Position numbers and translations under genes: made by a program
In this document: in pieces, positions 1 to 63,045 of the stretch
Layout of the letters: every line of letters starts with the position of its first letter
Position numbering within the stretch: the stretch's first letter is position 1
Notes under the pieces: generated by a model
Told to the model about the DNA's origin: nothing
The model's input: only the letters and a program-made list of their open reading frames with translations
Databases searched by the model: none
Origin: Methylacidiphilum caldifontis
GTDB taxonomy: Bacteria > Verrucomicrobiota > Verrucomicrobiia > Methylacidiphilales > CAMAQI01
Length of the DNA: 63,045 bases
Assembly: GCA_945877805.1 (NCBI GenBank)
Contig: CAMCSM010000005.1
Location: forward strand, 1 to 63,045
Direction: 5' to 3'

Positions 1-34
1 GGTCGGTGATCATGAGAAATGCCCCTTAACACAA

Positions 35-62
35 AAAGCGAAGCCTGACGGCTTCGCTTTTT
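35..62. terminator. Bidirectional rho-independent terminator hairpin
   Basis: Perfect 11-bp stem aaagcgaagcc / ggcttcgcttt with loop tgac, an A-run on the left and a T-run on the right. A + frame closes with TAA at 27-29 just upstream. Confidence 0.7.
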
Positions 63-152
63 AAACGGGTCTTAATCACCTCAAAATGTTCCTACAGGAA
101 CACTCACTTTTAATTGACGTCAGAACGCAAATCTAATTGTCGTTGGACAATT

Positions 153-245
153 GCCTCTGCGGCCCTCTATTTGGCGGCCGATGAGTCCTCGATGGTCACG
201 GGAAGCAGTCTGATGATCGATGGAGGATGGACGGCAGGTAAATAA
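153..245 (+). pseudogene. C-terminal remnant of a short-chain dehydrogenase/reductase (SDR) gene
   Basis: The frame reads ASAALYLAADESSMVTGSSLMIDGGWTAGK*, a classic SDR C-terminus. The same frame is closed by TAA at 111-113, so there is no Rossmann-fold part. Confidence 0.6.
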
Positions 246-267
246 TCCCTTTCGGAATATCCAATTT

Positions 268-1137
268 ATGAAATCTCTTCCTTTTAAAATCGTCGATTCA
301 CATTTGCACTTTTGGGATCCAGAGCAGTTTGGATACCCTTGGCTCGGTCATGTTCCGATCATTGCGTCGAAACATACTCCAGAGGAATTACTAAAGGCTT
401 ATCCCTTCGTGAAGGAGATCGATGCGGTTTTTGTTCAGGCGGAATGTCGGACCGAACAGGCATTACAAGAAGTCGAGTGGGTCACCCAGCTTTCCAAAAA
501 ATATCCGTGGATTAAGGGGATCGTCGCCTACGCACCGATGAATCAAGGGAAGAAGACACAAAAATGGCTCGAAAGTTTGGATAAAAACCCAATGGTGAAG
601 GGAGTTCGTCATCAGCTTCAGGGGGAAGAAGAGGACTCGTTTTGCCTGAAGCCCGATTTTATCAAAGGAATCCAATCGCTCTCCTATCGTGGTCTTGTAT
701 TTGATCTCTGTCTCAAGCATCACCAGCTTCCCCAGGCGAAGGAACTCGTTGAGAAATGCCCGCATAATTCATTTGTCCTTGATCATTTCGGGAATGCGAC
801 GCTCAAGGATGATTCCTTTGAAACGTGGAGTCATGATTTACGACGGATCGCGGAATTTCCTCATGTCTCAGTGAAGCTTTCCGGGCTTCTTACGCAGCTT
901 CCGACCGTTGTGGATTCAAGGAAGGTCTCTGAAATTTTTAAAGTCGTTCTCGATGCCTTTGGTCCCCAAAGGACGCTGTTTGGAAGTGATTGGCCGGTGG
1001 TGAATTTGAATGGAAATTATGAGCAGTGGTTGGAAATAGTTCTCCAGGAAACATCCAGTTTCTCGGAATCAGACCGTCATTCCATTTTTTCGAAGAATGC
1101 TGAACGGATCTATCATCTGAAAAAGGATGAATCTTGA
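268..1137 (+). CDS. Amidohydrolase-2 family metal-dependent hydrolase (TIM barrel)
   Basis: Motifs seen: '[11 protein letters not shown]', 'VLDHFG', 'FGSDWPV'. The ORF track starts at 220, but ATG 268 ([14 protein letters not shown]) fits family N-termini better and avoids the SDR remnant. Confidence 0.8.
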
Positions 1138-1184
1138 GGAGCTCTTCCACTTTAGTCGAAAAAACATACACACGAAAAGCAACG

Positions 1185-3944
1185 ATGAAAAAAAATAAAA
1201 AACAAGTTTCCAAAAGTCCTTCAAAATATGTCTATGCTTTCTGCTCCGGAAAAGCGGATGGGGATGGAACGATGAAGGGCCTTCTTGGAGGTAAAGGGGC
1301 GAATCTTGCGGAGATGACTCGAATTGGACTTCCCGTTCCTCCGGGCTTTACGATCAGCACGGAAGTTTGCAGGCACTATTATGCGAATCAACAAACGCTC
1401 CCCAAATCGTTGACTTCCGAAATTTCCAGCACTCTTAAAAAGATGGAGGAATCTTTGGGGAAGAAATTTGGTGATCCTTCCAATCCACTCTTGGTTGCGG
1501 TTCGTTCTGGTGCAAGGGAATCGATGCCAGGGATGATGGATACGATTTTAAATCTCGGCTTAAACGACAGGACGGTGGAGGGGTTGATCAAGGCGAGCAA
1601 AAATGAGCGTTTTGCCTACGATTGCTATCGGCGCTTCATTCAGATGTATGGGGATGTCGTGATGGGTGTTCAGAAAAGGGAGGGCGAGGAGGAAGAGCCG
1701 TTTGAGTCGGTGATTGATGAACTCAAAAGGGAACTCTTTCCCAAGCGAAAAGAGGTTCAGGATACGGAGCTGGATACGCAAGCATTGAAGACTTTGGTGG
1801 AGCGTTTTAAAGCATTGGTCAAGAACCGAACGGGGAAGTATTTTCCTGAAAACCCGGTCGAACAACTTTATGGGGCGATCGGAGCGGTTTTCAAATCTTG
1901 GAATAATGAGCGGGCGATTGTCTATCGTCAGAAGTATAAGATTCCCTCGGAGTGGGGAACGGCAGTAACGGTTCAGGCAATGGTTTTCGGAAACACGGGT
2001 GAAAACTCCGGATCCGGAGTCGCATTCACCCGCGATCCTGCCACGGGAGAAAAAGTTTTTTATGGGGAATTTTTGATCAATGCACAGGGGGAGGATGTCG
2101 TCGCTGGGGTGCGTACTCCTGAACCAGTCTCTCAACTCAAAAAGAAAATGCCCAAAACGTACCGTGAATTGGAAGCGGTTCGCCAGCGTTTGGAAAAGCA
2201 TTTCCGGGAGATGCAGGATTTCGAGTTCACGATTGAAGATGGACGACTCTTTATGCTCCAAACCCGTAACGGAAAGAGAACCGGCGTTGCCGCAGTTCGT
2301 ATTGCGGTGGAGATGGTGGCTGAAAAGTTGATCCGTCAGGAGGAGGCGGTTCGCCGTGTTCCGCCGGATTCGTTGAGTCAGCTTTTGACCCCGATTTTTG
2401 ATCGGGAGGCCCGCAAATCGGCTCACTTGATTGCTCGTGGATTACCAGCCGGTCCCGGAGCCGCGACGGGGCGGATTTATTTCAACTCCTATGAAGCGGA
2501 GGCCCGGGTCGCTCAGGGTGAAAAAGTCCTTTTGGTTCGAACCGAAACCTCTCCTGAAGATATTCGGGGAATGATGGCCTCCGAAGGAACTCTCACCTCA
2601 CGGGGTGGGGTCAGTTCCCATGCGGCCTTGGTTGCAAGACAGATGGGGAAGGTCTGTGTTTGTGGGGCTTCAGCCCTTCAGATCGATTATGAAAGAGGAG
2701 TTTTAAAGGTCGGAAGTCAGATTTATAAAAAGGGAGAGTTTCTTTCCATTGATGGAAGTACGGGAGAAGTTTTTGCGGGTGAACTCAAAACCGCACCCTC
2801 AGAAGTCATCCAAGTGCTTCTGGAAAAATCTCTGCCTCCCTCGAAGAGTCAGACCTATCTCAATTACGCCAAGCTCATGAAGTGGGCTGATCAGTATCGT
2901 CGCCTCGATGTTCGAACCAACGCAGATCAGCCTGATCAGGTTCAAAATGCGATTGCATTCGGAGCCCAGGGGATTGGGCTCTGCCGAACGGAACATATGT
3001 TTTTTGAAGGGGAGAGGATCGATCTGATGAGAGAGATGATTCTTTCGGAGACTACTACGGATCGCAAAAAAGCCCTAGAAAAACTTCTCCCTCTTCAACG
3101 GGGGGATTTTATTGAAATCTTTTTATCCCTGGAGGGTTATCCTGCCAATATCCGACTTCTTGATCCTCCACTGCATGAGTTCCTTCCGCATACGGACGCC
3201 CAGCAAAAGGATCTCTCGATCAAGTTGGGGATCCCTTTGGAGCGAATCTCAAGGCGGGTTCAGGACTTGCACGAATTTAATCCGATGCTCGGACATCGGG
3301 GATGTCGACTGGGAGTGGTTTTCCCTGAAATCACGGAGATGCAGGCACGGGCGATCTTTGAGGCGGCAGCGACGGTGATTCAGGCGAAGATCATTGTGAA
3401 ACCCGAGATCATGATTCCGCTGGTCGGCTATGAACAGGAACTTAAGCACCAGATTGCGATCGTTCGACGTGTGGCGAAAGAGGTGATGGCCCAGAAGAAA
3501 GTGAAGTTTGATTATTTGGTCGGAACAATGATCGAGATTCCAAGAGCCTGCGTGGTTGCGGATTCGATCGCCCACGAGGCGGAGTTTTTCAGCTTTGGAA
3601 CGAATGATCTGACCCAAACGACTCTTGCTATGAGTCGTGATGATGCAGGCTCGTTTCTTCCCAGCTACCAGGACCTTGAAATCGTCCGTCACAATCCCTT
3701 TGCCTCGATTGATACCGAGGGAGTGGGCGGTTTGATGAAACTTGCGATCGAGAAAGGGAAGAAGAGACGATCTAAGATTAAACTTGGGGTCTGCGGAGAA
3801 CATGGAGGAGATCCGGATTCGATCCAGTTTTTTGACGAAATCGGGCTTCACTATGTCAGCTGCTCCCCTTATCGTGTTCCTGTCGCCCAATTGGCGGCGG
3901 CGCAGGCTGGGTTAAAAGCGGGAAATAAAAAAATCAAAAAATAG
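1185..3944 (+). CDS. ppdK: Pyruvate, phosphate dikinase
   Basis: Motifs seen: '[10 protein letters not shown]', 'GLPVPPGFT', phosphohistidine loop '[18 protein letters not shown]', 'GLCRTEHMF', 'FGTNDLTQ', 'CGEHGGDP'. ATG 1185 (MKKNKK..KYVYAF) is preferred to the TTG at 1134. Confidence 0.95.
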
Positions 3945-3969
3945 GTTATCGAAAATTTAAAAAAAAATC

Positions 3970-4770
3970 ATGAAAATCATTCGCTACCAAGACTCCTACG
4001 GTAAAATCGCATACGCTCAACAAACTGCGCAGGGGACATTTGATCTCGAGGGCGATCCTTATGCTTCCTTGAATGCGACTTCTCGAAAATCAGAGATCGC
4101 TAAGATTTTGGCTCCAATCGTTCCGACGCAGATTCTTTGCATCGGACTTAACTATCGAAAGCATGCGGAAGAGTGCGGAGCCCCGATCCCTGAGCGGCCT
4201 GTTCTTTTTGTAAAGGGAGTGAATGCCCTGCAAAATCCGGGAGATCCGATTGTTCTTCCTCGTCGTGCCCGAAGCGATGAAGTCGATTATGAGTGTGAAC
4301 TGGGGGTAGTGATTGGAAAGCCCTGTAAAAATGTGACCCGCGAAAAAGCGTTGGATTACGTTCTGGGCTACACATGCGTGAATGATGTGAGTGCTCGGGA
4401 CTGGCAACTCAAATGGGGTGGAGGACAATGGTGCAAGGGAAAGTTTTTCGATACCTTTGCCCCGATCGGTCCCTGTCTCGTGACTCCAGATGAGATTCCC
4501 AATCCGAATGCCCTCAAAATCAAAACCATTCTCAACGGAGAAACCGTTCAGGATTGGACGACGAGTGATATGATTTTTGATGTCCCCGCGATCATCGAGT
4601 TTTTGAGCGCAAGTACGACGCTGATTCCCGGGACATTGATTCTCACGGGAACACCCCAAGGCGTGGGAATGGCCTCCAAACCTCCAAAATATCTGAAGGC
4701 AGGTGATTCCGTGACGATCGAAATCGAAAAAATCGGAAGCATTACCAATCCTGTCATTGAAGAATCATAA
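3970..4770 (+). CDS. Fumarylacetoacetate hydrolase (FAH) family protein
   Basis: 'CIGLNYRKHAEE', 'DYECELGVVIGK' and 'LILTGTPQGVG' are typical FAH-fold motifs. Confidence 0.85.
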   Translation: MKIIRYQDSYGKIAYAQQTAQGTFDLEGDPYASLNATSRKSEIAKILAPIVPTQILCIGLNYRKHAEECGAPIPERPVLFVKGVNALQNPGDPIVLPRRARSDEVDYECELGVVIGKPCKNVTREKALDYVLGYTCVNDVSARDWQLKWGGGQWCKGKFFDTFAPIGPCLVTPDEIPNPNALKIKTILNGETVQDWTTSDMIFDVPAIIEFLSASTTLIPGTLILTGTPQGVGMASKPPKYLKAGDSVTIEIEKIGSITNPVIEES

Positions 4771-4921
4771 ATCGGTCGAAGATCGAAACAGAGAGTTGAT
4801 CTACAATGAAAGCATTTTCTTTCACCACTCGCATGGCATTAAATTCCGATTTATGAATTTAAAGAAATACAGTTTATTCTATTGATTGGTCAGGGGTATT
4901 CTTCTGCTTATTTGGAATGCG

Positions 4922-5638
4922 ATGAAAATACACCTTTATGTTCCCTGTTTTGTGGATCAGCTTTTTCCGAAGGCCGGAATGGCGATGGTTCAAATTTTAG
5001 AAAAACTTGGGCATACGGTTGAATTCGAGGAATCGATCTCCTGTTGCGGACAACCGGCCTTTAATTCTGGCTATTGGGATGAAGCGCGCAAAGTAGCGAC
5101 CCGAACGGTCGAAGCTTTAGAGTCGGCGGAAGTCGTTGTGATCGGTTCCGGCTCCTGCGGAGCGATGCTCCATAAGTTTTATCCTGAACTTTTTAAAGAG
5201 ACCGCCCTTTCTGAAAAAGCCAACGCGCTCGCGGCTAAAACTTTTGAGTTTAGCGACTTTCTCGTCCGCAAACTCGGAGTGACCGATCTCGGCGCTAAAT
5301 TTCCCCACAAAGTGACCTATCATGACGGCTGTCACGGCCTTCGTGAACTCGGCATCAAAAATCAACCACGCCAACTTCTCTCCCATGTTCAAGGAATCAC
5401 TCTTGTTGAAATGAAAGAGGCGGAGAGCTGTTGTGGATTCGGAGGAACCTTTTCTGCCAAATTTCCACTCATCTCCTCTGCGATGGGAGATGTCAAATGC
5501 AGCTCAGCCGTTGAAACCGAGGCCGACTATATTGTTTCGAGTGATTCAAGTTGTCTGATGCAAATTCAGGGACTTCTCACACGGCAACAAAAGCCAATTA
5601 AAACCATTCACTTAGCCGAAGTTCTGGTGAGCCAATGA
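4922..5638 (+). CDS. lutA: Lactate utilization protein A (CCG-domain Fe-S oxidoreductase)
   Basis: 'MKIHLYVPCFVDQLFP', 'CCGQPAFNSGY', 'ESCCGFGGTF'. It is followed by lutB and lutC. ATG 4922 is preferred to the TTG at 4886. Confidence 0.85.
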   Translation: MKIHLYVPCFVDQLFPKAGMAMVQILEKLGHTVEFEESISCCGQPAFNSGYWDEARKVATRTVEALESAEVVVIGSGSCGAMLHKFYPELFKETALSEKANALAAKTFEFSDFLVRKLGVTDLGAKFPHKVTYHDGCHGLRELGIKNQPRQLLSHVQGITLVEMKEAESCCGFGGTFSAKFPLISSAMGDVKCSSAVETEADYIVSSDSSCLMQIQGLLTRQQKPIKTIHLAEVLVSQ

Positions 5639-7032
5639 GTACAGGATACGCCAAAGAATTCAAAGAAAACTCCGGACGGATGAGTCAGGATCTGACCCAT
5701 CGTGCCGTCATTAAAAAAGCGCTCAATGCTTACGAAGTGAAGCGGGACGAAAACCGCTCCAAGTATCTCGATTGGCAAGAGGCCCGTCAGGCTGCCGCCG
5801 AAATCAAGTGGGAAGCAGTCAATCATCTCGATCGCTATCTCCTGGAGATGACAGAAAAGCTCGAAGCTCGCGGAACAAAGGTCTTCTGGGCCTCCAATGC
5901 AGAAGAGGCCCGCAACTACGTTATTAATCTCTCTCAAGAAAAGAAGGTTCAATCGATCATCAAATCGAAGACGATGACCTCAGAGGAGATTCATCTCAAC
6001 TCCGCCCTGGAGAAATTAGGCTACGATGTCATCGAATCGGACTTGGGTGAATACATCGTCCAACTCAATGAGGAGGCCCCTTATCACCTTGTCTTTCCTG
6101 CGATGCATTTAACCCGCGGACAGATCAAAGAGATTTTTAAAAAGAAGCTCGGCAGCAACACCTCTGATCAGCCCGAAGAACTCACGATGGTCGCCCGCGA
6201 CATCATGCGTCAAAAATATCTCACCGCCGATATGGGAATCAGCGGTGCCAACTTCGGCGTTGCCGAAACCGGAATGATCTCGATCACGGAGAACGAAGGC
6301 AATGCCCGCTTAACAACCTCCTTTCCAAAAATTCATGTGGCCCTGATGGGAATCGAAAAGGTTCTCCCCAAACTCGGTGACCTCGCCCTTTTTCTTCCAC
6401 TTCTTGCGACCGCAGGAGGGGGGCAGCAGATCACCTGTTACAACACGATGATCGGCGGCCCGCGTCTCAATGACGAAGTCGATGGCCCCGAGGAATTTCA
6501 TTTAGTGCTCATCGATAATCGACGCACCGAACTGCTCTCCGATGCCGAACAACGGGATGCGCTTCATTGTATCCGCTGCGCCGCCTGCTTGAATGTCTGT
6601 CCGATTTTCAAAAGTTCTGGAGGTCATAGCTATGGCACGACCTATCAAGGACCGATCGGCTCCGTCATCACCCCTCATCTTCGTGGACTCCAGGACTGGA
6701 AACATCTCTCTTTGGCCTCCTCGCTTTGCGCCTCCTGCACCGATGTCTGCCCGGTAAAAATCGATATTCATCATCACTTACTTCATAACCGTCGCAATGC
6801 GGTCAGTCAAAGCCCGGTCTGGTGGGAAAAAATAGCCTTTATCGGCTTTACCTTTGCGACGGCGATTCCAGCTCTCTTTCAACTAAGCATAAAAATCGCC
6901 CGACTCCTCCAGCCCCTGCATGGACTCATCAAAGGATCGCTCATCGATCCCGCACGCGCTTGGACTCAAACCCGAGATCTTCCAGAGATACCTGCGAAGA
7001 GCTTCCGCCAACAATGGAAGGAGCGAAAATGA
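5635..7032 (+). CDS. lutB: Lactate utilization protein B (4Fe-4S, LUD domain)
   Basis: Two ferredoxin-type clusters are present: 'CIRCAACLNVCP' and 'CASCTDVCP'. There is a 4-nt overlap with the lutA stop. Confidence 0.9.
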   Translation: MSTGYAKEFKENSGRMSQDLTHRAVIKKALNAYEVKRDENRSKYLDWQEARQAAAEIKWEAVNHLDRYLLEMTEKLEARGTKVFWASNAEEARNYVINLSQEKKVQSIIKSKTMTSEEIHLNSALEKLGYDVIESDLGEYIVQLNEEAPYHLVFPAMHLTRGQIKEIFKKKLGSNTSDQPEELTMVARDIMRQKYLTADMGISGANFGVAETGMISITENEGNARLTTSFPKIHVALMGIEKVLPKLGDLALFLPLLATAGGGQQITCYNTMIGGPRLNDEVDGPEEFHLVLIDNRRTELLSDAEQRDALHCIRCAACLNVCPIFKSSGGHSYGTTYQGPIGSVITPHLRGLQDWKHLSLASSLCASCTDVCPVKIDIHHHLLHNRRNAVSQSPVWWEKIAFIGFTFATAIPALFQLSIKIARLLQPLHGLIKGSLIDPARAWTQTRDLPEIPAKSFRQQWKERK

Positions 7033-7084
7033 AATCAAATCCATTCATCTCCCGCGGCGACGCGGCGACGCAGCGAAAAACAAG

Positions 7085-7111
7085 AATCTGCGAAAATCTG
7101 CGTGATCTGCG
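7085..7111. repeat. Three tandem copies of heptamer ATCTGCG at 9-10 bp spacing, inside the lutB-lutC spacer
   Basis: aatctgcg (7085), aatctgcg (7095), gatctgcg (7104), preceded by gcggcgac gcggcgac gcagcga. The same heptamer triplet recurs at 20311-20337. Confidence 0.8.
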
Positions 7112-7132
7112 GATAAGCATTCAGGGGTGTTT

Positions 7133-7837
7133 ATGAACGACTCCAAAGATTTGATCCTGCGCCGCATCCGCGAAGCCCTCAAAAGCCCAGCCCCGGTTCC
7201 CGGAGGTCATGACTACTCCCATGCGGAGACAACCCCCACACGACCCAAGCCCGATCTTGGAAGTTTTCGCCAATTTTTGCCTGAGGTCGAAAATGATTTT
7301 AACAGTCAATGGAGTCTTCTTTCCAAAAATTTTACCGCTTTAAAAACAGACTTCGGACTTCTGGATTCCAAAGAAGAGCTGACTCGATTTGTTCAGGAAC
7401 TCCAACGCACCGAAAACTGGAAACGGATCGGATATCATCGCGGCGGACTCACCACACCGATCATCGATTCGATTCAAACGGAAAAAGTTTGCGTGAATGA
7501 TCCTTACGATTGCCAGGACCTGGAAAAGTGCGATGTCGGCATCAGCGAATGCGACGCGATCGTCGCTCAAACCGGAAGTATTTTAATCACCGCCCGCAGT
7601 GCCGGTGGCCGCGGACTCTCCGCCCTTCCTCCTCATCACTTAATCCTCGCAAGAACTTCTCAAATGGTTTCCGATCTCCCCGCCGCCTACGATCTCCTTT
7701 ATCAACGCTACGGTCAGAGCTATCCGAGCATGATCAGCTTCATCACCGGCCCCAGCCGTACCGGCGACATCGAACGCATCGTCGTCCTCGGTGCCCACGG
7801 CCCTAAAAAATTGACCGTCGCGATTTTGAAAGATTAG
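7133..7837 (+). CDS. lutC: Lactate utilization protein C (LUD domain)
   Basis: 'ILRRIREAL' at the N-terminus and 'VGISECDAIVAQTGSILI'. It is the third gene of the lutABC order. ATG 7133 follows a GGGG; the ORF-track start is GTG 7127. Confidence 0.8.
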   Translation: MNDSKDLILRRIREALKSPAPVPGGHDYSHAETTPTRPKPDLGSFRQFLPEVENDFNSQWSLLSKNFTALKTDFGLLDSKEELTRFVQELQRTENWKRIGYHRGGLTTPIIDSIQTEKVCVNDPYDCQDLEKCDVGISECDAIVAQTGSILITARSAGGRGLSALPPHHLILARTSQMVSDLPAAYDLLYQRYGQSYPSMISFITGPSRTGDIERIVVLGAHGPKKLTVAILKD

Positions 7838-8175
7838 ATCTAATGATTTTTTAGATACAAAAATTTAGTGGGCTTTTGTTAATCTAGTTGGGTGAGAGGA
7901 TCAACGATTCCATTCCTAAAATTTTTGAATGTAATTGTGAGCTGTCACCTTGAAGCGCCTTTTAGAGCGATGAACTGCTGATGCCTGGAAAAACTTTTCG
8001 ATTTGACCGAGAAAAAAGGGATTTTATCTCTTTCGGAAAGTTACGGCAGAGTGCTGCTCTGGAGTGACGAAGAGAGAGTGAGAGAGCGCACAAAGAAGTA
8101 ATTTTACTTTTGGCGATTTTATCTTTCAGTCGCCTTTGAAAGAAACGGGATGATTCTTTCATTGAGAATTTATTG

Positions 8176-8309
8176 AATTTACAAACCTATTGTTAAAAAT
8201 GATTTGAACTAATACTTTTGTGAAAATTTACAAAACTTATTGTACCGGCTATGTTTTTTAAGTCTCCAACATCAACGACTTATGACGAAAAACTTACAAA
8301 ACTCATTGT
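8176..8309. repeat. Three direct repeats TTACAAA(A)CYYATTGT (iteron-like) in an AT-rich non-coding stretch
   Basis: Copies: 8176-8193 aatttacaaacctattgt; 8223-8243 aaaatttacaaaacttattgt; 8288-8309 aaaacttacaaaactcattgt. Confidence 0.7.
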
Positions 8310-8767
8310 CCTTGGACAAACAGACAGTATTACACGAAAAAAAGTAAATTTCGGGTAAATTACTTTTCAGTAATATTCCCGTCAAATGACATCAATGTCC
8401 TATTGGGAAGAATATGAACATTATTTTCATGAGCATCCCAGATAATGTAACGTTTATTTTCAAACGAAGTCTCTGGATCATGGGAGAAAGGGGTGAACTT
8501 TTTAGATTTAAAATCCTTCCCCCCTTAACAGCAAAAACCTGATGTTCCTGACCTTGATCTGCAACAGAAAAGGGAAAGGATTTTAGGCGAAAACCAATTT
8601 GATCTGCGATGAGACGGAGCGTGCTTTGCTCAACTCTCGATCGTTTGCTCCAAAAAGCTCTTTTAGACCCTTTTGAAAGGACATTTGACAAAGCAGGAAA
8701 AAAACTCCCAAATAAAAAACTTTTCAAACCCCCTTTGATTCGTATGATGACCGTTCATTTACGACAC

Positions 8768-8809
8768 GGTGAGATGGCTGAGTGGTCGAAAGCGACGGTT
8801 TGCTAAACC
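8768..8809 (+). tRNA. 5' half of tRNA-Ser(GCU), truncated after the anticodon loop (fragment, not an intact gene)
   Basis: Read as GGTGAGA-TG-GCT-GAGTGGTCGAA-AGC-G-ACGGT-TTGCTAA-ACC. This matches the acceptor, D-arm and anticodon arm of bacterial tRNA-Ser(GCU). The 3' anticodon-stem strand breaks after 3 nt, and no variable arm or T-arm follows. Confidence 0.6.
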
Positions 8810-8987
8810 TGATAAGTCCTTGGTATTAAGTTACTTACCTCGTAAGAAAAAGAAACGTTCGGCAAGAAAAGGAAGGAATAGAGTCTTTTACCGGCAATCA
8901 TTGCCAGTATTCATTAAATGCTCAAATAACCTTTTAGAGATCGATTTGAACTTCATGAAACCGAAAAAAAGGCGTTTTTAATCTACT

Positions 8988-9521
8988 TCATTTCGGCTCT
9001 TGCTTCCCCCAAGATTCAGTCAAAGTTTTATGGTTCTCTTGTATGGTTTGCCCAGAGAAAACATCCCAATTTTCTGAGAACCCCAGTGGGTCTGAAGCTC
9101 GAATCCGAAACCGCCTCATTTTTGTATCAGCGGGAGGAGTTTTTCTAGTTCTGACCCAGTAGGCATGTTGCTCTCGGACATAGATTGAAACGTAAATGCT
9201 TGGCACGATAAAAAACTTCGGCAACTCCTTGACCCCATTTAGTGCAACGAAACAATAAAATAAATTAGGGTCCTGAATTGTCTCATGCTTTTGACTCATT
9301 GCCCATGAGTGGCAAGGTTCATCGGCAAAAAGAGCTTCAGTCCGAGTTCGCTGATCTGTCGTTTTGACCTCAACTTTGAAAAGCTGACTCAAGAGAGAAT
9401 TTGCCACTAGAATATCAACGCCCTTGGTATTCCCAAGGGTAAGCGTGGCAACATAGCCACGCTGTACAAGTTGTGCTAAAGTATAAAATTCGCCTGTTAG
9501 ACCCGTTTGAGAATTTTCCAT
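8988..9521 (-). CDS. Small PD-(D/E)xK-type nuclease-like protein
   Basis: 'GEFYTLAQLVQRGY..GNTKGVDILV..FKVEVKT' gives a D...E-x-K arrangement. The start lies 2 nt after the stop of the giant helicase gene. Confidence 0.55.
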   Translation of the reverse strand: MENSQTGLTGEFYTLAQLVQRGYVATLTLGNTKGVDILVANSLLSQLFKVEVKTTDQRTRTEALFADEPCHSWAMSQKHETIQDPNLFYCFVALNGVKELPKFFIVPSIYVSIYVREQHAYWVRTRKTPPADTKMRRFRIRASDPLGFSENWDVFSGQTIQENHKTLTESWGKQEPK

Positions 9522-9523
9522 AT

Positions 9524-12500
9524 TTAGAAAACCTTCAAGAGTTCTGCAATCACGGCAAGATTTCCTTCATTTTCATCATCAAGTTCGATGGGAGCGTAAT
9601 CCAAATTGATCGGCTTGAGGATAATTTTGGAGTGTTCCCAACCTTCATCCGTAGTTCTTTTTTCGCTCTGATAACGTTTAAGTGTGTATTGACCAAGCCC
9701 ATCCGGATCTTGGATTGAGGCGTGATAAACGAGCAGGTCTTTTCCCTGTCTACTGCCAATACCAGGGGGTCCAAAAAGACACCATGATCCATCGGGAACT
9801 TTTGGTTCCATCGACTTTCCGGTGACTCGAGCGATAAAATACCCGTCTCGAATCGAAGTTCCTTCCGGAGGAATAACCCAATGTTTCGCTTCTTCAAATG
9901 ATTTAAGGTCTGACCCCATTTCAGCACCCCAAGTTCCGGCTGCAATAACGAGGTCTTCAAAAAGCGGAAGACAATTGCGAAACGCTTTCCGGTCCGATTC
10001 TGGAACGAGTGCAAAAGGAATAGGTTGAGAGCGATCAAAAATCTCCGAGTCCATTTTCGAAGGAGCACTTTCATTTGCGAACCAATCATTTCTCTTCACT
10101 ACAATTTCTTTTAAATCAGAGCGTTCGAGATAACGAGCTAACAGTCGAAAGTGCTTTCGCATCGCTTCAGGGTCATGGAGTTCATGAGCGGTGATCGAGA
10201 GGACTTCCCAATCCATTTCCCTTAATTGTGTTCGTATGATTTGATCTTTTGCTGCAGTTTGTGGGTTTCCATGAAGATGACTGCTTAACCCATCTAGATA
10301 GAGCGCCACAGATCGAAGATCTTCGTCTTCAGGTCTGAAAATGGCATCAGGTGTTGTCGTTCCTCTCCCAGTGCCAAGATGAAGTTGTTCCTGCCAAGAG
10401 GCCTCTGGAAAGCCCGCAGAGAGAAGAAGTTGACGAAGTCGGCGTTCGGCGGCGTTTACAGGGGCAAAATTATCTTGAGGAACTTCACCATGACTTTGGA
10501 GTATTGGAATCGTTCGTAGTTCTGTCAGTGAGCCTGCTGAACAGCTCAGGAAAGACTGAGCTCGGTGTCGATCGAGGTGAGGATGGTAAAACGAATTTCG
10601 ATACGTTTGAAGGCAGTCTGAACAGGATGCTTGGCATCCCGAGGGACAATCCTCGGTAATTGAAATTGCTTTTGCCTTTACCTCTGGAAATCGTTCGATC
10701 AGTTGCTCCAAGAGTCCTGATCCTCCGGGCATTGGATCGACGAGGTATGCGGTGACTTTGTCGTTTTCCATGTGTCCCATGACAACGAGTTGGAGATCTT
10801 CTTGTGCCATTTCTAACGTGCTGGCTGCGGCAAAGCGAATCGATTCTAAAACGCTATAGGCCTCTGTTTGATCGGAGAGATTCGGAAATTTAATAACATC
10901 AGCAACGAGGTCCGTATGCAGGGCTACTTCATCCGCAGTCTCACGCTGATCATTGCCACATCGTTCATGATGACCTTTTTTGAAATTTACCTTTTGGGCA
11001 TCAGAAGCGATCGGAGAGACGCTATCCCCACAAACAGAGCAAATGAGGTATCCAAAATTAATTCTTTTTTGAATTTCTGAATTAGATCCGACGTTCGCCA
11101 TCCGTAAATGCTGTCCCTTTAAAAAATGAATTTCTTGAGAGCCCCATAAGAATGCCTTCCCCCCCGAGTGACGGGACCGCTCCAATCCAAGAACAGCAAC
11201 CCCCATTTGAAAGCGATAGTCCTCTTCATCCGAAATTTGTGAGATATGAACTAGGTCGACATCCGTTAAGGGAAGCGAAGGTAAGGTTCTCGAAGTCGGA
11301 GTGCCTGAATGCCCTTGATCGACTTCACGTATTGCACTTTTACCCACTGTTACTTCTAACACGCAAACATCTCTCTCCTCTGCGGGTTGAAGTTGATAGC
11401 GCCGACTAACGAAGCGATGTCCATTGGCATAAATTAAGTTTCCTGGAACATATTCTCGAAGAGCCAAAAGCGGGGGACGGGGAAGTTCTAGTTCGCCAGA
11501 GTTGCCGGATTCCCAAAAAGGAATCTCTGCTGACCCCATAATCGAACCACGCTCTAATCCATATCCTGGAAGAAATCCCTCGAGGGCAAGTACGCTGTAG
11601 GTGACGGTCTCATCTTGACCCTCCCCTTCGCTTCGGCCTCGCTTCATCTCTCCCTTGATTCTTTTGATATAACGTTCGCAGCGCCGACGAATCGCTTCAT
11701 CTCCTGGATCAAGCGTTCCTGTTTGGCGTTGGAGATCATTGAGACGAGTTACCGTTTGATGAGACCAATTCAAACGACGTTGAAGCCGTTTCATCACGAG
11801 AAGGAGTTGGTCGACAAAACTGTCGATCGAAGAGGAAAGTAGTTTTTCTTCGATCACTTCGGAATCTTCTTTCGGCCAGCCTGCTGAAAAAACATCTAAA
11901 ATATGGTCTAGTATTTCTTGCTTGTGATCTTGAATTGATCTCCTCAATGGGGATAAGTCAGACAAAGTCGATCGAAGTTCATTTCCATCAAAAAGCCATG
12001 ATCGTACAGTTTTTGGAAAAGCGGCATCCAAAATTAGAGCAAGGGAGGGGGCATTCTGTGCCTTTTGATATAAACGACTGATAATCGTGGCATGGATATG
12101 TCTTCGCACCATCAGCGGATTAGAAAGATTGAAGACCGGCGCATCGACGCGTCCTGCCAGTAATTTTTCGGGGTGTAAGAAGTAAGAGCGATCATGACTC
12201 ACATCACGACAATAGGTGACATTCACCGCCATGCGATTTCGTCGACCCGCTCGACCGACCCGTTGCCAGTAGTTCGCTGGAAGTGGAGGAACATTTCTCA
12301 TCAGCACCGCATCAAGGGCTCCAATATCAACCCCCATCTCGAGAGTTTGGGTGCAGACAAGGGTATTTACGGCTTTTGATTTTATATCCTTAAACCAGTT
12401 TTCGATCTTTTCTCGGCGAGTATGAGGGACCATCGCCGTATGTTCTTCAGGACGGATGAGCTCATAATTTTGATCGAGCAACCGAAGATTATAATCATCG

Positions 12501-15430
12501 GAGTTCTCGGATTGAAATTCAAGAATCCCACTACATCGATAAACAGGACAAAGACTTTTCGGAGTCTTTCGGGTCATCCGACGACTACATCGTTTACATC
12601 TCCAGACTCCCTGACCGGGAACTAACTCTAATAAATTAGAGTCAACTTGGGAAAGACCAGATTGTTCCGGCAGTGATTTTCCCTTTGCGCCGAGAAGGTT
12701 TACAGGGACAAGCCATTTAAACTCTTGAAAAAAATGAAGAAGATCAAATAGAAATGGACTGAGATCATCCTCTTCAACTCCCCACTTTCGAACGGCTTGT
12801 TTAATATAAGTCGAACCCGTGGTTCCCTGCCATTGAATGACATAAGAATCTTTGTCTGATGCTTCACGCGACATCTTTGTCCCCTTGGGAGGATCCATAT
12901 CGGGAAGATAGCCATTTTGAATCTCTGAATCTCCGTGATTCCAGAACTTGCTGAAAGTTTTATGAACAGGATCGAGGAGAACCTTTTGTCTTCTTAAATA
13001 GTCAAGAATGCTCGCGGCCCCATCACAGACTTCATCCGGTGAGAGTTTTAGTTTTCGAGAGGCTTGAATGATAAAGGGTAAATGGGGAGTAAGACCTTTG
13101 TAATCGACTCTCATTCGACCCCAAGGTTCTAGTCCGAGAATTTGTCGGGGAGCCATCGTGATTTCACGAAGAATGGTCATTCGAAGAAATTTCTCCCGCT
13201 CTTTGGTGTGATTCATTTGAGCGTTCGCTGGAGCGACCCTCCAGACCTCGGGTAAAAGAGCATGAGAAAGACTCTCCTCTTTTTCAAATAATTGAGAGAG
13301 TGTGAGGGTCAAGTCTCCAACGGAGATCGGTCCTTTTTTTAATTCATCCGCAATCAATGACCTTAATCGAAATCGTCTCGCGTGATCTCTCATCCAACCG
13401 GATTGAAAGGCGGCATCTTGGCGGTTGTCGCAAAAGATCAAGAGTCTTTGGGGATCAAGATGATTGATCATGTCCTGAGCAAGCACATGGACGTCGGCAA
13501 CAGCAGTGGTTCGAACAGGACGAGCGGGCTCCCGGTAGCCAGCTCCCACGCGCCGCCCGTTTGCATCGCAGGTGAGGCAACGACTTAATACACCAGGATT
13601 CTCCTCTTTTGTCTGAATGGAATACAATGCAACCAGGGGATCGGGTCTTCCGCAATGTCCACATTGAGTTACTTTTTGATCATGAAAAGTCCCACAATAT
13701 CGACAGAAAAAAACAGGTGCGACTTTTGATTCGGGAATTTCTTCGCCTGAGACAAGTGAATCCACTAAGACACAACGGAGTCCGCTTTTCGCTTTTTCCA
13801 ATGGCTCCCAGTAACGGCTTTTTCCTGAGGCTTGCCCTCCTCCAAGAACTTGAGAGGTATGATGAAAATCCCGATGGTGACTTGAGAAGTAATGTTGCCC
13901 GCAAGTCGTACAAGTGGAAACAGCCAATCGAAATAAACCCTGATTTTCTTCATGAAGCTCCGCTGAAAAATGAAGCTTAAGATCATCGCCTGCTCCCGGA
14001 AAGGTAACGGTCGCTCCTCCGATTCCACGCATGAAGGCATGAACAACCGGGCGGAGTAACGGTCGATTCTCTTGGGAGGCCATTGCTCCGAGAATGAGCC
14101 AAGAAAGAACCTCTTCCTCCGTGGTTTCTCGTTTAAGTGCCAGTCCAAGTTTTTCAGTCGTCTCATGAAGGGGAAGCGGCTTTTCCAACAGTTGAGCGAG
14201 TTGATAAACCTCTTCAGACTGAGAAAGACCCTGATAGAGATCTTCCATGAAAGAGGCTTTTTTTACGAGAGTCCGGCCGCTTAAAGCAGTAAAGGCATGA
14301 CGAATCGTCTCTTCAGTTCCATCGACGGCAAGAACGCACTGTTCAAGAGCCTCCGAGCAATTTTTTGGTGCTGCTGAAATCGTTCGTCCAAGGGGCCAGG
14401 TTTGTGCGACATAGGACTCTGCAACGGTTGTGACTTTATCAATGGCAACTCCAAAGAAACGACTTGCAAATCGTTTGGCTGCATGGGGGTCTTTTGGGTC
14501 AACAATCGTCGCTGAAGTCGCAATACAGGTGGTGTTTTCCGGACTTTTTTCACAAAATCGAAGTAAGCGTCGAATGAGGCAAGCGGTCTCAGCCCCTTTT
14601 GCTCCGGTGAAAGTATGAGCTTCATCAAAGACTAAAAAATCAAGTCGAGCATTCGTAAATAGTTCGACATCCGTCTGGCGAGTGAGAAGGAGCTCCAATT
14701 GGTTTACGTTGGTTAAAAGAATCCGGGGTTGCTTTCCCGCTTCACGCATTTCTTCCCGAGAACAAAGCTCCTCAGCTGGATAAACGGTTTCGCCTGACTC
14801 TCGTTTCTGGGCCTCTTCCACCGCCTTCTCATAATCAGCACGCGAGGATCCCGGAGATAAGCGTTTTCCTGCGACATCCCCTTTTTTTCCAGGAGTCTTT
14901 CCGACATACATTCCAAAAGAAATTCCAGTTCCCGCCAATAAGCCCCTTAATCGTAACAGCTGATCTTCGGCTAAGGAGTTCATCGGATAAACTAAAACAG
15001 CGGAGATTCCCGACGCAGCTCTTGAATCGCGAAGGTCAAGGCAACGACTAATAATCGGATAAAGAAAGCATTCCGTCTTTCCTGATCCCGTTCCCGTCGA
15101 GATCAAGGTTGTTTTGCCGGATTGAATCGCCCGAATGGCCTCCTCCTGATGTTGATAAACGTGCTGAATGGAGGAGGGAATACGATCGCGAAGGAGAGGA
15201 TGAAGTATTTTTTCTTCAATCAACTTTTTGACCTCGCACCCCTGTTGAAAGGGACGACTTAAGGTGAGGTAAGGCCCCTTTAAAAGCGGTGTCGATCTTG
15301 TTTTGGTCAACGAAAGTAATTCCCTCATTTGAATATCCAGTCGGGGATCGGCAAAAGGATAGGCCGTAAGTTGGTAGCGTAAAAAACTGCCGACGACACG
15401 GTCGGTGAAAGCAATTGGATTTAAGGACAT
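9524..15430 (-). CDS. 1968-aa DEAH-box helicase + DUF1998 (DruE/DrmAB/MrfA-like) fused to a Vsr/DUF559-like endonuclease domain and a C-terminal LexA-type S24 peptidase domain
   Basis: Helicase: motif I 'STGTGSGKTE', motif II 'VFDEAHTF', motif VI 'QRVGRAGRR', several CxxC pairs. DUF1998-type: 'LEGFLPGYG', 'DPMPGGSGLLEQL', 'CPSGCQASCSDC'. Nuclease-like: 'TPDAIF..ALYLDGLSSHLHG..KDQIIRTQL..WEVL'. S24: 'LVIAAG', 'VTGKSMEP', 'YTLKRY'. Confidence 0.85.
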   Translation of the reverse strand: MSLNPIAFTDRVVGSFLRYQLTAYPFADPRLDIQMRELLSLTKTRSTPLLKGPYLTLSRPFQQGCEVKKLIEEKILHPLLRDRIPSSIQHVYQHQEEAIRAIQSGKTTLISTGTGSGKTECFLYPIISRCLDLRDSRAASGISAVLVYPMNSLAEDQLLRLRGLLAGTGISFGMYVGKTPGKKGDVAGKRLSPGSSRADYEKAVEEAQKRESGETVYPAEELCSREEMREAGKQPRILLTNVNQLELLLTRQTDVELFTNARLDFLVFDEAHTFTGAKGAETACLIRRLLRFCEKSPENTTCIATSATIVDPKDPHAAKRFASRFFGVAIDKVTTVAESYVAQTWPLGRTISAAPKNCSEALEQCVLAVDGTEETIRHAFTALSGRTLVKKASFMEDLYQGLSQSEEVYQLAQLLEKPLPLHETTEKLGLALKRETTEEEVLSWLILGAMASQENRPLLRPVVHAFMRGIGGATVTFPGAGDDLKLHFSAELHEENQGLFRLAVSTCTTCGQHYFSSHHRDFHHTSQVLGGGQASGKSRYWEPLEKAKSGLRCVLVDSLVSGEEIPESKVAPVFFCRYCGTFHDQKVTQCGHCGRPDPLVALYSIQTKEENPGVLSRCLTCDANGRRVGAGYREPARPVRTTAVADVHVLAQDMINHLDPQRLLIFCDNRQDAAFQSGWMRDHARRFRLRSLIADELKKGPISVGDLTLTLSQLFEKEESLSHALLPEVWRVAPANAQMNHTKEREKFLRMTILREITMAPRQILGLEPWGRMRVDYKGLTPHLPFIIQASRKLKLSPDEVCDGAASILDYLRRQKVLLDPVHKTFSKFWNHGDSEIQNGYLPDMDPPKGTKMSREASDKDSYVIQWQGTTGSTYIKQAVRKWGVEEDDLSPFLFDLLHFFQEFKWLVPVNLLGAKGKSLPEQSGLSQVDSNLLELVPGQGVWRCKRCSRRMTRKTPKSLCPVYRCSGILEFQSENSDDYNLRLLDQNYELIRPEEHTAMVPHTRREKIENWFKDIKSKAVNTLVCTQTLEMGVDIGALDAVLMRNVPPLPANYWQRVGRAGRRNRMAVNVTYCRDVSHDRSYFLHPEKLLAGRVDAPVFNLSNPLMVRRHIHATIISRLYQKAQNAPSLALILDAAFPKTVRSWLFDGNELRSTLSDLSPLRRSIQDHKQEILDHILDVFSAGWPKEDSEVIEEKLLSSSIDSFVDQLLLVMKRLQRRLNWSHQTVTRLNDLQRQTGTLDPGDEAIRRRCERYIKRIKGEMKRGRSEGEGQDETVTYSVLALEGFLPGYGLERGSIMGSAEIPFWESGNSGELELPRPPLLALREYVPGNLIYANGHRFVSRRYQLQPAEERDVCVLEVTVGKSAIREVDQGHSGTPTSRTLPSLPLTDVDLVHISQISDEEDYRFQMGVAVLGLERSRHSGGKAFLWGSQEIHFLKGQHLRMANVGSNSEIQKRINFGYLICSVCGDSVSPIASDAQKVNFKKGHHERCGNDQRETADEVALHTDLVADVIKFPNLSDQTEAYSVLESIRFAAASTLEMAQEDLQLVVMGHMENDKVTAYLVDPMPGGSGLLEQLIERFPEVKAKAISITEDCPSGCQASCSDCLQTYRNSFYHPHLDRHRAQSFLSCSAGSLTELRTIPILQSHGEVPQDNFAPVNAAERRLRQLLLSAGFPEASWQEQLHLGTGRGTTTPDAIFRPEDEDLRSVALYLDGLSSHLHGNPQTAAKDQIIRTQLREMDWEVLSITAHELHDPEAMRKHFRLLARYLERSDLKEIVVKRNDWFANESAPSKMDSEIFDRSQPIPFALVPESDRKAFRNCLPLFEDLVIAAGTWGAEMGSDLKSFEEAKHWVIPPEGTSIRDGYFIARVTGKSMEPKVPDGSWCLFGPPGIGSRQGKDLLVYHASIQDPDGLGQYTLKRYQSEKRTTDEGWEHSKIILKPINLDYAPIELDDENEGNLAVIAELLKVF

Positions 15431-16101
15431 AACGGAATCTCCATTTGTAAGTGAGGTCGAGCGGAATCATTCAGCGCACCCACTAATTGATCCATGTCGG
15501 TGGCAGGTGAAAGGGTACTTGATTTTAAATGTTCTTCTCGAACTCTTCGAGCATGAAGCACGGCTTGAGGAATTTTTGGAATGAGCGAACCCGTTGGAAC
15601 GGCGTTTTTCTCATACTCAGGATAATATCGGCGAAGTTCCCGTTTCGTCGCCTCGTAATCTTGAAATGACTTAGTGGTGTACGTTTCATGAAGAAGGAGC
15701 CAGTACTCAAAACAGGGACGTGAGAGAGCAACGTTAATTTTTTCCCTCTTTGCCAAATCAAGAGCCTGTTTCAGAACCGATTCCTTTTCCTTTGTTTCGA
15801 TTTCAGAGTCCAAGACACACCACACTTCATCAAAAGCCAATACTTCAGAGCTCGCTTTGCGAGCCTCCTTTCTACGTTGGGTTCGTAAATCGATCGCCTC
15901 TTTTACGAGCGTCATCGGATCTGTTCCCTTAGCTTGTAGAATTTCAATGGTAGAGAGCTTTAATCGATCTCTTAATCCCTCGAGATATTGCGGTTCCGTC
16001 TCCTCTCCCTCGGTGACGATGAGAAAGGTCTTTCCACTTGAGGCTGTTTTTGAATTTCTTCCTCGTCTGAAATTTCCGATCTCACGATCGTAGTTGCTCA
16101 T
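15421..16101 (-). CDS. RloB-family (AbiLii-like, TOPRIM-like) protein
   Basis: 'FLIVTEGEETEPQYL', 'FDEVWCVLDSE', 'ALSRPCFEYWLLLH'. ATGA overlap with the upstream ATPase gene and a 10-nt overlap with the helicase start. Confidence 0.85.
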   Translation of the reverse strand: MSNYDREIGNFRRGRNSKTASSGKTFLIVTEGEETEPQYLEGLRDRLKLSTIEILQAKGTDPMTLVKEAIDLRTQRRKEARKASSEVLAFDEVWCVLDSEIETKEKESVLKQALDLAKREKINVALSRPCFEYWLLLHETYTTKSFQDYEATKRELRRYYPEYEKNAVPTGSLIPKIPQAVLHARRVREEHLKSSTLSPATDMDQLVGALNDSARPHLQMEIPLCP

Positions 16102-17393
16102 GAGCGGATCAAGGCTCCATTGCTTTTGAAAAAGGGCACCGCTCCATAACGACCGCCGAGATACCCACGCTCCAATGACTCTTGGGCGCGTGGCTTATAA
16201 TCGGTTAATGGATAGAGGAAGGAATCCCCCTCTGGGCGTTTCTCAGAAAACCAGATCTGATCTCGACGAAGGGTATTGGTATTCAAGAGGGTCGGATTGT
16301 GGGTCGTAAAAAGAATCTGCGCCCCTTTCGGATTTGTCTTCGGGTCAAAAAGAAGTTTTAAGAGAGCTTTGACTAAAAGCGGGTGAAGACTGTTTTCCAG
16401 TTCATCGATGCAAACGGTGTAGCCTCCCTCGAGAATATCGAGCCATGGACCGCACAGCGCATAAAACCGACGGGTTCCCGCGGATTCCTCGCTCGCATCC
16501 ATCGAAACGAGTTTATCCCCCTTACCGGTATGCTTTAATTGAACGGTGGTGGAGGTGGGATCGGCAAGCTTTCCGCTGGCCTCGAGTTGAGAGAAAAGGG
16601 CAGGAGGGAGATCTCGTCGAACCTCTTCGAGAGGAATCTTTTTTTCATAAACGTCGACCCCTGCAATTCCAAAATCGGCCTCTCGAATCATTTCAATGAC
16701 TTTTTGAAACAAGTCTGGGCGTGTTTTATGAAGTCCATTGGTATAGGAAGGTAAGAACTGTCGATCGGCATCTAGGGCGATAAAACGGAGCTGATTGGGA
16801 AACCATCCATAGACATCGAAGAGTTGGGGGTGATTCAGTTGAGCCCCGGTTGAAAGAAAAAGAGCATTATCCCGTGTCATCTCCCGGAGCTTGCTGTCAT
16901 AACGAAAATTTTCGGTCGGAGGACTCCATTGATACTTGTCACCTTTCCAAAGACGCTCAAACCAGACTTGTGGTTTTCCTTTTGGATAAACGATGAGAAC
17001 TTCCTCCGTGACCCGTTCTGAAGTCAGGGAAAACCGATAGAGATGGCGCACCCCTTCTAAAATGAATGTGACTTCAAAAGAGGAGGGTTCGTGGGTCGAT
17101 TGTTCATCGAGTCGAAAAGGCATTACTCCAATCGTCTGTCCAGGAAGGAGTTTTGAAAAAGAGCCCTCGACGAAGCTCTTCATATACTCGATTGCAGCGA
17201 TAAAATTACTTTTTCCCGAGGCATTGGCCCCATAGATCGCCGCCGCTTTCACGATTTTTCCGTTTTTAAATCCTGGAATATCGACCGCGATAAAGTTCTC
17301 AGGCAACGTTTGATCGTAGTTGCTGGCGACCATGTTGAGGATCGCTTCTTCACGAAATGACCGGAAGTTTTTAACTCGAAATTCGATTAACAT
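16098..17393 (-). CDS. ABC/AAA_21-type ATPase (AbiLi / RloA-like)
   Basis: 'FRVKNFRSFREE', Walker A 'GANASGKSN', 'CIDELENSLHP' and 'TTHNP' form an OLD/AbiL-type ABC ATPase signature. Confidence 0.85.
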   Translation of the reverse strand: MLIEFRVKNFRSFREEAILNMVASNYDQTLPENFIAVDIPGFKNGKIVKAAAIYGANASGKSNFIAAIEYMKSFVEGSFSKLLPGQTIGVMPFRLDEQSTHEPSSFEVTFILEGVRHLYRFSLTSERVTEEVLIVYPKGKPQVWFERLWKGDKYQWSPPTENFRYDSKLREMTRDNALFLSTGAQLNHPQLFDVYGWFPNQLRFIALDADRQFLPSYTNGLHKTRPDLFQKVIEMIREADFGIAGVDVYEKKIPLEEVRRDLPPALFSQLEASGKLADPTSTTVQLKHTGKGDKLVSMDASEESAGTRRFYALCGPWLDILEGGYTVCIDELENSLHPLLVKALLKLLFDPKTNPKGAQILFTTHNPTLLNTNTLRRDQIWFSEKRPEGDSFLYPLTDYKPRAQESLERGYLGGRYGAVPFFKSNGALIRS

Positions 17394-17397
17394 GAAT

Positions 17398-18084
17398 TTA
17401 AAGTAGTAATTTTATTGGGTAATGTCGAGTTTTTTGCGTATTTTTCGTTAAAAAGCCTCTTTCGACTAAATCGGCGACCCAGTGGGCGGCGGTATCAAAC
17501 CGGATCCCCTCATGGTATTCTGTCCCTGTGCCTTGGCTCATCCCCTGCATAAATTTTTCGGGCGTAGAAAATTGGGTCCCAGAATAGCTGCTCTTCCAGT
17601 AAAGGTTCACAAACTCCAGATCATTCATCGCCACGATTTCATTTTTAAACTCCCAAGGGTCTTTGGGGTCTAGGGAAAATTCGTAGCGGATCGGGAATTC
17701 CTTCCGAACATCGACCGCCATCGACTGAGGGTTCGCAAAATCTCCCGTCACGATGAGCTCGCCGACAGGCTCTGGGTAAAAGTAAATCCAGCCCTCGATC
17801 TCCTCTTCGGAGCGGGTGATCAGAGGGGCCTTTTTTCGGCAGTAGGAGAAAGGGTGACCCTCAATGATATCGATCTGCCTTAAAGTTTCATCGCTGACTT
17901 CGTAGAGCTCGCCGATCACAGGGCGAAAGGGGATTTCTTGGACGCAGAAAGGGATCCCGCGAGCGAACAGTGCGTAGGGGTACTTCGTCCTGGCTTCTCC
18001 CAAGAACTTTGAATTCATGAGCTGGCTATGCAGGGCAAAGCCCCGGCGCAGGGTTCCGTAGCAAAAAAGGGGGGTTGTTTTCAT
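17398..18084 (-). CDS. Gamma-glutamylcyclotransferase (GGCT/AIG2-like) domain protein with an unknown ~110-aa C-terminal domain
   Basis: 'LFCYGTLRRG', 'VIGELYEV', 'IDIIEGHPFSY' (catalytic-Glu context) and 'IEGWIYFY'. I do not recognise the C-terminal half. Confidence 0.75.
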   Translation of the reverse strand: MKTTPLFCYGTLRRGFALHSQLMNSKFLGEARTKYPYALFARGIPFCVQEIPFRPVIGELYEVSDETLRQIDIIEGHPFSYCRKKAPLITRSEEEIEGWIYFYPEPVGELIVTGDFANPQSMAVDVRKEFPIRYEFSLDPKDPWEFKNEIVAMNDLEFVNLYWKSSYSGTQFSTPEKFMQGMSQGTGTEYHEGIRFDTAAHWVADLVERGFLTKNTQKTRHYPIKLLL

Positions 18085-18107
18085 CTGTTTTATGATAGCG
18101 GATTTAA

Positions 18108-19481
18108 TTAAAAATATCTTTCATTCTCAATTTCTGGAAGCGTCAGCTCCTGCTGAACCGAGGAAAGATGTGACCATGCTCCTGATTTTAGTTTAGCGAT
18201 CAATGCTTCAGATGCATATTTTTCAAGCCACCTCGAGTTTAGCCCAGAATCGACCGCTTCTGCGGCAAGCTTATAGACCAGTGTCATATTCACCTCCATT
18301 TCAAGATCCTTATGAATTTTTATGATCCCTTGTTCAAATTCGCATTGAGTTGGTGGGTCGAGGTGGATCCAAGATGAATTAAAACGGTTTAAAAGCTCCT
18401 CAGGGATTGAGTTTTGTTTTTTAATGGGAGTCGTTTCTTGAGTTGAGCCAAATCCGACCGTAATCTTTTTTTGGTGAAGCGTCTGCCAGGTTCCGGCCCC
18501 GATGATCATAAAATTATTTTGAAACCGTTTTTGATTTTCACGAGACCATCCTGGGAATACTTGGGTGCGGCAATCTAAAAGAGCATAAACTTCTTGCTGA
18601 ATATTTTTACACCAGTCGGTCTCTGCGGAAAATTTATCAAGCTCATCGATCATTAAAACCCCTTTTCCTTCGAGGTCGATAAACTCATTGATGACTTCAA
18701 GAGTTGATTTTCCTCCCTTTCCGCCGGTGACGATCCAAGAGCCGCTTTCTAAAGATATAAAGGGAAGCGACCTCTTGTTGGCAAATGCCTTACAAAGAGT
18801 TGTTTTACCAACCCCGGAAGGGCCAATAATCAGTGGAATAGGGCGAGTCCAAATCCCCCCCGGGCGGATATTGAGTTTTTTAATTTGATAAAAATCCTCA
18901 AGAGTCTGCATCGCTGCTGTCTGCGAGTTTGTTAAGACAAGATTGCGGGTATTTTCATTATTTTCCTCTGGTGAGGGCGCAACAAGGCTAATAAAGGGGT
19001 TTTCATTTTGGGTTAATTTAACCCAAGTGGTGAGGTCTTCAGGATGCGGTACAGTTTTTGTGATGATGTAGCAGATTTTTGCGTAAGGGAGCATCTCAGC
19101 AATCTTGGACTTGTCCGAAAAACTTAAATATCGCTTATTTTCATCCGTGGATTGCTTAATCATTGTAAATAGAAGCTCAATCAGCAGATCAATCTTATGC
19201 ATCGCTTCAGGGAGATAAGTTTTATGAGTTTGATAGCAAAATAGCTTTAAAGCCAAAAATTCGACATAGCGAGATTCTGCGATTTCCTGAAGCTTTTTCA
19301 GGAACTTCGCGATACGAGGAGGCGCATCAATAGACTCTGGAGGAAAATTCCAGTGAATATCGCAATTTTTGCATTCGTCCCAAGCGTCCGAAACTTCTTT
19401 TACATAATTCATTGCTTGAAGTTGAAACGCCTTTTGGATTTCATAATTTGATTTTGATCCAACTTCGATATTTAGCTTCAT
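18108..19481 (-). CDS. AAA+ ATPase with an unknown ~210-aa N-terminal domain
   Basis: Walker A 'GPSGVGKTT' and Walker B 'VLMIDELDKF', followed by a classic AAA+ spacing. Confidence 0.75.
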   Translation of the reverse strand: MKLNIEVGSKSNYEIQKAFQLQAMNYVKEVSDAWDECKNCDIHWNFPPESIDAPPRIAKFLKKLQEIAESRYVEFLALKLFCYQTHKTYLPEAMHKIDLLIELLFTMIKQSTDENKRYLSFSDKSKIAEMLPYAKICYIITKTVPHPEDLTTWVKLTQNENPFISLVAPSPEENNENTRNLVLTNSQTAAMQTLEDFYQIKKLNIRPGGIWTRPIPLIIGPSGVGKTTLCKAFANKRSLPFISLESGSWIVTGGKGGKSTLEVINEFIDLEGKGVLMIDELDKFSAETDWCKNIQQEVYALLDCRTQVFPGWSRENQKRFQNNFMIIGAGTWQTLHQKKITVGFGSTQETTPIKKQNSIPEELLNRFNSSWIHLDPPTQCEFEQGIIKIHKDLEMEVNMTLVYKLAAEAVDSGLNSRWLEKYASEALIAKLKSGAWSHLSSVQQELTLPEIENERYF

Positions 19482-19586
19482 AGGGTTCTCCGGTTTAATA
19501 GTTAATATACGAGGGTCGCTAAGTATAGATTATGCAAGTTTTAAAAGAGAGATCTGTGGCCTGCGAGATCGTTGATAATCAATGAC

Positions 19587-20255
19587 TTAAGGGAATGGAT
19601 GGGGGAGTCGTATATTTTTGTAATCTTGATAAAATTGGAGAAATTTATTCGATTGATCCTGAAGCATGCTTAAAGTTGCTTCGGCTTTAAGCTGATGCTC
19701 ATACCGGTACCCTGTTCCAAAATTCATCCCGCTTACTCCAAGATGCTCGAGATAGCAAATATCCGAAAAGCTCCCGATATGAATTTCGAACCCTTTAGCT
19801 TCTAATATCGATCTAAGTAGTGGATTATCGTATTGGTAGAGGACAACGCCTGATTCGCGACGATCAAACTCAAAAATCCAGTGATACTTTTTTTCAGTTT
19901 TAAAGAATTGGGCTGTGCTTTGTCCGATCTCTTCATCCGTGGATAAAAGGATATCAAATTCGCACCCCGCCTTTTGGAGAACATTTAGCAGGAGATGGAG
20001 GCCTAGCCGATCATCTACCCCCGTGGAACGAAGGATATCTCCCTCAACCTGAGGAGCGGTAATGGGGTTAACGGTGTCAATATGGGCAATTCCGAGAATC
20101 GAGGCATTAAAATCTTTAAAATAGTAGGGTCGGCCAGCCTCTGTATTTTTTTCAAAACCAAAGAGAGCTAGATAGGGATCGAGATCACCTTGAAATGCAA
20201 TGTCGATATTTTGAAGGAGATCACTAATGCTAACCGGAGAGATGTTTTTGTTCAT
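19587..20255 (-). CDS. Small M42/M20/M28-like metallopeptidase
   Basis: The metal-ligand pattern is 'AHIDTV' (H-x-D), 'GVDDRLG', 'STDEEIG', with later D and H ('SFSDI', 'YEHQ'). Confidence 0.6.
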   Translation of the reverse strand: MNKNISPVSISDLLQNIDIAFQGDLDPYLALFGFEKNTEAGRPYYFKDFNASILGIAHIDTVNPITAPQVEGDILRSTGVDDRLGLHLLLNVLQKAGCEFDILLSTDEEIGQSTAQFFKTEKKYHWIFEFDRRESGVVLYQYDNPLLRSILEAKGFEIHIGSFSDICYLEHLGVSGMNFGTGYRYEHQLKAEATLSMLQDQSNKFLQFYQDYKNIRLPHPFP

Positions 20256-20310
20256 ACCTGTAAGTATTACAGGATTTTAATATTTTTTTTTAAAGTAAGA
20301 GATAATGTTT

Positions 20311-20337
20311 AATCTGCGTAAATCTGCGAAATCTGCG
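20311..20337. repeat. Three tandem AATCTGCG units in the divergent promoter region
   Basis: aatctgcg at 20311, 20321 and 20330. A 16-mer follows, tgtctgaccccctctg (20352-20367), which recurs exactly at 52722-52737. Confidence 0.8.
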
Positions 20338-20394
20338 GATCAGACCGTCGTTGTCTGACCCCCTCTGCGAGGATGGATCAAAAAAGGAGATCCC

Positions 20395-21378
20395 ATGACG
20401 TTTGATCCATCAATTCCTTGTAAAAGTCAAAAAACCGAACCCTATCTCTGCCCTGAGTTGAAGCGATTCCACCAAGACTTGACCGAGCTTGGATTTGAGG
20501 AGAGCCGAAGTCACCGGATCCGTCAGGCGGTCGTCGGGTTCAGCAGTGGAATTCGGATTGGTTTATCTCCAAAACCGCTAAAAGAGCTCACAAGATACAA
20601 AGAGCTGGCGAAAGATCTCTTTCTCGATGAGGCTTCATCGGCGCTGGAAAGTTTGGAGGCCCTCTACCTGCGGCTCCAGGACCCTGAGCTCAACATGCTT
20701 CAAAATCTGCGGGCGGCTTACGAAGAGTGGCTCGATTCCGAGGAGACTACTGAGGCCGCAAAGAAAAACCTTTTGGCCTTGTCGATCGGAATGGGGATCA
20801 AGGCGGTTGAATTGGAATCCTTCCTTGTTCCTGAAATGGAGGAGATTTTCAAAATACTCATCCCGAGCCAGCGGTTCATCTCCGAGCGGCTTCTGGATCT
20901 TTTAGGGGGAGGAAAGGAAGTTCGTCCTCTTTTGATCGACTACTTTCACTTTACTTATCAGGAGAGTCCCCTGGAGTTGAAAGTCATTCCGGAGTATGCG
21001 GCTCGGTTTTATCCTGAGGGAGGGACCGACTTCGTGAGCTGGCTATTGGCGGGGTATGGACATGGGAGAGAGTTTTCCCGGAAAAACCTGGAACTGAGAG
21101 ATGCGCTCTTTGAGTCCGTGGGGAAGGAATCCATGGAAGTGAATAACAGAATATATGATCAACTGTTTAACGAAGAGCCGAAGAAAGACTTTGCGCCGAC
21201 GAGCGAGCTGGTCCTATCGGCGCTTTTCTGGTGCCGTCGCCAACATCGGCATCTTTTTCTGGATGAGAGTCCGGTCCACCGCTTTGAATTGATCCGCAAC
21301 CTCTACGATTTAACTTTCTGGATGGGCCTCATCGGCGAGAGCCGAAGGCAAAAGGCGGTAGGGAGAAATCAGTTTTAA
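20395..21378 (+). CDS. Hypothetical protein (327 aa, helical, no recognised domain)
   Basis: Long ORF with a good SD (aaggag, 8 nt upstream of the ATG). No motif recognised. Confidence 0.6.
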   Translation: MTFDPSIPCKSQKTEPYLCPELKRFHQDLTELGFEESRSHRIRQAVVGFSSGIRIGLSPKPLKELTRYKELAKDLFLDEASSALESLEALYLRLQDPELNMLQNLRAAYEEWLDSEETTEAAKKNLLALSIGMGIKAVELESFLVPEMEEIFKILIPSQRFISERLLDLLGGGKEVRPLLIDYFHFTYQESPLELKVIPEYAARFYPEGGTDFVSWLLAGYGHGREFSRKNLELRDALFESVGKESMEVNNRIYDQLFNEEPKKDFAPTSELVLSALFWCRRQHRHLFLDESPVHRFELIRNLYDLTFWMGLIGESRRQKAVGRNQF

Positions 21379-21462
21379 AGGGGAGGAGATGAAAGTGGAA
21401 TTAGATTGAGATACAGGAGTTTAAAGCTGTAATCGCATTCAGAATTATAAATTACCATAAAT

Positions 21463-22563
21463 ATGCCACTCTACGAAATGACCTCAGAGAAGTTTAGAGC
21501 TTTAAATTCCGCCTCATTTGTGGATCAACAAGTTCGGGAAAGAGATGATTTGCAGCGATTACTGAAGTCTCAAATCAATGTCCTCGGGGATGATCTCTAT
21601 GTACTTTCAGAAGAATTTGGGGACTGGGCGGATAGTCGACGCAGAATTGATTTATTGGCCATCGATCGTGATGCAAATCTCGTAGTAATCGAGCTGAAGC
21701 GAACTAACGATGGAGGTCATATGGAGCTCCAAGCGATTCGCTATGCCAGCATGATTTCAGCGATGACTTTTGAGAAGGCGGAAAGAATTCACCAGGATTT
21801 CTTATGCAAAATGGGGGAAAAGCCTGAAGTGGCCAAAACACGAATTCTCTCTTTTTTGAATTGGGAAGAGCCCGATGAAGAAAGTTTCGCTTCCGATGTC
21901 CGCATCGTTCTGGTTTCTGAGGATTTTGGAAAAGAGCTGACCACCGCCGTTCTTTGGCTACGTGAGCATGACATTGATATCAGATGTATCCGACTGCGCC
22001 CCTATCAAGATGGAGAAAAACTCCTTGTGGATGTCCAACAAATTCTCCCTCTTCCTGAGGCGCACGATTATCAAATTCAGCTTCGTGAAAAAGAGCATAT
22101 CGAACGCATTAATCGAGCAGAACGCTATGATTTACGCTACAAATTCTGGCAAGGGTTAATCTCGCTGGCACAAGCAAAACGAACCCGACATGCAAACATT
22201 ACCCCTGGCTCGTATGGATATATCGGCGCAAGTGCAGGCATCAACGGACTCAAGTTAAACTACACCATCACCAAAACAACAGCCGTGGTGGAGCTTTATA
22301 TTGATTGCGGTGTCGCCGAGAGAAATAATCAGATTTTCGATAAGCTTTACGCAAATCGAGAATCTGTAGAAAACAGTTTTGGAGACTCAATCTCATGGGA
22401 TAGACTTGACCATCGCCAAGCATGTAGAATCAAATATCAAATGAGTGAGGGAGGCTATCGAAGTCCTGAACAGGAGTGGACTAAAATTCAATCAAGCATG
22501 GTGGATGTCATGTCTCGGTTCGAGTCCGCTCTAAAGCCATCATTGGAATCTTTAGATATTTAA
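21463..22563 (+). CDS. NucS-like PD-(D/E)xK nuclease domain + DUF4268-type C-terminal domain protein
   Basis: 'RRIDLLAIDRDANLVVIELKR..HMELQAIRYASM' is the NucS/DUF91-type core. The C-terminal 'DUF4268-like' call is from memory of this architecture. Confidence 0.7.
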   Translation: MPLYEMTSEKFRALNSASFVDQQVRERDDLQRLLKSQINVLGDDLYVLSEEFGDWADSRRRIDLLAIDRDANLVVIELKRTNDGGHMELQAIRYASMISAMTFEKAERIHQDFLCKMGEKPEVAKTRILSFLNWEEPDEESFASDVRIVLVSEDFGKELTTAVLWLREHDIDIRCIRLRPYQDGEKLLVDVQQILPLPEAHDYQIQLREKEHIERINRAERYDLRYKFWQGLISLAQAKRTRHANITPGSYGYIGASAGINGLKLNYTITKTTAVVELYIDCGVAERNNQIFDKLYANRESVENSFGDSISWDRLDHRQACRIKYQMSEGGYRSPEQEWTKIQSSMVDVMSRFESALKPSLESLDI

Positions 22564-22597
22564 TTAGGGCTTGAGAGTTCCAAAGGTCGCTTAGATT

Positions 22598-24637
22598 TTA
22601 TTGAACTCCCAACGCCTTGAATACCGCATCGACGGGATCCGAATAGAAGGAAGTTTGAAATTTTGCGAAGAGTTCTCCAGGGATCGTGGGAATATCGGTC
22701 ACGCTTGCCATCGGGAGGATAATTCGTTTAGCCCCGGCATCAAATGCGACCTGTAAGGACTCCGCTAAGTTTTCGACAGGAATAATGCTCCCTCCCAAAC
22801 TCATGCTTCCGAGGACAACCATCTGCGCTTGAAGGGGTTTGTCTAAGAGTGACGAACAGAGCGCGACAAAGGTGCTGAGGGGGAGAAGGGTGGAGGCCCC
22901 GGTGTTGTGAAGCTCAACGAGATGCACGTGAAAGTCGTGATCGACCGGTTTCATCGAGACACTGACCCGTGAGGCATTCGCTTTAAAATAATCGAATCCG
23001 ACTTTGATTCCCTCTTTACCCTGACTATCAGTTCCCATGCCCGATATTTTAAGAGTGCCGTTTCCTGCGGTTCGTTGGGTTTCCAAGCGGTATAAACCGA
23101 GATGATTTGTTCCCCGGGCAATTGTATGGAGAACGCCGGGATTTAATTGTCCATCCGGGATCAAGGAGGAGCCTCCCTGCTCAGGAACATTGATGAATTT
23201 CTCTTCGTTCGTCGCTAGATTACGATAGCTAAAATGGACATCATAAAATTCCATTCCACCAATTTTCTTGAGTTGCTCTTTGACCCGGCGCCGGCATTCC
23301 AAAGCGTATTCCAGACAGCGTGCGACCGCCTCTTGATCGTATTCCCCGTGAGGATAGAGAAGCTTAAGTAGTCCGGAGGCTGTCCGTTTGACCGCGATGG
23401 TATCCCGTTGATTCAGATCCCGCCCGAGCCTGAAATATTTCTCGATCGCATCCGAGAAATTACGTTTTCTCATTTCACGGAATAACTCCGCAAGGTAATC
23501 GACAATCAATCCGAATTGATTGGTGAAAAACTCAGGCCTCATTTTCGGAATTTCCCATCCCGGGATGTAACAATGGAATCGATCAAAAAAAGCAGAATCG
23601 ATCATCGCCTCCGGGAATGGAGCGAGGAGATGGCTGGTTTTGACCATCACATCGACGGATTGATTGATGTTTCCGACAAAAACCATGGAGGCATTTGCGG
23701 AAATCGAATCACGGCCGCGGGCGAAAGAGCCGGAAGCCATGTAATCTTTCATGATCTGGACTCCATCTTTGTCTTCAAAAGTGATTCCGGCGACTTCATC
23801 AAAGGCGACGACATCCCAAAGTCCGACCAGTCCGACACGACGACTGCTCATATTATAGAAAAGATTCGCCACGGTGGTCTTGCCGCCAGAGACGAGAATG
23901 CTGTTCGGGCTGATCTCTTTGTAAATATGGCTTTTTCCCGTACCACGGGGACCGAGCTCGCACATGTTAAAATTATTTTCAACTAAAGGAATCATCCGGG
24001 CTAAGAGATGCCACTTCGCCCGTTCTGAAAAATTGACAGGTTCCATTCCGACGGATCGTAAAAGAACATCCAACCATTGCGTCTCTGTAAATGCCTTTCG
24101 GCCTGCAATGAGGACTTCCAGATCGAGATTGGGCATTTGAATCGGCTTCAGCTCCTCAATGATAAACGGAGAGCCCTTCTGCCCCTCCTCATAAAAATAG
24201 CGGAGGGTCACAATGCTCCAGATTCCTCCGACAAGAAGCTTCTCATACATTTGAATATAAGTGGTCGGAACATCGACTCCCTTAATTCCTAAATTGGAGA
24301 GAAGGGCCTCATAAATATCCCGCTTCTCATTGAGTTTGACTGTGATTTTGTCAATGATCTTGAGACTTCCCCGCTCACGGACAATCGATTTCACTTTCTC
24401 CGCTTCATCGGGACGAACATAATTTTCGGAGAGAATTTTCTTAACGGTGACGAGCCCTTGTTCAATCACTTCCGGATCGCTGGAGGCACAATGCATTCCG
24501 AGGAGATATTCGAGGACGAAAACGGGGACATTCGCTCCTTCCTTTATCAACTTGGTCAGGTCTTTCCGAACCACTTTCCCGGGAAAATGCTGATTCAAGA
24601 GATCATCAATCGTCTTATCTGTCACATTCGTTTCCAT
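22598..24637 (-). CDS. brxL: BREX Lon-like protease BrxL
   Basis: N-terminus 'LLNQHFPGKVVRKDLTKLIKEGANVPVFVLEYLLGM', Walker A 'GPRGTGKSH', Lon-protease-like C-terminus. It is the last gene of the brx order. Confidence 0.9.
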   Translation of the reverse strand: METNVTDKTIDDLLNQHFPGKVVRKDLTKLIKEGANVPVFVLEYLLGMHCASSDPEVIEQGLVTVKKILSENYVRPDEAEKVKSIVRERGSLKIIDKITVKLNEKRDIYEALLSNLGIKGVDVPTTYIQMYEKLLVGGIWSIVTLRYFYEEGQKGSPFIIEELKPIQMPNLDLEVLIAGRKAFTETQWLDVLLRSVGMEPVNFSERAKWHLLARMIPLVENNFNMCELGPRGTGKSHIYKEISPNSILVSGGKTTVANLFYNMSSRRVGLVGLWDVVAFDEVAGITFEDKDGVQIMKDYMASGSFARGRDSISANASMVFVGNINQSVDVMVKTSHLLAPFPEAMIDSAFFDRFHCYIPGWEIPKMRPEFFTNQFGLIVDYLAELFREMRKRNFSDAIEKYFRLGRDLNQRDTIAVKRTASGLLKLLYPHGEYDQEAVARCLEYALECRRRVKEQLKKIGGMEFYDVHFSYRNLATNEEKFINVPEQGGSSLIPDGQLNPGVLHTIARGTNHLGLYRLETQRTAGNGTLKISGMGTDSQGKEGIKVGFDYFKANASRVSVSMKPVDHDFHVHLVELHNTGASTLLPLSTFVALCSSLLDKPLQAQMVVLGSMSLGGSIIPVENLAESLQVAFDAGAKRIILPMASVTDIPTIPGELFAKFQTSFYSDPVDAVFKALGVQ

Positions 24638-24640
24638 AAA

Positions 24641-27253
24641 TTAAAAATCCTCGTTAATCGCCCGGTCGATCGTCACTTTGACGCTGGTTTGTTCGATTCC
24701 CGTGTTAAGATCCCGCGCCACCAGACGGAATTCTTTTTTTGGGTCGAATGTCTGACTGACCAAACTGAGCCAAACACTCTTCTTTCTCTCCTCCATCGTG
24801 CCCGATTCGGAATCAAAAGTCACTTTTTGAATATCTGAGACTGGAAGTTCCCCATCGCTCAAAAAAATCTCCAGCGAGACTGGTTTCAGTCGATCTCCCA
24901 CGGGTTCGGTTTGAAGGAATTCAAAGCGATGACGGGAGGTCGTGATGATGTGCCGGTTTCCAAGAATCTGGACATCGACCGGTTTGATTTTAGTTAAGGC
25001 CAGTCCTTTCCCTTTGATTTGTCTCACCGTGACAACCGGGATCACGATCTCCTGGGGCATCAGGCCTCCATGAAAGTAGCGGGCGCCCCCGACAAAGTGA
25101 AAGAGATTGACCCCTTTCGGAATCCAAAATTCGACATTCCCTTCGGCCTTAGCCGTTTCTTTTGTCGATCCCTTCCACGCCTTTTCGTAGGGAGGAAGAT
25201 TCGTTCCCAAGAGATACCGTTTTTTAGCGAGAATCGTTCCTTGGGGTTTTTCTTCAATTTTACTCTTTTCATGTTCCTCGGGATATTTCTCCTGAAAGAG
25301 GAATCCATGGTCCGCCGTAATTAAAATATAAGTGCCGTTGAGATTATCGATGATGTAGCGGACGAGCGAGGCAAGCTCCTCGATCGCCTTCCCTGTCGCC
25401 AGGAAAGTCTCCCCTTCGGTGCTGGCTGAATCGCCGCTCGCATCGACTCGATTGTGATAGATGTAAATCAATCGATGTCCTTCAACCATTTCCCGCCCCT
25501 TGGCCTTATTGGCTGCCAGAAGATCATCCGCCTTAAAGGCGATCCCCTCGTGTTTGGCGAGTATTTGTCTTCGCTGCTCGGTACTCCCCGTCGCCATTCC
25601 ATCGACGTGAACCTCCCCCTGGGCGGTGTATTCAAGTGTTTGATGTGGTAAGAGCGAGGCCATCCCTAATGCGGTATAGGAGGGGAGAACACCAAGCATG
25701 GAGCTCAGGTCCGATTGATATCGGTATTTTCCCGCGAGTTCCCGATGGAGTTCTTCTGCCGCTTCATAGCGGAAGCCATCGCTGATAATGACAAAGACCT
25801 TCCGCTTTTCGGCTTCCGCCAAACGGGGGGCTGCATGGCGCTCGTAGAAATCGTATTGATTCGGAACATCCCGGACTCTCCAATCCTGAAAGAAACGTTC
25901 TCCTCCTGCTTCCACCATTTTGCTCCATTGCAGGGCGATCTTCGGAATAAATCCGCACGAATAGCACTCTTCGATCTTCCCTCTTAAGTTCTTGAGCAAT
26001 TCCCATGGTTGTTTCTCCACTTCATCGGCATAACAGCAAAAGTGTCGATAGAGACGGTCTATCTTGAAATAGGTCGTTTCATAGGAACGAAAGCAGTCGG
26101 AAAGGGTTCCGGGCTCCAAAGCGGATTCCAATGTTCCACACCCTTTAAGAAATTCTTCGGCAACTTCCAGAGCGCGATAGGCGTAAAAGTAGCTCTTTCG
26201 GGGAACGAGATCGCTATCCGCGGAATCTCCATTTTGAACCCAATGCCCCATCTTACGAGCCGAGATCAATTCACCCCACGTTCCTTTTGATTCGTTGGAA
26301 ATGGCCTCTTTCACCAATGAGATCAGTCGTTTTTCAATCGCTTGAAAGGTTTGAATCTCCCTAATCTGTTCCAAAGTCAGATCATTTAGGAGAGAATTAA
26401 TGTCGATCTCCTTCTCGATCTCTCCGGACACCGTATCGTAGCTTTTTCGCTGCGTGGCGCTGTCCCTCCATTGGGAAAGGAAGGCGGTGATATCGGCGGT
26501 GCATGACTTAGGGAGGATTAGGGCTCGCAGAGAATGGGGTGGCTCTTGAAGTTTCAAGGCGAACTCTGTGACCAAGAGCCGCCTTAATAAAAGTCCAGGC
26601 TGCGTTAGGGCTTCCGGGATTCCAAAATATTTTTGGCAGAGCTTCCAAAAGGAACCATCCAGATGACATGCTTGAATCTCCTCCCAAATCACCGGGAGGC
26701 CTTCGATCCCCTTTTGTTCCTCGACTAGGAGTTGAAACAGTTGACGGGCACAGAGAAAGAAGTCCGGTTGGGTCGTTTTGAGAGCGATCGAGAGCATTTT
26801 CAGATCGAGACTCTCCGCCGTTTCATGGGGGGAGACCATCCCTTGCAGACTCTTGAGGCGGGCGGGACTTCGAAAGAAAGCCTCTCGGGCTTTCAAATGG
26901 GGCTTGAGTTGATGAGAATCCAATTTCAATTCATCAAAAATCTGGCTGATCCGGTCGGCGCTAAAAACGGCTTGGGAGGGCTTTAAATAATAGAGCCAAT
27001 CCTCCTCTGGACTCGGCTCCGGATGATTGGAATAAACCAGATATTTTCCCGCGGGATCCTCGATTTCCAAGAGGAGCTTGACCGAGAGAGAGCCGATCTC
27101 ATCCAGTTTCAATAAGCGAACTCCGGGGAGGGAGGGAATTAACTCCTTCACCTCGGCGGTGTACGATTTTTCCGGATCATACCAAAAGACAATCCGGCCA
27201 TTGACCTCAGAAAATCGTCTCTGCAACGCTTGTATTAATGCATTCTCCCCCAT
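24641..27253 (-). CDS. pglZ: BREX alkaline-phosphatase-family protein PglZ
   Basis: 'RIVFWYDPEKSY', 'VFVIISDGFRYEAAEEL', 'ILITADHGF'. ATG 27253 (MGENALIQAL) sits 1 nt after the upstream stop, while the ORF-track start 27295 overlaps it. Confidence 0.9.
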   Translation of the reverse strand: MGENALIQALQRRFSEVNGRIVFWYDPEKSYTAEVKELIPSLPGVRLLKLDEIGSLSVKLLLEIEDPAGKYLVYSNHPEPSPEEDWLYYLKPSQAVFSADRISQIFDELKLDSHQLKPHLKAREAFFRSPARLKSLQGMVSPHETAESLDLKMLSIALKTTQPDFFLCARQLFQLLVEEQKGIEGLPVIWEEIQACHLDGSFWKLCQKYFGIPEALTQPGLLLRRLLVTEFALKLQEPPHSLRALILPKSCTADITAFLSQWRDSATQRKSYDTVSGEIEKEIDINSLLNDLTLEQIREIQTFQAIEKRLISLVKEAISNESKGTWGELISARKMGHWVQNGDSADSDLVPRKSYFYAYRALEVAEEFLKGCGTLESALEPGTLSDCFRSYETTYFKIDRLYRHFCCYADEVEKQPWELLKNLRGKIEECYSCGFIPKIALQWSKMVEAGGERFFQDWRVRDVPNQYDFYERHAAPRLAEAEKRKVFVIISDGFRYEAAEELHRELAGKYRYQSDLSSMLGVLPSYTALGMASLLPHQTLEYTAQGEVHVDGMATGSTEQRRQILAKHEGIAFKADDLLAANKAKGREMVEGHRLIYIYHNRVDASGDSASTEGETFLATGKAIEELASLVRYIIDNLNGTYILITADHGFLFQEKYPEEHEKSKIEEKPQGTILAKKRYLLGTNLPPYEKAWKGSTKETAKAEGNVEFWIPKGVNLFHFVGGARYFHGGLMPQEIVIPVVTVRQIKGKGLALTKIKPVDVQILGNRHIITTSRHRFEFLQTEPVGDRLKPVSLEIFLSDGELPVSDIQKVTFDSESGTMEERKKSVWLSLVSQTFDPKKEFRLVARDLNTGIEQTSVKVTIDRAINEDF

Positions 27254-27254
27254 T

Positions 27255-27839
27255 TTATGAGGCTCCCTTTGTTTCTTGTAAAATTTGCGCACCATACGCC
27301 GTTAGTCGATACCTTTGAAGTCGACTAGTCGGCTTATCGGGAATGGTGCGCTCCACGAACTTCAGCTCGACGAGACGTTGGATTTGTTTGTTGAGCTCCC
27401 CGGAGACCGTTTGGTGACCGAGCTTTTTCGCCAAATGGATCTTTCCTTCTTCCGCTTGACCCAAAAGAACGATCAACTTTGCCGCTAACCTCGACTCTAG
27501 CCGCGACTCTAGCCGTTCATCTCCGGATTGCGGCTCTCGACGGCTGGCTTGGATGGGTAGAGAAAGCACCTTTGGATGAACCGGAAGACGGATCACGAAG
27601 GAGAGTCGATCCTCATCCGTTTCAAATCGGGGCTTCGGTGACCCGTTCTCCTTCATCGCCTTGAGGATTTTTGGGATTCCCGTGGAACGCCCCTCCGTCA
27701 GGTCGAGTTCTTTGAGGAATTCGCCAATCCGACGATTTCGGTACCGTCGGGAAACCGCTTTTCCTGCCCTCAGATCACTCATTTGAATCGATCGATCAGG
27801 GTCGTTGAGCATTTCAAGGATGTTGAGAGGGAGTGGCAT
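27255..27839 (-). pseudogene. N-terminally truncated paralogue of the AlbA_2/HATPase_c_4/wHTH regulator (C-terminal 194 aa only)
   Basis: 'SRRYRNRRIGEFLKELDLTEGRSTGIPKI' aligns with 'SQIRNPVIARVFRELDLVEQWGSGIPGI' of the 492-aa protein. Both end with '..SRLQ(R/K)YR(L/I)..'. The AlbA_2 N-domain is missing. Confidence 0.6.
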
Positions 27840-27848
27840 AGGATCACT

Positions 27849-28409
27849 TTAATGGGACATTAATTTTCTTACCCCTGAGACAAACACATTAAAACTTGCA
27901 GAACGATTACGGTCAGGGGTCATTTTTTTTGCAATCTCTGCTGCCCGAATCAATTTGGCCCGGGTTCCTGTTAACTCTTTTATCAGTTCTGAAGCATTTG
28001 TTAATTCATCAGGATTTCGTCGCATTAATCCTTTATAAGCGGAATGTCGTTTGGCATTTGGATATGCCTCCCCTACTGCATCTAGATCTCCAATAAACCA
28101 ACTTTCAAGCTCCTGACAGACGATTCGAATTAAGAACTCGGGCGAAGTTTCTGGAACTCTGGTTTTTAGCTGTTGTTTTAAGTTGGAGCAATTAGATCCA
28201 TCATTATCTCGCAAAATGATGAACCGATCATCAGGCTTCCTCCATTCTCGCATCTTTTTCGGAAACGAGGACTCTAAATCAGATTTACCTTTGTGATGGA
28301 TCAGTATCCAATGCTGAAACTCTAAAAATTCTGGGAAAAGCTTTGGAAATAACTCTCGAAGAGTTATCCCCATGGATTCCTCTTCCGTCATAAATATGAT
28401 ACGGCTCAT
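27849..28409 (-). CDS. DUF4276-type (TOPRIM-like) protein
   Basis: 'IIFMTEEES' supplies an acidic strand and 'FIILRDNDGS' a DxD, plus 'CQELESWFIGDLDA'. ATGA-type 4-nt overlap with the upstream ATPase. Confidence 0.75.
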   Translation of the reverse strand: MSRIIFMTEEESMGITLRELFPKLFPEFLEFQHWILIHHKGKSDLESSFPKKMREWRKPDDRFIILRDNDGSNCSNLKQQLKTRVPETSPEFLIRIVCQELESWFIGDLDAVGEAYPNAKRHSAYKGLMRRNPDELTNASELIKELTGTRAKLIRAAEIAKKMTPDRNRSASFNVFVSGVRKLMSH

Positions 28410-29611
28410 GTCACCAGTAATGATTTGCTGTTAAAAAGACCTTGGTTCCATAAATACCCGGGGAGATCTCCTTTCTTGTAAAGGCGAACCAAGAGAGGGT
28501 GATCGGAAGCATGATAGACAGTAGATTTGCCGTTTTCCTTTTCGAGCCAATAAATACAGTCCAGTGGCACAGAATTTAAAAAATCGGGCGAGTGAGAAGA
28601 GACAAATACCTGTCCCCCCCGCTCGGAGTATTGTAAAAATTCCTCCGCTAAAACACTCATTAACTCGGGATAAAGCTGATTTTCCGGTTCTTCAACACAA
28701 AGAATCGGATGTGGTTTTGGATCAGCCAATAAAACCAGATAAGCAAACATCTTAATCGTTCCATCGGAAACATTTTTGTCGATAAAAGGATCCACAAAAG
28801 CACCATCTTTGTATCTCATCAACAAGCGACCATCATCCGTGACAGTAACCGCAATGTCTGCGACACCAGGCACTCGCTCCAACATTTTTTTCTTAATGGA
28901 CTCGAAAATACCAGGATGTTTTTCGTATAAATAGCGAGCGGTGGAAGGGAGATTATCTCCGCTTGGTGAGAGATGGAGGGAATCTTCCTCCTCTTTGTCT
29001 CCGCGAGCACTGCTGATATGAAAGTCGGAAATATGCCAGTTCTCAATTAACTGGCGAAATGCGGAGGCGGCTTTAAACCGTTCAAATTGGCCTAAACCTT
29101 TTACGGCAAGTGTTTCAGGAGAATCCAATTTTTGAGGTTCACGCGTTAACTCAGAATCTTTTTTATCAAAATCCTCTTCGTTCGTAATCGCATAGCCTTC
29201 TCCGTTCTTAAAATCAATAAAATGGAAAGGAGATCCATGGGGTCCACGTTTATAGCGAAGGATTTCACGTTTAACGATGGGACCATTGCCTTGGTCATTT
29301 CCAATTTCAAGACGATAAGTCACCAGTCGATTGGTGCCAGCGATATCCAATCGAAACTGAATTTCGATCTCTAAATCTTCATTTTCATGACCACGACTAA
29401 GGACTTCTTTTAATCCATTGCGGCCACCTTCAATATTTAAAGCGGCCCTTACATTTTTTGCCAGGCAGTTTTTAAGGAAAGCAAATACTCTAAACAGGGT
29501 TGTTTTGCCTGTACCATTGCGCCCAACAAAAACACAATAGGGAGGAACCTCTGTAATTTCAATATCACAGAGGGCCTTAAAGTTTTTGACTCGGATCGTT
29601 TCAATATTCAT
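28406..29611 (-). CDS. ABC/AAA_15-21-type ATPase partner of DUF4276
   Basis: 'IRVKNFKAL', Walker A 'GRNGTGKTT', 'CVEEPENQLYP', 'SSHSP'. Confidence 0.8.
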   Translation of the reverse strand: MNIETIRVKNFKALCDIEITEVPPYCVFVGRNGTGKTTLFRVFAFLKNCLAKNVRAALNIEGGRNGLKEVLSRGHENEDLEIEIQFRLDIAGTNRLVTYRLEIGNDQGNGPIVKREILRYKRGPHGSPFHFIDFKNGEGYAITNEEDFDKKDSELTREPQKLDSPETLAVKGLGQFERFKAASAFRQLIENWHISDFHISSARGDKEEEDSLHLSPSGDNLPSTARYLYEKHPGIFESIKKKMLERVPGVADIAVTVTDDGRLLMRYKDGAFVDPFIDKNVSDGTIKMFAYLVLLADPKPHPILCVEEPENQLYPELMSVLAEEFLQYSERGGQVFVSSHSPDFLNSVPLDCIYWLEKENGKSTVYHASDHPLLVRLYKKGDLPGYLWNQGLFNSKSLLVT

Positions 29612-29675
29612 AAATTTTTAACCCAGAGATTAATATGATTTTCATAGCTCTTTGCACGCTCTAGACCAGTGAAAA

Positions 29676-31451
29676 TCATTCCTCCTCCTTCTTACAAATA
29701 CTCTTTGTCTCCGCCAGCAGATCGTCAAATTTTCCATAATTCACTTTTACACCGTCATCGAGATCGAGGGAAATCCGTTGATCGGCGAGGTGGCGGAGTT
29801 TTTCTTCGAAGTGGTGGAGCTCCGCCTGTTGTTTGACGATCGTCTCCTTCTCTCGCTCCAGCTTTTTGCGGGCACTCGTGGAGGTCGCAGCGGCGATGTC
29901 GTCCTCGAGATGAGCGATCCGAGCGGTGAATTTGGATTGGAGGGGGATTACATATTCCGTCCGCATCCGGGAGAGGGTTCCGGGATTATAGCGATGGAGA
30001 TAAACGAGGGCTTGGAAGGCCTGCTGTTTCCCGCTGGTGAAGAGCCAGTAAATCGGCCGCTTTTTGTAGGTCTGAAGATGATCCTTGTAAAACTTATCGG
30101 CGAGATAGGAGCGAATGATCTCACGGGGGGAATCTCCAGAGATCCCAAGACTGGAGGCGATCCAGGCGAGATTTTCCTCCAGATGCTCCCGTGGCCAAGC
30201 GGTGGCGATGAATTCCTCCAGCCGGTTTGCGGTATCGTCGGGGAACCAGGCCATTCCGGTCAGGGGAACAATCCCATCGGCATCGGCAGGAAAGGTCATG
30301 TAGTTTTGAGGATCGAATCCTTCTCCTCCGGCGTTGGCATAAACTAAGCCAGGTTTATCGAGCGAATAGCGCCCCATCATGCAGCCGATGGCGTAGGAGA
30401 TCAGTTCTTTGGCGGTGTCGCGGCGTAAAAGGGATTCATACTCCTCATCGGTCTTCCCTGCGCCATAACGATAGACGGGATTACAGGTCAGTGTGATTTC
30501 TTGAAGAGGAACATCGGGTGTTAATTCATCTTGAAGTCCGTAGGCGTCGATGAAAATGCGGTTGTTTTCTTCCTCCAGCCGTTTCATCTCCAGAGTCATG
30601 GAGTGCCAGTGGGACCGAAGCTTTTGATAGGTTTTCTGTGCAGTTGACAAAATGAAGTTCGAATTAAGTAGAGTTAACTCAATAAAATCCCAAGAGGATT
30701 CGTAGGAGTTCCAGTCTATTTTATGAAAAGCAATTAATTGTTTGCAATGTTCATCAATGAACTTGTACTTTTGATTTAAAATAATAGGGATTAAGGCAAC
30801 ATTTCCAACTTGAAAATTTAATGTAGGGTTCATCGCCTTCATGAAGCCGTGTGAAATATTTGAACATAATAATCCAGTCAGAAAATACCTGTCCTCTTCT
30901 GAGGGGAATGCAGATGATCCGGCAACATCAAATATAGCTTTTGTATCGGAAAATCTAACGCCAAAATAAGACGAGCTAACAAACGACCAAGTAATCGATT
31001 CGTGAAAATAATATTCGCAATTTTGAGGACGAGATCTCAGTTTGCCTTTTTCATCAGTAAAACTCTTAATTTCATAACCATTCTTTTCCCAATTAACTAT
31101 ATTTTCATTATTTCCATACCACTTACGATATTCCCCGCCTTTATTATATGGAAACCATTTCTTACTAAAATCGTGACTGCTTTTGCAATAAAAGCTGATT
31201 TTTAAGCGCGAAACTTCAAACCATTCTCGAACAAATCTCTCATTGTTTCCTGTTTGTAATCCGACTTTTACTGGTGCGATTTCCTCTAATCTTACATTGT
31301 CTTTGAAAGCCTTTCTTAATTGATCACTCGTCCAATAAGCAATCGGATTTCCGGGGATTTTCTTGAAATCATCAGCGGAGGCGCGGAAGAAGTAGCGGTC
31401 GGTAGTAGACGGTAAGGAATTGGTTGTGGATGGATTTTCAGAGGCACTCAT
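29676..31451 (-). CDS. pglX: BREX methyltransferase PglX, C-terminal half (TRD + C-terminal helical domain) as a separate ORF
   Basis: Starts with the TRD-entry motif 'IPGNPIAYWTS..GLQTGNNERFVREWFEV' and ends 'KKRPIYWLFTSGK..ALVYLHRYN..VNYGKF'. It has its own ATG 1 nt after the Shedu-like stop. Confidence 0.85.
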   Translation of the reverse strand: MSASENPSTTNSLPSTTDRYFFRASADDFKKIPGNPIAYWTSDQLRKAFKDNVRLEEIAPVKVGLQTGNNERFVREWFEVSRLKISFYCKSSHDFSKKWFPYNKGGEYRKWYGNNENIVNWEKNGYEIKSFTDEKGKLRSRPQNCEYYFHESITWSFVSSSYFGVRFSDTKAIFDVAGSSAFPSEEDRYFLTGLLCSNISHGFMKAMNPTLNFQVGNVALIPIILNQKYKFIDEHCKQLIAFHKIDWNSYESSWDFIELTLLNSNFILSTAQKTYQKLRSHWHSMTLEMKRLEEENNRIFIDAYGLQDELTPDVPLQEITLTCNPVYRYGAGKTDEEYESLLRRDTAKELISYAIGCMMGRYSLDKPGLVYANAGGEGFDPQNYMTFPADADGIVPLTGMAWFPDDTANRLEEFIATAWPREHLEENLAWIASSLGISGDSPREIIRSYLADKFYKDHLQTYKKRPIYWLFTSGKQQAFQALVYLHRYNPGTLSRMRTEYVIPLQSKFTARIAHLEDDIAAATSTSARKKLEREKETIVKQQAELHHFEEKLRHLADQRISLDLDDGVKVNYGKFDDLLAETKSICKKEEE

Positions 31452-31452
31452 T

Positions 31453-32688
31453 TTATCTCTTGATTCTAGAAACTTGTAGTTTTTTGAGCTTCATCATGGC
31501 AATAATATTGCTCAGACGACATAGCAGGTCGTCATAAGTCATAATATCAATCATGTTAGCATATTTTCTTCGAATAATCTCGAAGTCAAATTCCTGTTCA
31601 CTTGTAAAGTTATCGTCTCGGCCTATCAGTATTAGAGCCTTTGGATTAGTTATCTTGAGTTTGAACTTCTCCGGAAGTTCCTTTTTGTGTTTTTTATATA
31701 TTTCCTGCTCGCCTGCTTGCCCCCATTTACTCAGGTGAAATAAGTATTTTTCAGCCTGCATAATAGTACCTGACAGCTCTGCTCTTGGTGTATGATTGTC
31801 GCGGTATTTACTGCTCGAAATAATGCAATGAGAAAACGGTTTTTTAACTTCGATAATATCAATACTACCTTTGGCATCTACAAGCATTAAATCAACAAAT
31901 CTGTTTGTTGTCTTATCTAATCTTGTATAAAAATCTTTAATGCGAACGTTTTCAAGAACGGCAATATACTTTGGAAAAACAAATAGCACGAAGGCTAATA
32001 TTTTTTTTTGCCACGTTTTTTCCTCATAGCTATCAGCCTCAGTCAACATAGTACTAAGTTCATCGTGTATATATTGGAATTTTTGTAATTCATGTGCGAC
32101 AAGGACTTGGTTTGATGGGTTATTTTTTAGTGAATTTTTCTTTGCCATGTAACGATTTAACTTAGCTTCAGGATCCGACATGGTCGCAAAATAATCTTTA
32201 AGTACTCTTGATATCCGTGTCTCAGCGTAATGAGATATCTCTGTCGTTGAAGGAAAAATTTTTAGAAATCGCTCAAATTCTGCAGGATGGATTGCGTTTT
32301 CTTTTTCTCCTCCAACAATAATCGCCTCGTCGATCAATTCATCAATTTTTCTAAAAACAGAAATATTCCTTTCAGCAACAAAAAACCTTTTTGTTAATTT
32401 AATTTCCTTACTAATTAACAAGTCGTGTTTCAGTCTAAGAATGGTCTTATTTATTTTATAATATTTTCCCTCTAAAGTTCCAATTTTGAATGTATATTCT
32501 CTATCATCATTAAAATCAATTTGAACACCGTCGGAATCTAGATCCTTCTTTGTAAGAAAGAACGTGTGTAAGATCCTTATTTCTCCTGCTTTTGCTTCTA
32601 GCTCTCTATCGATCCAGTTCGGATCGGTAAATTTGAAAGGTTCATACTTAAGTAATAAATAATTTTTTTCTCTAGAGATCTCTATCAT
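31453..32688 (-). CDS. Shedu-type (SduA-like, DUF4263) PD-(D/E)xK nuclease
   Basis: 'FVDLMLVDAKGSIDIIEVKKP', 'IMQAEKYL', 'ALILIGRDD', 'IDIMTYDDLL'. This is the DUF4263 core with a variable N-terminal domain. Confidence 0.8.
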   Translation of the reverse strand: MIEISREKNYLLLKYEPFKFTDPNWIDRELEAKAGEIRILHTFFLTKKDLDSDGVQIDFNDDREYTFKIGTLEGKYYKINKTILRLKHDLLISKEIKLTKRFFVAERNISVFRKIDELIDEAIIVGGEKENAIHPAEFERFLKIFPSTTEISHYAETRISRVLKDYFATMSDPEAKLNRYMAKKNSLKNNPSNQVLVAHELQKFQYIHDELSTMLTEADSYEEKTWQKKILAFVLFVFPKYIAVLENVRIKDFYTRLDKTTNRFVDLMLVDAKGSIDIIEVKKPFSHCIISSSKYRDNHTPRAELSGTIMQAEKYLFHLSKWGQAGEQEIYKKHKKELPEKFKLKITNPKALILIGRDDNFTSEQEFDFEIIRRKYANMIDIMTYDDLLCRLSNIIAMMKLKKLQVSRIKR

Positions 32689-34634
32689 TTCCCAACCCTC
32701 CGTGCAGCTTGAAGATTTCTTTCGTTTAATGGAGGAAACTGCTTTGGCTTATTGTCTGAGTCCATGTCTTCATACTCAACAAAACAAAAAGCTCCTTTAT
32801 ATTCCTTGATGTAGGAGTTTCTCCAGATCGTTGCAGAAGTTCCAAACGCAATTCCCATAACCATATTGGCCATGTGAGCCATGCATTCAATCGTTGCATG
32901 ATCTAATAATTTTTCTCGGAGTTTTTCGTAGGATGATAAGAACATCCAGCTCTGCATGGTGACCATTCCGCTGTATCCATTTTTAAGGATCATTTCCAAT
33001 CCTCTTTCGATAAACATCGCAAAGAGATCGGATTTGCTATCAGGGAATACTTCCTTTGCCCATGTGCTCAACAATGGATTCATTCCCTTGCTCCCCATAT
33101 AAGGCGGGTTCGCGACAACCGCATCGTATTTACGGGAAAGGTATTCGGCCTGCTCGATCAATTTCAGAATACGTTCCAGTTGTTCCGAGATGAAAAGATC
33201 CTGTCCATCTTCCGCATTCCGCACCTCTGCCCACTGGCGCAATATCGGTAGTGCTTGCGTGAGGGAATCCGGAATGGTAATCAATGACCCAAAAGTTTTG
33301 GCATGGGCGAAAAGGCCGACAAGTTCCTTCAGTTCCGTTGGCAGGGGGGATTTGGTTGATGATGATGGGCGACTTCCCAGCAGTGGCTGTGCGTTGATTT
33401 CTGGAAGTAAATCCCCAGACTCGAAAGGGGAGGGGGAGGTTGGTTCTCCCAAAAGTTCTAAGTGAATTCCTCCGCTTTCTGAAAAGCAGAGGATTTTCGG
33501 GATGACTCTCCGTGTAAAAATTTGACGATCATCCTCTCGTGCTTTCATCATCAGGGCAAATCCGGCAAGCTGGGCCGCCCGTTCATCGATTTCTAGTCCA
33601 AAGAGATTTTTTTCGAGAATTAGCGTGGGAATCTCTTTTTTGAGATAGCCCCGTTCAAGATAGATTTCCCGGAAGAGATCGTAAGCTTCCACCAAGATAT
33701 GTCCGGAGCCGCAGGCGGGATCGAGGAGTGTGAGTTCTTCGGGGTTGAGGCTTTTGGGGGTGGAACAGTCCATCTCCGCCTGCACCTCGGGTGTCTGATC
33801 CCCTGGAGGAATATAATAAGTCATTTTGGCTTTTAATCCCGATTGTGGATAAGTGGCCATCCATTGAGAACCGAGGGTATTCTGCACCAGATATTGAACA
33901 ATCCACTTCGGAGTAAAAAGCTGCGTGGCAGCGGGAATATCCTCCGATTTGACCACTTTTCCGATGACCGCGTCTTTCTTTTCAGAGATATAATATTGAT
34001 AAAGCCAGCCGACAATTTCGACCTCCTGCCAATCCGAGGCATCGACTTCCCGAATCATTTTTCGAATGTTCGAATCGGTATGAAGGAGGTTTTCAGAAAG
34101 CAGGAGCTCGGTCGCTCCTCCGACAAATTCAAAGAGAAAGGGCATGGCCTCGTGAAGTTGATGACATTGCTCCAAAAGCAAATATCGATAAAGCTCCGCA
34201 TCTTTTGTTCCCTCCAACTTGAGCGAGAGAACTTTCTGCTTGTCCAATCGGGACCAGTCGAGGAGTTCCGCTTTTTCCAGAATTTCAGGGATCGATTTTT
34301 CTGGATCGGGATGACTCAAAACCCGCAGACCGTGATCGAAATAACCGTGGAGCTCCATGAATCGAATGGCGACGAGCCGATTGAACCAGGAATAGGCGGC
34401 CTCCTCCATCGACGCTTCAAATCCCTGCTTCTGAATTTTATCCTTCAGAAGACCGTAGGCATGGAGATCGGAGCGGGGAAATGGTCTCCCCTCGATCAGG
34501 ATGAATTCCCCCGACTCTTTGACCGTCGCGAATCCCTCCTTGGAAATTCCATAGAGAGATGCCTGGGCGGTGACCGCGGCGATAAAATCTTTGCGTGCCG
34601 ACTGGGCGTAGGTTTTGAGAGCGCTTTTATTCAT
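32685..34634 (-). CDS. pglX: BREX methyltransferase PglX, N-terminal half (N-domain + N6-adenine MTase core) as a separate ORF
   Basis: PglX-type N-terminus 'YSWFNRLVAIRFME', SAM motif 'LLDPACGSGHILVEAY', catalytic 'VVANPPYMG'. The stop overlaps the Shedu-like ATG (ATGA). Confidence 0.85.
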   Translation of the reverse strand: MNKSALKTYAQSARKDFIAAVTAQASLYGISKEGFATVKESGEFILIEGRPFPRSDLHAYGLLKDKIQKQGFEASMEEAAYSWFNRLVAIRFMELHGYFDHGLRVLSHPDPEKSIPEILEKAELLDWSRLDKQKVLSLKLEGTKDAELYRYLLLEQCHQLHEAMPFLFEFVGGATELLLSENLLHTDSNIRKMIREVDASDWQEVEIVGWLYQYYISEKKDAVIGKVVKSEDIPAATQLFTPKWIVQYLVQNTLGSQWMATYPQSGLKAKMTYYIPPGDQTPEVQAEMDCSTPKSLNPEELTLLDPACGSGHILVEAYDLFREIYLERGYLKKEIPTLILEKNLFGLEIDERAAQLAGFALMMKAREDDRQIFTRRVIPKILCFSESGGIHLELLGEPTSPSPFESGDLLPEINAQPLLGSRPSSSTKSPLPTELKELVGLFAHAKTFGSLITIPDSLTQALPILRQWAEVRNAEDGQDLFISEQLERILKLIEQAEYLSRKYDAVVANPPYMGSKGMNPLLSTWAKEVFPDSKSDLFAMFIERGLEMILKNGYSGMVTMQSWMFLSSYEKLREKLLDHATIECMAHMANMVMGIAFGTSATIWRNSYIKEYKGAFCFVEYEDMDSDNKPKQFPPLNERNLQAARRVGK

Positions 34635-36109
34635 GAAGATTTGAGGAATTTGATCCCCTTTTTGGAGATGCGGTATTTTTGAAGACGACTGTTCGGTTTT
34701 TCGGGGATTGTCCGCTCGATCAGTCCCTTTTCAAGGAGCGGAAGGAGATGACGTTGATAATTCAAATAAACACTGGCAAGCCCCGCGGCCTTCAGGAGAT
34801 CGATCTTGGTTTTTGGGGTGTTGGAGCAGGCCTTTAAAATCATCGCGACTTGCTCACTGACTTGCTCACTGACTTGCTCACTGACTTGCTTGTTTGACTG
34901 GGCCCGTGACTGGGCCTTTAGTCTGGATGTCTCTCCTTTTCGAGACTGCGTGCGAGAGAGAGGGAGGATTTTGGGCAACGGGACGGTGAAACGGACTCGG
35001 CCTGCGAGTTCTTCAATGATCGGGTCCTGGAGTTTTTCAGCTTTGGCCTGACGGAAGATCCCGGGGATACCGCTCCCCCATTGCTCGACGAGATCGAGTT
35101 CACGAAAGACGCGGGCGATCACCGGATTGCGGATCTGTGAAACACCTCGTTTCAGTTCTTCAACGGTCAACCCCGGCAACAATAAACCCGGGCTTTCGAC
35201 CTCGATTCGATTATCAAAAAAAGCAATGCGGGTCGGCGTCCCTCGATGAGAATAATCGGCATGCACGAGGGCATTGATGATGACTTCACGCAAGATATTG
35301 ACGGGGATACTCCAAAGATCTTTGCGACGGATCTCCGAAAAATCGGCCCCCCGCATGGCGTGTTTTTTGAGAAAGAGCATAATCGACTCCACGGCATGGG
35401 GAAGGGGATCGAGGAGATCGATATGATCAAAAATATCCGCTTTGTCATTGCCGATGAAGCGCCCGCATTGAATCCAGGCATCATCAAAATGAAGGCGCCT
35501 CTCTTTGGCATAGAGGAGAATGCCTCCCTGACTTGGAACCAGTCGGCCCTGATCCTTCACGAGGATCCGGAGACTTTGCAACATCGGCTTATCGACAGTG
35601 CGACCTTGAAAATCTTCCTGAATCGCCTTTAAATCCAAAGCATCGATATCAAGGTCGGGCATTGGCAAGGCATCGAAGCTGACGCCCGCAACACCCCGTT
35701 GTAATTCTGCGATGAGTTGGGGATCGGCCTGTCGGTTTGTCGAACCGAGGCGGACATAAGCCCCACGGTCGATTCCTTCCGCTTTGAGGAAATGGGGGCG
35801 GGTTCCACTCAGAAAAACTTCAACCACCAAGAGCGTTTTGCCCTGGACGGTCATCATCTCAATATTGGGCACCAATCGGGGTGAGATCGAATCGGCGATC
35901 AGATTCGCCAAACGCTCCTCTTCATCGAGTGGCGACTCGATCCCCAAAACTTTGCGATCATCGGTTACACCAAGTACCAGACGGCCGCCAGCGGAGTTCG
36001 CGAAAGCGACCAACGTTTTTAATAAAGGGGTGGGGGAGGATAAATTCCGCTTGAACTCAAGGGTTTTGCTCTCGGGCTCATTTAAAATTTCAGTAAAGGG
36101 ACGGTTCAT
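34631..36109 (-). CDS. AlbA_2 (Schlafen-like) + HATPase_c_4-like + C-terminal wHTH putative regulator
   Basis: 'ESKTLEFKR..LLKTLVAFANSAGGRLVLGV' is the AlbA_2 motif. 'INALVHADY' and 'WGSGIPGI' are also present. The C-terminal wHTH ends 'NSRLQKYRISKKG'. Confidence 0.8.
   Translation of the reverse strand: MNRPFTEILNEPESKTLEFKRNLSSPTPLLKTLVAFANSAGGRLVLGVTDDRKVLGIESPLDEEERLANLIADSISPRLVPNIEMMTVQGKTLLVVEVFLSGTRPHFLKAEGIDRGAYVRLGSTNRQADPQLIAELQRGVAGVSFDALPMPDLDIDALDLKAIQEDFQGRTVDKPMLQSLRILVKDQGRLVPSQGGILLYAKERRLHFDDAWIQCGRFIGNDKADIFDHIDLLDPLPHAVESIMLFLKKHAMRGADFSEIRRKDLWSIPVNILREVIINALVHADYSHRGTPTRIAFFDNRIEVESPGLLLPGLTVEELKRGVSQIRNPVIARVFRELDLVEQWGSGIPGIFRQAKAEKLQDPIIEELAGRVRFTVPLPKILPLSRTQSRKGETSRLKAQSRAQSNKQVSEQVSEQVSEQVAMILKACSNTPKTKIDLLKAAGLASVYLNYQRHLLPLLEKGLIERTIPEKPNSRLQKYRISKKGIKFLKSS
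34847..34916. repeat. In-frame 12-nt tandem repeats (gacttgctcact x3 + degenerate copy, then tgactgggcccg x~2)
   Basis: Units at 34847, 34859 and 34871, a degenerate copy at 34883, then 34895 and 34907. They encode AQSRAQSNKQVSEQVSEQVSEQV in the regulator linker. Confidence 0.9.
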
Positions 36110-36123
36110 GACTTGAAGCGGGG

Positions 36124-39100
36124 TTATTTAATCTGAATTCTTTCATTCCGAAACAGAGCCGCCTTCAGGTGAGATTGAAGGGCTTTGATGAAGTCGTCGG
36201 CCTGCTCGGGGGTTTCCAAGTAAGAACCATTCACGAGCTCGGAGGGTTTGATGACGGTTCGAACCTTCATGACGGGGGTGGAGTCCCCTTTGCCGGAGCT
36301 TGTTTTTTTCTCCTTCAAAATCCCGGAAATTTCCGCGTAAATTTTTTCCGTGAGGTTTTCGATTTTTTCCTCGGCTTGGGCAAGGTGAGCGAGGCTCTCT
36401 TGGGAGGCGATTTGCGTTCGCAGATCATTCAGAGGGGCGAGCAATGCGTCACGGTGGGGAGCGAGCGAGGCCTGGGAGGCGATCTCTTTCTCAAGGATCG
36501 CGATTCCCTTCGTGAGTTTCTCATAGACCTTCTCCCGACGGCTAAGGATCAGGGCTTGATTGACTTGTTCCACCGTTTGGATCAGTCCATTCGCCTCTTT
36601 GATGATTTCGTAGGGGGCCTTGGCTCCGAGAATCACCGCGATCCGTTTCAGCGCCTGTGAAGCCTGAGGATCTCCCATCAAGTCCTCTTGATTGAGGATA
36701 AATCGTTGATGGGCGCCCCGAAGCTCTTCCCAATTTCGTTTTTGGTTGATGTAGAAGTGTTCAATCTGATGAACGGTTTCGGAAAGATCGAGAAGATCCT
36801 TCTTTTGATCCACAAAACGTTCCAAAAATTTAAATCCTTCGGTTTCAACGGTAAACTTCTTGAGCGAGGTGAGACTCTCTTGGATTTCCGTCGCTCCCGG
36901 GTAGTTGCCGGTATCGGCCAAAGGCTTGAACTGTCCCAGTTTTGTCTCCCATTCCCGCAACCGGGACTGGGTGAATTCAAAGAGAGAATCTTCCCCTTCA
37001 GGCCCCATTTGCGAAAAGAGCTGTTGTCCGATCGATCGGGCGGACTGAAGTTTGGCTGTATCGAGAGACTTTCTTTGGACGACGGTGATCTTTTTCCAAT
37101 TCGCTTGGGCTGAAATCTTTTCGTACACCTGCGCCGGAGAAATGGGGGCTCCATTCAAGACAAACTGGATCTCTCCCAAAACGGAGAGACGGGCGAGAAG
37201 GAGAACGGTCTCCCATTCGGGCCATCCAAAGGGGCGATTTGAAAAACGTTCCGAGGCCATCTCCTCGACGATCAAGGTCTTGCTCGTTCGGACAGAAAGA
37301 TCGATGTACTGACGAACTTCCTGAAGGGCTTGGGGATTGGATTCCTCTGTCTGGGCAATGAGCGTTTGCTGTCCGATATCGTTGCTTCGAAGAATCGCCT
37401 GAATTTCCCTGAGGGGCTCGGAGAGGACCTTGCGGATATAACTCATCTTTGGGAAAGTGTTTCGGATGAGGTAATCGAGAGCCTCATCCATCCACTGAGA
37501 GGCGGAGGAGGACTTGGATTCGACCGTCGCTCCAGCGGCGAAAAATCCGGCCCGGAGGAAGAGTTGGGTGATGAGCGTTTTGATCCGGGTTTGTCGTTGC
37601 CGGTTCTCTTCCGCCAGATCTCCGAGAATTCGTTTGGTGGCGGAGGAGATGGTCCCGTCGTTTTTATTCCGAACATAGCGATCGGTTTTGAGATAAACCC
37701 GGAGTTCACGCCCTAAGGTTTCATCATCAGGAAGGCGGATAATCAGCTGTCCTCCATCGACCGAGCTTTCGAGAATGCACTTCTCATTTTTGGCATTGGC
37801 ATAGTCCTCACCTAAGGGGGTAATAACCCGGACTTGGACCGCTCCTTCGAGTCGGTTTCCAATCGGGCGGCTGTCGCAAAAGCGATTGAAAGAAAAGTCC
37901 TTGCCGCTGGCCTTGTAACGGTGCTTGCGAATTCCGCCGAGGAGGTCCTCAAAGAGAATTTCTCCCAGCTTGCGGGATTCCTCGCCTGAATCGATGGAGG
38001 TGTTTTTAATTTCCCGGCTAATATCCCGCTCTTCGTTGGTCAGAAATTGGTAGAGATCGCCATTTCGGCTGATGAGAGTCTCTTTTTCGAGTCGGATGAG
38101 ACTGGCTTCAATCTTCTTTCTCAGGAGGTGACGGTCGGTATCGACCTGATCGACACAAAGGGTGACCAAGTTATCGACCGATCCTTTGACTTCTTCGACA
38201 TAACGGATCAGGAAGAGGACCTTCAGGATATCCATATCGAAAGGTTCGAGGGATGGATTCGTCGAAGCCTGTTCGATCGTTTTTTGGACGAAGGTATCAA
38301 GAAAGTTTTCAATGGCGGGATAAAACCGGTAAAGGGGGACTAAAATTCCGACCGATTGAGCCGAGACCTCTTTGGCCGCCGATTGAAAAGCATCGAGTAA
38401 GGAGCGTTCCCCTCGGGCCAAATGAGTTCCTGCAGCGCCTACCTTACGGATCGATTCGAATATTTTTTGAATCAACTGGAATTGATAAGGGGCAAAAGGA
38501 TAATTTTTGGCGAAGTCGGCGGGATCCTTGTAAGCATGGAAGGTCATGCCGACTTGGGTAAAAGTGAGTTGGTTTTTAATGATATCGCTTTTACTGCGGT
38601 AGAGAGTTTCAAGGTCTGCGACCACGGAGGATTTTTTGGCCAGAAGGCGGGTCTGGATCACTTCATCGACATTCGCGCTTGAAAGAGAGAGACGGTTTTT
38701 CTTGAAGCGTCCCTGAATCTTCGAAAAATCGTTCATGCGGTTCGTCGTTTGTTCTCCGAGAACGGTATCGATATCCTCTTGCGATGTGACGATCAACCAA
38801 GCTCGACCTTTACAGATCGTGCCGAGATTTTCGGTGATCGTCTGTAAATCGAGCATTTTTTGAGATTGTCCGCCGATATACTGACCGACTTCATCGGCGA
38901 GGAAAATAATGCGGTGGTGGGGTCCTTTGGCGGTGAGGTAGTCATTCACCCATTTTCCGAAATTTTCGATTGTCAGAGGGAAGTTTTTCTCGGCGTTATC
39001 GAGCCACTTCGAGGCCGATTCCAGACTTTGTCCAATGGCCTCGGAAAAGGCTTGGGCAATTTCATCGCGATGGAAATCATAGGCATCGCGTTCTTCCAAC

Positions 39101-39708
39101 CACAACTTTCCGGTCGCTTTTTGAAAGGAAGCATGGAATTTATCGAGTTGCCCTTTTTCCCGTAGATTCCGCTCCATATGGGCGATATGGGGGTGATCGG
39201 GACTGAATCCCTCCATCTGATTAAAGACCCGGAGAAAGACTTCCAAAATGGCATCTCTCGATAAGGTGGCGTTGGCTTTGCTGCTGATGTTAAAAAGGAT
39301 GACATCGGTATTCGCTTTCACCGCCTGGGTCATTTCTCCGTAAAGCAGGGAATCCTGGACTTTGGATTCAAAAAAATCGATGGGCTGTTTGGTTTGACCT
39401 TCATGAGTCACGAGCTCATTCCGAAGGAGGTAGGAGAGAACCTTGATGAAGTGGGATTTACCTGAACCAAAGAATCCGGAGACCCAGACCCCCATTTGCT
39501 CGGTGATATTCGCGTCGTGAGGATTTTTGATCGCATCAAGGTAAGAGGTAAAAAATTTATTGAGATGCTTCCGGGTCTCCGTGGTAACGACAAATTCATC
39601 CAGCTCCTGCCACACGGAGGCGGAATCCTGCTGATCGGCTTTGACGACGCCGTTGATGGGACGGGAAATTTCACGAACGAATAAGTCTTGGATGGTGAGT
39701 TTGCTCAT
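36124..39708 (-). CDS. brxC: BREX P-loop ATPase BrxC/PglY
   Basis: 'GFFGSGKSHFIKVLSYLL', length 1194 aa, and position between brxB and pglX. Confidence 0.9.
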   Translation of the reverse strand: MSKLTIQDLFVREISRPINGVVKADQQDSASVWQELDEFVVTTETRKHLNKFFTSYLDAIKNPHDANITEQMGVWVSGFFGSGKSHFIKVLSYLLRNELVTHEGQTKQPIDFFESKVQDSLLYGEMTQAVKANTDVILFNISSKANATLSRDAILEVFLRVFNQMEGFSPDHPHIAHMERNLREKGQLDKFHASFQKATGKLWLEERDAYDFHRDEIAQAFSEAIGQSLESASKWLDNAEKNFPLTIENFGKWVNDYLTAKGPHHRIIFLADEVGQYIGGQSQKMLDLQTITENLGTICKGRAWLIVTSQEDIDTVLGEQTTNRMNDFSKIQGRFKKNRLSLSSANVDEVIQTRLLAKKSSVVADLETLYRSKSDIIKNQLTFTQVGMTFHAYKDPADFAKNYPFAPYQFQLIQKIFESIRKVGAAGTHLARGERSLLDAFQSAAKEVSAQSVGILVPLYRFYPAIENFLDTFVQKTIEQASTNPSLEPFDMDILKVLFLIRYVEEVKGSVDNLVTLCVDQVDTDRHLLRKKIEASLIRLEKETLISRNGDLYQFLTNEERDISREIKNTSIDSGEESRKLGEILFEDLLGGIRKHRYKASGKDFSFNRFCDSRPIGNRLEGAVQVRVITPLGEDYANAKNEKCILESSVDGGQLIIRLPDDETLGRELRVYLKTDRYVRNKNDGTISSATKRILGDLAEENRQRQTRIKTLITQLFLRAGFFAAGATVESKSSSASQWMDEALDYLIRNTFPKMSYIRKVLSEPLREIQAILRSNDIGQQTLIAQTEESNPQALQEVRQYIDLSVRTSKTLIVEEMASERFSNRPFGWPEWETVLLLARLSVLGEIQFVLNGAPISPAQVYEKISAQANWKKITVVQRKSLDTAKLQSARSIGQQLFSQMGPEGEDSLFEFTQSRLREWETKLGQFKPLADTGNYPGATEIQESLTSLKKFTVETEGFKFLERFVDQKKDLLDLSETVHQIEHFYINQKRNWEELRGAHQRFILNQEDLMGDPQASQALKRIAVILGAKAPYEIIKEANGLIQTVEQVNQALILSRREKVYEKLTKGIAILEKEIASQASLAPHRDALLAPLNDLRTQIASQESLAHLAQAEEKIENLTEKIYAEISGILKEKKTSSGKGDSTPVMKVRTVIKPSELVNGSYLETPEQADDFIKALQSHLKAALFRNERIQIK

Positions 39709-39713
39709 AATAA

Positions 39714-40286
39714 TCAGGGGATGAGGCGGAAGGCCCGGTAGTAGTTATTGCTTTCAATGGTTCCAAAGAGTTTAAGGGATTTACCGTCGTATTCCCCAGG
39801 ATAAAAAAGAATCACAGGTATTTTATCGAGATGGGAGTGGAGACTTTCAAAAAGACTATGTCCGCGGATCAAGGGATAGACGGGACCGATGCCGGTCAGA
39901 AAAACAAGGGAGGGGGAAGATTCCATGACTTTTTGAGCGATCAAAGGAGCAAGTTTGTCCTCCTTTAATCGACCTGAGAGGGCCTTGAGGAGAGCGGCAT
40001 CCCCCTCTTTTTTCTGTTTTTCGATGGATTTATCCAAAAGTCCCGCCGATTGAAGATACTCGATTGTGAACTTCCATAAATCGAGATGGAAAATCTTCAG
40101 TCCTGGGCGTTTTTTTGGGCCATGCTCCAACAGGAAAGAGAGGTGTTGGCGCATCGCCTGTTCTTCCTTGGGAGGGTAATCAAAAATATGAAAAGAGATT
40201 TCATTACCGAGACCTCGGCTCTCGAGAAAGCCATCGGAAGTGATCTTCTCTAGGATTAGATTTAAACGTTCTTGAAAAGGGGTCAT
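39714..40286 (-). CDS. brxB: BREX protein BrxB (DUF1788)
   Basis: 'ISFHIFDYPPKEEQAMRQHL', size 190 aa, 4-nt overlap with brxA. Confidence 0.85.
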   Translation of the reverse strand: MTPFQERLNLILEKITSDGFLESRGLGNEISFHIFDYPPKEEQAMRQHLSFLLEHGPKKRPGLKIFHLDLWKFTIEYLQSAGLLDKSIEKQKKEGDAALLKALSGRLKEDKLAPLIAQKVMESSPSLVFLTGIGPVYPLIRGHSLFESLHSHLDKIPVILFYPGEYDGKSLKLFGTIESNNYYRAFRLIP

Positions 40287-40930
40287 GGCGGTAAAAGGAT
40301 TGTTTTCAGGATTCCGTTCTCCTGTTTATGTTTGAGATACTCGATCAATTCCGGCTCAAATAATGGCCTCTGGAGAAGCATCTCCCGGGTATTGTTGAGA
40401 TAACCCGCCTGCTGAAGAATCTGAAAGACGCTGGAAGAGAGTCGGCGAACCGTCTCGGGGCTCCACGATAAAACCGATTCATCCCGGCCTGAGCAATCTT
40501 CGATGAAATGGTTAAAATCTTTTTTCGTAAGCTCCTTGGAGAAAGATCTTAACCGCTCTTGGAGGCAAAGTCGGATGAAGTCGGAAAGAAGTCGGCTATG
40601 CTTCATTGCACAAGCGAAGAGGGCTTGAGTTGAAAGCGAGAGAGAGCCGTCCCGAACCATAATCCAGAGGGTTCGATCCATGGTTTCAAGACGCTGCCGT
40701 AAAAGTCTCACAAGCCTTTGGGTGGTGTTTGGATTTTTGGATTTCAGCACGTTTTCCTGATAGAAAGCTTGCTTCCATCTTTCATCAGAGACCTCTTCCA
40801 AAAGCAGTCCCGCAACAATACGACTTTCGGAAACTTTCAGCGAACCGGCCGTGAGATCAGCACGATAGACGTTCGCAGACGGGGCTTTCACCACGCCTTC
40901 TTTAGTCGATAATGTTTTTGAATAGGTCAT
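40283..40930 (-). CDS. brxA: BREX protein BrxA (DUF1819)
   Basis: 'YRADLTAGSLKVSESRIVAGLLL', size 215 aa, first gene of the array. Confidence 0.85.
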   Translation of the reverse strand: MTYSKTLSTKEGVVKAPSANVYRADLTAGSLKVSESRIVAGLLLEEVSDERWKQAFYQENVLKSKNPNTTQRLVRLLRQRLETMDRTLWIMVRDGSLSLSTQALFACAMKHSRLLSDFIRLCLQERLRSFSKELTKKDFNHFIEDCSGRDESVLSWSPETVRRLSSSVFQILQQAGYLNNTREMLLQRPLFEPELIEYLKHKQENGILKTILLPP

Positions 40931-41241
40931 ATTTCTGATCGAGTAAACTTTTTTTCTCTCTCATATCTACCAATGCTTTGCGTAAATAAAAGTGATTTAT
41001 GGAAAAAGAAAAGGACACTTTAGAAGGAGGTATTTCTAAAATTAAAAAAGACTTTTTGCCACTCATTTATCATCACAGTTCCTACTTCGGTTATCTCTTC
41101 CTCTTCTGTATTGCAGCCAAGATCGGAAGAAGAAGCTTTGGTGGAAACTGTTTTCGCTCCATGCCAATCGGCGGTATGAAGAAAGTGTGTAGTCATAAGC
41201 AAATCCTATCAGAGGCCCTCGGACATTGATAGGGGGATGGG

Positions 41242-43392
41242 TTAATTCGCTTCTGGCTTAATAATTTTCAAGAATCTCGATGCGGGCTTTTTTTGATCTG
41301 ATATCAAATAAAGACGGTTTCGGCATCTCGTCATCGCGACGTAAAGCTTAAGAGCATCCCTCCATTCTTCAATTTGGTTGGGATCAGGGCATATCCCTTC
41401 GTTTAAATCGATTAGAATAACACAGCCAAATTCAAAGCCTTTTGCGGACTGAAAGTCCGATACAACCACTGGCTTATCAATATTAAGAAAGTTCTCTGAA
41501 AGCTCTAAGCCATTGATCGCATCGGGATAAGGATTTCCTTCCAGAATTTCGGAAATAATGGCTTGATTTTGGGAAGGATGTAAAATCGCCACATTGCTTT
41601 GGGGGTCATGTTCGAACCATTGATTCGCAATTGACCATGCTTCAGTGATAGGATTATCGGAGTTTATGATCTCTGGATAATCCCCTTCAGCAGTTGCGTG
41701 CTCCGGCGATAAAAGCTCGATTTCATCATCCTCTTTTAATTCAGGATAGGCGTCAAGTAAACGACTGGATGATTCCAAAACTCTTTTTGGGTTTCGGTAG
41801 TTCTTTTTAAGGGTAAATGTTCGACGTCCCTTTCGACCGAGTCCCGCATTGTAAAGCTTTCCATCCTTTACAAAGACTTGTTGCCAAGGATCACCTGCAA
41901 GAAAGAGGGAATTCTCTTCACGATAGCAAAGGGCTTTCATGATTTTAAAGTCAAGAGTCGATAAATCTTGATACTCATCAACAAGTAAGCTCCGAAATTT
42001 ACATTCATGTGTGAGTCCATTTCCATCAACCGACAGTCTTTCAATGGCGTGAATGACCGCCTGCGTGAGAAATAGTTCGTCGGAGATATGATGGAGCAGC
42101 AGCCAAACCTCATAACGAACGGTCAAATCCAAAATCTGTACACGTTCTCTATTATTAAATTTAATAAGACGTCCACGTCGCTTGTAACGCAGGTAATCTT
42201 TTCGCGTTTGAATAGAAAAAGTACTTCGGATCAAATCTGTTTCTTGCTTCAAATACGAACTGAGATTTAAACCTTTTTTATTCAAGCGCCTTTCAATCGA
42301 TCTTTTAAATTCACCCTCTCGAAAATCAAAATTCACATGGGCATCCCAAAAATTTATCCATGCCTCGGAAATATTATGAAATATATATCTTCGCTCTCTT
42401 GGTGTTACAGGAACAGTTATTTGATTGCAGAAATTTTTAGCCGCGTGAATGGCATTTGTTACATCCTCTCCTTGGTTTGCGGCTGTTGCAAAATCTCTTA
42501 GAAATGGTTCAACGTCAGCTATTTTTAAAATCTTTTTGTATAAATCATAAATGCAATATGATCTTAAATTGGGGGATTGACCCTTATGCGCGGCCAATCG
42601 TGAGATTAAATGGGCCAGATTTCTATTTAAAGTGACAATAGCAATACGTTCATTTGGGTATTGATGAGCAAGACGCAGCGCTCGATGAACGATGATTGAG
42701 GTTTTGCCTGATCCCGCAACGCCATTTAAAACAGCAGGCATATCGACATCTTCATCCACAATAGGCTTTTGAGAAGGATCGAGATAAAGCAGCCAATCAA
42801 TAAATTTACCAGATACAAACATTTGGTTGACTAGCCCAATGTTCTCCTGTGAAACGAGCAGTATATTTCCGCTATTTGCATCACTCGATGCAGCTTTTTC
42901 AATCCTTTCGCTTCCCAGATTTTCGCATAATTCTGCTTTGTTTTGGTGTAAATCAAATGTAGCAATAGCCCCTTTTACGTCTCCGCGTTTTAAAGAAATA
43001 AGAGCGGAAAGAATTAAATCCGAAATCTTAGGAAATGAGAAAGAATTTTTAAGTAAAATATCATTAATTTCATTCTCGTCCGTAAAATGATCCCAATATA
43101 GTATGGCGCTCTTAAATTCAGGGCATTCGACTGCATCATCGACTCGATCTTTAATGGGTTCGAAGAGTTTTTTCTCGGCAGTTTCGATCGATGTTAAAGC
43201 GGCCGGGTTTAGAGAATATTTAACGGTTGGTGCGTTCGTCGCTGGTACCGATTGAATGAAGCGTATTTCCTTCGTCTCTTTGGAAACAACCGGCGTTAAG
43301 TCTCGATGCGCCTCTATCCAATGTTCAGATTCCTCGTGATCACCGAACAAATAAAAGCACTCTCCTCGTATTGAAGTGTCAGAAAGCGACAT
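41242..43392 (-). CDS. UvrD/REP-like superfamily 1 helicase (probably the 3' part of a frameshifted longer gene)
   Basis: Walker A 'GVAGSGKTS', 'LLVDEYQDLS', 'LKKNYRNP', 'AKGFEFGCVILID', 'LYVAMTRCRNRLYL'. Confidence 0.8.
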   Translation of the reverse strand: MSLSDTSIRGECFYLFGDHEESEHWIEAHRDLTPVVSKETKEIRFIQSVPATNAPTVKYSLNPAALTSIETAEKKLFEPIKDRVDDAVECPEFKSAILYWDHFTDENEINDILLKNSFSFPKISDLILSALISLKRGDVKGAIATFDLHQNKAELCENLGSERIEKAASSDANSGNILLVSQENIGLVNQMFVSGKFIDWLLYLDPSQKPIVDEDVDMPAVLNGVAGSGKTSIIVHRALRLAHQYPNERIAIVTLNRNLAHLISRLAAHKGQSPNLRSYCIYDLYKKILKIADVEPFLRDFATAANQGEDVTNAIHAAKNFCNQITVPVTPRERRYIFHNISEAWINFWDAHVNFDFREGEFKRSIERRLNKKGLNLSSYLKQETDLIRSTFSIQTRKDYLRYKRRGRLIKFNNRERVQILDLTVRYEVWLLLHHISDELFLTQAVIHAIERLSVDGNGLTHECKFRSLLVDEYQDLSTLDFKIMKALCYREENSLFLAGDPWQQVFVKDGKLYNAGLGRKGRRTFTLKKNYRNPKRVLESSSRLLDAYPELKEDDEIELLSPEHATAEGDYPEIINSDNPITEAWSIANQWFEHDPQSNVAILHPSQNQAIISEILEGNPYPDAINGLELSENFLNIDKPVVVSDFQSAKGFEFGCVILIDLNEGICPDPNQIEEWRDALKLYVAMTRCRNRLYLISDQKKPASRFLKIIKPEAN

Positions 43393-43619
43393 CCTCCACC
43401 TAAATCGTATTTGTAAGCGTTTTTAATGCGACTTTCACCATGTCGTGTTAATCGTATTGAAGGCGAGACCCCAAGCCCAATTTCCCCAATAAACTGCAAT
43501 GCTTTTTCAGCGGCATTTCTTTTAAAGCCACCTGCGCGTTTCATCGATTCAATGGATTTCACCAATTGTCGGTGATGACTTTTTTCGAGTATTATGGTTT
43601 TGGGTTCCATCCTATTCAC
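43314..43619 (-). CDS. 101-aa ORF with a RelE/ParE-like motif; likely the displaced N-terminus of the helicase gene
   Basis: 'HGESRIKNAYKYDLGGGCRFLTLQ' continues naturally as 'IRGECFYLFGDHEESEHWI' in the overlapping helicase frame (79-nt overlap). Confidence 0.5.
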   Translation of the reverse strand: MNRMEPKTIILEKSHHRQLVKSIESMKRAGGFKRNAAEKALQFIGEIGLGVSPSIRLTRHGESRIKNAYKYDLGGGCRFLTLQYEESAFICSVITRNLNIG

Positions 43620-43696
43620 TTATTCCTATGCTGCGTGAAGTGGTGAATTTTTGCAATCTTGTACTCCTCGATTTAATTGCAATTTTAAACAGCCGG

Positions 43697-43957
43697 TCAG
43701 AATTCATCACTCAATCGGGGCTCCCCTAATAATCGAACAATCTCGTCATCCTTTTTTTGCACAAACAGGACGCATTTCTGGTCCTGTGCCATTTGAAGTA
43801 GCTCCTCCTCGGAAAAGATGGCATGGACCTGTTTTTGGCAGTGGTCACAAAACCGGATGAGGGGGTTCTCGGTCTTATTCAATTTTGTCCACTCTTTCGG
43901 GCAAAGGTGGATGGTGCAGTTTTGAATGCGATAACTGTTTTCAGGAGTATATTCCAT
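43697..43957 (-). CDS. Small Cys-rich (zinc-ribbon-like) protein, 86 aa
   Basis: 'NCTIHLCPKEW...FCDHCQKQV' gives a Cx4C...CxxC pattern. ATG 43957 overlaps the TGA of a 9-codon upstream mini-ORF. Confidence 0.5.
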   Translation of the reverse strand: MEYTPENSYRIQNCTIHLCPKEWTKLNKTENPLIRFCDHCQKQVHAIFSEEELLQMAQDQKCVLFVQKKDDEIVRLLGEPRLSDEF

Positions 43958-44018
43958 CACCCCATGATAGCCAGCTCATGGGACATTGGCAGGGTGAGGG
44001 TAGAAGATCATTTAAAGG
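43910..44018. repeat. Copy 1 of a ~110-bp direct repeat (leader + first 17 codons of the 86-aa gene)
   Basis: gatggtgcagttttgaatgcgataactgttttcaggagtatattccatcaccccatgatagccagctcatgggacattggcaggg... is near-identical to 45966-46077. Confidence 0.9.
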
Positions 44019-44072
44019 CATCGTCTCTCGCCAAGGCTCAAAGCTTTCAAAGGAATACCTAAATCCCCCCTA

Positions 44073-44220
44073 AAGCCTGAGTCTCTGAAAACCGTTTCAA
44101 TGGAATTGAAAGCGCCTGACGATGAATGCGGTTCTCTTGAAAGAAGTCTCTTTCAAAGAAACCGCATTTCATCGCCAGGGGCGGGGTTCATCACCCCGTC
44201 GTTTCCTGAGACTCAGGCTT
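44073..44220. repeat. Nested inverted repeats (possible structured RNA or MITE-like element)
   Basis: A perfect 13-bp outer stem (aagcctgagtctc at 44073-85, gagactcaggctt at 44208-20) encloses an imperfect 9+8-bp hairpin (44125-44168) and a GC hairpin (about 44181-44200). Confidence 0.5.
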
Positions 44221-44439
44221 TTCTTCCTGTTTTTTCAGAAGGGAGGGAACCTTGGGAGACTTGGAGCCTTCGTGAGAGGAAATGTATTAAGTTTTTAGTT
44301 TCCGCAATTCTTTTTCATTTTCTGAATCGAATGGCGGACTTTTTCAATGAGTTCGGTGGGGGCTGGTCACTTGGGAGTGTTTCCCCCCCAGTCGCATGAC
44401 CCGTGGCGACGAACGATTCGACTGGACGGTGTTATTTTT

Positions 44440-44467
44440 TTAAGTATCTTGGCTTTAACTTACTTAA
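44440..44467 (+). promoter_or_regulatory. Possible abiEi operator/promoter inverted repeat
   Basis: ttaagta-N14-tacttaa lies 11 nt upstream of the abiEi ATG in an AT-rich stretch. AbiEi proteins are known autoregulators that bind inverted repeats. Confidence 0.3.
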
Positions 44468-44477
44468 ATAAAAAACA

Positions 44478-45089
44478 ATGCCCCTCACGAAACAGGATCA
44501 ACTTCTTGCACTCGCCGGTCGCCATGCGCTCATTAGCGAGCAGGATATCCAGCGCTCAGGCATCAGGAGCACCACGGTCAGCCGGGCCGTGAAGGCGGGT
44601 CTGCTGGAGCGTCTCAACCGGGGACTTTACCGCCTCCCGGACGCTCCTTGGGACGAGCATCTCAATCTCTCCGAAGTTGCAGCCCGTGTGCCCCGTGCGG
44701 TGATCGTGCTGGTCAGCGCTTTGCAATTCCACCGGATCGGCACTCACCAAGCCCATTCAGTGAACATCCTTCTGCGCAACAACGCTGTCGCCCCACGACT
44801 CAGCTACCCGCCCATTGAGGTTTTTAAGTCGGGCATCGAAGCCGCCTTTACCGAAGGGGTTGAGATCCATCGGCTCAACGACATTGAGGTTCCCATCACC
44901 GACCCCGCGCGCACCGTGGTCGATTGCTTCAAATACCGCAGCCGTCTCGGATTGGATCTCTGCCTCGAGGCGCTCAAAGAGGGACTTCGCGCCCGGGAAC
45001 ACAGAATCAAGCCAGCCCGGATTATGGAACTTGCCAAGCTCCAGCACGTGAGCACCGTCATCCGGCCCTACCTCGAAAGTCTGATCTGA
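44478..45089 (+). CDS. abiEi: Type IV toxin-antitoxin system antitoxin AbiEi
   Basis: 'GIRSTTVSRAVKAGLLERLNRGLYRL', 'SALQFHRIG', and a TGATG overlap with the next gene. Confidence 0.85.
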   Translation: MPLTKQDQLLALAGRHALISEQDIQRSGIRSTTVSRAVKAGLLERLNRGLYRLPDAPWDEHLNLSEVAARVPRAVIVLVSALQFHRIGTHQAHSVNILLRNNAVAPRLSYPPIEVFKSGIEAAFTEGVEIHRLNDIEVPITDPARTVVDCFKYRSRLGLDLCLEALKEGLRAREHRIKPARIMELAKLQHVSTVIRPYLESLI

Positions 45090-45931
45090 TGGCTGCTCAG
45101 ACCAACATCGCGGCATCCGTTCGGGATCGACTGAAGAACCAGACACGAAGTCAGGGCGGGGACTTGCAGGCTCTGCTCCATGAATTCGTGCTGGGTCGCT
45201 TCTTCGCCCGCCTCTCGCAGAGCGCCTACCACGACCGCCTGATCCTCAAGGGTGCCCAACTGTTTCGGCTCTGGAGCGATCAGCCCCACCGTCCCACCCG
45301 CGACGCCGACTTCCTCGGCTATGGAGATCCAGACCCAGAAAAGTTGGCGCAGATTTTTGACCAAATCACCGCCATCCAGCCCGGAGAAGACGATGGCTTG
45401 AAGTTCGAACCTGCCGCCGCGGAACCCATTCGCGAAGACAACACCTACGGCGGCATCCGCCTCAAGATCATTGTGCTCTTGGGGACGATGCGGATTCCTC
45501 TGCAATTCGATGTCGGCTACGGCGATGTCATCACTCCCGCGACGGAACAAAGAACGTGGCGCGGGATGCTCGGCTACCCTGACACCCCGCTCATGACTTA
45601 CCCCGTAGAAACCGTCATCGCAGAGAAACTGGAGGCGATGGTTTCCCTCGACATCACCAACAGTCGGATGAAAGACTTCTACGACCTGCACTGGCTGGCC
45701 ACCCATTTTGAACTCGATCCCAAATCGGTTCGCAAGGCCATCGAAGTCACCTTCACACGGCGTCGAACAACGCTTCCATCCGCGCTCCCTGTTGCCTACA
45801 CAGCAGCGTTCTACGAAGATTCCCAGAAAGCGACGCAGTGGAATGCCTTTCTCCGCAAAAACAGGCTGCAAGCACCTGAGCTTCCCGAACTCATCAAAAT
45901 CATTCAAACGCACTTTCCTTTCCCGTTCTAA
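45089..45931 (+). CDS. abiEii: AbiEii nucleotidyltransferase toxin
   Basis: 'SVRDRLKNQ', 'LILKGAQLF', 'RPTRDADFLG'. ATG 45089 overlaps the abiEi stop. The ORF-track start at 44924 is an artefactual extension. Confidence 0.85.
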   Translation: MAAQTNIAASVRDRLKNQTRSQGGDLQALLHEFVLGRFFARLSQSAYHDRLILKGAQLFRLWSDQPHRPTRDADFLGYGDPDPEKLAQIFDQITAIQPGEDDGLKFEPAAAEPIREDNTYGGIRLKIIVLLGTMRIPLQFDVGYGDVITPATEQRTWRGMLGYPDTPLMTYPVETVIAEKLEAMVSLDITNSRMKDFYDLHWLATHFELDPKSVRKAIEVTFTRRRTTLPSALPVAYTAAFYEDSQKATQWNAFLRKNRLQAPELPELIKIIQTHFPFPF

Positions 45932-45965
45932 TTCATGTCTGAATACACCGAAGCCGATTACTGCT

Positions 45966-46077
45966 GATGGTGCAGTTTTGGATTCGATAAGTGTTTTCAG
46001 GAGTATATTCCATCACCCCATGATAGCCAGCTCATGGGACATTGGCAGGGAGAGGGTGGGGATAATGATTTTAAAGG
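45966..46077. repeat. Copy 2 of the ~110-bp direct repeat; carries a truncated duplicate (MEYTPENTYRIQNCTISSNRLRCIQT*) of the 86-aa gene start
   Basis: Near-identical to 43910-44018, diverging exactly at 45966 and 43910. Confidence 0.9.
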
Positions 46078-46161
46078 TTTCCTGTTGACGACTTCGTGGG
46101 GGAACTCCCATTGGAGGGAGATGAACGAAAAATACGAAGTGCTTAAAAAGGTTTCTCACCG

Positions 46162-47331
46162 ATGAAACAAGCCTTGTCACAACCGGAATACATCGCCTTT
46201 CTTGGCAATATTAAAGACCGGATTCTTCGTGCCCGTAACTCGGCTGGTCATGCCGTCAATCGGGAGATGCTTTTACTCTATTGGGATATCGGAAGCGGAA
46301 TCATTGAGAAGCAAAAGGCTCTCGGATGGGGCGAATCCGTGATCGATCACCTTTCGTCCGACCTCCAAACCGAATTTCCTCTCAGCTCCGGATTTTCCTC
46401 TCGAAACCTGCGCGACATGAAACGTCTTTATCTCGCCTATTCAGACGAAACCATTTGGCGACAACCTGTCGCCAAATTGATCAAGACCTCAAACAAATCC
46501 CCTATTTGGCAACAGGCTGTCGCCAAATTCAAAGCCAACCCAACCGGGTTGATTAAGGAATTGGTGACGGCAGTTCCTTGGGGGCAAAATCTTTTGATTC
46601 TTAATAAACTCCGTGATCCTCAATCAATCCTCTATTATTTAATGGCGACCATGCAATTGGGGTGGAGCCGGAATGTGTTGCTAAACCAAATTAAAGCCGG
46701 TGCCTATGAGCGTGCGGTCAAAGAGTCGAAGCGTCACAATTTCTCTTTGGTTTTACCAGAATCCCTAGCGGAACAGGCGGATGAAATGCTAAAAAGCCGC
46801 TACAATCTTGATTTTCTCGGCATTCATCAGGCCGTCAAGGAGCGGGAACTGGAAAATCGGCTCGTCTCCCATCTGCAACAATTTATCTTGGAACTTGGAT
46901 ACGGTTTTTGCTTTATCGGACGACAGCACCGTCTTGCTCTCGGTTCCAAAGAATACTTTGTCGATCTCCTTTTCTATCATCGTTTTCTTAAAGCACTCGT
47001 TGCCTTTGATCTTAAAATCGGTTCCTTTGAGCCAGAACATACTGGTAAAATGGATTTTTATCTCAATCTCCTTAATGAAAAGGAAAAAGCCACCGAAGAT
47101 CGTCCCTCGATAGGGGTTATCCTTTGTGCCGAAAAGCATGATGTCGAAGTTGAGTTCGCTTTGAAAACCAAAGCCAATCCGATTGGAGTTGCTGAATACC
47201 AACTCCAACCCCGACTTCCTGCGGAATTCAAAGGGAAACTCCCCTCGGCCCAACAGTTGGCGGACGTTATAAAGAATGCAAAGGGAGAAAATACAGGGAT
47301 CTCTATAAGGAAAAGGATCGAGAAACGATAA
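46162..47331 (+). CDS. DUF1016 (YhcG-like) PD-(D/E)xK nuclease family protein
   Basis: 'REMLLLYWDIGSGI', 'FSSRNLRDMKRLY', 'LGYGFCFIGRQHRL..YFVDLLFYH..LVAFDLKIG'. Confidence 0.8.
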   Translation: MKQALSQPEYIAFLGNIKDRILRARNSAGHAVNREMLLLYWDIGSGIIEKQKALGWGESVIDHLSSDLQTEFPLSSGFSSRNLRDMKRLYLAYSDETIWRQPVAKLIKTSNKSPIWQQAVAKFKANPTGLIKELVTAVPWGQNLLILNKLRDPQSILYYLMATMQLGWSRNVLLNQIKAGAYERAVKESKRHNFSLVLPESLAEQADEMLKSRYNLDFLGIHQAVKERELENRLVSHLQQFILELGYGFCFIGRQHRLALGSKEYFVDLLFYHRFLKALVAFDLKIGSFEPEHTGKMDFYLNLLNEKEKATEDRPSIGVILCAEKHDVEVEFALKTKANPIGVAEYQLQPRLPAEFKGKLPSAQQLADVIKNAKGENTGISIRKRIEKR

Positions 47332-47337
47332 AGTAAA

Positions 47338-47770
47338 GCCGCTGGAAGCGGAAATAGTTTTGGTACAGAGGGAGATGGGGGTACAACTCTGCAGAAAAGC
47401 ATTCTCCTTCGTCAGAGCACTTTCTCCTACGTTAAAACTACGGCGAACAAGTCGGCGGAACAGGTGAAGAAATCCTCTATTTTTTGTTTAAAAACGTATC
47501 TTGCAATATAACTCATTTTAAACTCTTTGCTGTTTTTTCTGTTATTTTTGAATTTAAAAGATCCGTGTAAATCCGTGTTATTTGCTCCCCCACCTCCCAG
47601 CGAGCCAAAATTACTTCCGCTTCCAGCGAAGATCTCATTTTCGGTTCCCGAACCTTTTGTGGTTAAAACAGTCTTTTCCCCATTCGTGTTGATTCGTGTT
47701 CATTGGTGGTTCAAAATGGTTTTGAATGGTTTTGATTAGAGTAAATGAGCGAAAATAAGTGGTTAAATAG
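47338..47770. repeat. Composite block of dispersed short repeats
   Basis: An imperfect ~42-bp inverted repeat (47340-47381 vs 47587-47628). atccgtg x2 (47561, 47571). attcgtgtt x2 (47682, 47692). agcgaaaataagtggttaaa (47748-67). Units recur at 51100-51560. Confidence 0.75.
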
Positions 47771-47848
47771 AATTTTATAAACTTGGCGTTATAAAACTCG
47801 TTTTTTAATGCATTGCATTTGAAACGATCTTTAATGCCGAATCTGGAT

Positions 47849-48427
47849 TTATTCCGGTTCCTCGAGCCGCTCTTGCATGAGGGAAAAATCCTCTTCCAAG
47901 GATTGAATCTGGTGGTTTTGAATTCTCCACGCCATAAGCTGTGCCCAGAATAGGTCCCCTTTTCTCCAATCGGTTTTTTTATCAAGGATCCAATGGATAA
48001 TCGGAGACTTTTTTTCGTAGGCGGAAATCCCGATTTTCCAAGCTTCCTCAAAAAGGAGTCGCTGAGAATCCTCGTCATTTTTCAAAAAGGGAAAATCGAG
48101 GGCCTTCCATCCTCGCTGGCAGGTCAGCTCCAAGGCGAAGAGCGGGACAATCACCTCCAGAGGAAGCTCTTTCCAGATCTCTTCCAATATTTGTATCGAG
48201 GATTCGGTTCCAGGAATCATCTCTTGAGGCGGGCGTGGATCATGCTCGGTGACGGAGCAGCAGGCCCCGTTGAGTATTCCAAACCAAAGGAGCCGTTCGG
48301 GGGAGGAGTGATCGGGATTAAATTGAATCCAATCCTCAAGGCTCTGATTCGCAACCTGGATCAGGAAGTCGTCGTTGGATGTGAGCAATCGATTCATCCG
48401 TCGATTCTCATGGATCCCCTCAGACAT
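47849..48427 (-). CDS. Hypothetical protein (192 aa from ATG 48427)
   Basis: Long ORF. ATG 48427 lies at the same position of the shared leader (ccctcaccctgccaATGtc) as in the two other leader copies. No domain recognised. Confidence 0.5.
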   Translation of the reverse strand: MSEGIHENRRMNRLLTSNDDFLIQVANQSLEDWIQFNPDHSSPERLLWFGILNGACCSVTEHDPRPPQEMIPGTESSIQILEEIWKELPLEVIVPLFALELTCQRGWKALDFPFLKNDEDSQRLLFEEAWKIGISAYEKKSPIIHWILDKKTDWRKGDLFWAQLMAWRIQNHQIQSLEEDFSLMQERLEEPE

Positions 48428-48461
48428 TGGCAGGGTGAGGGAAGAGAATGATTTTAAAAGG
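48423..48461. repeat. Partial third copy of the leader repeat
   Basis: gacattggcagggtgagggaagagaatgattttaaaagg compared with 43983-44018 and 46039-46077. Confidence 0.75.
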
Positions 48462-48466
48462 ACCAT

Positions 48467-49867
48467 ATGGTAAGACTACAATTGTCTGAGGGTCTACTTT
48501 ATTTTTTGAACGATATGGAGAGTTATTTTTATGCCGAAGATGAAGGTGAGTATCTCTATATAGAAACCCTCGAATTTGAATGTTACTACAAGATTTGGCC
48601 TGAGACGGATGCTGTTATACGCCGAAAGGGGGAGCAGGGCTGGAAGCGTTTTGTGCCACGTTGGCAGATGCCGCACACAACTCTTTTTCAATTTCGTACT
48701 GAAGGATGGCTAACGGTCCCGGTCGGGACGCAAGAATCAGATTTTTACGAAAGGATCAATGAATTGGGATTCGCGAAAGATGAGACAATCCTCAACAAAC
48801 AGTATTTGTGGTCAATCCGAGAGGCATTTGAGATCGTTTATCGTTATTCTAACCGAATTTGGAATCAGATTCCAAAGCAATATCGTACAGTCATGCGACG
48901 ACACCCCGATCATCGATGGGCGCTTCTTTGGGGAAACTCGCAATCGAGTTATTTTGAGGGATTAATAAATTCAAACCAATGGCTGGCGATTGCTTTGGCT
49001 GAGCAAATATTAAAGATGGAAAGCGCAATGGCTTTTCAGCAAAATAAAGAGAATCTACTTCATTGTATGGTGCAAAAATCACAAGCTGAGATTGCGGAGT
49101 TTCTTGGATTTTCTCAGCCCAAGCTGGCTGTAAAGCTTTTGAAAAAACTGTCTCTCGGCGCTGAAATTAATGCCGTAGGATGGATCATGGATTTGATGCA
49201 GCAAGGGGCACCCGTTGAGGAGTATGTCCATCTAATAGAAATTGCGCCTGAATGTCTGGACTTCATGATGCAGATTCACCCTTATCCGCTCGTTAGCCCG
49301 AAGTTTTATCGACTCATTGACCCTGTCGGAGTGCGAAAGTTTGAATATGATGGAAACTTTAAATCGAAAGTTATTTGTTCAAAAAAGGAAAATTGGCCAA
49401 GATGGGAGTACACGATTTCGCGATTAACGGAGATTTCTCAAGTGGCAAAGGAGGTTGGAGCTGTTTCCCTAAGTCCAGCGCAAAACTGGGGTGGATTGAG
49501 GCAAATAGATCATGAACTTCGCCTTCGATTATCGCAAAAGAACGTCGAAAACATTGTATTTCCAGAACCGCCTTTTGTTGGGAATGAAAAAATTTCGCCG
49601 ATTTGCACCGCGCTAGCTCTGGTCGAAGAAGGGAGACGAATGCACCATTGTATTGGAGGTTATTACAATGACGTAGTTCAGCGCAAGGGATATGCCTATC
49701 ACATGAACCTGCCGGAAGAGTCAACTTGGTGGATAACGGAGAGATCTTGGGATAAACAATGGGAAATCAGAGAATGTGCAGGTCGTCGAAACGCATCAGT
49801 TAGCAGCGAGTCGCGGAGCGTATTTCAAAAATGGCTGGATCAATCCAACGAGAAAATTAACCTTTAA
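48467..49867 (+). CDS. PcfJ-like domain protein
   Basis: The C-terminal 'LVEEGRRMHHCIGGYYNDVVQRKGYAYHM' matches my memory of the PcfJ-like core. The real start may be ATG 48515. Confidence 0.5.
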   Translation: MVRLQLSEGLLYFLNDMESYFYAEDEGEYLYIETLEFECYYKIWPETDAVIRRKGEQGWKRFVPRWQMPHTTLFQFRTEGWLTVPVGTQESDFYERINELGFAKDETILNKQYLWSIREAFEIVYRYSNRIWNQIPKQYRTVMRRHPDHRWALLWGNSQSSYFEGLINSNQWLAIALAEQILKMESAMAFQQNKENLLHCMVQKSQAEIAEFLGFSQPKLAVKLLKKLSLGAEINAVGWIMDLMQQGAPVEEYVHLIEIAPECLDFMMQIHPYPLVSPKFYRLIDPVGVRKFEYDGNFKSKVICSKKENWPRWEYTISRLTEISQVAKEVGAVSLSPAQNWGGLRQIDHELRLRLSQKNVENIVFPEPPFVGNEKISPICTALALVEEGRRMHHCIGGYYNDVVQRKGYAYHMNLPEESTWWITERSWDKQWEIRECAGRRNASVSSESRSVFQKWLDQSNEKINL

Positions 49868-49908
49868 AATCTGTATTTCTTCGAATGGAATAAAATGAAT
49901 TTAGCGGC

Positions 49909-50952
49909 TTAGATTGAATAACTTTTTTTCATTTTTTGTATCGACCCTTTGACTTTTTGAATTAATTCCGGTGGCTGGATCACTTGGGCGTGCTCCCCCC
50001 AGCTCAGGATCCAGGGCTCGATCTCAAAGAGACTGTTGAGGGTCATTCGGATCTCGATCCGATCGTGGGTCAGTTCCCGAATCACCTGGGTCGGATGCCA
50101 ATGGCGTTCCTTGACCAGGGCGGAGGCAAAGGAATCAAAGCGGATAATGACCTCATGGTTTTCTTTGCCTTCAAAAACTCCAAAACTTTGAGCAAGATGT
50201 TTTTGAATGGAAAAACCTTTCGGCTTTTCAAACTTCTCCCCAGTAACCTCTAGCTTTCTCATTCGAGGAAGGACAAAGCGGCGAATCTCTTGCCGATTCA
50301 GGTCGAAGGCAAAGAGATACCATTGGCCGGAAATACAGGCGAGATGGTAAGGATGAACCCTCCGCTTTTCATAACCGGTGGCATTTAGTTTTTTGTATTC
50401 AAATTGGATGACTTTTCGATGCAGGAGGGCCGGGCTTAAATTTTTAAAAAGCTCTAAATTGGTAATCGTTGCCCCGGAGGAACGGAAAGAGATCGCAGAG
50501 GAAAGATCGGCCCAAGAGACGGAGATCTGATCCTGAAGCCCACCGCTGAGCTTCTCGAAGGCGAGCTGGAGGGGATGCTCAAAGGGGGTGCCGCGGTATT
50601 GCTCTAATGATTTTTGAGCGACCAACAGGGCGAGGAGCTCCCCCTCTGTAATCTGAACCGTTGGGAAATGATTCACTGGCTCGGTGTAGTAATAGCCGTA
50701 ACGCGCGGAGTCATATTCCAAGGGGAGCTCGAGCCGATCTTTCATGAACTCGATATCTCTGAGGATCGTCTTCGTGGAGACTTCCAGCTCGGAGGCGATC
50801 GAGGTACAATTTGGGTAACGGATTTCCGATGCGGGAGAGATTTTGACCGTTCGTATAATCTCATGGATCCGATACATCCGTTCGATTGGAGGGCGGGAGT
50901 GAAGTGTTTTCGAGGGGGAGCGACTCATAGGACATAAGATGTCCTTATTCAC
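49909..50952 (-). CDS. HTH-WYL-WCX transcriptional regulator (BrxR/CapW-like family)
   Basis: 'IERMYRIHEIIR', 'IASELEVSTKTILRDIEFMKDRLELPLEY', and a WYL core 'ACISGQWYLFAFD'. Confidence 0.8.
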   Translation of the reverse strand: MNKDILCPMSRSPSKTLHSRPPIERMYRIHEIIRTVKISPASEIRYPNCTSIASELEVSTKTILRDIEFMKDRLELPLEYDSARYGYYYTEPVNHFPTVQITEGELLALLVAQKSLEQYRGTPFEHPLQLAFEKLSGGLQDQISVSWADLSSAISFRSSGATITNLELFKNLSPALLHRKVIQFEYKKLNATGYEKRRVHPYHLACISGQWYLFAFDLNRQEIRRFVLPRMRKLEVTGEKFEKPKGFSIQKHLAQSFGVFEGKENHEVIIRFDSFASALVKERHWHPTQVIRELTHDRIEIRMTLNSLFEIEPWILSWGEHAQVIQPPELIQKVKGSIQKMKKSYSI

Positions 50953-51099
50953 GGTTTTTGCAATAAAACTATAAATCGGTCAAAGAGCGAAACCAAAGAG
51001 TTATCCTGAATTAAAAAATTCAATTTAATAAGGAACCGACTCCAAAGAGGTTTGGAGGAGACGATCTGATCCCGCAGCAGCGCATAGGCATCAACTTAA

Positions 51100-51560
51100 G
51101 GAAAAATATCCGATTAACCACGGATGGACGCGGATTAACGCTGATTGCTGAGAATTAAATACGTTCATCACCACGGATAACACGGATTTCACGGATTGAG
51201 AAAAGGCATTCAAAACAGGGGAGATTCGTTCGGCTGCCGGAACGAATCCAAAACCAAGGGATCAATCATCTCTCCCTGAAAGCTTTCGGGGGAGAGTGAT
51301 TGATACCTTGGTTTGAATTCCGATTCTGATCGAAATTTGCCCTGTTTTGAGACTCCCTATTAGCGAGGATCAGCGAAGATAAGTGGTTTAAAAACGACTT
51401 TAACCCTTGGCGAATTCCTGCCCCGTACTCTTTGTCGGGGTTGTATTTATGTTGCTCCCCTTCCACCCTCCGAGCTAACATTACAAGCAGCTCCGCTGTT
51501 AGTGGTTAATCGTTTTCACGATCCTTTTGGCGGTTAAAATTTGTTTTGGTTATTATCCTT
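51100..51560. repeat. Second composite block of the same dispersed repeat family
   Basis: cacggat (reverse complement of atccgtg) at 51119, 51172, 51181 and 51190. agcgaagataagtggtttaaa (51372-93). ttgctccccttccaccctccgagctaacattacaagcagctccgctg (51453-97) parallels 47583-47628. Confidence 0.75.
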
Positions 51561-51653
51561 AGGTTGACGTCAATGCGCCCAGTGGTCGCCGCTCCATTTT
51601 TGCGATGCGTTTTTTACCGCTTACACATGAAGCGGGAGTAAATTGCGATTAAT

Positions 51654-52151
51654 TTAACTCTTTTTTGAAGAAAACATTTTTGACAAACGAGGATCGATTT
51701 CGAGGTCGCGGGGAGGTGAAATCGTACAATGTTTGAATTGGGGGTGGAAGGGATCGATGAGAGCATTGAGTTCTTCAGGAACGATCACAGAGGGGAAAAT
51801 ATAGGCGACCGCTATTTTTTGTTTGATTAAGTTTGTACCGAATACTTCAGTGCACGGATCGTGGGGGATGGTATTCCAATTTCGGGGGAGATTTTTGGGA
51901 GTGTGGATTAAATCTTCGGGGACAGAAAGGGTCCCGTAGGAGAAAAGGGACTTAGAGGCCTTGGAGTCTGCGATATGAACCAAAGTCTCACAAAATGCGC
52001 AGGCAAGACTTTGAGAAGTATAAACACAAGGAGTTCCTTTTTGATGCCATCGACCAGAAACAAAGAGTCCTCCTTCTCCTGAAAACAAAGGAAGGTGCTG
52101 TTTTTTTGAAATTCGATAAAACAGCCTGTTTTTCAAGCGTACACGCCCCAC
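51654..52151 (-). CDS. RES-domain toxin
   Basis: 'LFYRI', 'SGRWHQKGTPCVYTSQS', 'AFCETLVH' give the R...E...S pattern. Start uncertain: GTG 52151 or TTG 52136. Confidence 0.8.
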   Translation of the reverse strand: MGRVRLKNRLFYRISKKQHLPLFSGEGGLFVSGRWHQKGTPCVYTSQSLACAFCETLVHIADSKASKSLFSYGTLSVPEDLIHTPKNLPRNWNTIPHDPCTEVFGTNLIKQKIAVAYIFPSVIVPEELNALIDPFHPQFKHCTISPPRDLEIDPRLSKMFSSKKS

Positions 52152-52591
52152 TCAATCCGCTTCAACGTATCTAAAACGATTTCCTCACCCCCTTGGGTCA
52201 CTAAGAGAGTCATCGGGATGACCTCTCCAAGCGATGGATTGGAAGATTTAAGCCATTGGCACGCGACCTCTTCGGTCCCCAATACTTTGACAGCCTCAGC
52301 GAAGATTCGCATCGCGCGAATGGTCTTGATGGAATATTCGTAGGAAAGATTTTTTCCTCTTTGCCGCTGAATATTGCGATCATGAATGCCAAAGGTCTGA
52401 TTGAATGTTTTCTGATCCGTGCCGAGCTTTTTCACAATCCCGAGAAAAAATTCATGGGGAACACCTTGCTGCTCCAATTGATCTCGAAATCGCGACTCGG
52501 TAATTTTGGAGGAAAAAACAGTGCTCTTAGAAAAAGGAGGAGTGATCTCCTTTTTCTTCACACGATTTTTTGCTGCAGGGCGGGTTAGCAT
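52133..52591 (-). CDS. Xre/MbcA/ParS-type antitoxin (DUF2384-like C-terminus)
   Basis: 'ACQWLKSSNPSLGEVIPMTLLVTQGGEEIVLDTLKRIEWGVYA', and overlap with the RES gene. Confidence 0.8.
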   Translation of the reverse strand: MLTRPAAKNRVKKKEITPPFSKSTVFSSKITESRFRDQLEQQGVPHEFFLGIVKKLGTDQKTFNQTFGIHDRNIQRQRGKNLSYEYSIKTIRAMRIFAEAVKVLGTEEVACQWLKSSNPSLGEVIPMTLLVTQGGEEIVLDTLKRIEWGVYA

Positions 52592-52785
52592 TCATAAAAA
52601 TTAAGCGACATTTTAACATTAGTCAAACGACAATATGTCTTATATCTAAAAGATCTTAAATAAGATCAATATCGCCCAAACAAAACCCCGCTTTTAATTG
52701 GCTGCTCCCTCCCCCAACAAATGTCTGACCCCCTCTGTTAGATTAAGAGCAGAGAAGGTGAAGTAAACAAAACCCAAGGAGCCTT

Positions 52786-54180
52786 ATGAAAATTGAATGC
52801 ACACTCGACTACGACAAAATCATGGCCAATCAAGCCGCCCCCATCTTTTTGGCGGTAAAACTAAAAGCGGATACTTTTGCGGCCTCCGCTCGGCCTAAGC
52901 CGATCGCCTTTTGTGTAGTTCTCGACCGCAGTGGCTCCATGCAGGGATCTCCTATCGCTATGGCCCGAGAGGCGACCAAGCAGGTGATTCGGAATCTTCG
53001 AAGCGAGGATTATCTCAGCGTCATCGCGTTCGATGATATTGCTGAGGCTGTGATTCCTTTGCAGCAGATCTCCTCAAAGCAGTCGGCCATCGAGAAAATC
53101 CAAAAGATTGATACGCGGGGAAGCACGAATCTCACCGCGGGATGGATGCTCGGACGGGATGAGCTTAAGAAATCCCCGGAGGGAGTATCGCGCAAAATCC
53201 TTCTCCTTTCAGATGGGCAGCTCAACAGGGGAGTGATTGAGCCCGAGCAGGTCAAACGGGTCGTTGCGTCGGGGATTGAAATTGATCGGATTAAGACCTC
53301 TTCTCTGGGATTTGGAGAGGGCTACAACGAGGATCTCCTTGCCGATCTCGCCCAATGCAGCAATGGAGCCTTTTATGATGCAAATTCCGCTGACTCTCTT
53401 CCGGCGATCTTTACCGAGGAGCTCGAAGGACTTCAAAAGATCGTCTGTCAGAATGTGCGGATTCGCATCCGAAAAGAAACTTTTTGCGAAAGCTTCGAAC
53501 AGCTTGGCAATTACCCTGTTGCGATACAGGGCGATGGAAGTATTGAAATGATGATCGGGGATCTGGTCAGTGAAGAGGAAAGGACCTTGGTCTTTGGGCT
53601 GGAGGTGCTTCCGCTTCCGCTCTTGCCTGGAGGTCACTCCGTGACGACCCTTCAAGGAGAGGCCCTTATTCATCTTGAAATTATTTACGATCAAATTGGG
53701 GAAAAGGAGATCGCCTCGAAACAGTTCGCGCAAATGATCCGTGTTCTGCCGATTCAGAATCCAGAGGAAATTAAAATTAATGAATCTGTTATCCCGCTCA
53801 TCAGCGCGCAGCGGGCGGGAAAGACCGTGGAGGAGGTGATTTCCGATCTCGACCACGGTCGGGTGGAGGAGGCGAAAGCGAAGATTCAACGGCTTCGCGA
53901 GTCGCTGAGCCGCTATGGGAGCGAAGAATGGACAAAAGACGCCAGGGCACTTCTGGATCGAGTCATGGAGCGGGTCGATCAAGGAAACTTTAACTCTGCG
54001 GCGCGTAAAATGAGCAAGTACTCCTCCCGAAGCTACCGGAACATGAGCAGCAGCACCGTTTGGACCGCAGAGGTTGAGGCCCCGACCTTCAGCAAGAAGA
54101 CCATTATAAAAACACCTGAGCTCTCGAAAGAGAAGCCGGATTCAAATCAAAACGGAGAAAGTCAGGATCCCCATATTTGA
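52786..54180 (+). CDS. von Willebrand factor type A (VWA) domain protein
   Basis: MIDAS motif 'VVLDRSGSMQG', 'VIAFDD', 'GSTNL', 'ILLLSDGQ'. A good SD (aaggag) is present. Confidence 0.85.
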   Translation: MKIECTLDYDKIMANQAAPIFLAVKLKADTFAASARPKPIAFCVVLDRSGSMQGSPIAMAREATKQVIRNLRSEDYLSVIAFDDIAEAVIPLQQISSKQSAIEKIQKIDTRGSTNLTAGWMLGRDELKKSPEGVSRKILLLSDGQLNRGVIEPEQVKRVVASGIEIDRIKTSSLGFGEGYNEDLLADLAQCSNGAFYDANSADSLPAIFTEELEGLQKIVCQNVRIRIRKETFCESFEQLGNYPVAIQGDGSIEMMIGDLVSEEERTLVFGLEVLPLPLLPGGHSVTTLQGEALIHLEIIYDQIGEKEIASKQFAQMIRVLPIQNPEEIKINESVIPLISAQRAGKTVEEVISDLDHGRVEEAKAKIQRLRESLSRYGSEEWTKDARALLDRVMERVDQGNFNSAARKMSKYSSRSYRNMSSSTVWTAEVEAPTFSKKTIIKTPELSKEKPDSNQNGESQDPHI

Positions 54181-54289
54181 GATTATGTATTATTTTTGGC
54201 GACATTTACTATCGAATGAAGGAAAAGTGCTTCGGATGCTGGCGCCGAGGAGCTTCCCGAGTTATCTGAAACGATTTAAAGGGAGGGCC

Positions 54290-54763
54290 ATGCGGCTTTC
54301 CATTCAGATCGAGCGACACCAAGAGCCCGAATCGGATTTGGACTATCTGCGGTTGGCGCTTTTTTCGGATCATCGACGGATCAATCGGTACACCATTTGT
54401 CCCCTTGCCTTGCTCGACTCGGTTTTTTATAGCGAGGAGCATCCGATCTACACATGTCCGATTTGTGGACAGATCGAGTGTGCAGGCTTTAAGAAAGGAG
54501 TCCATGTCGCGCACAGCGAGGGCTATACCCTTTGGAAAGTCTTTGAGCCCGGTCCGAGAAGGGTTTATCTTTTTAATCACCTTCAATATCGGGAGGAAGT
54601 CATCGCGGGCTACCGAGAGCTTCAATATCAAATCCAAAAAAAGCCATCGATGGCGATCCCTTATTTGTCCGCGGATAAAATGGAAGAGCACTTATTAAAA
54701 ATGACGCAGAAGAGTGAAATTTTGGGAGTTGGGTTAGAAAACGCTGAATATAGAGTATTGTAA
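54290..54763 (+). CDS. Hypothetical protein (157 aa) with a CPICGxxxC motif
   Basis: ATG 54290 is preceded by gggaggg. No domain recognised. Confidence 0.45.
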   Translation: MRLSIQIERHQEPESDLDYLRLALFSDHRRINRYTICPLALLDSVFYSEEHPIYTCPICGQIECAGFKKGVHVAHSEGYTLWKVFEPGPRRVYLFNHLQYREEVIAGYRELQYQIQKKPSMAIPYLSADKMEEHLLKMTQKSEILGVGLENAEYRVL

Positions 54764-54777
54764 ATGGATTATTAAAT

Positions 54778-55104
54778 ATGTGGCTAATGACAAAATACGG
54801 TTTCTTCTCGATCGTCCAAAAAGGATTTGAGAAAGAGTTTCAAATTCGGGCCCGTGAGCGGATTGATATCGATCATGCCGCCAGAATTACAGGGGCAGGG
54901 CCGGTGATTAAAACACCTAAGGGAGACTATTCCTATCGGATTGAAGTGACCCATGAGGAACTCCAAAAGCTGATGCGAGTTTTAATCGAGGACTTGGATT
55001 ACAATAATTTTAAATCGATGATCGCTTTGCAGCAGGATCAGAAAGAGAAGCTCGACGCCTACCATGATGTATGGGGGATTTTGGAAAAACACTGTCGGGA
55101 TTGA
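54778..55104 (+). CDS. Hypothetical protein (108 aa)
   Basis: ORF only, in an AT-rich context. Confidence 0.4.
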   Translation: MWLMTKYGFFSIVQKGFEKEFQIRARERIDIDHAARITGAGPVIKTPKGDYSYRIEVTHEELQKLMRVLIEDLDYNNFKSMIALQQDQKEKLDAYHDVWGILEKHCRD

Positions 55105-55168
55105 AGATGTTTAATTTCAGTCCCTTAAATCTCTTGTTGAAATATCAAAATAATATTTAATAAAAATC

Positions 55169-55672
55169 ATGGCCACTCTAAATAAATATAGCGATGGATC
55201 GGGATATTATGTCAAAAACAGCTTCAGCACGAAGGGCAAGCTTTTTCATGTGACATATCAGCTTTCCACTGAAGGATTAAAATTATTATTAGCTAAAGAT
55301 GTAGGTGATGGAAATATTATTCCAAAGGGGCTTTTTCAGGAGCTTTTAAATAGTAAAGATATTTATACTAATAAATCTGGAGTCGAAGGAGAAATTACAT
55401 CAAGCGATTTCAATTCAGACGATAATGCGGATTCATTTCTGAATTTTACACAGGAAGCGCAAATATGGGTGTTAGGAGTACTAGAATCCCATCCTAAAGT
55501 TCAAACTCGAGTGAGCGAAAGTTTTGATGGTAAGTCGCGAACAATAGAAATGAAAATCGATCGGGATGTTAGTAATTTCCATCAACAGCTTATGTATATT
55601 GCTAAAAATATGGATGGAACGGATTTTTTTAAAAACCTAGATCAATCATATAATTCGAAACGTAAGAGTTGA
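55169..55672 (+). CDS. Hypothetical protein (167 aa)
   Basis: ORF only, in an AT-rich context. Confidence 0.4.
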   Translation: MATLNKYSDGSGYYVKNSFSTKGKLFHVTYQLSTEGLKLLLAKDVGDGNIIPKGLFQELLNSKDIYTNKSGVEGEITSSDFNSDDNADSFLNFTQEAQIWVLGVLESHPKVQTRVSESFDGKSRTIEMKIDRDVSNFHQQLMYIAKNMDGTDFFKNLDQSYNSKRKS

Positions 55673-55696
55673 ACGTCCTCTAGGTCGACGTTTGTA

Positions 55697-56587
55697 TCAA
55701 TATTTTTTCATCCCTTTAAAAACCTCTAGTAGTTTTAAAGCCCGTGGGCGGATCGAAATCAATCTCGGGTGCCATGCGAGGAGGAGCTCTCGGCGGTAAC
55801 CGGTGATCCAGGTGAGTTTGTGGCGGGGGATCAATGGATCAATGCCGTGCATCACAAGATCTGGAAGGATCGCCGAAGCGATCCCATGGCGCACGAGTTG
55901 TGCGGCCTGGGTGAAGCTGCTGCAAAAATGGGTGATTCGAATCGTTTGTTTATGCTTCTGGGCAGCACTTTGAAATTGTTCCAGAAATTCTCCCCCAATC
56001 GGGGTCGCTAAAGGATGATGATTTAAAAGGTCTTCCACTTTTTCTTTTTTCCATGCCACGGGAGCAAACAGCGAGTAACCCAATTCAACCATCGGAGCCG
56101 ACTTTAAACTTGAGACGAGGGCGGTCTTGCGAACGATTCCAAAGTCGATGCTGTGATCGACGAGTCCTTGAACGATCTCACGGGATCGAAATTCGTGAAA
56201 GTGGAGGGAGTACGGCTTTAATTCCTTTTGAAAGGTTTTAAGTCGTGGAATCAGGAACCATTCGAGGACGCTGTTCCCAGAGGCGATTCGGAAATCCAAC
56301 GGAGCCCCCTCGCAGGAGCTTTTAAAATCCTCAAGACCTTGAAGCTGGAGTCTGGCATTGCGGACGAGTTCATTTCCTGCCTCGGTGATCTCGATCCCTT
56401 TTCCTTTGCGTCGGGTCAGCTCAACCCCAAAGAACTCCTCCAGTTCCCGTATCTGGCGACTGTAGAGGCTCTGCTTGGCCGGATCTCCTCCGGCTGCCTT
56501 GGTGATGCTTCCTTGTTCGGCAATGGCGCAGAAGTTGACGAGACGATCAAAGGAGAGTCCGCCGGTGGAGAGGAGTTTTTTAAACAT
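55697..56587 (-). CDS. LysR-family transcriptional regulator
   Basis: N-terminal HTH 'FCAIAEQGSITKAAGGDPAKQSLYSRQIRELEEFFGVELTRR' with a substrate-binding-like C-terminus. Confidence 0.85.
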   Translation of the reverse strand: MFKKLLSTGGLSFDRLVNFCAIAEQGSITKAAGGDPAKQSLYSRQIRELEEFFGVELTRRKGKGIEITEAGNELVRNARLQLQGLEDFKSSCEGAPLDFRIASGNSVLEWFLIPRLKTFQKELKPYSLHFHEFRSREIVQGLVDHSIDFGIVRKTALVSSLKSAPMVELGYSLFAPVAWKKEKVEDLLNHHPLATPIGGEFLEQFQSAAQKHKQTIRITHFCSSFTQAAQLVRHGIASAILPDLVMHGIDPLIPRHKLTWITGYRRELLLAWHPRLISIRPRALKLLEVFKGMKKY

Positions 56588-56657
56588 ATCTTAAAAGTAA
56601 TGTAATATGATTATTATACTCTATCAAGTACTCATTCATTGTGGTATGTTTTAGAGC

Positions 56658-57605
56658 ATGAGAGAGAATAACCACTGGGATCTGATCGGCGACATCCACG
56701 GATACGCTGATGAGTTAATCTTGATGCTGGCTCAGCTTGGCTATCAGAAACACAAAGAGAGTTACGCACACCCTCAGGGACGAAAAGTGATCTATCTCGG
56801 GGACTACATCGATAAAGGACCGAAAATACGGGAATCCTTGAAAATCGTTCGTGGAATGGTCGATGCCGGAAATGCCCTAGCGATCATGGGAAACCATGAA
56901 TACAACGCCTTAGCCTACCACACCGCAGACAATCAAGGGGGATGGCTCAGAAGCCACAATAAGGATCATCACGCTCAACATGCCAACACCATTGAGCAAA
57001 TCGTCGATCCTCATCCTGAGGAGTGGAGAGAATGGATGAACTGGTTTTCAACCCTCCCGCTCTTTCTCGACTTAGGAAATCTCCGAGTGGCTCATGCTGG
57101 ATGGGATACAAAGCTGACAGGGCATCTAAAAGAGATCCATCGACTGGATGAGCCGACTTTAAAGGAGATGAATCGGCGGGACTCTTTACTCAACGAGGCC
57201 AAACAGGTTTTCCTGAACGGTCCGGAGCTTCGACTGCCCAAAGGCCATGAAATAGAGGATCATGCCGGTGTCAAACGGAACACAATGCGCTGCCGCTGGT
57301 GGAGTTCGATGAAGGGGAAAAGTTATCGGGAGGCGATCTTTCCAAGCTCTGAAGACGCACCTGATCTTCTCATCCCCGATCAAGCGCTTGAAGGACTCTT
57401 TGCCTACTCGGAAGAGGAAGTGCCCCTCTTCTTCGGTCACTATGCACTTCCGCCGAATACAACCCCGGAGCCGCTCCAGAGGAATGTCGCCTGTCTCGAC
57501 TACAGCATCGCCCACCATGGAGGATTAACGGCCTATCGCTGGGATGGGGAGGGGGAGCTAACCCAGGATAAATTTGTAGTCATTACCAAACCAATAAACT
57601 TATGA
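56658..57605 (+). CDS. Metallophosphoesterase (PrpE/ApaH-like Ser/Thr or diadenosine-polyphosphate phosphatase)
   Basis: 'LIGDIHGY', 'IYLGDYIDKGP', 'GNHE'. Confidence 0.8.
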   Translation: MRENNHWDLIGDIHGYADELILMLAQLGYQKHKESYAHPQGRKVIYLGDYIDKGPKIRESLKIVRGMVDAGNALAIMGNHEYNALAYHTADNQGGWLRSHNKDHHAQHANTIEQIVDPHPEEWREWMNWFSTLPLFLDLGNLRVAHAGWDTKLTGHLKEIHRLDEPTLKEMNRRDSLLNEAKQVFLNGPELRLPKGHEIEDHAGVKRNTMRCRWWSSMKGKSYREAIFPSSEDAPDLLIPDQALEGLFAYSEEEVPLFFGHYALPPNTTPEPLQRNVACLDYSIAHHGGLTAYRWDGEGELTQDKFVVITKPINL

Positions 57606-57940
57606 ATAACATCAATGAAGGCGACTTAAAAAATCCCGGAGAACTTCCACAAATTGAAGCCCCCGAGTTTATTTTACTTTGGAGCGAAGGACACTGTGCC
57701 GGTACTAAGGACAATAAAACGAGAATCTACTGTGGAGAGCGAATCATTTGGGATCAAATGATCGCTCATCATAAAAAGAATCATGAAACTCCCCCTGAGC
57801 GTGGATCATGGGATGACCTAAAGTCCGAGGAATCGAGGAAATATATCGAAGGGCTCACCGGATACGAAATCATCCCTCCCGATAATAGCCTCATCTACGG
57901 TCGGCCGAGCTTAGGAAAACGATTCAATCTAACCCCTTAA
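57602..57940 (+). CDS. Hypothetical protein (112 aa)
   Basis: ORF with a 4-nt overlap to the upstream gene. No domain recognised. Confidence 0.45.
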   Translation: MNNINEGDLKNPGELPQIEAPEFILLWSEGHCAGTKDNKTRIYCGERIIWDQMIAHHKKNHETPPERGSWDDLKSEESRKYIEGLTGYEIIPPDNSLIYGRPSLGKRFNLTP

Positions 57941-57963
57941 AAAATCTCAAAAAAGAAAACATT

Positions 57964-58566
57964 ATGGAGAAAACATTTATTGCAGATCGCATCAAGGTCG
58001 CCTGCGTAGGAGATAGCATCACCTGCGGAGGAGCAATCCAAGAGGAAGAAAAACGCTATCCCGCCCAACTCCAATCGCTTCTTGAGGGAGAATACCTCGT
58101 TCAAAACTTCGGGGTCTCCGGTGCGACTCTCCTCAAAAGCGGAAACAAGCCGTACTGGACAGAGCCCGATTTTTTAACCTCCCATGCTTTCAATCCCCAG
58201 ATCGTGGTCATTAAACTTGGAACAAACGATTCCAAGCCCGAGAACTGGAAGCATAAGGATCAATTCGTTCAGGACTATCTCAATCTGATCAAGTCGTATC
58301 ACGATCTTGGGAGCAATCCGAAAGTCTTTATTTGTCGTCCAATTCCGGCCTTCGGCTTTGGGAACTTCGGGATCACGGATGAGGTGATCAAAAACGAGGT
58401 CATTCCACTCATTGACCTTGTCGCTCAAAAAGCAGGTGTTCCAGTCATCGACCTCTATGACGCACTCAACTGGAAAGGCGACCTCGTTCCCGATCGAGTC
58501 CACCCCAATGCGGAGGGTGCGAGGCTCATTGCGGAAGCGGTTTTAGAGGCGATCAACCCAAAGTAA
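57964..58566 (+). CDS. SGNH/GDSL-family hydrolase
   Basis: 'VACVGDSITCGG', 'GTND', 'DRVHPN'. Confidence 0.85.
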   Translation: MEKTFIADRIKVACVGDSITCGGAIQEEEKRYPAQLQSLLEGEYLVQNFGVSGATLLKSGNKPYWTEPDFLTSHAFNPQIVVIKLGTNDSKPENWKHKDQFVQDYLNLIKSYHDLGSNPKVFICRPIPAFGFGNFGITDEVIKNEVIPLIDLVAQKAGVPVIDLYDALNWKGDLVPDRVHPNAEGARLIAEAVLEAINPK

Positions 58567-58571
58567 TAAAT

Positions 58572-59207
58572 ATGAGTAACATCAGTAATGCCGATTCTTT
58601 GGTGTGGGAAGATTCGATTCTGGACTTTGAAAAAGAGGATGCCACGAATCCGCCGCCTAAGGGAGGAATTGAATTTATTGGATCTTCCACGATCAAAAAA
58701 TGGGGAGATTTGACGAAGGTCTTTCCGGGACTGCCTGTTTATAACAGAGGCTTTGGAGGCTCTCAAATTAAAGACACCATCTTTTACGCTTCCAGAATCA
58801 TCATTCCCTATTCTCCACGGATGATTGTCTTTCATGCGGGTGACAACGATCTGGCCTCAGGTGCCACCTTTGAGCAGGTGATTGCGGATTTAAAAGAATT
58901 GATCGAGATTGTTCACGCCAGACTTCATGAAACTGAATTTTATTTTCTCTCATTGAAGCCAAGTGAAAACCGGAAGGAATTTCGCCTTGAGCAACAAAAG
59001 GTTAATGAAGGGGCACAAGAATGGATGAAGAATACTTCCCGGCTGCATTACATAGACCAATGGAATATGGTCATCGATGCTGAGGGGAACCCACGACCAG
59101 AGTTATTTGTCGAAGATCAATTACACCTCAGTGAGGCTGGTTACAAATTACTAGCGGAGCTGGTCTCTCCACTTTTAGGGGATATAACTTCATTTTCAGG
59201 GGAGTAA
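58572..59207 (+). CDS. SGNH/GDSL-like hydrolase
   Basis: 'IEFIGSSTI', 'HAGDNDL', 'EDQLHLSEAGY'. Confidence 0.75.
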   Translation: MSNISNADSLVWEDSILDFEKEDATNPPPKGGIEFIGSSTIKKWGDLTKVFPGLPVYNRGFGGSQIKDTIFYASRIIIPYSPRMIVFHAGDNDLASGATFEQVIADLKELIEIVHARLHETEFYFLSLKPSENRKEFRLEQQKVNEGAQEWMKNTSRLHYIDQWNMVIDAEGNPRPELFVEDQLHLSEAGYKLLAELVSPLLGDITSFSGE

Positions 59208-59842
59208 AATCGAAGACCCGTTACTCCCCACTTAGAAGTGCTAAACTGAGGATTAACGATATTATTTTTTGATTCTATCGTGACAATCTCTGCGTTTTCT
59301 GGATTGGCCAAAAGATCAAATTGTTCGACTGTAAGATGAAGGTAGCGCATGACGAAGCATCGGATGGTTAGACCGTGCGTAACGATAAGAATCCGTTGAA
59401 CTTGTTTCCGACGAGACTGACGAAGGAGTCCTTCGAGAAATCCAGATGTTCTGTCATAGCAGTCAGCAGGGCTTTCGCCCCCGTTAAAACGATAGTAAAA
59501 CCAGCCATGAGTTCGGCGCAGCTCTTGTTGCGATGGAACATCGGTATAACCAAATTCAACCTCTCTTAGGCGGGGATCTTCGTAAATACGGAGATCCTCT
59601 CTCTTGACTTCTGCCCCCTCCAATATTCCCGTTAGGGTTTCGCGTGTTCTTCGGTAGGGCGATGCGTAAATCAGTGCATTCTCAATAAAGTCGCGACCAA
59701 GCGTTTTCCCTGTCGCTCTCGCTTGCTGTATTCCCAGTTTTGACAGCGGAATATTGTGATCTCCAACCTCAGCCGGATTAAGCTCTCCAGTATTTGCTAA
59801 AGACTGTCCATGTCTGACGAGTTTAATTTCCAAATTATTCAC
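59141..59842 (-). CDS. Histidine phosphatase (phosphoglycerate-mutase-like) family protein
   Basis: 'LVRHGQSLAN', 'RRTRET', 'IVTHG'. Confidence 0.85.
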   Translation of the reverse strand: MNNLEIKLVRHGQSLANTGELNPAEVGDHNIPLSKLGIQQARATGKTLGRDFIENALIYASPYRRTRETLTGILEGAEVKREDLRIYEDPRLREVEFGYTDVPSQQELRRTHGWFYYRFNGGESPADCYDRTSGFLEGLLRQSRRKQVQRILIVTHGLTIRCFVMRYLHLTVEQFDLLANPENAEIVTIESKNNIVNPQFSTSKWGVTGLRFYSPENEVISPKSGETSSASNL

Positions 59843-60006
59843 TTACATAATTTACTACTTCCCATCCAAATTACAAGCATCAGGGGATTTTGCTCTAGAT
59901 AAACCTTGAAGCGGTCGGTTTTGATGACAATTTACCTTCACATGAGAGTGAAAGTTGAGAATTTAATTGGAACAACCGATCGGTTGAATAACTGTTCGGT
60001 AAAAAT

Positions 60007-60543
60007 ATGATTCCCATCCTTGCCAACGCTGGAGTTCCGATGATCTTCGTGACGTTACCAGCCATGCTCTATCTGATCGTCCCTGTTATTGTGATCGAAT
60101 TTTTGGCCGGAAGACGATTACTCACAGAAGAAACTACCAAGACAAAATGGATTGGACTGGCCGTTGCCAATATCGCATCAACATTCCTCGGGTGGCCTCT
60201 TGCGTGGGTTGTGTTAGTTGTCCTTCAGATGACTACAGGCGGCGGCGGAGCGCATGGACTCGATTCACCCATAGGGATTATATTGTCGGTCACGCAGCAA
60301 GCACCTTGGTTGATTCCATACGAAGATGAGCTCTTCTGGATGATTCCGATTGCAATGGGAGTCCTGCTCGTCCCATTCTTTTTTGTCTCAGTGTTCTCGG
60401 AGCGACTCATATTAATTTATATGTGGAAACAGAGTGATAAATCTGTTGTGCGGCATTTTTCATGGAATGCACATTTATGGTCTTATGGATTTCTTCTTCT
60501 TGTCGTGATCGTGTATGCTACCTACTCATTTACAACCAAATAA
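60007..60543 (+). CDS. Integral membrane protein
   Basis: About five hydrophobic segments. No domain recognised. Confidence 0.6.
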   Translation: MIPILANAGVPMIFVTLPAMLYLIVPVIVIEFLAGRRLLTEETTKTKWIGLAVANIASTFLGWPLAWVVLVVLQMTTGGGGAHGLDSPIGIILSVTQQAPWLIPYEDELFWMIPIAMGVLLVPFFFVSVFSERLILIYMWKQSDKSVVRHFSWNAHLWSYGFLLLVVIVYATYSFTTK

Positions 60544-60580
60544 GACCGAACAAGGTCGTCGAGCCAACGCACTACCGCGA

Positions 60581-61123
60581 ATGACCCGGTATCTCTCACT
60601 ATTTTTTTCGTTTATTCTACTATCCTGTGGCCCTGCTGGCGTTGGCCCTTCCGAAATTAGACTGAATCGGAAAATTACCCCTTCGGAGGTGATTGGTGTG
60701 TGGAGACTACAGCAAGCTTGTCTGGATTTGTTAGCGCAGGACGGAACTTGGCCTGCCCCTTACAAACCTCGACCCGGCACTCCACATGAAATTGAGATCA
60801 GGGAAGACGGAACCTGTCGTTTTCAGTCCGTAAGGGAACATTATGACTTTGAGACTAAGAAACATTCGATTGAGTATTTTGATTGGTCGGGAACTTGGTC
60901 CCTGGACCGCCCCATCGATGGTCGCAACTGCAATGAGCTTGGGCTTAGCTTCAAAGAACGAAGAACGGGAATAGAATTAGATTTCACCGATCTATTCAAA
61001 CAAGTGGATCTTTGGCATTATTGGGGAGATCCTGATGCCTGCCAAATCATGATTTACGAGAAAAAAAATGTCCAACCAAGCGGTTCCTCCAATCCCCTTC
61101 CGCCTACGGCTCCAAGGGGATAG
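60581..61123 (+). CDS. Putative lipoprotein
   Basis: 'MTRYLSLFFSFILLSCGPAG' carries a lipobox (LLSC). The ORF-track start at 60515 overlaps the previous gene. Confidence 0.6.
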   Translation: MTRYLSLFFSFILLSCGPAGVGPSEIRLNRKITPSEVIGVWRLQQACLDLLAQDGTWPAPYKPRPGTPHEIEIREDGTCRFQSVREHYDFETKKHSIEYFDWSGTWSLDRPIDGRNCNELGLSFKERRTGIELDFTDLFKQVDLWHYWGDPDACQIMIYEKKNVQPSGSSNPLPPTAPRG

Positions 61124-61298
61124 GTGACCGCCGACGTTAGGCGACTTATGACACGTCCTGTAGAAAGCTTGACAAAAATAGACTACGCCGAATCTCCCGT
61201 GTGGCGATCCACCAGTTCCGACACGCCAGACGAGACGCACGCCTCACCGAACACTTTGTCAGTCTTTTCCGTATTCCGCCCCGATCTGGAATCGTCAA

Positions 61299-61682
61299 TC
61301 AATCGTCATTATAACCCCTCCGCGTCAAATCCGCAAAGGTCAAGGCGGCTGGCTCTGGCTTTTTTTCTAAGAACATCCCCAAAGCCTTCGCCAGTAATTC
61401 AGAGGCTCTTAAACGATACATAGTAGGTCGAGACTCATCTCTCATTACCTTTCCCCACATGATTAAAATCTCATCTCGTTCGGAAACTCCCGCACGATTC
61501 TCAGCGTTTGTGTGAATCCTGATCGCAGCTTGAACCTCAGGGTCAGCGATGTACCGCTGGCAAGTCCGATAAGCCATCTTCACGCCGTCTTTGTTCATGG
61601 CGTCAACGGTCTCTCGGATCGACCCTCTCCAGTACCGGGCGAAGGTCATTTTATTTGTTTTAGATAAATGAGTTTTAGGCAT
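61299..61682 (-). CDS. Phage terminase small-subunit-like protein
   Basis: 'YIADPEVQAAI', 'RLRASELLAKALGMF' resemble P27/Terminase_2-type small terminases. The call is from memory and should be verified by HMM. Confidence 0.45.
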   Translation of the reverse strand: MPKTHLSKTNKMTFARYWRGSIRETVDAMNKDGVKMAYRTCQRYIADPEVQAAIRIHTNAENRAGVSERDEILIMWGKVMRDESRPTMYRLRASELLAKALGMFLEKKPEPAALTFADLTRRGYNDD

Positions 61683-61821
61683 AAAATACGACTTTATACG
61701 CCAATTTTAACACTGTTTTCATAGGAAGCAACCGAGTTCAAACTTGAAACGATTTATTTTAAAAATAGGGGCTTGATTTAATTTTTCGGATTTCTCCATG
61801 GTTAAGAATAAAGGAGAAACT

Positions 61822-62031
61822 ATGACTGAGAAATATACGACACAAGAACCCAATAGAAATCTGCTTTCTAAAGAGCAGCTGGCAAAAAACATTCAACGGC
61901 ACGTTCGATCGATTGATAACCTCCGGGCCCATGGACTTCCGTACATCCGGATCCCCGGACTCGGTATTCGATTTCATTGGCCCACGGTGGAAAAGTGGCT
62001 CTTAAGCCATCAACGAGGTCAGGTTCTTTAA
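61822..62031 (+). CDS. Excisionase/AlpA-type helix-turn-helix protein
   Basis: 'LLSKEQLAKNIQRHVRSIDNLRAHGLPYIRIPGLGIRFHWPTVEKWL'. Confidence 0.6.
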   Translation: MTEKYTTQEPNRNLLSKEQLAKNIQRHVRSIDNLRAHGLPYIRIPGLGIRFHWPTVEKWLLSHQRGQVL

Positions 62032-62084
62032 TCTAACGATCTCTTAAAAATATTTAATCCAACCCACAACTTTGAGAATTTAAA

Positions 62085-63045
62085 ATGAATCCTATAAATC
62101 AATCATGCCCAGACATTGCGCCTCTCTTCCGAACGGTTACACTTTTTGACAATGTTAAGAACAAGCGGTGCATACCAAAGCTCATGACGGTCAAAGATGG
62201 TCTCGACGACATCCGTAATGGCAAGTGGGCTCAAATGATTCAACCTATCAGGGATGAGCCGAATAAAGAAAAACGGGATCTATTAAAAGAAAAAATTCCG
62301 GCAGTAAAATGGGCGGGTGAGTTCTCTGGACTTAAAGACAAAGATCTTAATTTTTTTTCTGGAATTGTTTGCGTCGATTTCGACGAAATTGGAGAAATAG
62401 CCGAACCGCTTAAGAAACAGCTCCGCTCCCATTCTTCCGTTTTAGCTTATTTCACGTCGCCGTCAGGGGAGGGCATCAAAGCCCTGATTGTAGTAGAATC
62501 GTCGCTCCAGAGCGACCCGAAGGCCCAATACATAGGCATTTACAAGGTTCTTACCAATGAGATGAAGGATTTCGAGAAGTTCGTTGATCAATCTGCTTCC
62601 AACATCGGCCGGAACTGCTTTGTTTCCTATGATCCTGAACTGTTTGTTCGTGATGGCGCTGTCGTTCCTTTTGTTGATGAAGGGCAGTTAAAAAAGTTTG
62701 AGGAGGCTTACGAGAGAAGACCCTTTCTGAAAACTGAAGAGACTGAATCTTCTTTAAAATCTGAAAAGTCTGTAGGATCTGTATCCTCTATATCACAAAT
62801 CATCGAAAAACGGAGAAAACGAACTCAAATCAAAAGGGAGCGTTTCTCTCCTAGAGTTGAAAGAATCTACGATCAGTACCTATCCACCCGAATGGCTAAA
62901 GCGGGAGGTAGGCATGATGAATCCTTAAAAGCCGTCACCGCTCTTCACTCCGTTGTTACTGCCTCCATCATTCAGACGATGCTTTTAACTTTTTTTGATG
63001 AAAATGATCAAATTTTTACAACCTCAAGGAAGGATCATCAAAAAG
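62085..63045 (+). CDS. VirE_N / BT4734-like N-terminal domain primase-replication protein (3'-partial, runs off the window)
   Basis: Not in the ORF track because no stop is reached; I translated it by hand and found no stop in 320 codons. Motifs: 'GIVCVDFDEIG', 'YFTSPSGEGIKALIVV', 'GRNCFVSYDPELFV'. Confidence 0.75.
   Translation, partial: MNPINQSCPDIAPLFRTVTLFDNVKNKRCIPKLMTVKDGLDDIRNGKWAQMIQPIRDEPNKEKRDLLKEKIPAVKWAGEFSGLKDKDLNFFSGIVCVDFDEIGEIAEPLKKQLRSHSSVLAYFTSPSGEGIKALIVVESSLQSDPKAQYIGIYKVLTNEMKDFEKFVDQSASNIGRNCFVSYDPELFVRDGAVVPFVDEGQLKKFEEAYERRPFLKTEETESSLKSEKSVGSVSSISQIIEKRRKRTQIKRERFSPRVERIYDQYLSTRMAKAGGRHDESLKAVTALHSVVTASIIQTMLLTFFDENDQIFTTSRKDHQK

What the first reader, a model, noticed from the sequence alone, without database searches (positions are those of the whole stretch)
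29676..34634. pglX is split at the methyltransferase/TRD boundary, with a complete Shedu-type nuclease gene translationally coupled between the halves
The 649-aa ORF carries the PglX N-domain, the SAM motif 'LLDPACGSGHIL' and the catalytic 'NPPYMG'. The 591-aa ORF begins at the point where single-chain PglX proteins enter the target-recognition part ('IPGNPIAYW..GLQTGNNERFVREWFEV') and ends with the usual 'KRPIYWLF..YLHRYN' tail. Together they total 1240 aa, about one normal PglX. Between them sits a full-length 411-aa DUF4263/Shedu-like PD-(D/E)xK protein ('VDLMLVDAKGSIDIIEVKKP..ILIGRDD..MTYDDLL'). The junctions are ATGA (32685-32688) and TAA-n-ATG (31451-31455), so all three ORFs look translationally coupled rather than disrupted. 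I know of no described BREX locus in which the methyltransferase is a two-gene enzyme wrapped around a nuclease. BREX has no assigned nuclease effector, so a nuclease whose expression is locked to pglX translation could be an integrated effector or a fail-safe.
Basis: partly seen in the sequence, partly recalled or inferred. Interest (0 to 1): 0.86.

Follow-up and report, generated by a model that had tools for sequence, protein, structure and literature searches.

The report
Two-piece BREX methyltransferase carrying Shedu
The methyltransferase gene of a BREX anti-phage system is cleanly cut in two at an inter-domain linker, with an independent Shedu defence nuclease between the halves. The same cut recurs in many unrelated microbes with other defence genes in the gap, so it is a reusable cargo slot rather than damage or a BREX-specific nuclease.

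Summary
On the minus strand, a 649-aa ORF (PglX residues 1 to about 620), a 411-aa SduA and a 591-aa ORF (PglX about 641 to the end) abut through ATGA and TAA-n-ATG junctions. They sit inside a complete type 1 BREX operon. One NCBIfam PglX model is covered 1-648 by the first ORF and 649-1210 by the third.

The arrangement is not unique. PglX is split at the same linker position in Stutzerimonas, Halopseudomonas, Pantoea, Serratia, P. aeruginosa, Aeromonas, Pseudohongiella, an actinomycete MAG and the archaeon Methanocalculus. It is also split in 20 of 73 evaluable metagenomic relatives.

The gap holds varied cargo:
- SduA, alone or with other systems
- an RT-nitrilase DRT
- SIR2-HerA
- HEC-02-like ATPase pairs
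- an AlbA_2 protein
- deletion scars of such cargo

Both halves evolve under purifying selection (dN/dS 0.1-0.2). The window's SduA keeps every catalytic and DNA-end-sensing residue of the solved E. coli SduA. Close homologues also stand alone outside BREX.

Best reading: a functional two-subunit PglX (methylase subunit plus specificity subunit), with an autonomous co-transcribed Shedu in its inter-half slot. It is a new variant of "defence embedded in BREX", not an integrated BREX effector. Function of the split enzyme is inferred, not shown.

The parts
40283..40930 (-). brxA
   Evidence: Pfam BrxA PF08849, E 3e-48
39714..40286 (-). brxB
   Evidence: Pfam BrxB PF08747, E 1e-38. Overlaps brxA by 4 nt.
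36124..39708 (-). brxC
   Evidence: NCBIfam NF033441 BrxC, 1173 bits against a cut-off of 400
34631..36109 (-). 492-aa AlbA_2 / HATPase_c_4 / Fic-like_C wHTH protein, an accessory gene between brxC and pglX
   Evidence: Pfam. A 72%-identical homologue occupies the inter-half slot in L139.
32685..34634 (-). pglX-N: N-terminal helical bundle plus gamma-class N6-adenine methyltransferase domain (motifs DPACGSGH and NPPY)
   Evidence: NF033452 positions 1-648/1210, 726 bits. Matches PDB PglX residues 1-620. Translation.
32685..32688 (-). ATGA junction: the pglX-N stop overlaps the sduA start
   Evidence: Sequence read. The ATGA overlap follows from the M-I (ATG-ATx) start of sduA and recurs in other BREX loci.
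31453..32688 (-). sduA: Shedu PD-(D/E)xK nuclease of the E. coli SduA type, cargo in the inter-half slot
   Evidence: PADLOC SduA full length, E 4.5e-159. PDB 8PS4, E 1.5e-94. W25, E223, Q227, D266, E280, K282 and Q311 are invariant in the family alignment. They correspond to EcSduA W25, E226, Q230, D269, E283, K285 and Q314.
31449..31455 (-). TAA-n-ATG junction: sduA stop, one base, then the pglX-C start
   Evidence: Sequence read
29676..31451 (-). pglX-C: end of the MTase domain, hinge, TRD, helical spacer and C-terminal domain (specificity subunit)
   Evidence: NF033452 positions 649-1210/1210, 716 bits. Matches PDB PglX residues 642-1218. PADLOC half-length model PDLC02516.
30500..33000 (.). 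Low-GC mosaic block (about 0.30-0.41 GC against 0.45-0.59 in the flanks). It covers the last ~100 codons of pglX-N, sduA and the TRD part of pglX-C.
   Evidence: Composition. Sliding identity: N 551-649 best matches the Methanocalculus and Aeromonas split forms, the TRD best matches Pantoea and Serratia, and the rest best matches betaproteobacterial PglX.
28406..29611 (-). HEC-01 ABC-type ATPase (AAA_21), a second embedded system
   Evidence: PADLOC HEC-01, E 8e-181. Pfam AAA_21.
27849..28409 (-). HEC-01 partner (DUF4276, TOPRIM-like)
   Evidence: PADLOC HEC-01, E 2.6e-45. Pfam DUF4276.
27255..27839 (-). 194-aa remnant (C-terminal third) of an AlbA_2-family gene
   Evidence: Pfam partial HATPase_c_4 plus Fic-like_C. 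29% identical to residues 327-492 of the 492-aa protein. A full-length copy sits at this place in L002.
24641..27295 (-). pglZ (type A)
   Evidence: TIGR02687, 790 bits against a cut-off of 270
22598..24637 (-). brxL
   Evidence: TIGR02653, 1149 bits against a cut-off of 628

Best explanation
This is a complete type 1 BREX operon whose methyltransferase, PglX, is made as two polypeptides. PglX-N carries the helical bundle and the SAM-dependent N6-adenine methylase. PglX-C carries the hinge, the target-recognition domain, the spacer helices and the C-terminal domain.

The cut sits in a poorly conserved linker just before the hinge, so the two products can reassemble non-covalently. This resembles HsdM plus HsdS in type I systems. 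The reassembled enzyme would work inside the BrxB/C-PglX-PglZ machinery (inferred).

The gap between the halves is a cargo slot. Defence genes land there and are co-transcribed and translationally coupled with pglX. They can be exchanged together with the neighbouring TRD by homologous recombination in the conserved pglX flanks, and later decay by deletion while the split persists.

In this window the cargo is an intact E. coli-type Shedu nuclease. It most likely acts on its own, by clamping free DNA ends and nicking them. That gives a second layer of defence, independent of methylation, expressed in step with BREX.

Shown here: the anatomy, the recurrence, the diversity of cargo, the mosaicism, the selection on the halves and the conservation of SduA residues. 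Inferred: assembly and activity of the two-piece PglX, autonomy of SduA in this host, and the recombination route.
For: (1) The halves are exactly complementary and nothing is lost.

(2) The breakpoint is the same in 10 aligned split loci from Beta- and Gammaproteobacteria, an actinomycete MAG and a euryarchaeon.

(3) Frequency. Loci were picked by motifs conserved in the C-terminal part, which intact and split PglX share. Of 73 evaluable metagenomic loci, 20 are split at this junction, 51 are intact and 2 are disrupted otherwise. Most of the best hits to PglX-C are 560-610-aa proteins without a methylase domain. PADLOC holds half-length models.

(4) dN/dS is 0.10-0.21 for both halves between pairs of split loci. 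For Pantoea against Serratia, dS is 0.37-0.58 and dN/dS is 0.10 and 0.12.

(5) The cargo varies and is always co-oriented with pglX:
- SduA plus RT-nitrilase (L004, L005)
- SduA plus SIR2-HerA (L011)
- RT-nitrilase (L082, L085, L109, L112, L155, L102, L164)
- SIR2-HerA (L101, L111, L169, L153, L113)
- HEC-02 or related ATPase pairs (L111, L155, L158)
- AlbA_2 (L133, L139, L116, L090)

(6) Scars. The Pantoea 132-aa ORF equals the last 132 aa of the Serratia RT (85% identity). The Pseudohongiella 69-aa ORF equals the last 44 aa of an RT. L118 is an internally deleted RT. In all three, both pglX halves stay intact.

(7) The window's central block is low in GC and mosaic in origin. No flanking repeats were found.

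(8) One PglX-N is followed by two PglX-C genes in Methanocalculus L090, and two consecutive PglX-C genes also occur in L129. This is as expected for a separable specificity subunit.

(9) SduA is a full-length orthologue of the solved, single-gene E. coli Shedu, with all catalytic residues and the end-stacking Trp conserved. Close homologues sit outside any BREX or RM context.
Against: - No experiment shows that a split PglX methylates or defends.
- Went et al. could purify the Salmonella N-terminal domain alone but could not express the C-terminal domain alone (PMC11341690). Assembly in trans is therefore not trivial.
- At least one split locus (P. aeruginosa L082-84) lacks pglZ and brxL downstream, so some split systems may be decaying.
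- The close SduA clade is strikingly enriched in BREX loci: 14 of the 24 closest genomic homologues. That would also fit a functional tie beyond co-expression.
- The NJ trees used to judge how often the split arose have no support values and few taxa.
- The recombination route is inferred from mosaicism alone.
Confidence: 0.66

Rival explanations
1. Integrated effector or guard. SduA is functionally wired to BREX. It could be the DNA-cutting arm of this BREX. Or it could be a fail-safe held in check by the PglX/BREX complex and released when a phage inhibitor such as Ocr disables BREX, as PrrC is released from EcoprrI.
For: - SduA is translationally chained between the two PglX halves.
- 14 of the 24 closest genomic SduA homologues lie inside BREX-1 loci, always next to or inside pglX and upstream of pglZ.
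- Precedents for guards embedded in RM/BREX exist, such as PrrC and PARIS (discussed in 10.1101/2024.01.29.577857).
Against: - The same slot holds unrelated systems in other loci: DRT, SIR2-HerA, HEC-02-like pairs and AlbA_2.
- Split PglX persists with only cargo scars.
- Homologues 57-60% identical stand in non-defence neighbourhoods.
- EcSduA defends alone and senses DNA ends through its own N-terminal clamp, which is conserved here.
- BREX already has a nuclease in PglZ.
Confidence: 0.15
2. Dead or decaying BREX. A recent insertion of sduA broke pglX, and the two ORFs are non-functional leftovers.
For: - The central block looks imported: low GC and mosaic.
- Another gene in the same operon was truncated next to the HEC-01 insertion, leaving the 194-aa remnant.
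- Some split loci lack pglZ and brxL.
Against: - Both halves are full length with no frameshift or internal stop, and all motifs are present.
- All six core BREX genes are intact.
- The identical breakpoint with clean start and stop coupling recurs across phyla.
- dN/dS is 0.1-0.2 on both halves in split lineages.
- Cargo decays while the halves are kept.
Confidence: 0.1
3. Selfish homing-type insertion. The nuclease gene mobilised itself into pglX, like free-standing homing endonucleases that split phage genes into functional pieces.
For: A nuclease gene sits exactly inside a conserved gene whose pieces remain intact. The analogy is with phage nrdA or DNA-polymerase genes split by homing endonuclease genes (from general knowledge, not tested here).
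Against: - SduA is not of a homing endonuclease family.
- Non-nuclease cargo (RT-nitrilase, SIR2-HerA, ATPase pairs) occupies the same site.
- The same SduA clade sits at other positions.
- No repeats or target duplications flank it.
Confidence: 0.03
4. Assembly or annotation artefact, such as a chimeric contig or sequencing errors that create false stops.
For: None specific. The window is a single assembly, and no identical SduA was on record elsewhere.
Against: A 1.2-kb intact gene with perfect start/stop coupling cannot arise from base errors. The same architecture appears in independent isolate genomes and metagenomes.
Confidence: 0.01

Closest known systems
Defence genes embedded in BREX operons: BrxU/GmrSD in pEFER and ECOR21, PARIS in Salmonella BREX, and the 'guilt-by-embedding' survey of Payne et al. 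(10.1101/2024.01.29.577857). Also the 87 Shedu genes counted within BREX loci by Gu et al. (10.1101/2023.08.10.552793).
   Same: A self-sufficient defence gene nested co-directionally inside a type 1 BREX operon and presumably co-regulated with it. Here there are two such systems, Shedu and HEC-01.
   Different: Described cases sit between BREX genes. Here and in the relatives found, the cargo sits inside pglX and turns it into two genes. None of the papers read mentions a split PglX.
Single-chain PglX/BrxX of type 1 BREX (Salmonella 8C45, E. coli HS 9EWZ)
   Same: Same domains in the same order. N + C align end to end (E 1e-174 and 1e-152). The SAM and NPPY motifs, TRD, spacer helices and C-terminal region are all present.
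   Different: Two polypeptides instead of one. [quoted passage not shown] That does not hold for this locus or for about a quarter of its sampled relatives.
Type I restriction-modification HsdM + HsdS, and the prrC anticodon nuclease nested in the EcoprrI hsd locus
   Same: Methylase and specificity functions on separate polypeptides. Loci with more than one specificity gene exist (L090, L129). The PglX C-domain resembles HsdS structurally (PMC11341690). A nuclease nested in a modification locus is also shared.
   Different: PglX-C has one TRD and no HsdS sequence homology was tested here. There is no HsdR. Nothing here shows that SduA is masked by the methylase as PrrC is.
E. coli Shedu SduA (PDB 8PS4/8PS5/8PS6)
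   Same: Same length (411 aa). The N-terminal clamp domain and the DUF4263 nuclease are both matched. All catalytic residues and Trp25 are conserved.
   Different: Moderate identity: HMMER E 1.5e-94 for the match, with residues 33-400 aligned. Its genomic position inside pglX differs. Activity is untested.
Genes-in-pieces created by free-standing homing endonuclease genes in phages, such as a split ribonucleotide reductase (from general knowledge)
   Same: Insertion of a nuclease gene splits an enzyme gene at a tolerated point, and the pieces reassemble into an active enzyme.
   Different: The cargo here is not a homing endonuclease and is interchangeable with non-nuclease defence systems. The spread looks recombinational rather than nuclease-driven.

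Membership tests
Type 1 BREX | Six core genes in one co-directional cluster: brxA, brxB, brxC, pglX, pglZ, brxL | tested here: met
   Pfam BrxA and BrxB. NCBIfam BrxC, PglX, PglZ type A and BrxL are all above their cut-offs. The gene order is on one strand with gaps of at most 64 nt.
Type 1 BREX | PglX is a single polypeptide with an integral TRD (as stated in PMC12707154) | tested here: not met
   Two ORFs cover model positions 1-648 and 649-1210, separated by a 1.2-kb gene.
Type 1 BREX | N6-adenine methylation of a non-palindromic 6-bp motif, and methylation-dependent exclusion of phage | not testable with these tools
   Needs a methylome and phage assays. Only the catalytic motifs DPACGSGH and NPPY can be seen.
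Shedu (SduA, E. coli type) | C-terminal DUF4263/SduA_C PD-(D/E)xK nuclease domain with intact catalytic residues | tested here: met
   PF14082, E 1e-36. E223, Q227, D266, E280, K282 and Q311 are invariant in the family alignment and equivalent to EcSduA E226, Q230, D269, E283, K285 and Q314.
Shedu (SduA, E. coli type) | N-terminal DNA-end clamp domain with the stacking Trp25 | tested here: met
   Residues 21-185 match the solved EcSduA N-domain 8PS6 (E 3e-24). W25 is invariant.
Shedu (SduA, E. coli type) | [quoted passage not shown] | not testable with these tools
   Known for EcSduA. Here the only support is indirect: close homologues stand alone in other genomes.
Embedded defence system in the sense of Payne et al. 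| A gene or genes nested between the genes of a multi-gene defence system, on the same strand, and not mobilome | tested here: met
   sduA and HEC-01 are nested in the operon on the same strand. No transposase and no flanking repeats were found.
PrrC-like guard of a modification enzyme | The nuclease is physically bound and silenced by the host methylase complex and released by a phage anti-restriction factor | not testable with these tools
   No test is possible from sequence. The variable cargo in the slot argues against a specific partnership.
Homing-endonuclease-split gene | The inserted gene is a site-specific homing nuclease that targets the uninterrupted allele | tested here: not met
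   The inserted gene is a Shedu family nuclease. The same site carries RT-nitrilase, SIR2-HerA and ATPase pairs elsewhere.

The most novel reading that the evidence does not exclude
The inter-half slot is more than a convenient landing site. Splitting PglX would create a BREX with a detachable specificity subunit, so specificity could be swapped or multiplied as in type I systems. The cargo between the halves, here SduA, would act as a guard. Its synthesis is chained to PglX translation, and its activity would be restrained by the assembled PglX/BREX complex. A phage that blocks or unbalances PglX, for example with an Ocr-like mimic, would then unleash the nuclease.
Probability: 0.12. Interest if true: 0.8.

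Novelty: new variant of a known kind. Interest (0 to 1): 0.58.

Why it matters
- BREX is still understood only in outline, and PglX is treated as a single chain whose TRD is integral. If the split forms work, nature has already shown that the methylase and specificity halves function in trans. That invites simple tests: co-expression, subunit swapping to retarget BREX, and structures of the heterodimer.
- It identifies an intragenic hotspot where defence systems accumulate and turn over. This refines "guilt-by-embedding" searches. Several slot ORFs have no known family: 183 aa in L093, and the 189/218-aa partners of ATPases in L155 and L158.
- Annotation pipelines that call half-length PglX as partial or pseudogenes would misjudge such BREX systems.
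- It removes a tempting but unsupported idea, that Shedu is the missing BREX nuclease.

Tried and rejected
- Exact-sequence look-up of the window's SduA found no other contig.
- The promoter and terminator scan of 27.0-41.5 kb gave counts at shuffle level, so there is no evidence for an internal promoter or terminator around sduA.
- The repeat search of 29.0-35.2 kb found no direct or inverted repeats flanking sduA or the low-GC block. Transposon or integron-type insertion and an invertible shufflon in this locus were therefore rejected.
- No tRNA genes occur in the window.
- Literature searches found no description of a split PglX. Terms tried: PglX+Shedu, Shedu+BREX+SduA, PglX+split+BREX, UG5+BREX, embedded/hotspot terms, Hma/HEC, and nitrilase+BREX+DRT. 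Goldfarb et al. 2015 could not be read.
- I first thought the 'FYRASA' leader of PglX-C marked split forms only. The intact L091 has it too, so that idea was dropped.
- I first read small ORFs in the slot (132, 69 and 55 aa) as possible adaptor proteins. The first two are remnants of the RT-nitrilase C-terminus. The 55-aa ORF in L087 remains unassigned.
- The plasmid tblastn returned 268 PglX hits, but I did not sort them into split and intact.
- I did not run structure prediction.

Full report
**What is in the window**

The minus strand from 40930 down to 22598 carries twelve co-directional genes. They overlap or lie at most 64 nt apart. In order they are:
- brxA and brxB (Pfam)
- brxC (NF033441)
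- a 492-aa AlbA_2/HATPase_c_4/wHTH protein
- the 649-aa ORF
- the 411-aa ORF
- the 591-aa ORF
- a HEC-01 pair: an AAA_21 ATPase plus a DUF4276 protein
- a 194-aa gene remnant
- pglZ type A and brxL

This is a complete type 1 BREX operon with extra genes nested in it. It lies in a dense defence island. The island also holds a DruE-like helicase, AbiL, PDC-S11, a UvrD-like helicase, AbiEi and PDC-S02.

**Checking the observation**

One is ...gggaaATGAtag... and the other is ...agagaTAAaATGagt....

The two outer ORFs are exact complements of one PglX.
- The NCBIfam BREX-1 PglX model is covered 1-648 by one ORF and 649-1210 by the other. Each scores above the cut-off.
- PADLOC model PDLC02521 is covered 1-614 and 621-1170.
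- The solved Salmonella and E. coli proteins are covered 1-620 and 641/642 to the end.
- The best intact comparator I found is a 1233-aa metagenomic PglX, L091. It aligns at residues 7-653 with the first ORF and 656-1231 with the third. The split therefore removes nothing. It only adds a 6-residue tail and a roughly 14-residue leader.

Relative to the published structure, the cut is about 15-35 residues before the hinge at 654-659 (PMC11341690). PglX-C therefore carries the last segment of the methylase domain as well as the TRD.

The middle ORF is a full-length Shedu nuclease of the E. coli SduA type. It matches 8PS4 at E 1.5e-94 and a PADLOC SduA model end to end. The residues shown to be essential in EcSduA are E226, Q230, D269, E283, K285, Q314 and the end-stacking W25 (10.1101/2023.08.10.552762). 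They correspond to E223, Q227, D266, E280, K282, Q311 and W25 here. All are invariant in a 20-member family alignment.

**Is the arrangement unique?**

No. I scanned one genome per species with an SduA alignment, which returned 80 loci.
- Among the 24 closest homologues (at least 46% identity), 14 lie inside BREX-1 loci.
- In most of those, pglX is intact and sduA lies between pglX and pglZ.
- In Stutzerimonas (L004), Halopseudomonas (L005) and an actinomycete MAG (L011), pglX is split as here. There sduA follows the N half, with further cargo before the C half: an RT-nitrilase DRT, or SIR2 plus HerA.

Searching with PglX-C showed that most of its best relatives are 560-610-aa proteins without a methylase domain. 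Their contexts confirmed split pglX in several more organisms:
- Pantoea ananatis
- Serratia proteamaculans
- Pseudomonas aeruginosa
- Aeromonas veronii
- Pseudohongiella
- the archaeon Methanocalculus

An alignment of ten split and seven intact proteins puts the break at the same linker position in every case.

A metagenome scan used motifs from the conserved C-terminal part, which intact and split forms share, and gave 79 loci. Of these, 73 could be judged: 51 intact, 20 split at this junction and 2 disrupted elsewhere. PADLOC already contains half-length PglX models of 607 and 593 aa. The databases have therefore met these proteins, even though I found no paper that describes them.

**What sits in the slot**

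The cargo is always co-oriented with pglX. In most of the genome loci read, the PglX-C start overlaps or nearly abuts the stop of the preceding ORF. The cargo found was:
- SduA: the window, L004, L005, L011
- RT-nitrilase DRT (UG5 type): at least ten loci
- SIR2-HerA: six loci
- HEC-02 or related ABC-ATPase pairs: three loci
- an AlbA_2 protein like the window's 492-aa gene: L133, L139/L141, L116, and a fragment in Methanocalculus
- a 156-182-aa partner of the RT
- ORFs with no family match

Several apparently empty slots are scars.
- The Pantoea 132-aa ORF is the last 132 residues of the Serratia RT (85% identity).
- The Pseudohongiella 69-aa ORF is the last 44 residues of an RT.
- L118 is an RT with an internal deletion.

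So cargo is gained and lost while the two pglX halves stay apart and intact. The retained 3' end of the old cargo gene abuts the PglX-C start. This suggests it is kept because it provides the coupling or ribosome-binding context for PglX-C (inference).

**Are the halves functional genes?**

Between pairs of split loci, dN/dS is 0.10-0.21 for both halves. For Pantoea against Serratia, dS is 0.37 and 0.58 and dN/dS is 0.10 and 0.12. Those two loci share the RT-type slot, so the split predates their divergence. The constraint therefore applies to the split state.

In Methanocalculus one PglX-N is followed by two different PglX-C genes, and L129 also has two consecutive PglX-C genes. This is what one would expect if PglX-C behaves as a separable specificity subunit.

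There are points against.
- The Salmonella C-domain could not be expressed alone.
- The P. aeruginosa split locus lacks pglZ and brxL.
- No experiment exists on any split PglX.

**How the window's version arose**

GC content drops to 0.30-0.41 between about 30500 and 33000. That block covers the last ~100 codons of pglX-N, sduA and the TRD. A sliding identity comparison shows three different affinities:
- N residues 551-649 are closest to the split forms of Methanocalculus and Aeromonas (54-82%). They are only 8-54% identical to the betaproteobacterial intact PglX.
- The TRD is closest to Pantoea and Serratia (64-82%).
- The rest of both halves is closest to betaproteobacterial PglX or to the P. 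aeruginosa and Pseudohongiella split forms.

No repeats flank the block. The simplest reading is homologous recombination in the conserved pglX flanks: the NPPY region on one side and the conserved C-terminal region on the other. That would import a cassette made of the MTase end, the cargo and the TRD.

NJ trees place split forms among intact ones, which suggests several origins or frequent exchange. These trees are small and have no support values.

The ATGA overlap at the sduA start follows from its M-I (ATG-ATx) start. It recurs with whatever gene lies upstream in other BREX loci.

**Interpretation**

The best-supported explanation is a two-subunit PglX whose inter-half gap is a slot for autonomous defence genes. 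Here that gene is a Shedu nuclease that senses and nicks free DNA ends, co-expressed with BREX as a second layer.

The evidence does not support it.
- The slot takes unrelated systems.
- The same SduA clade sits elsewhere in BREX loci. Homologues 57-60% identical stand in housekeeping or glycosyltransferase neighbourhoods.
- EcSduA works alone.
- BREX now has a nuclease of its own in PglZ (PMC12205998).

The enrichment of this SduA clade in BREX loci keeps a guard-type relationship possible but unproven.

**Comparison with what is known**

Defence genes embedded in BREX are well described. Examples are BrxU, PARIS and the guilt-by-embedding survey. Shedu within BREX has been counted, 87 cases, and was noted again in a 2026 survey.

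What I did not find is any mention of PglX as two genes or of a slot inside pglX. The texts checked were that survey, the Payne preprint, the PglX and BrxX structure papers and a 2025 review. [quoted passage not shown]

I therefore rate this as a new variant of a known kind. It is a real, recurrent and probably functional architecture, of moderate to good interest to BREX and RM specialists, and directly testable.

Noticed in passing
window 27255-27839 (-), with 27849-29611: The 194-aa ORF is the C-terminal third (partial HATPase_c_4 plus a wHTH) of an AlbA_2-family gene. It lies directly downstream of the embedded HEC-01 pair and overlaps the pglZ start by 41 nt. Gallionella L002 has a full-length gene at that position. 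The HEC-01 insertion therefore seems to have truncated a gene, unlike the clean pglX split.
   Followed up: partly
window 34847-34890: A 12-nt unit, GACTTGCTCACT, is repeated in tandem inside the 492-aa gene. It encodes (QVSE)n just before the C-terminal wHTH and could be a length-variable linker.
   Followed up: no
L090 9827-13340 (Methanocalculus); L129 2-2840: Two consecutive PglX-C (specificity-half) genes occur in both loci. In L090 they follow a single PglX-N; in L129 the contig starts inside the first PglX-C. The two L090 copies are 53% and 47% identical to the window's PglX-C. This suggests multiple specificities for one methylase subunit.
   Followed up: partly
L081 9603-10001; L088 9795-10004; L118 3100-3700; L110 9423-9971: Small ORFs between the pglX halves are deletion remnants of RT-nitrilase (DRT UG5) cargo or of its 156-aa partner. 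The 3' end of the old cargo gene is what survives next to the PglX-C start.
   Followed up: yes
L082-L084 (Pseudomonas aeruginosa): A split pglX with an RT in the slot is followed by a deaminase and a TIR protein instead of pglZ and brxL. This is either a decaying BREX or a rearranged hybrid island.
   Followed up: no
L103 2867-11725; L140; L022 5711-9938: L103 has three tandem pglX paralogues, judged from PglX-C matches spaced about 3.57 kb (one full gene length) apart, and L140 has two. Psychromicrobium L022 has inverted partial TRD copies inside pglX, which looks like a shufflon-type phase-variable specificity.
   Followed up: no
window 9524-22563 and 41242-47331: The BREX operon sits in a large defence island. 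It holds a 1968-aa DruE-like helicase with MZB and a C-terminal S24 peptidase domain, AbiLii/RloB plus AbiLi, GGACT and AAA proteins, PDC-S11 (DUF4268), a UvrD/GajB-like helicase, AbiEi and PDC-S02 (YhcG/DUF1016).
   Followed up: partly
L093 5034-5585; L155 6338-6907; L158 1867-2523; L085 6532-7002: These slot ORFs have no Pfam or PADLOC match: a 183-aa protein, the 189/218-aa partners of ABC-type ATPases, and the 156-aa partner of the RT. They are candidate new defence components by their embedding.
   Followed up: partly
one search hit list (for example P0196, P0163, P0132, P0219): Many PglX-like proteins of 700-1030 aa sit on long contigs. They have methylase domains but are shorter than full length. 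They may lack the N-terminal helical bundle, be split at another point, or reflect gene-calling differences.
   Followed up: no
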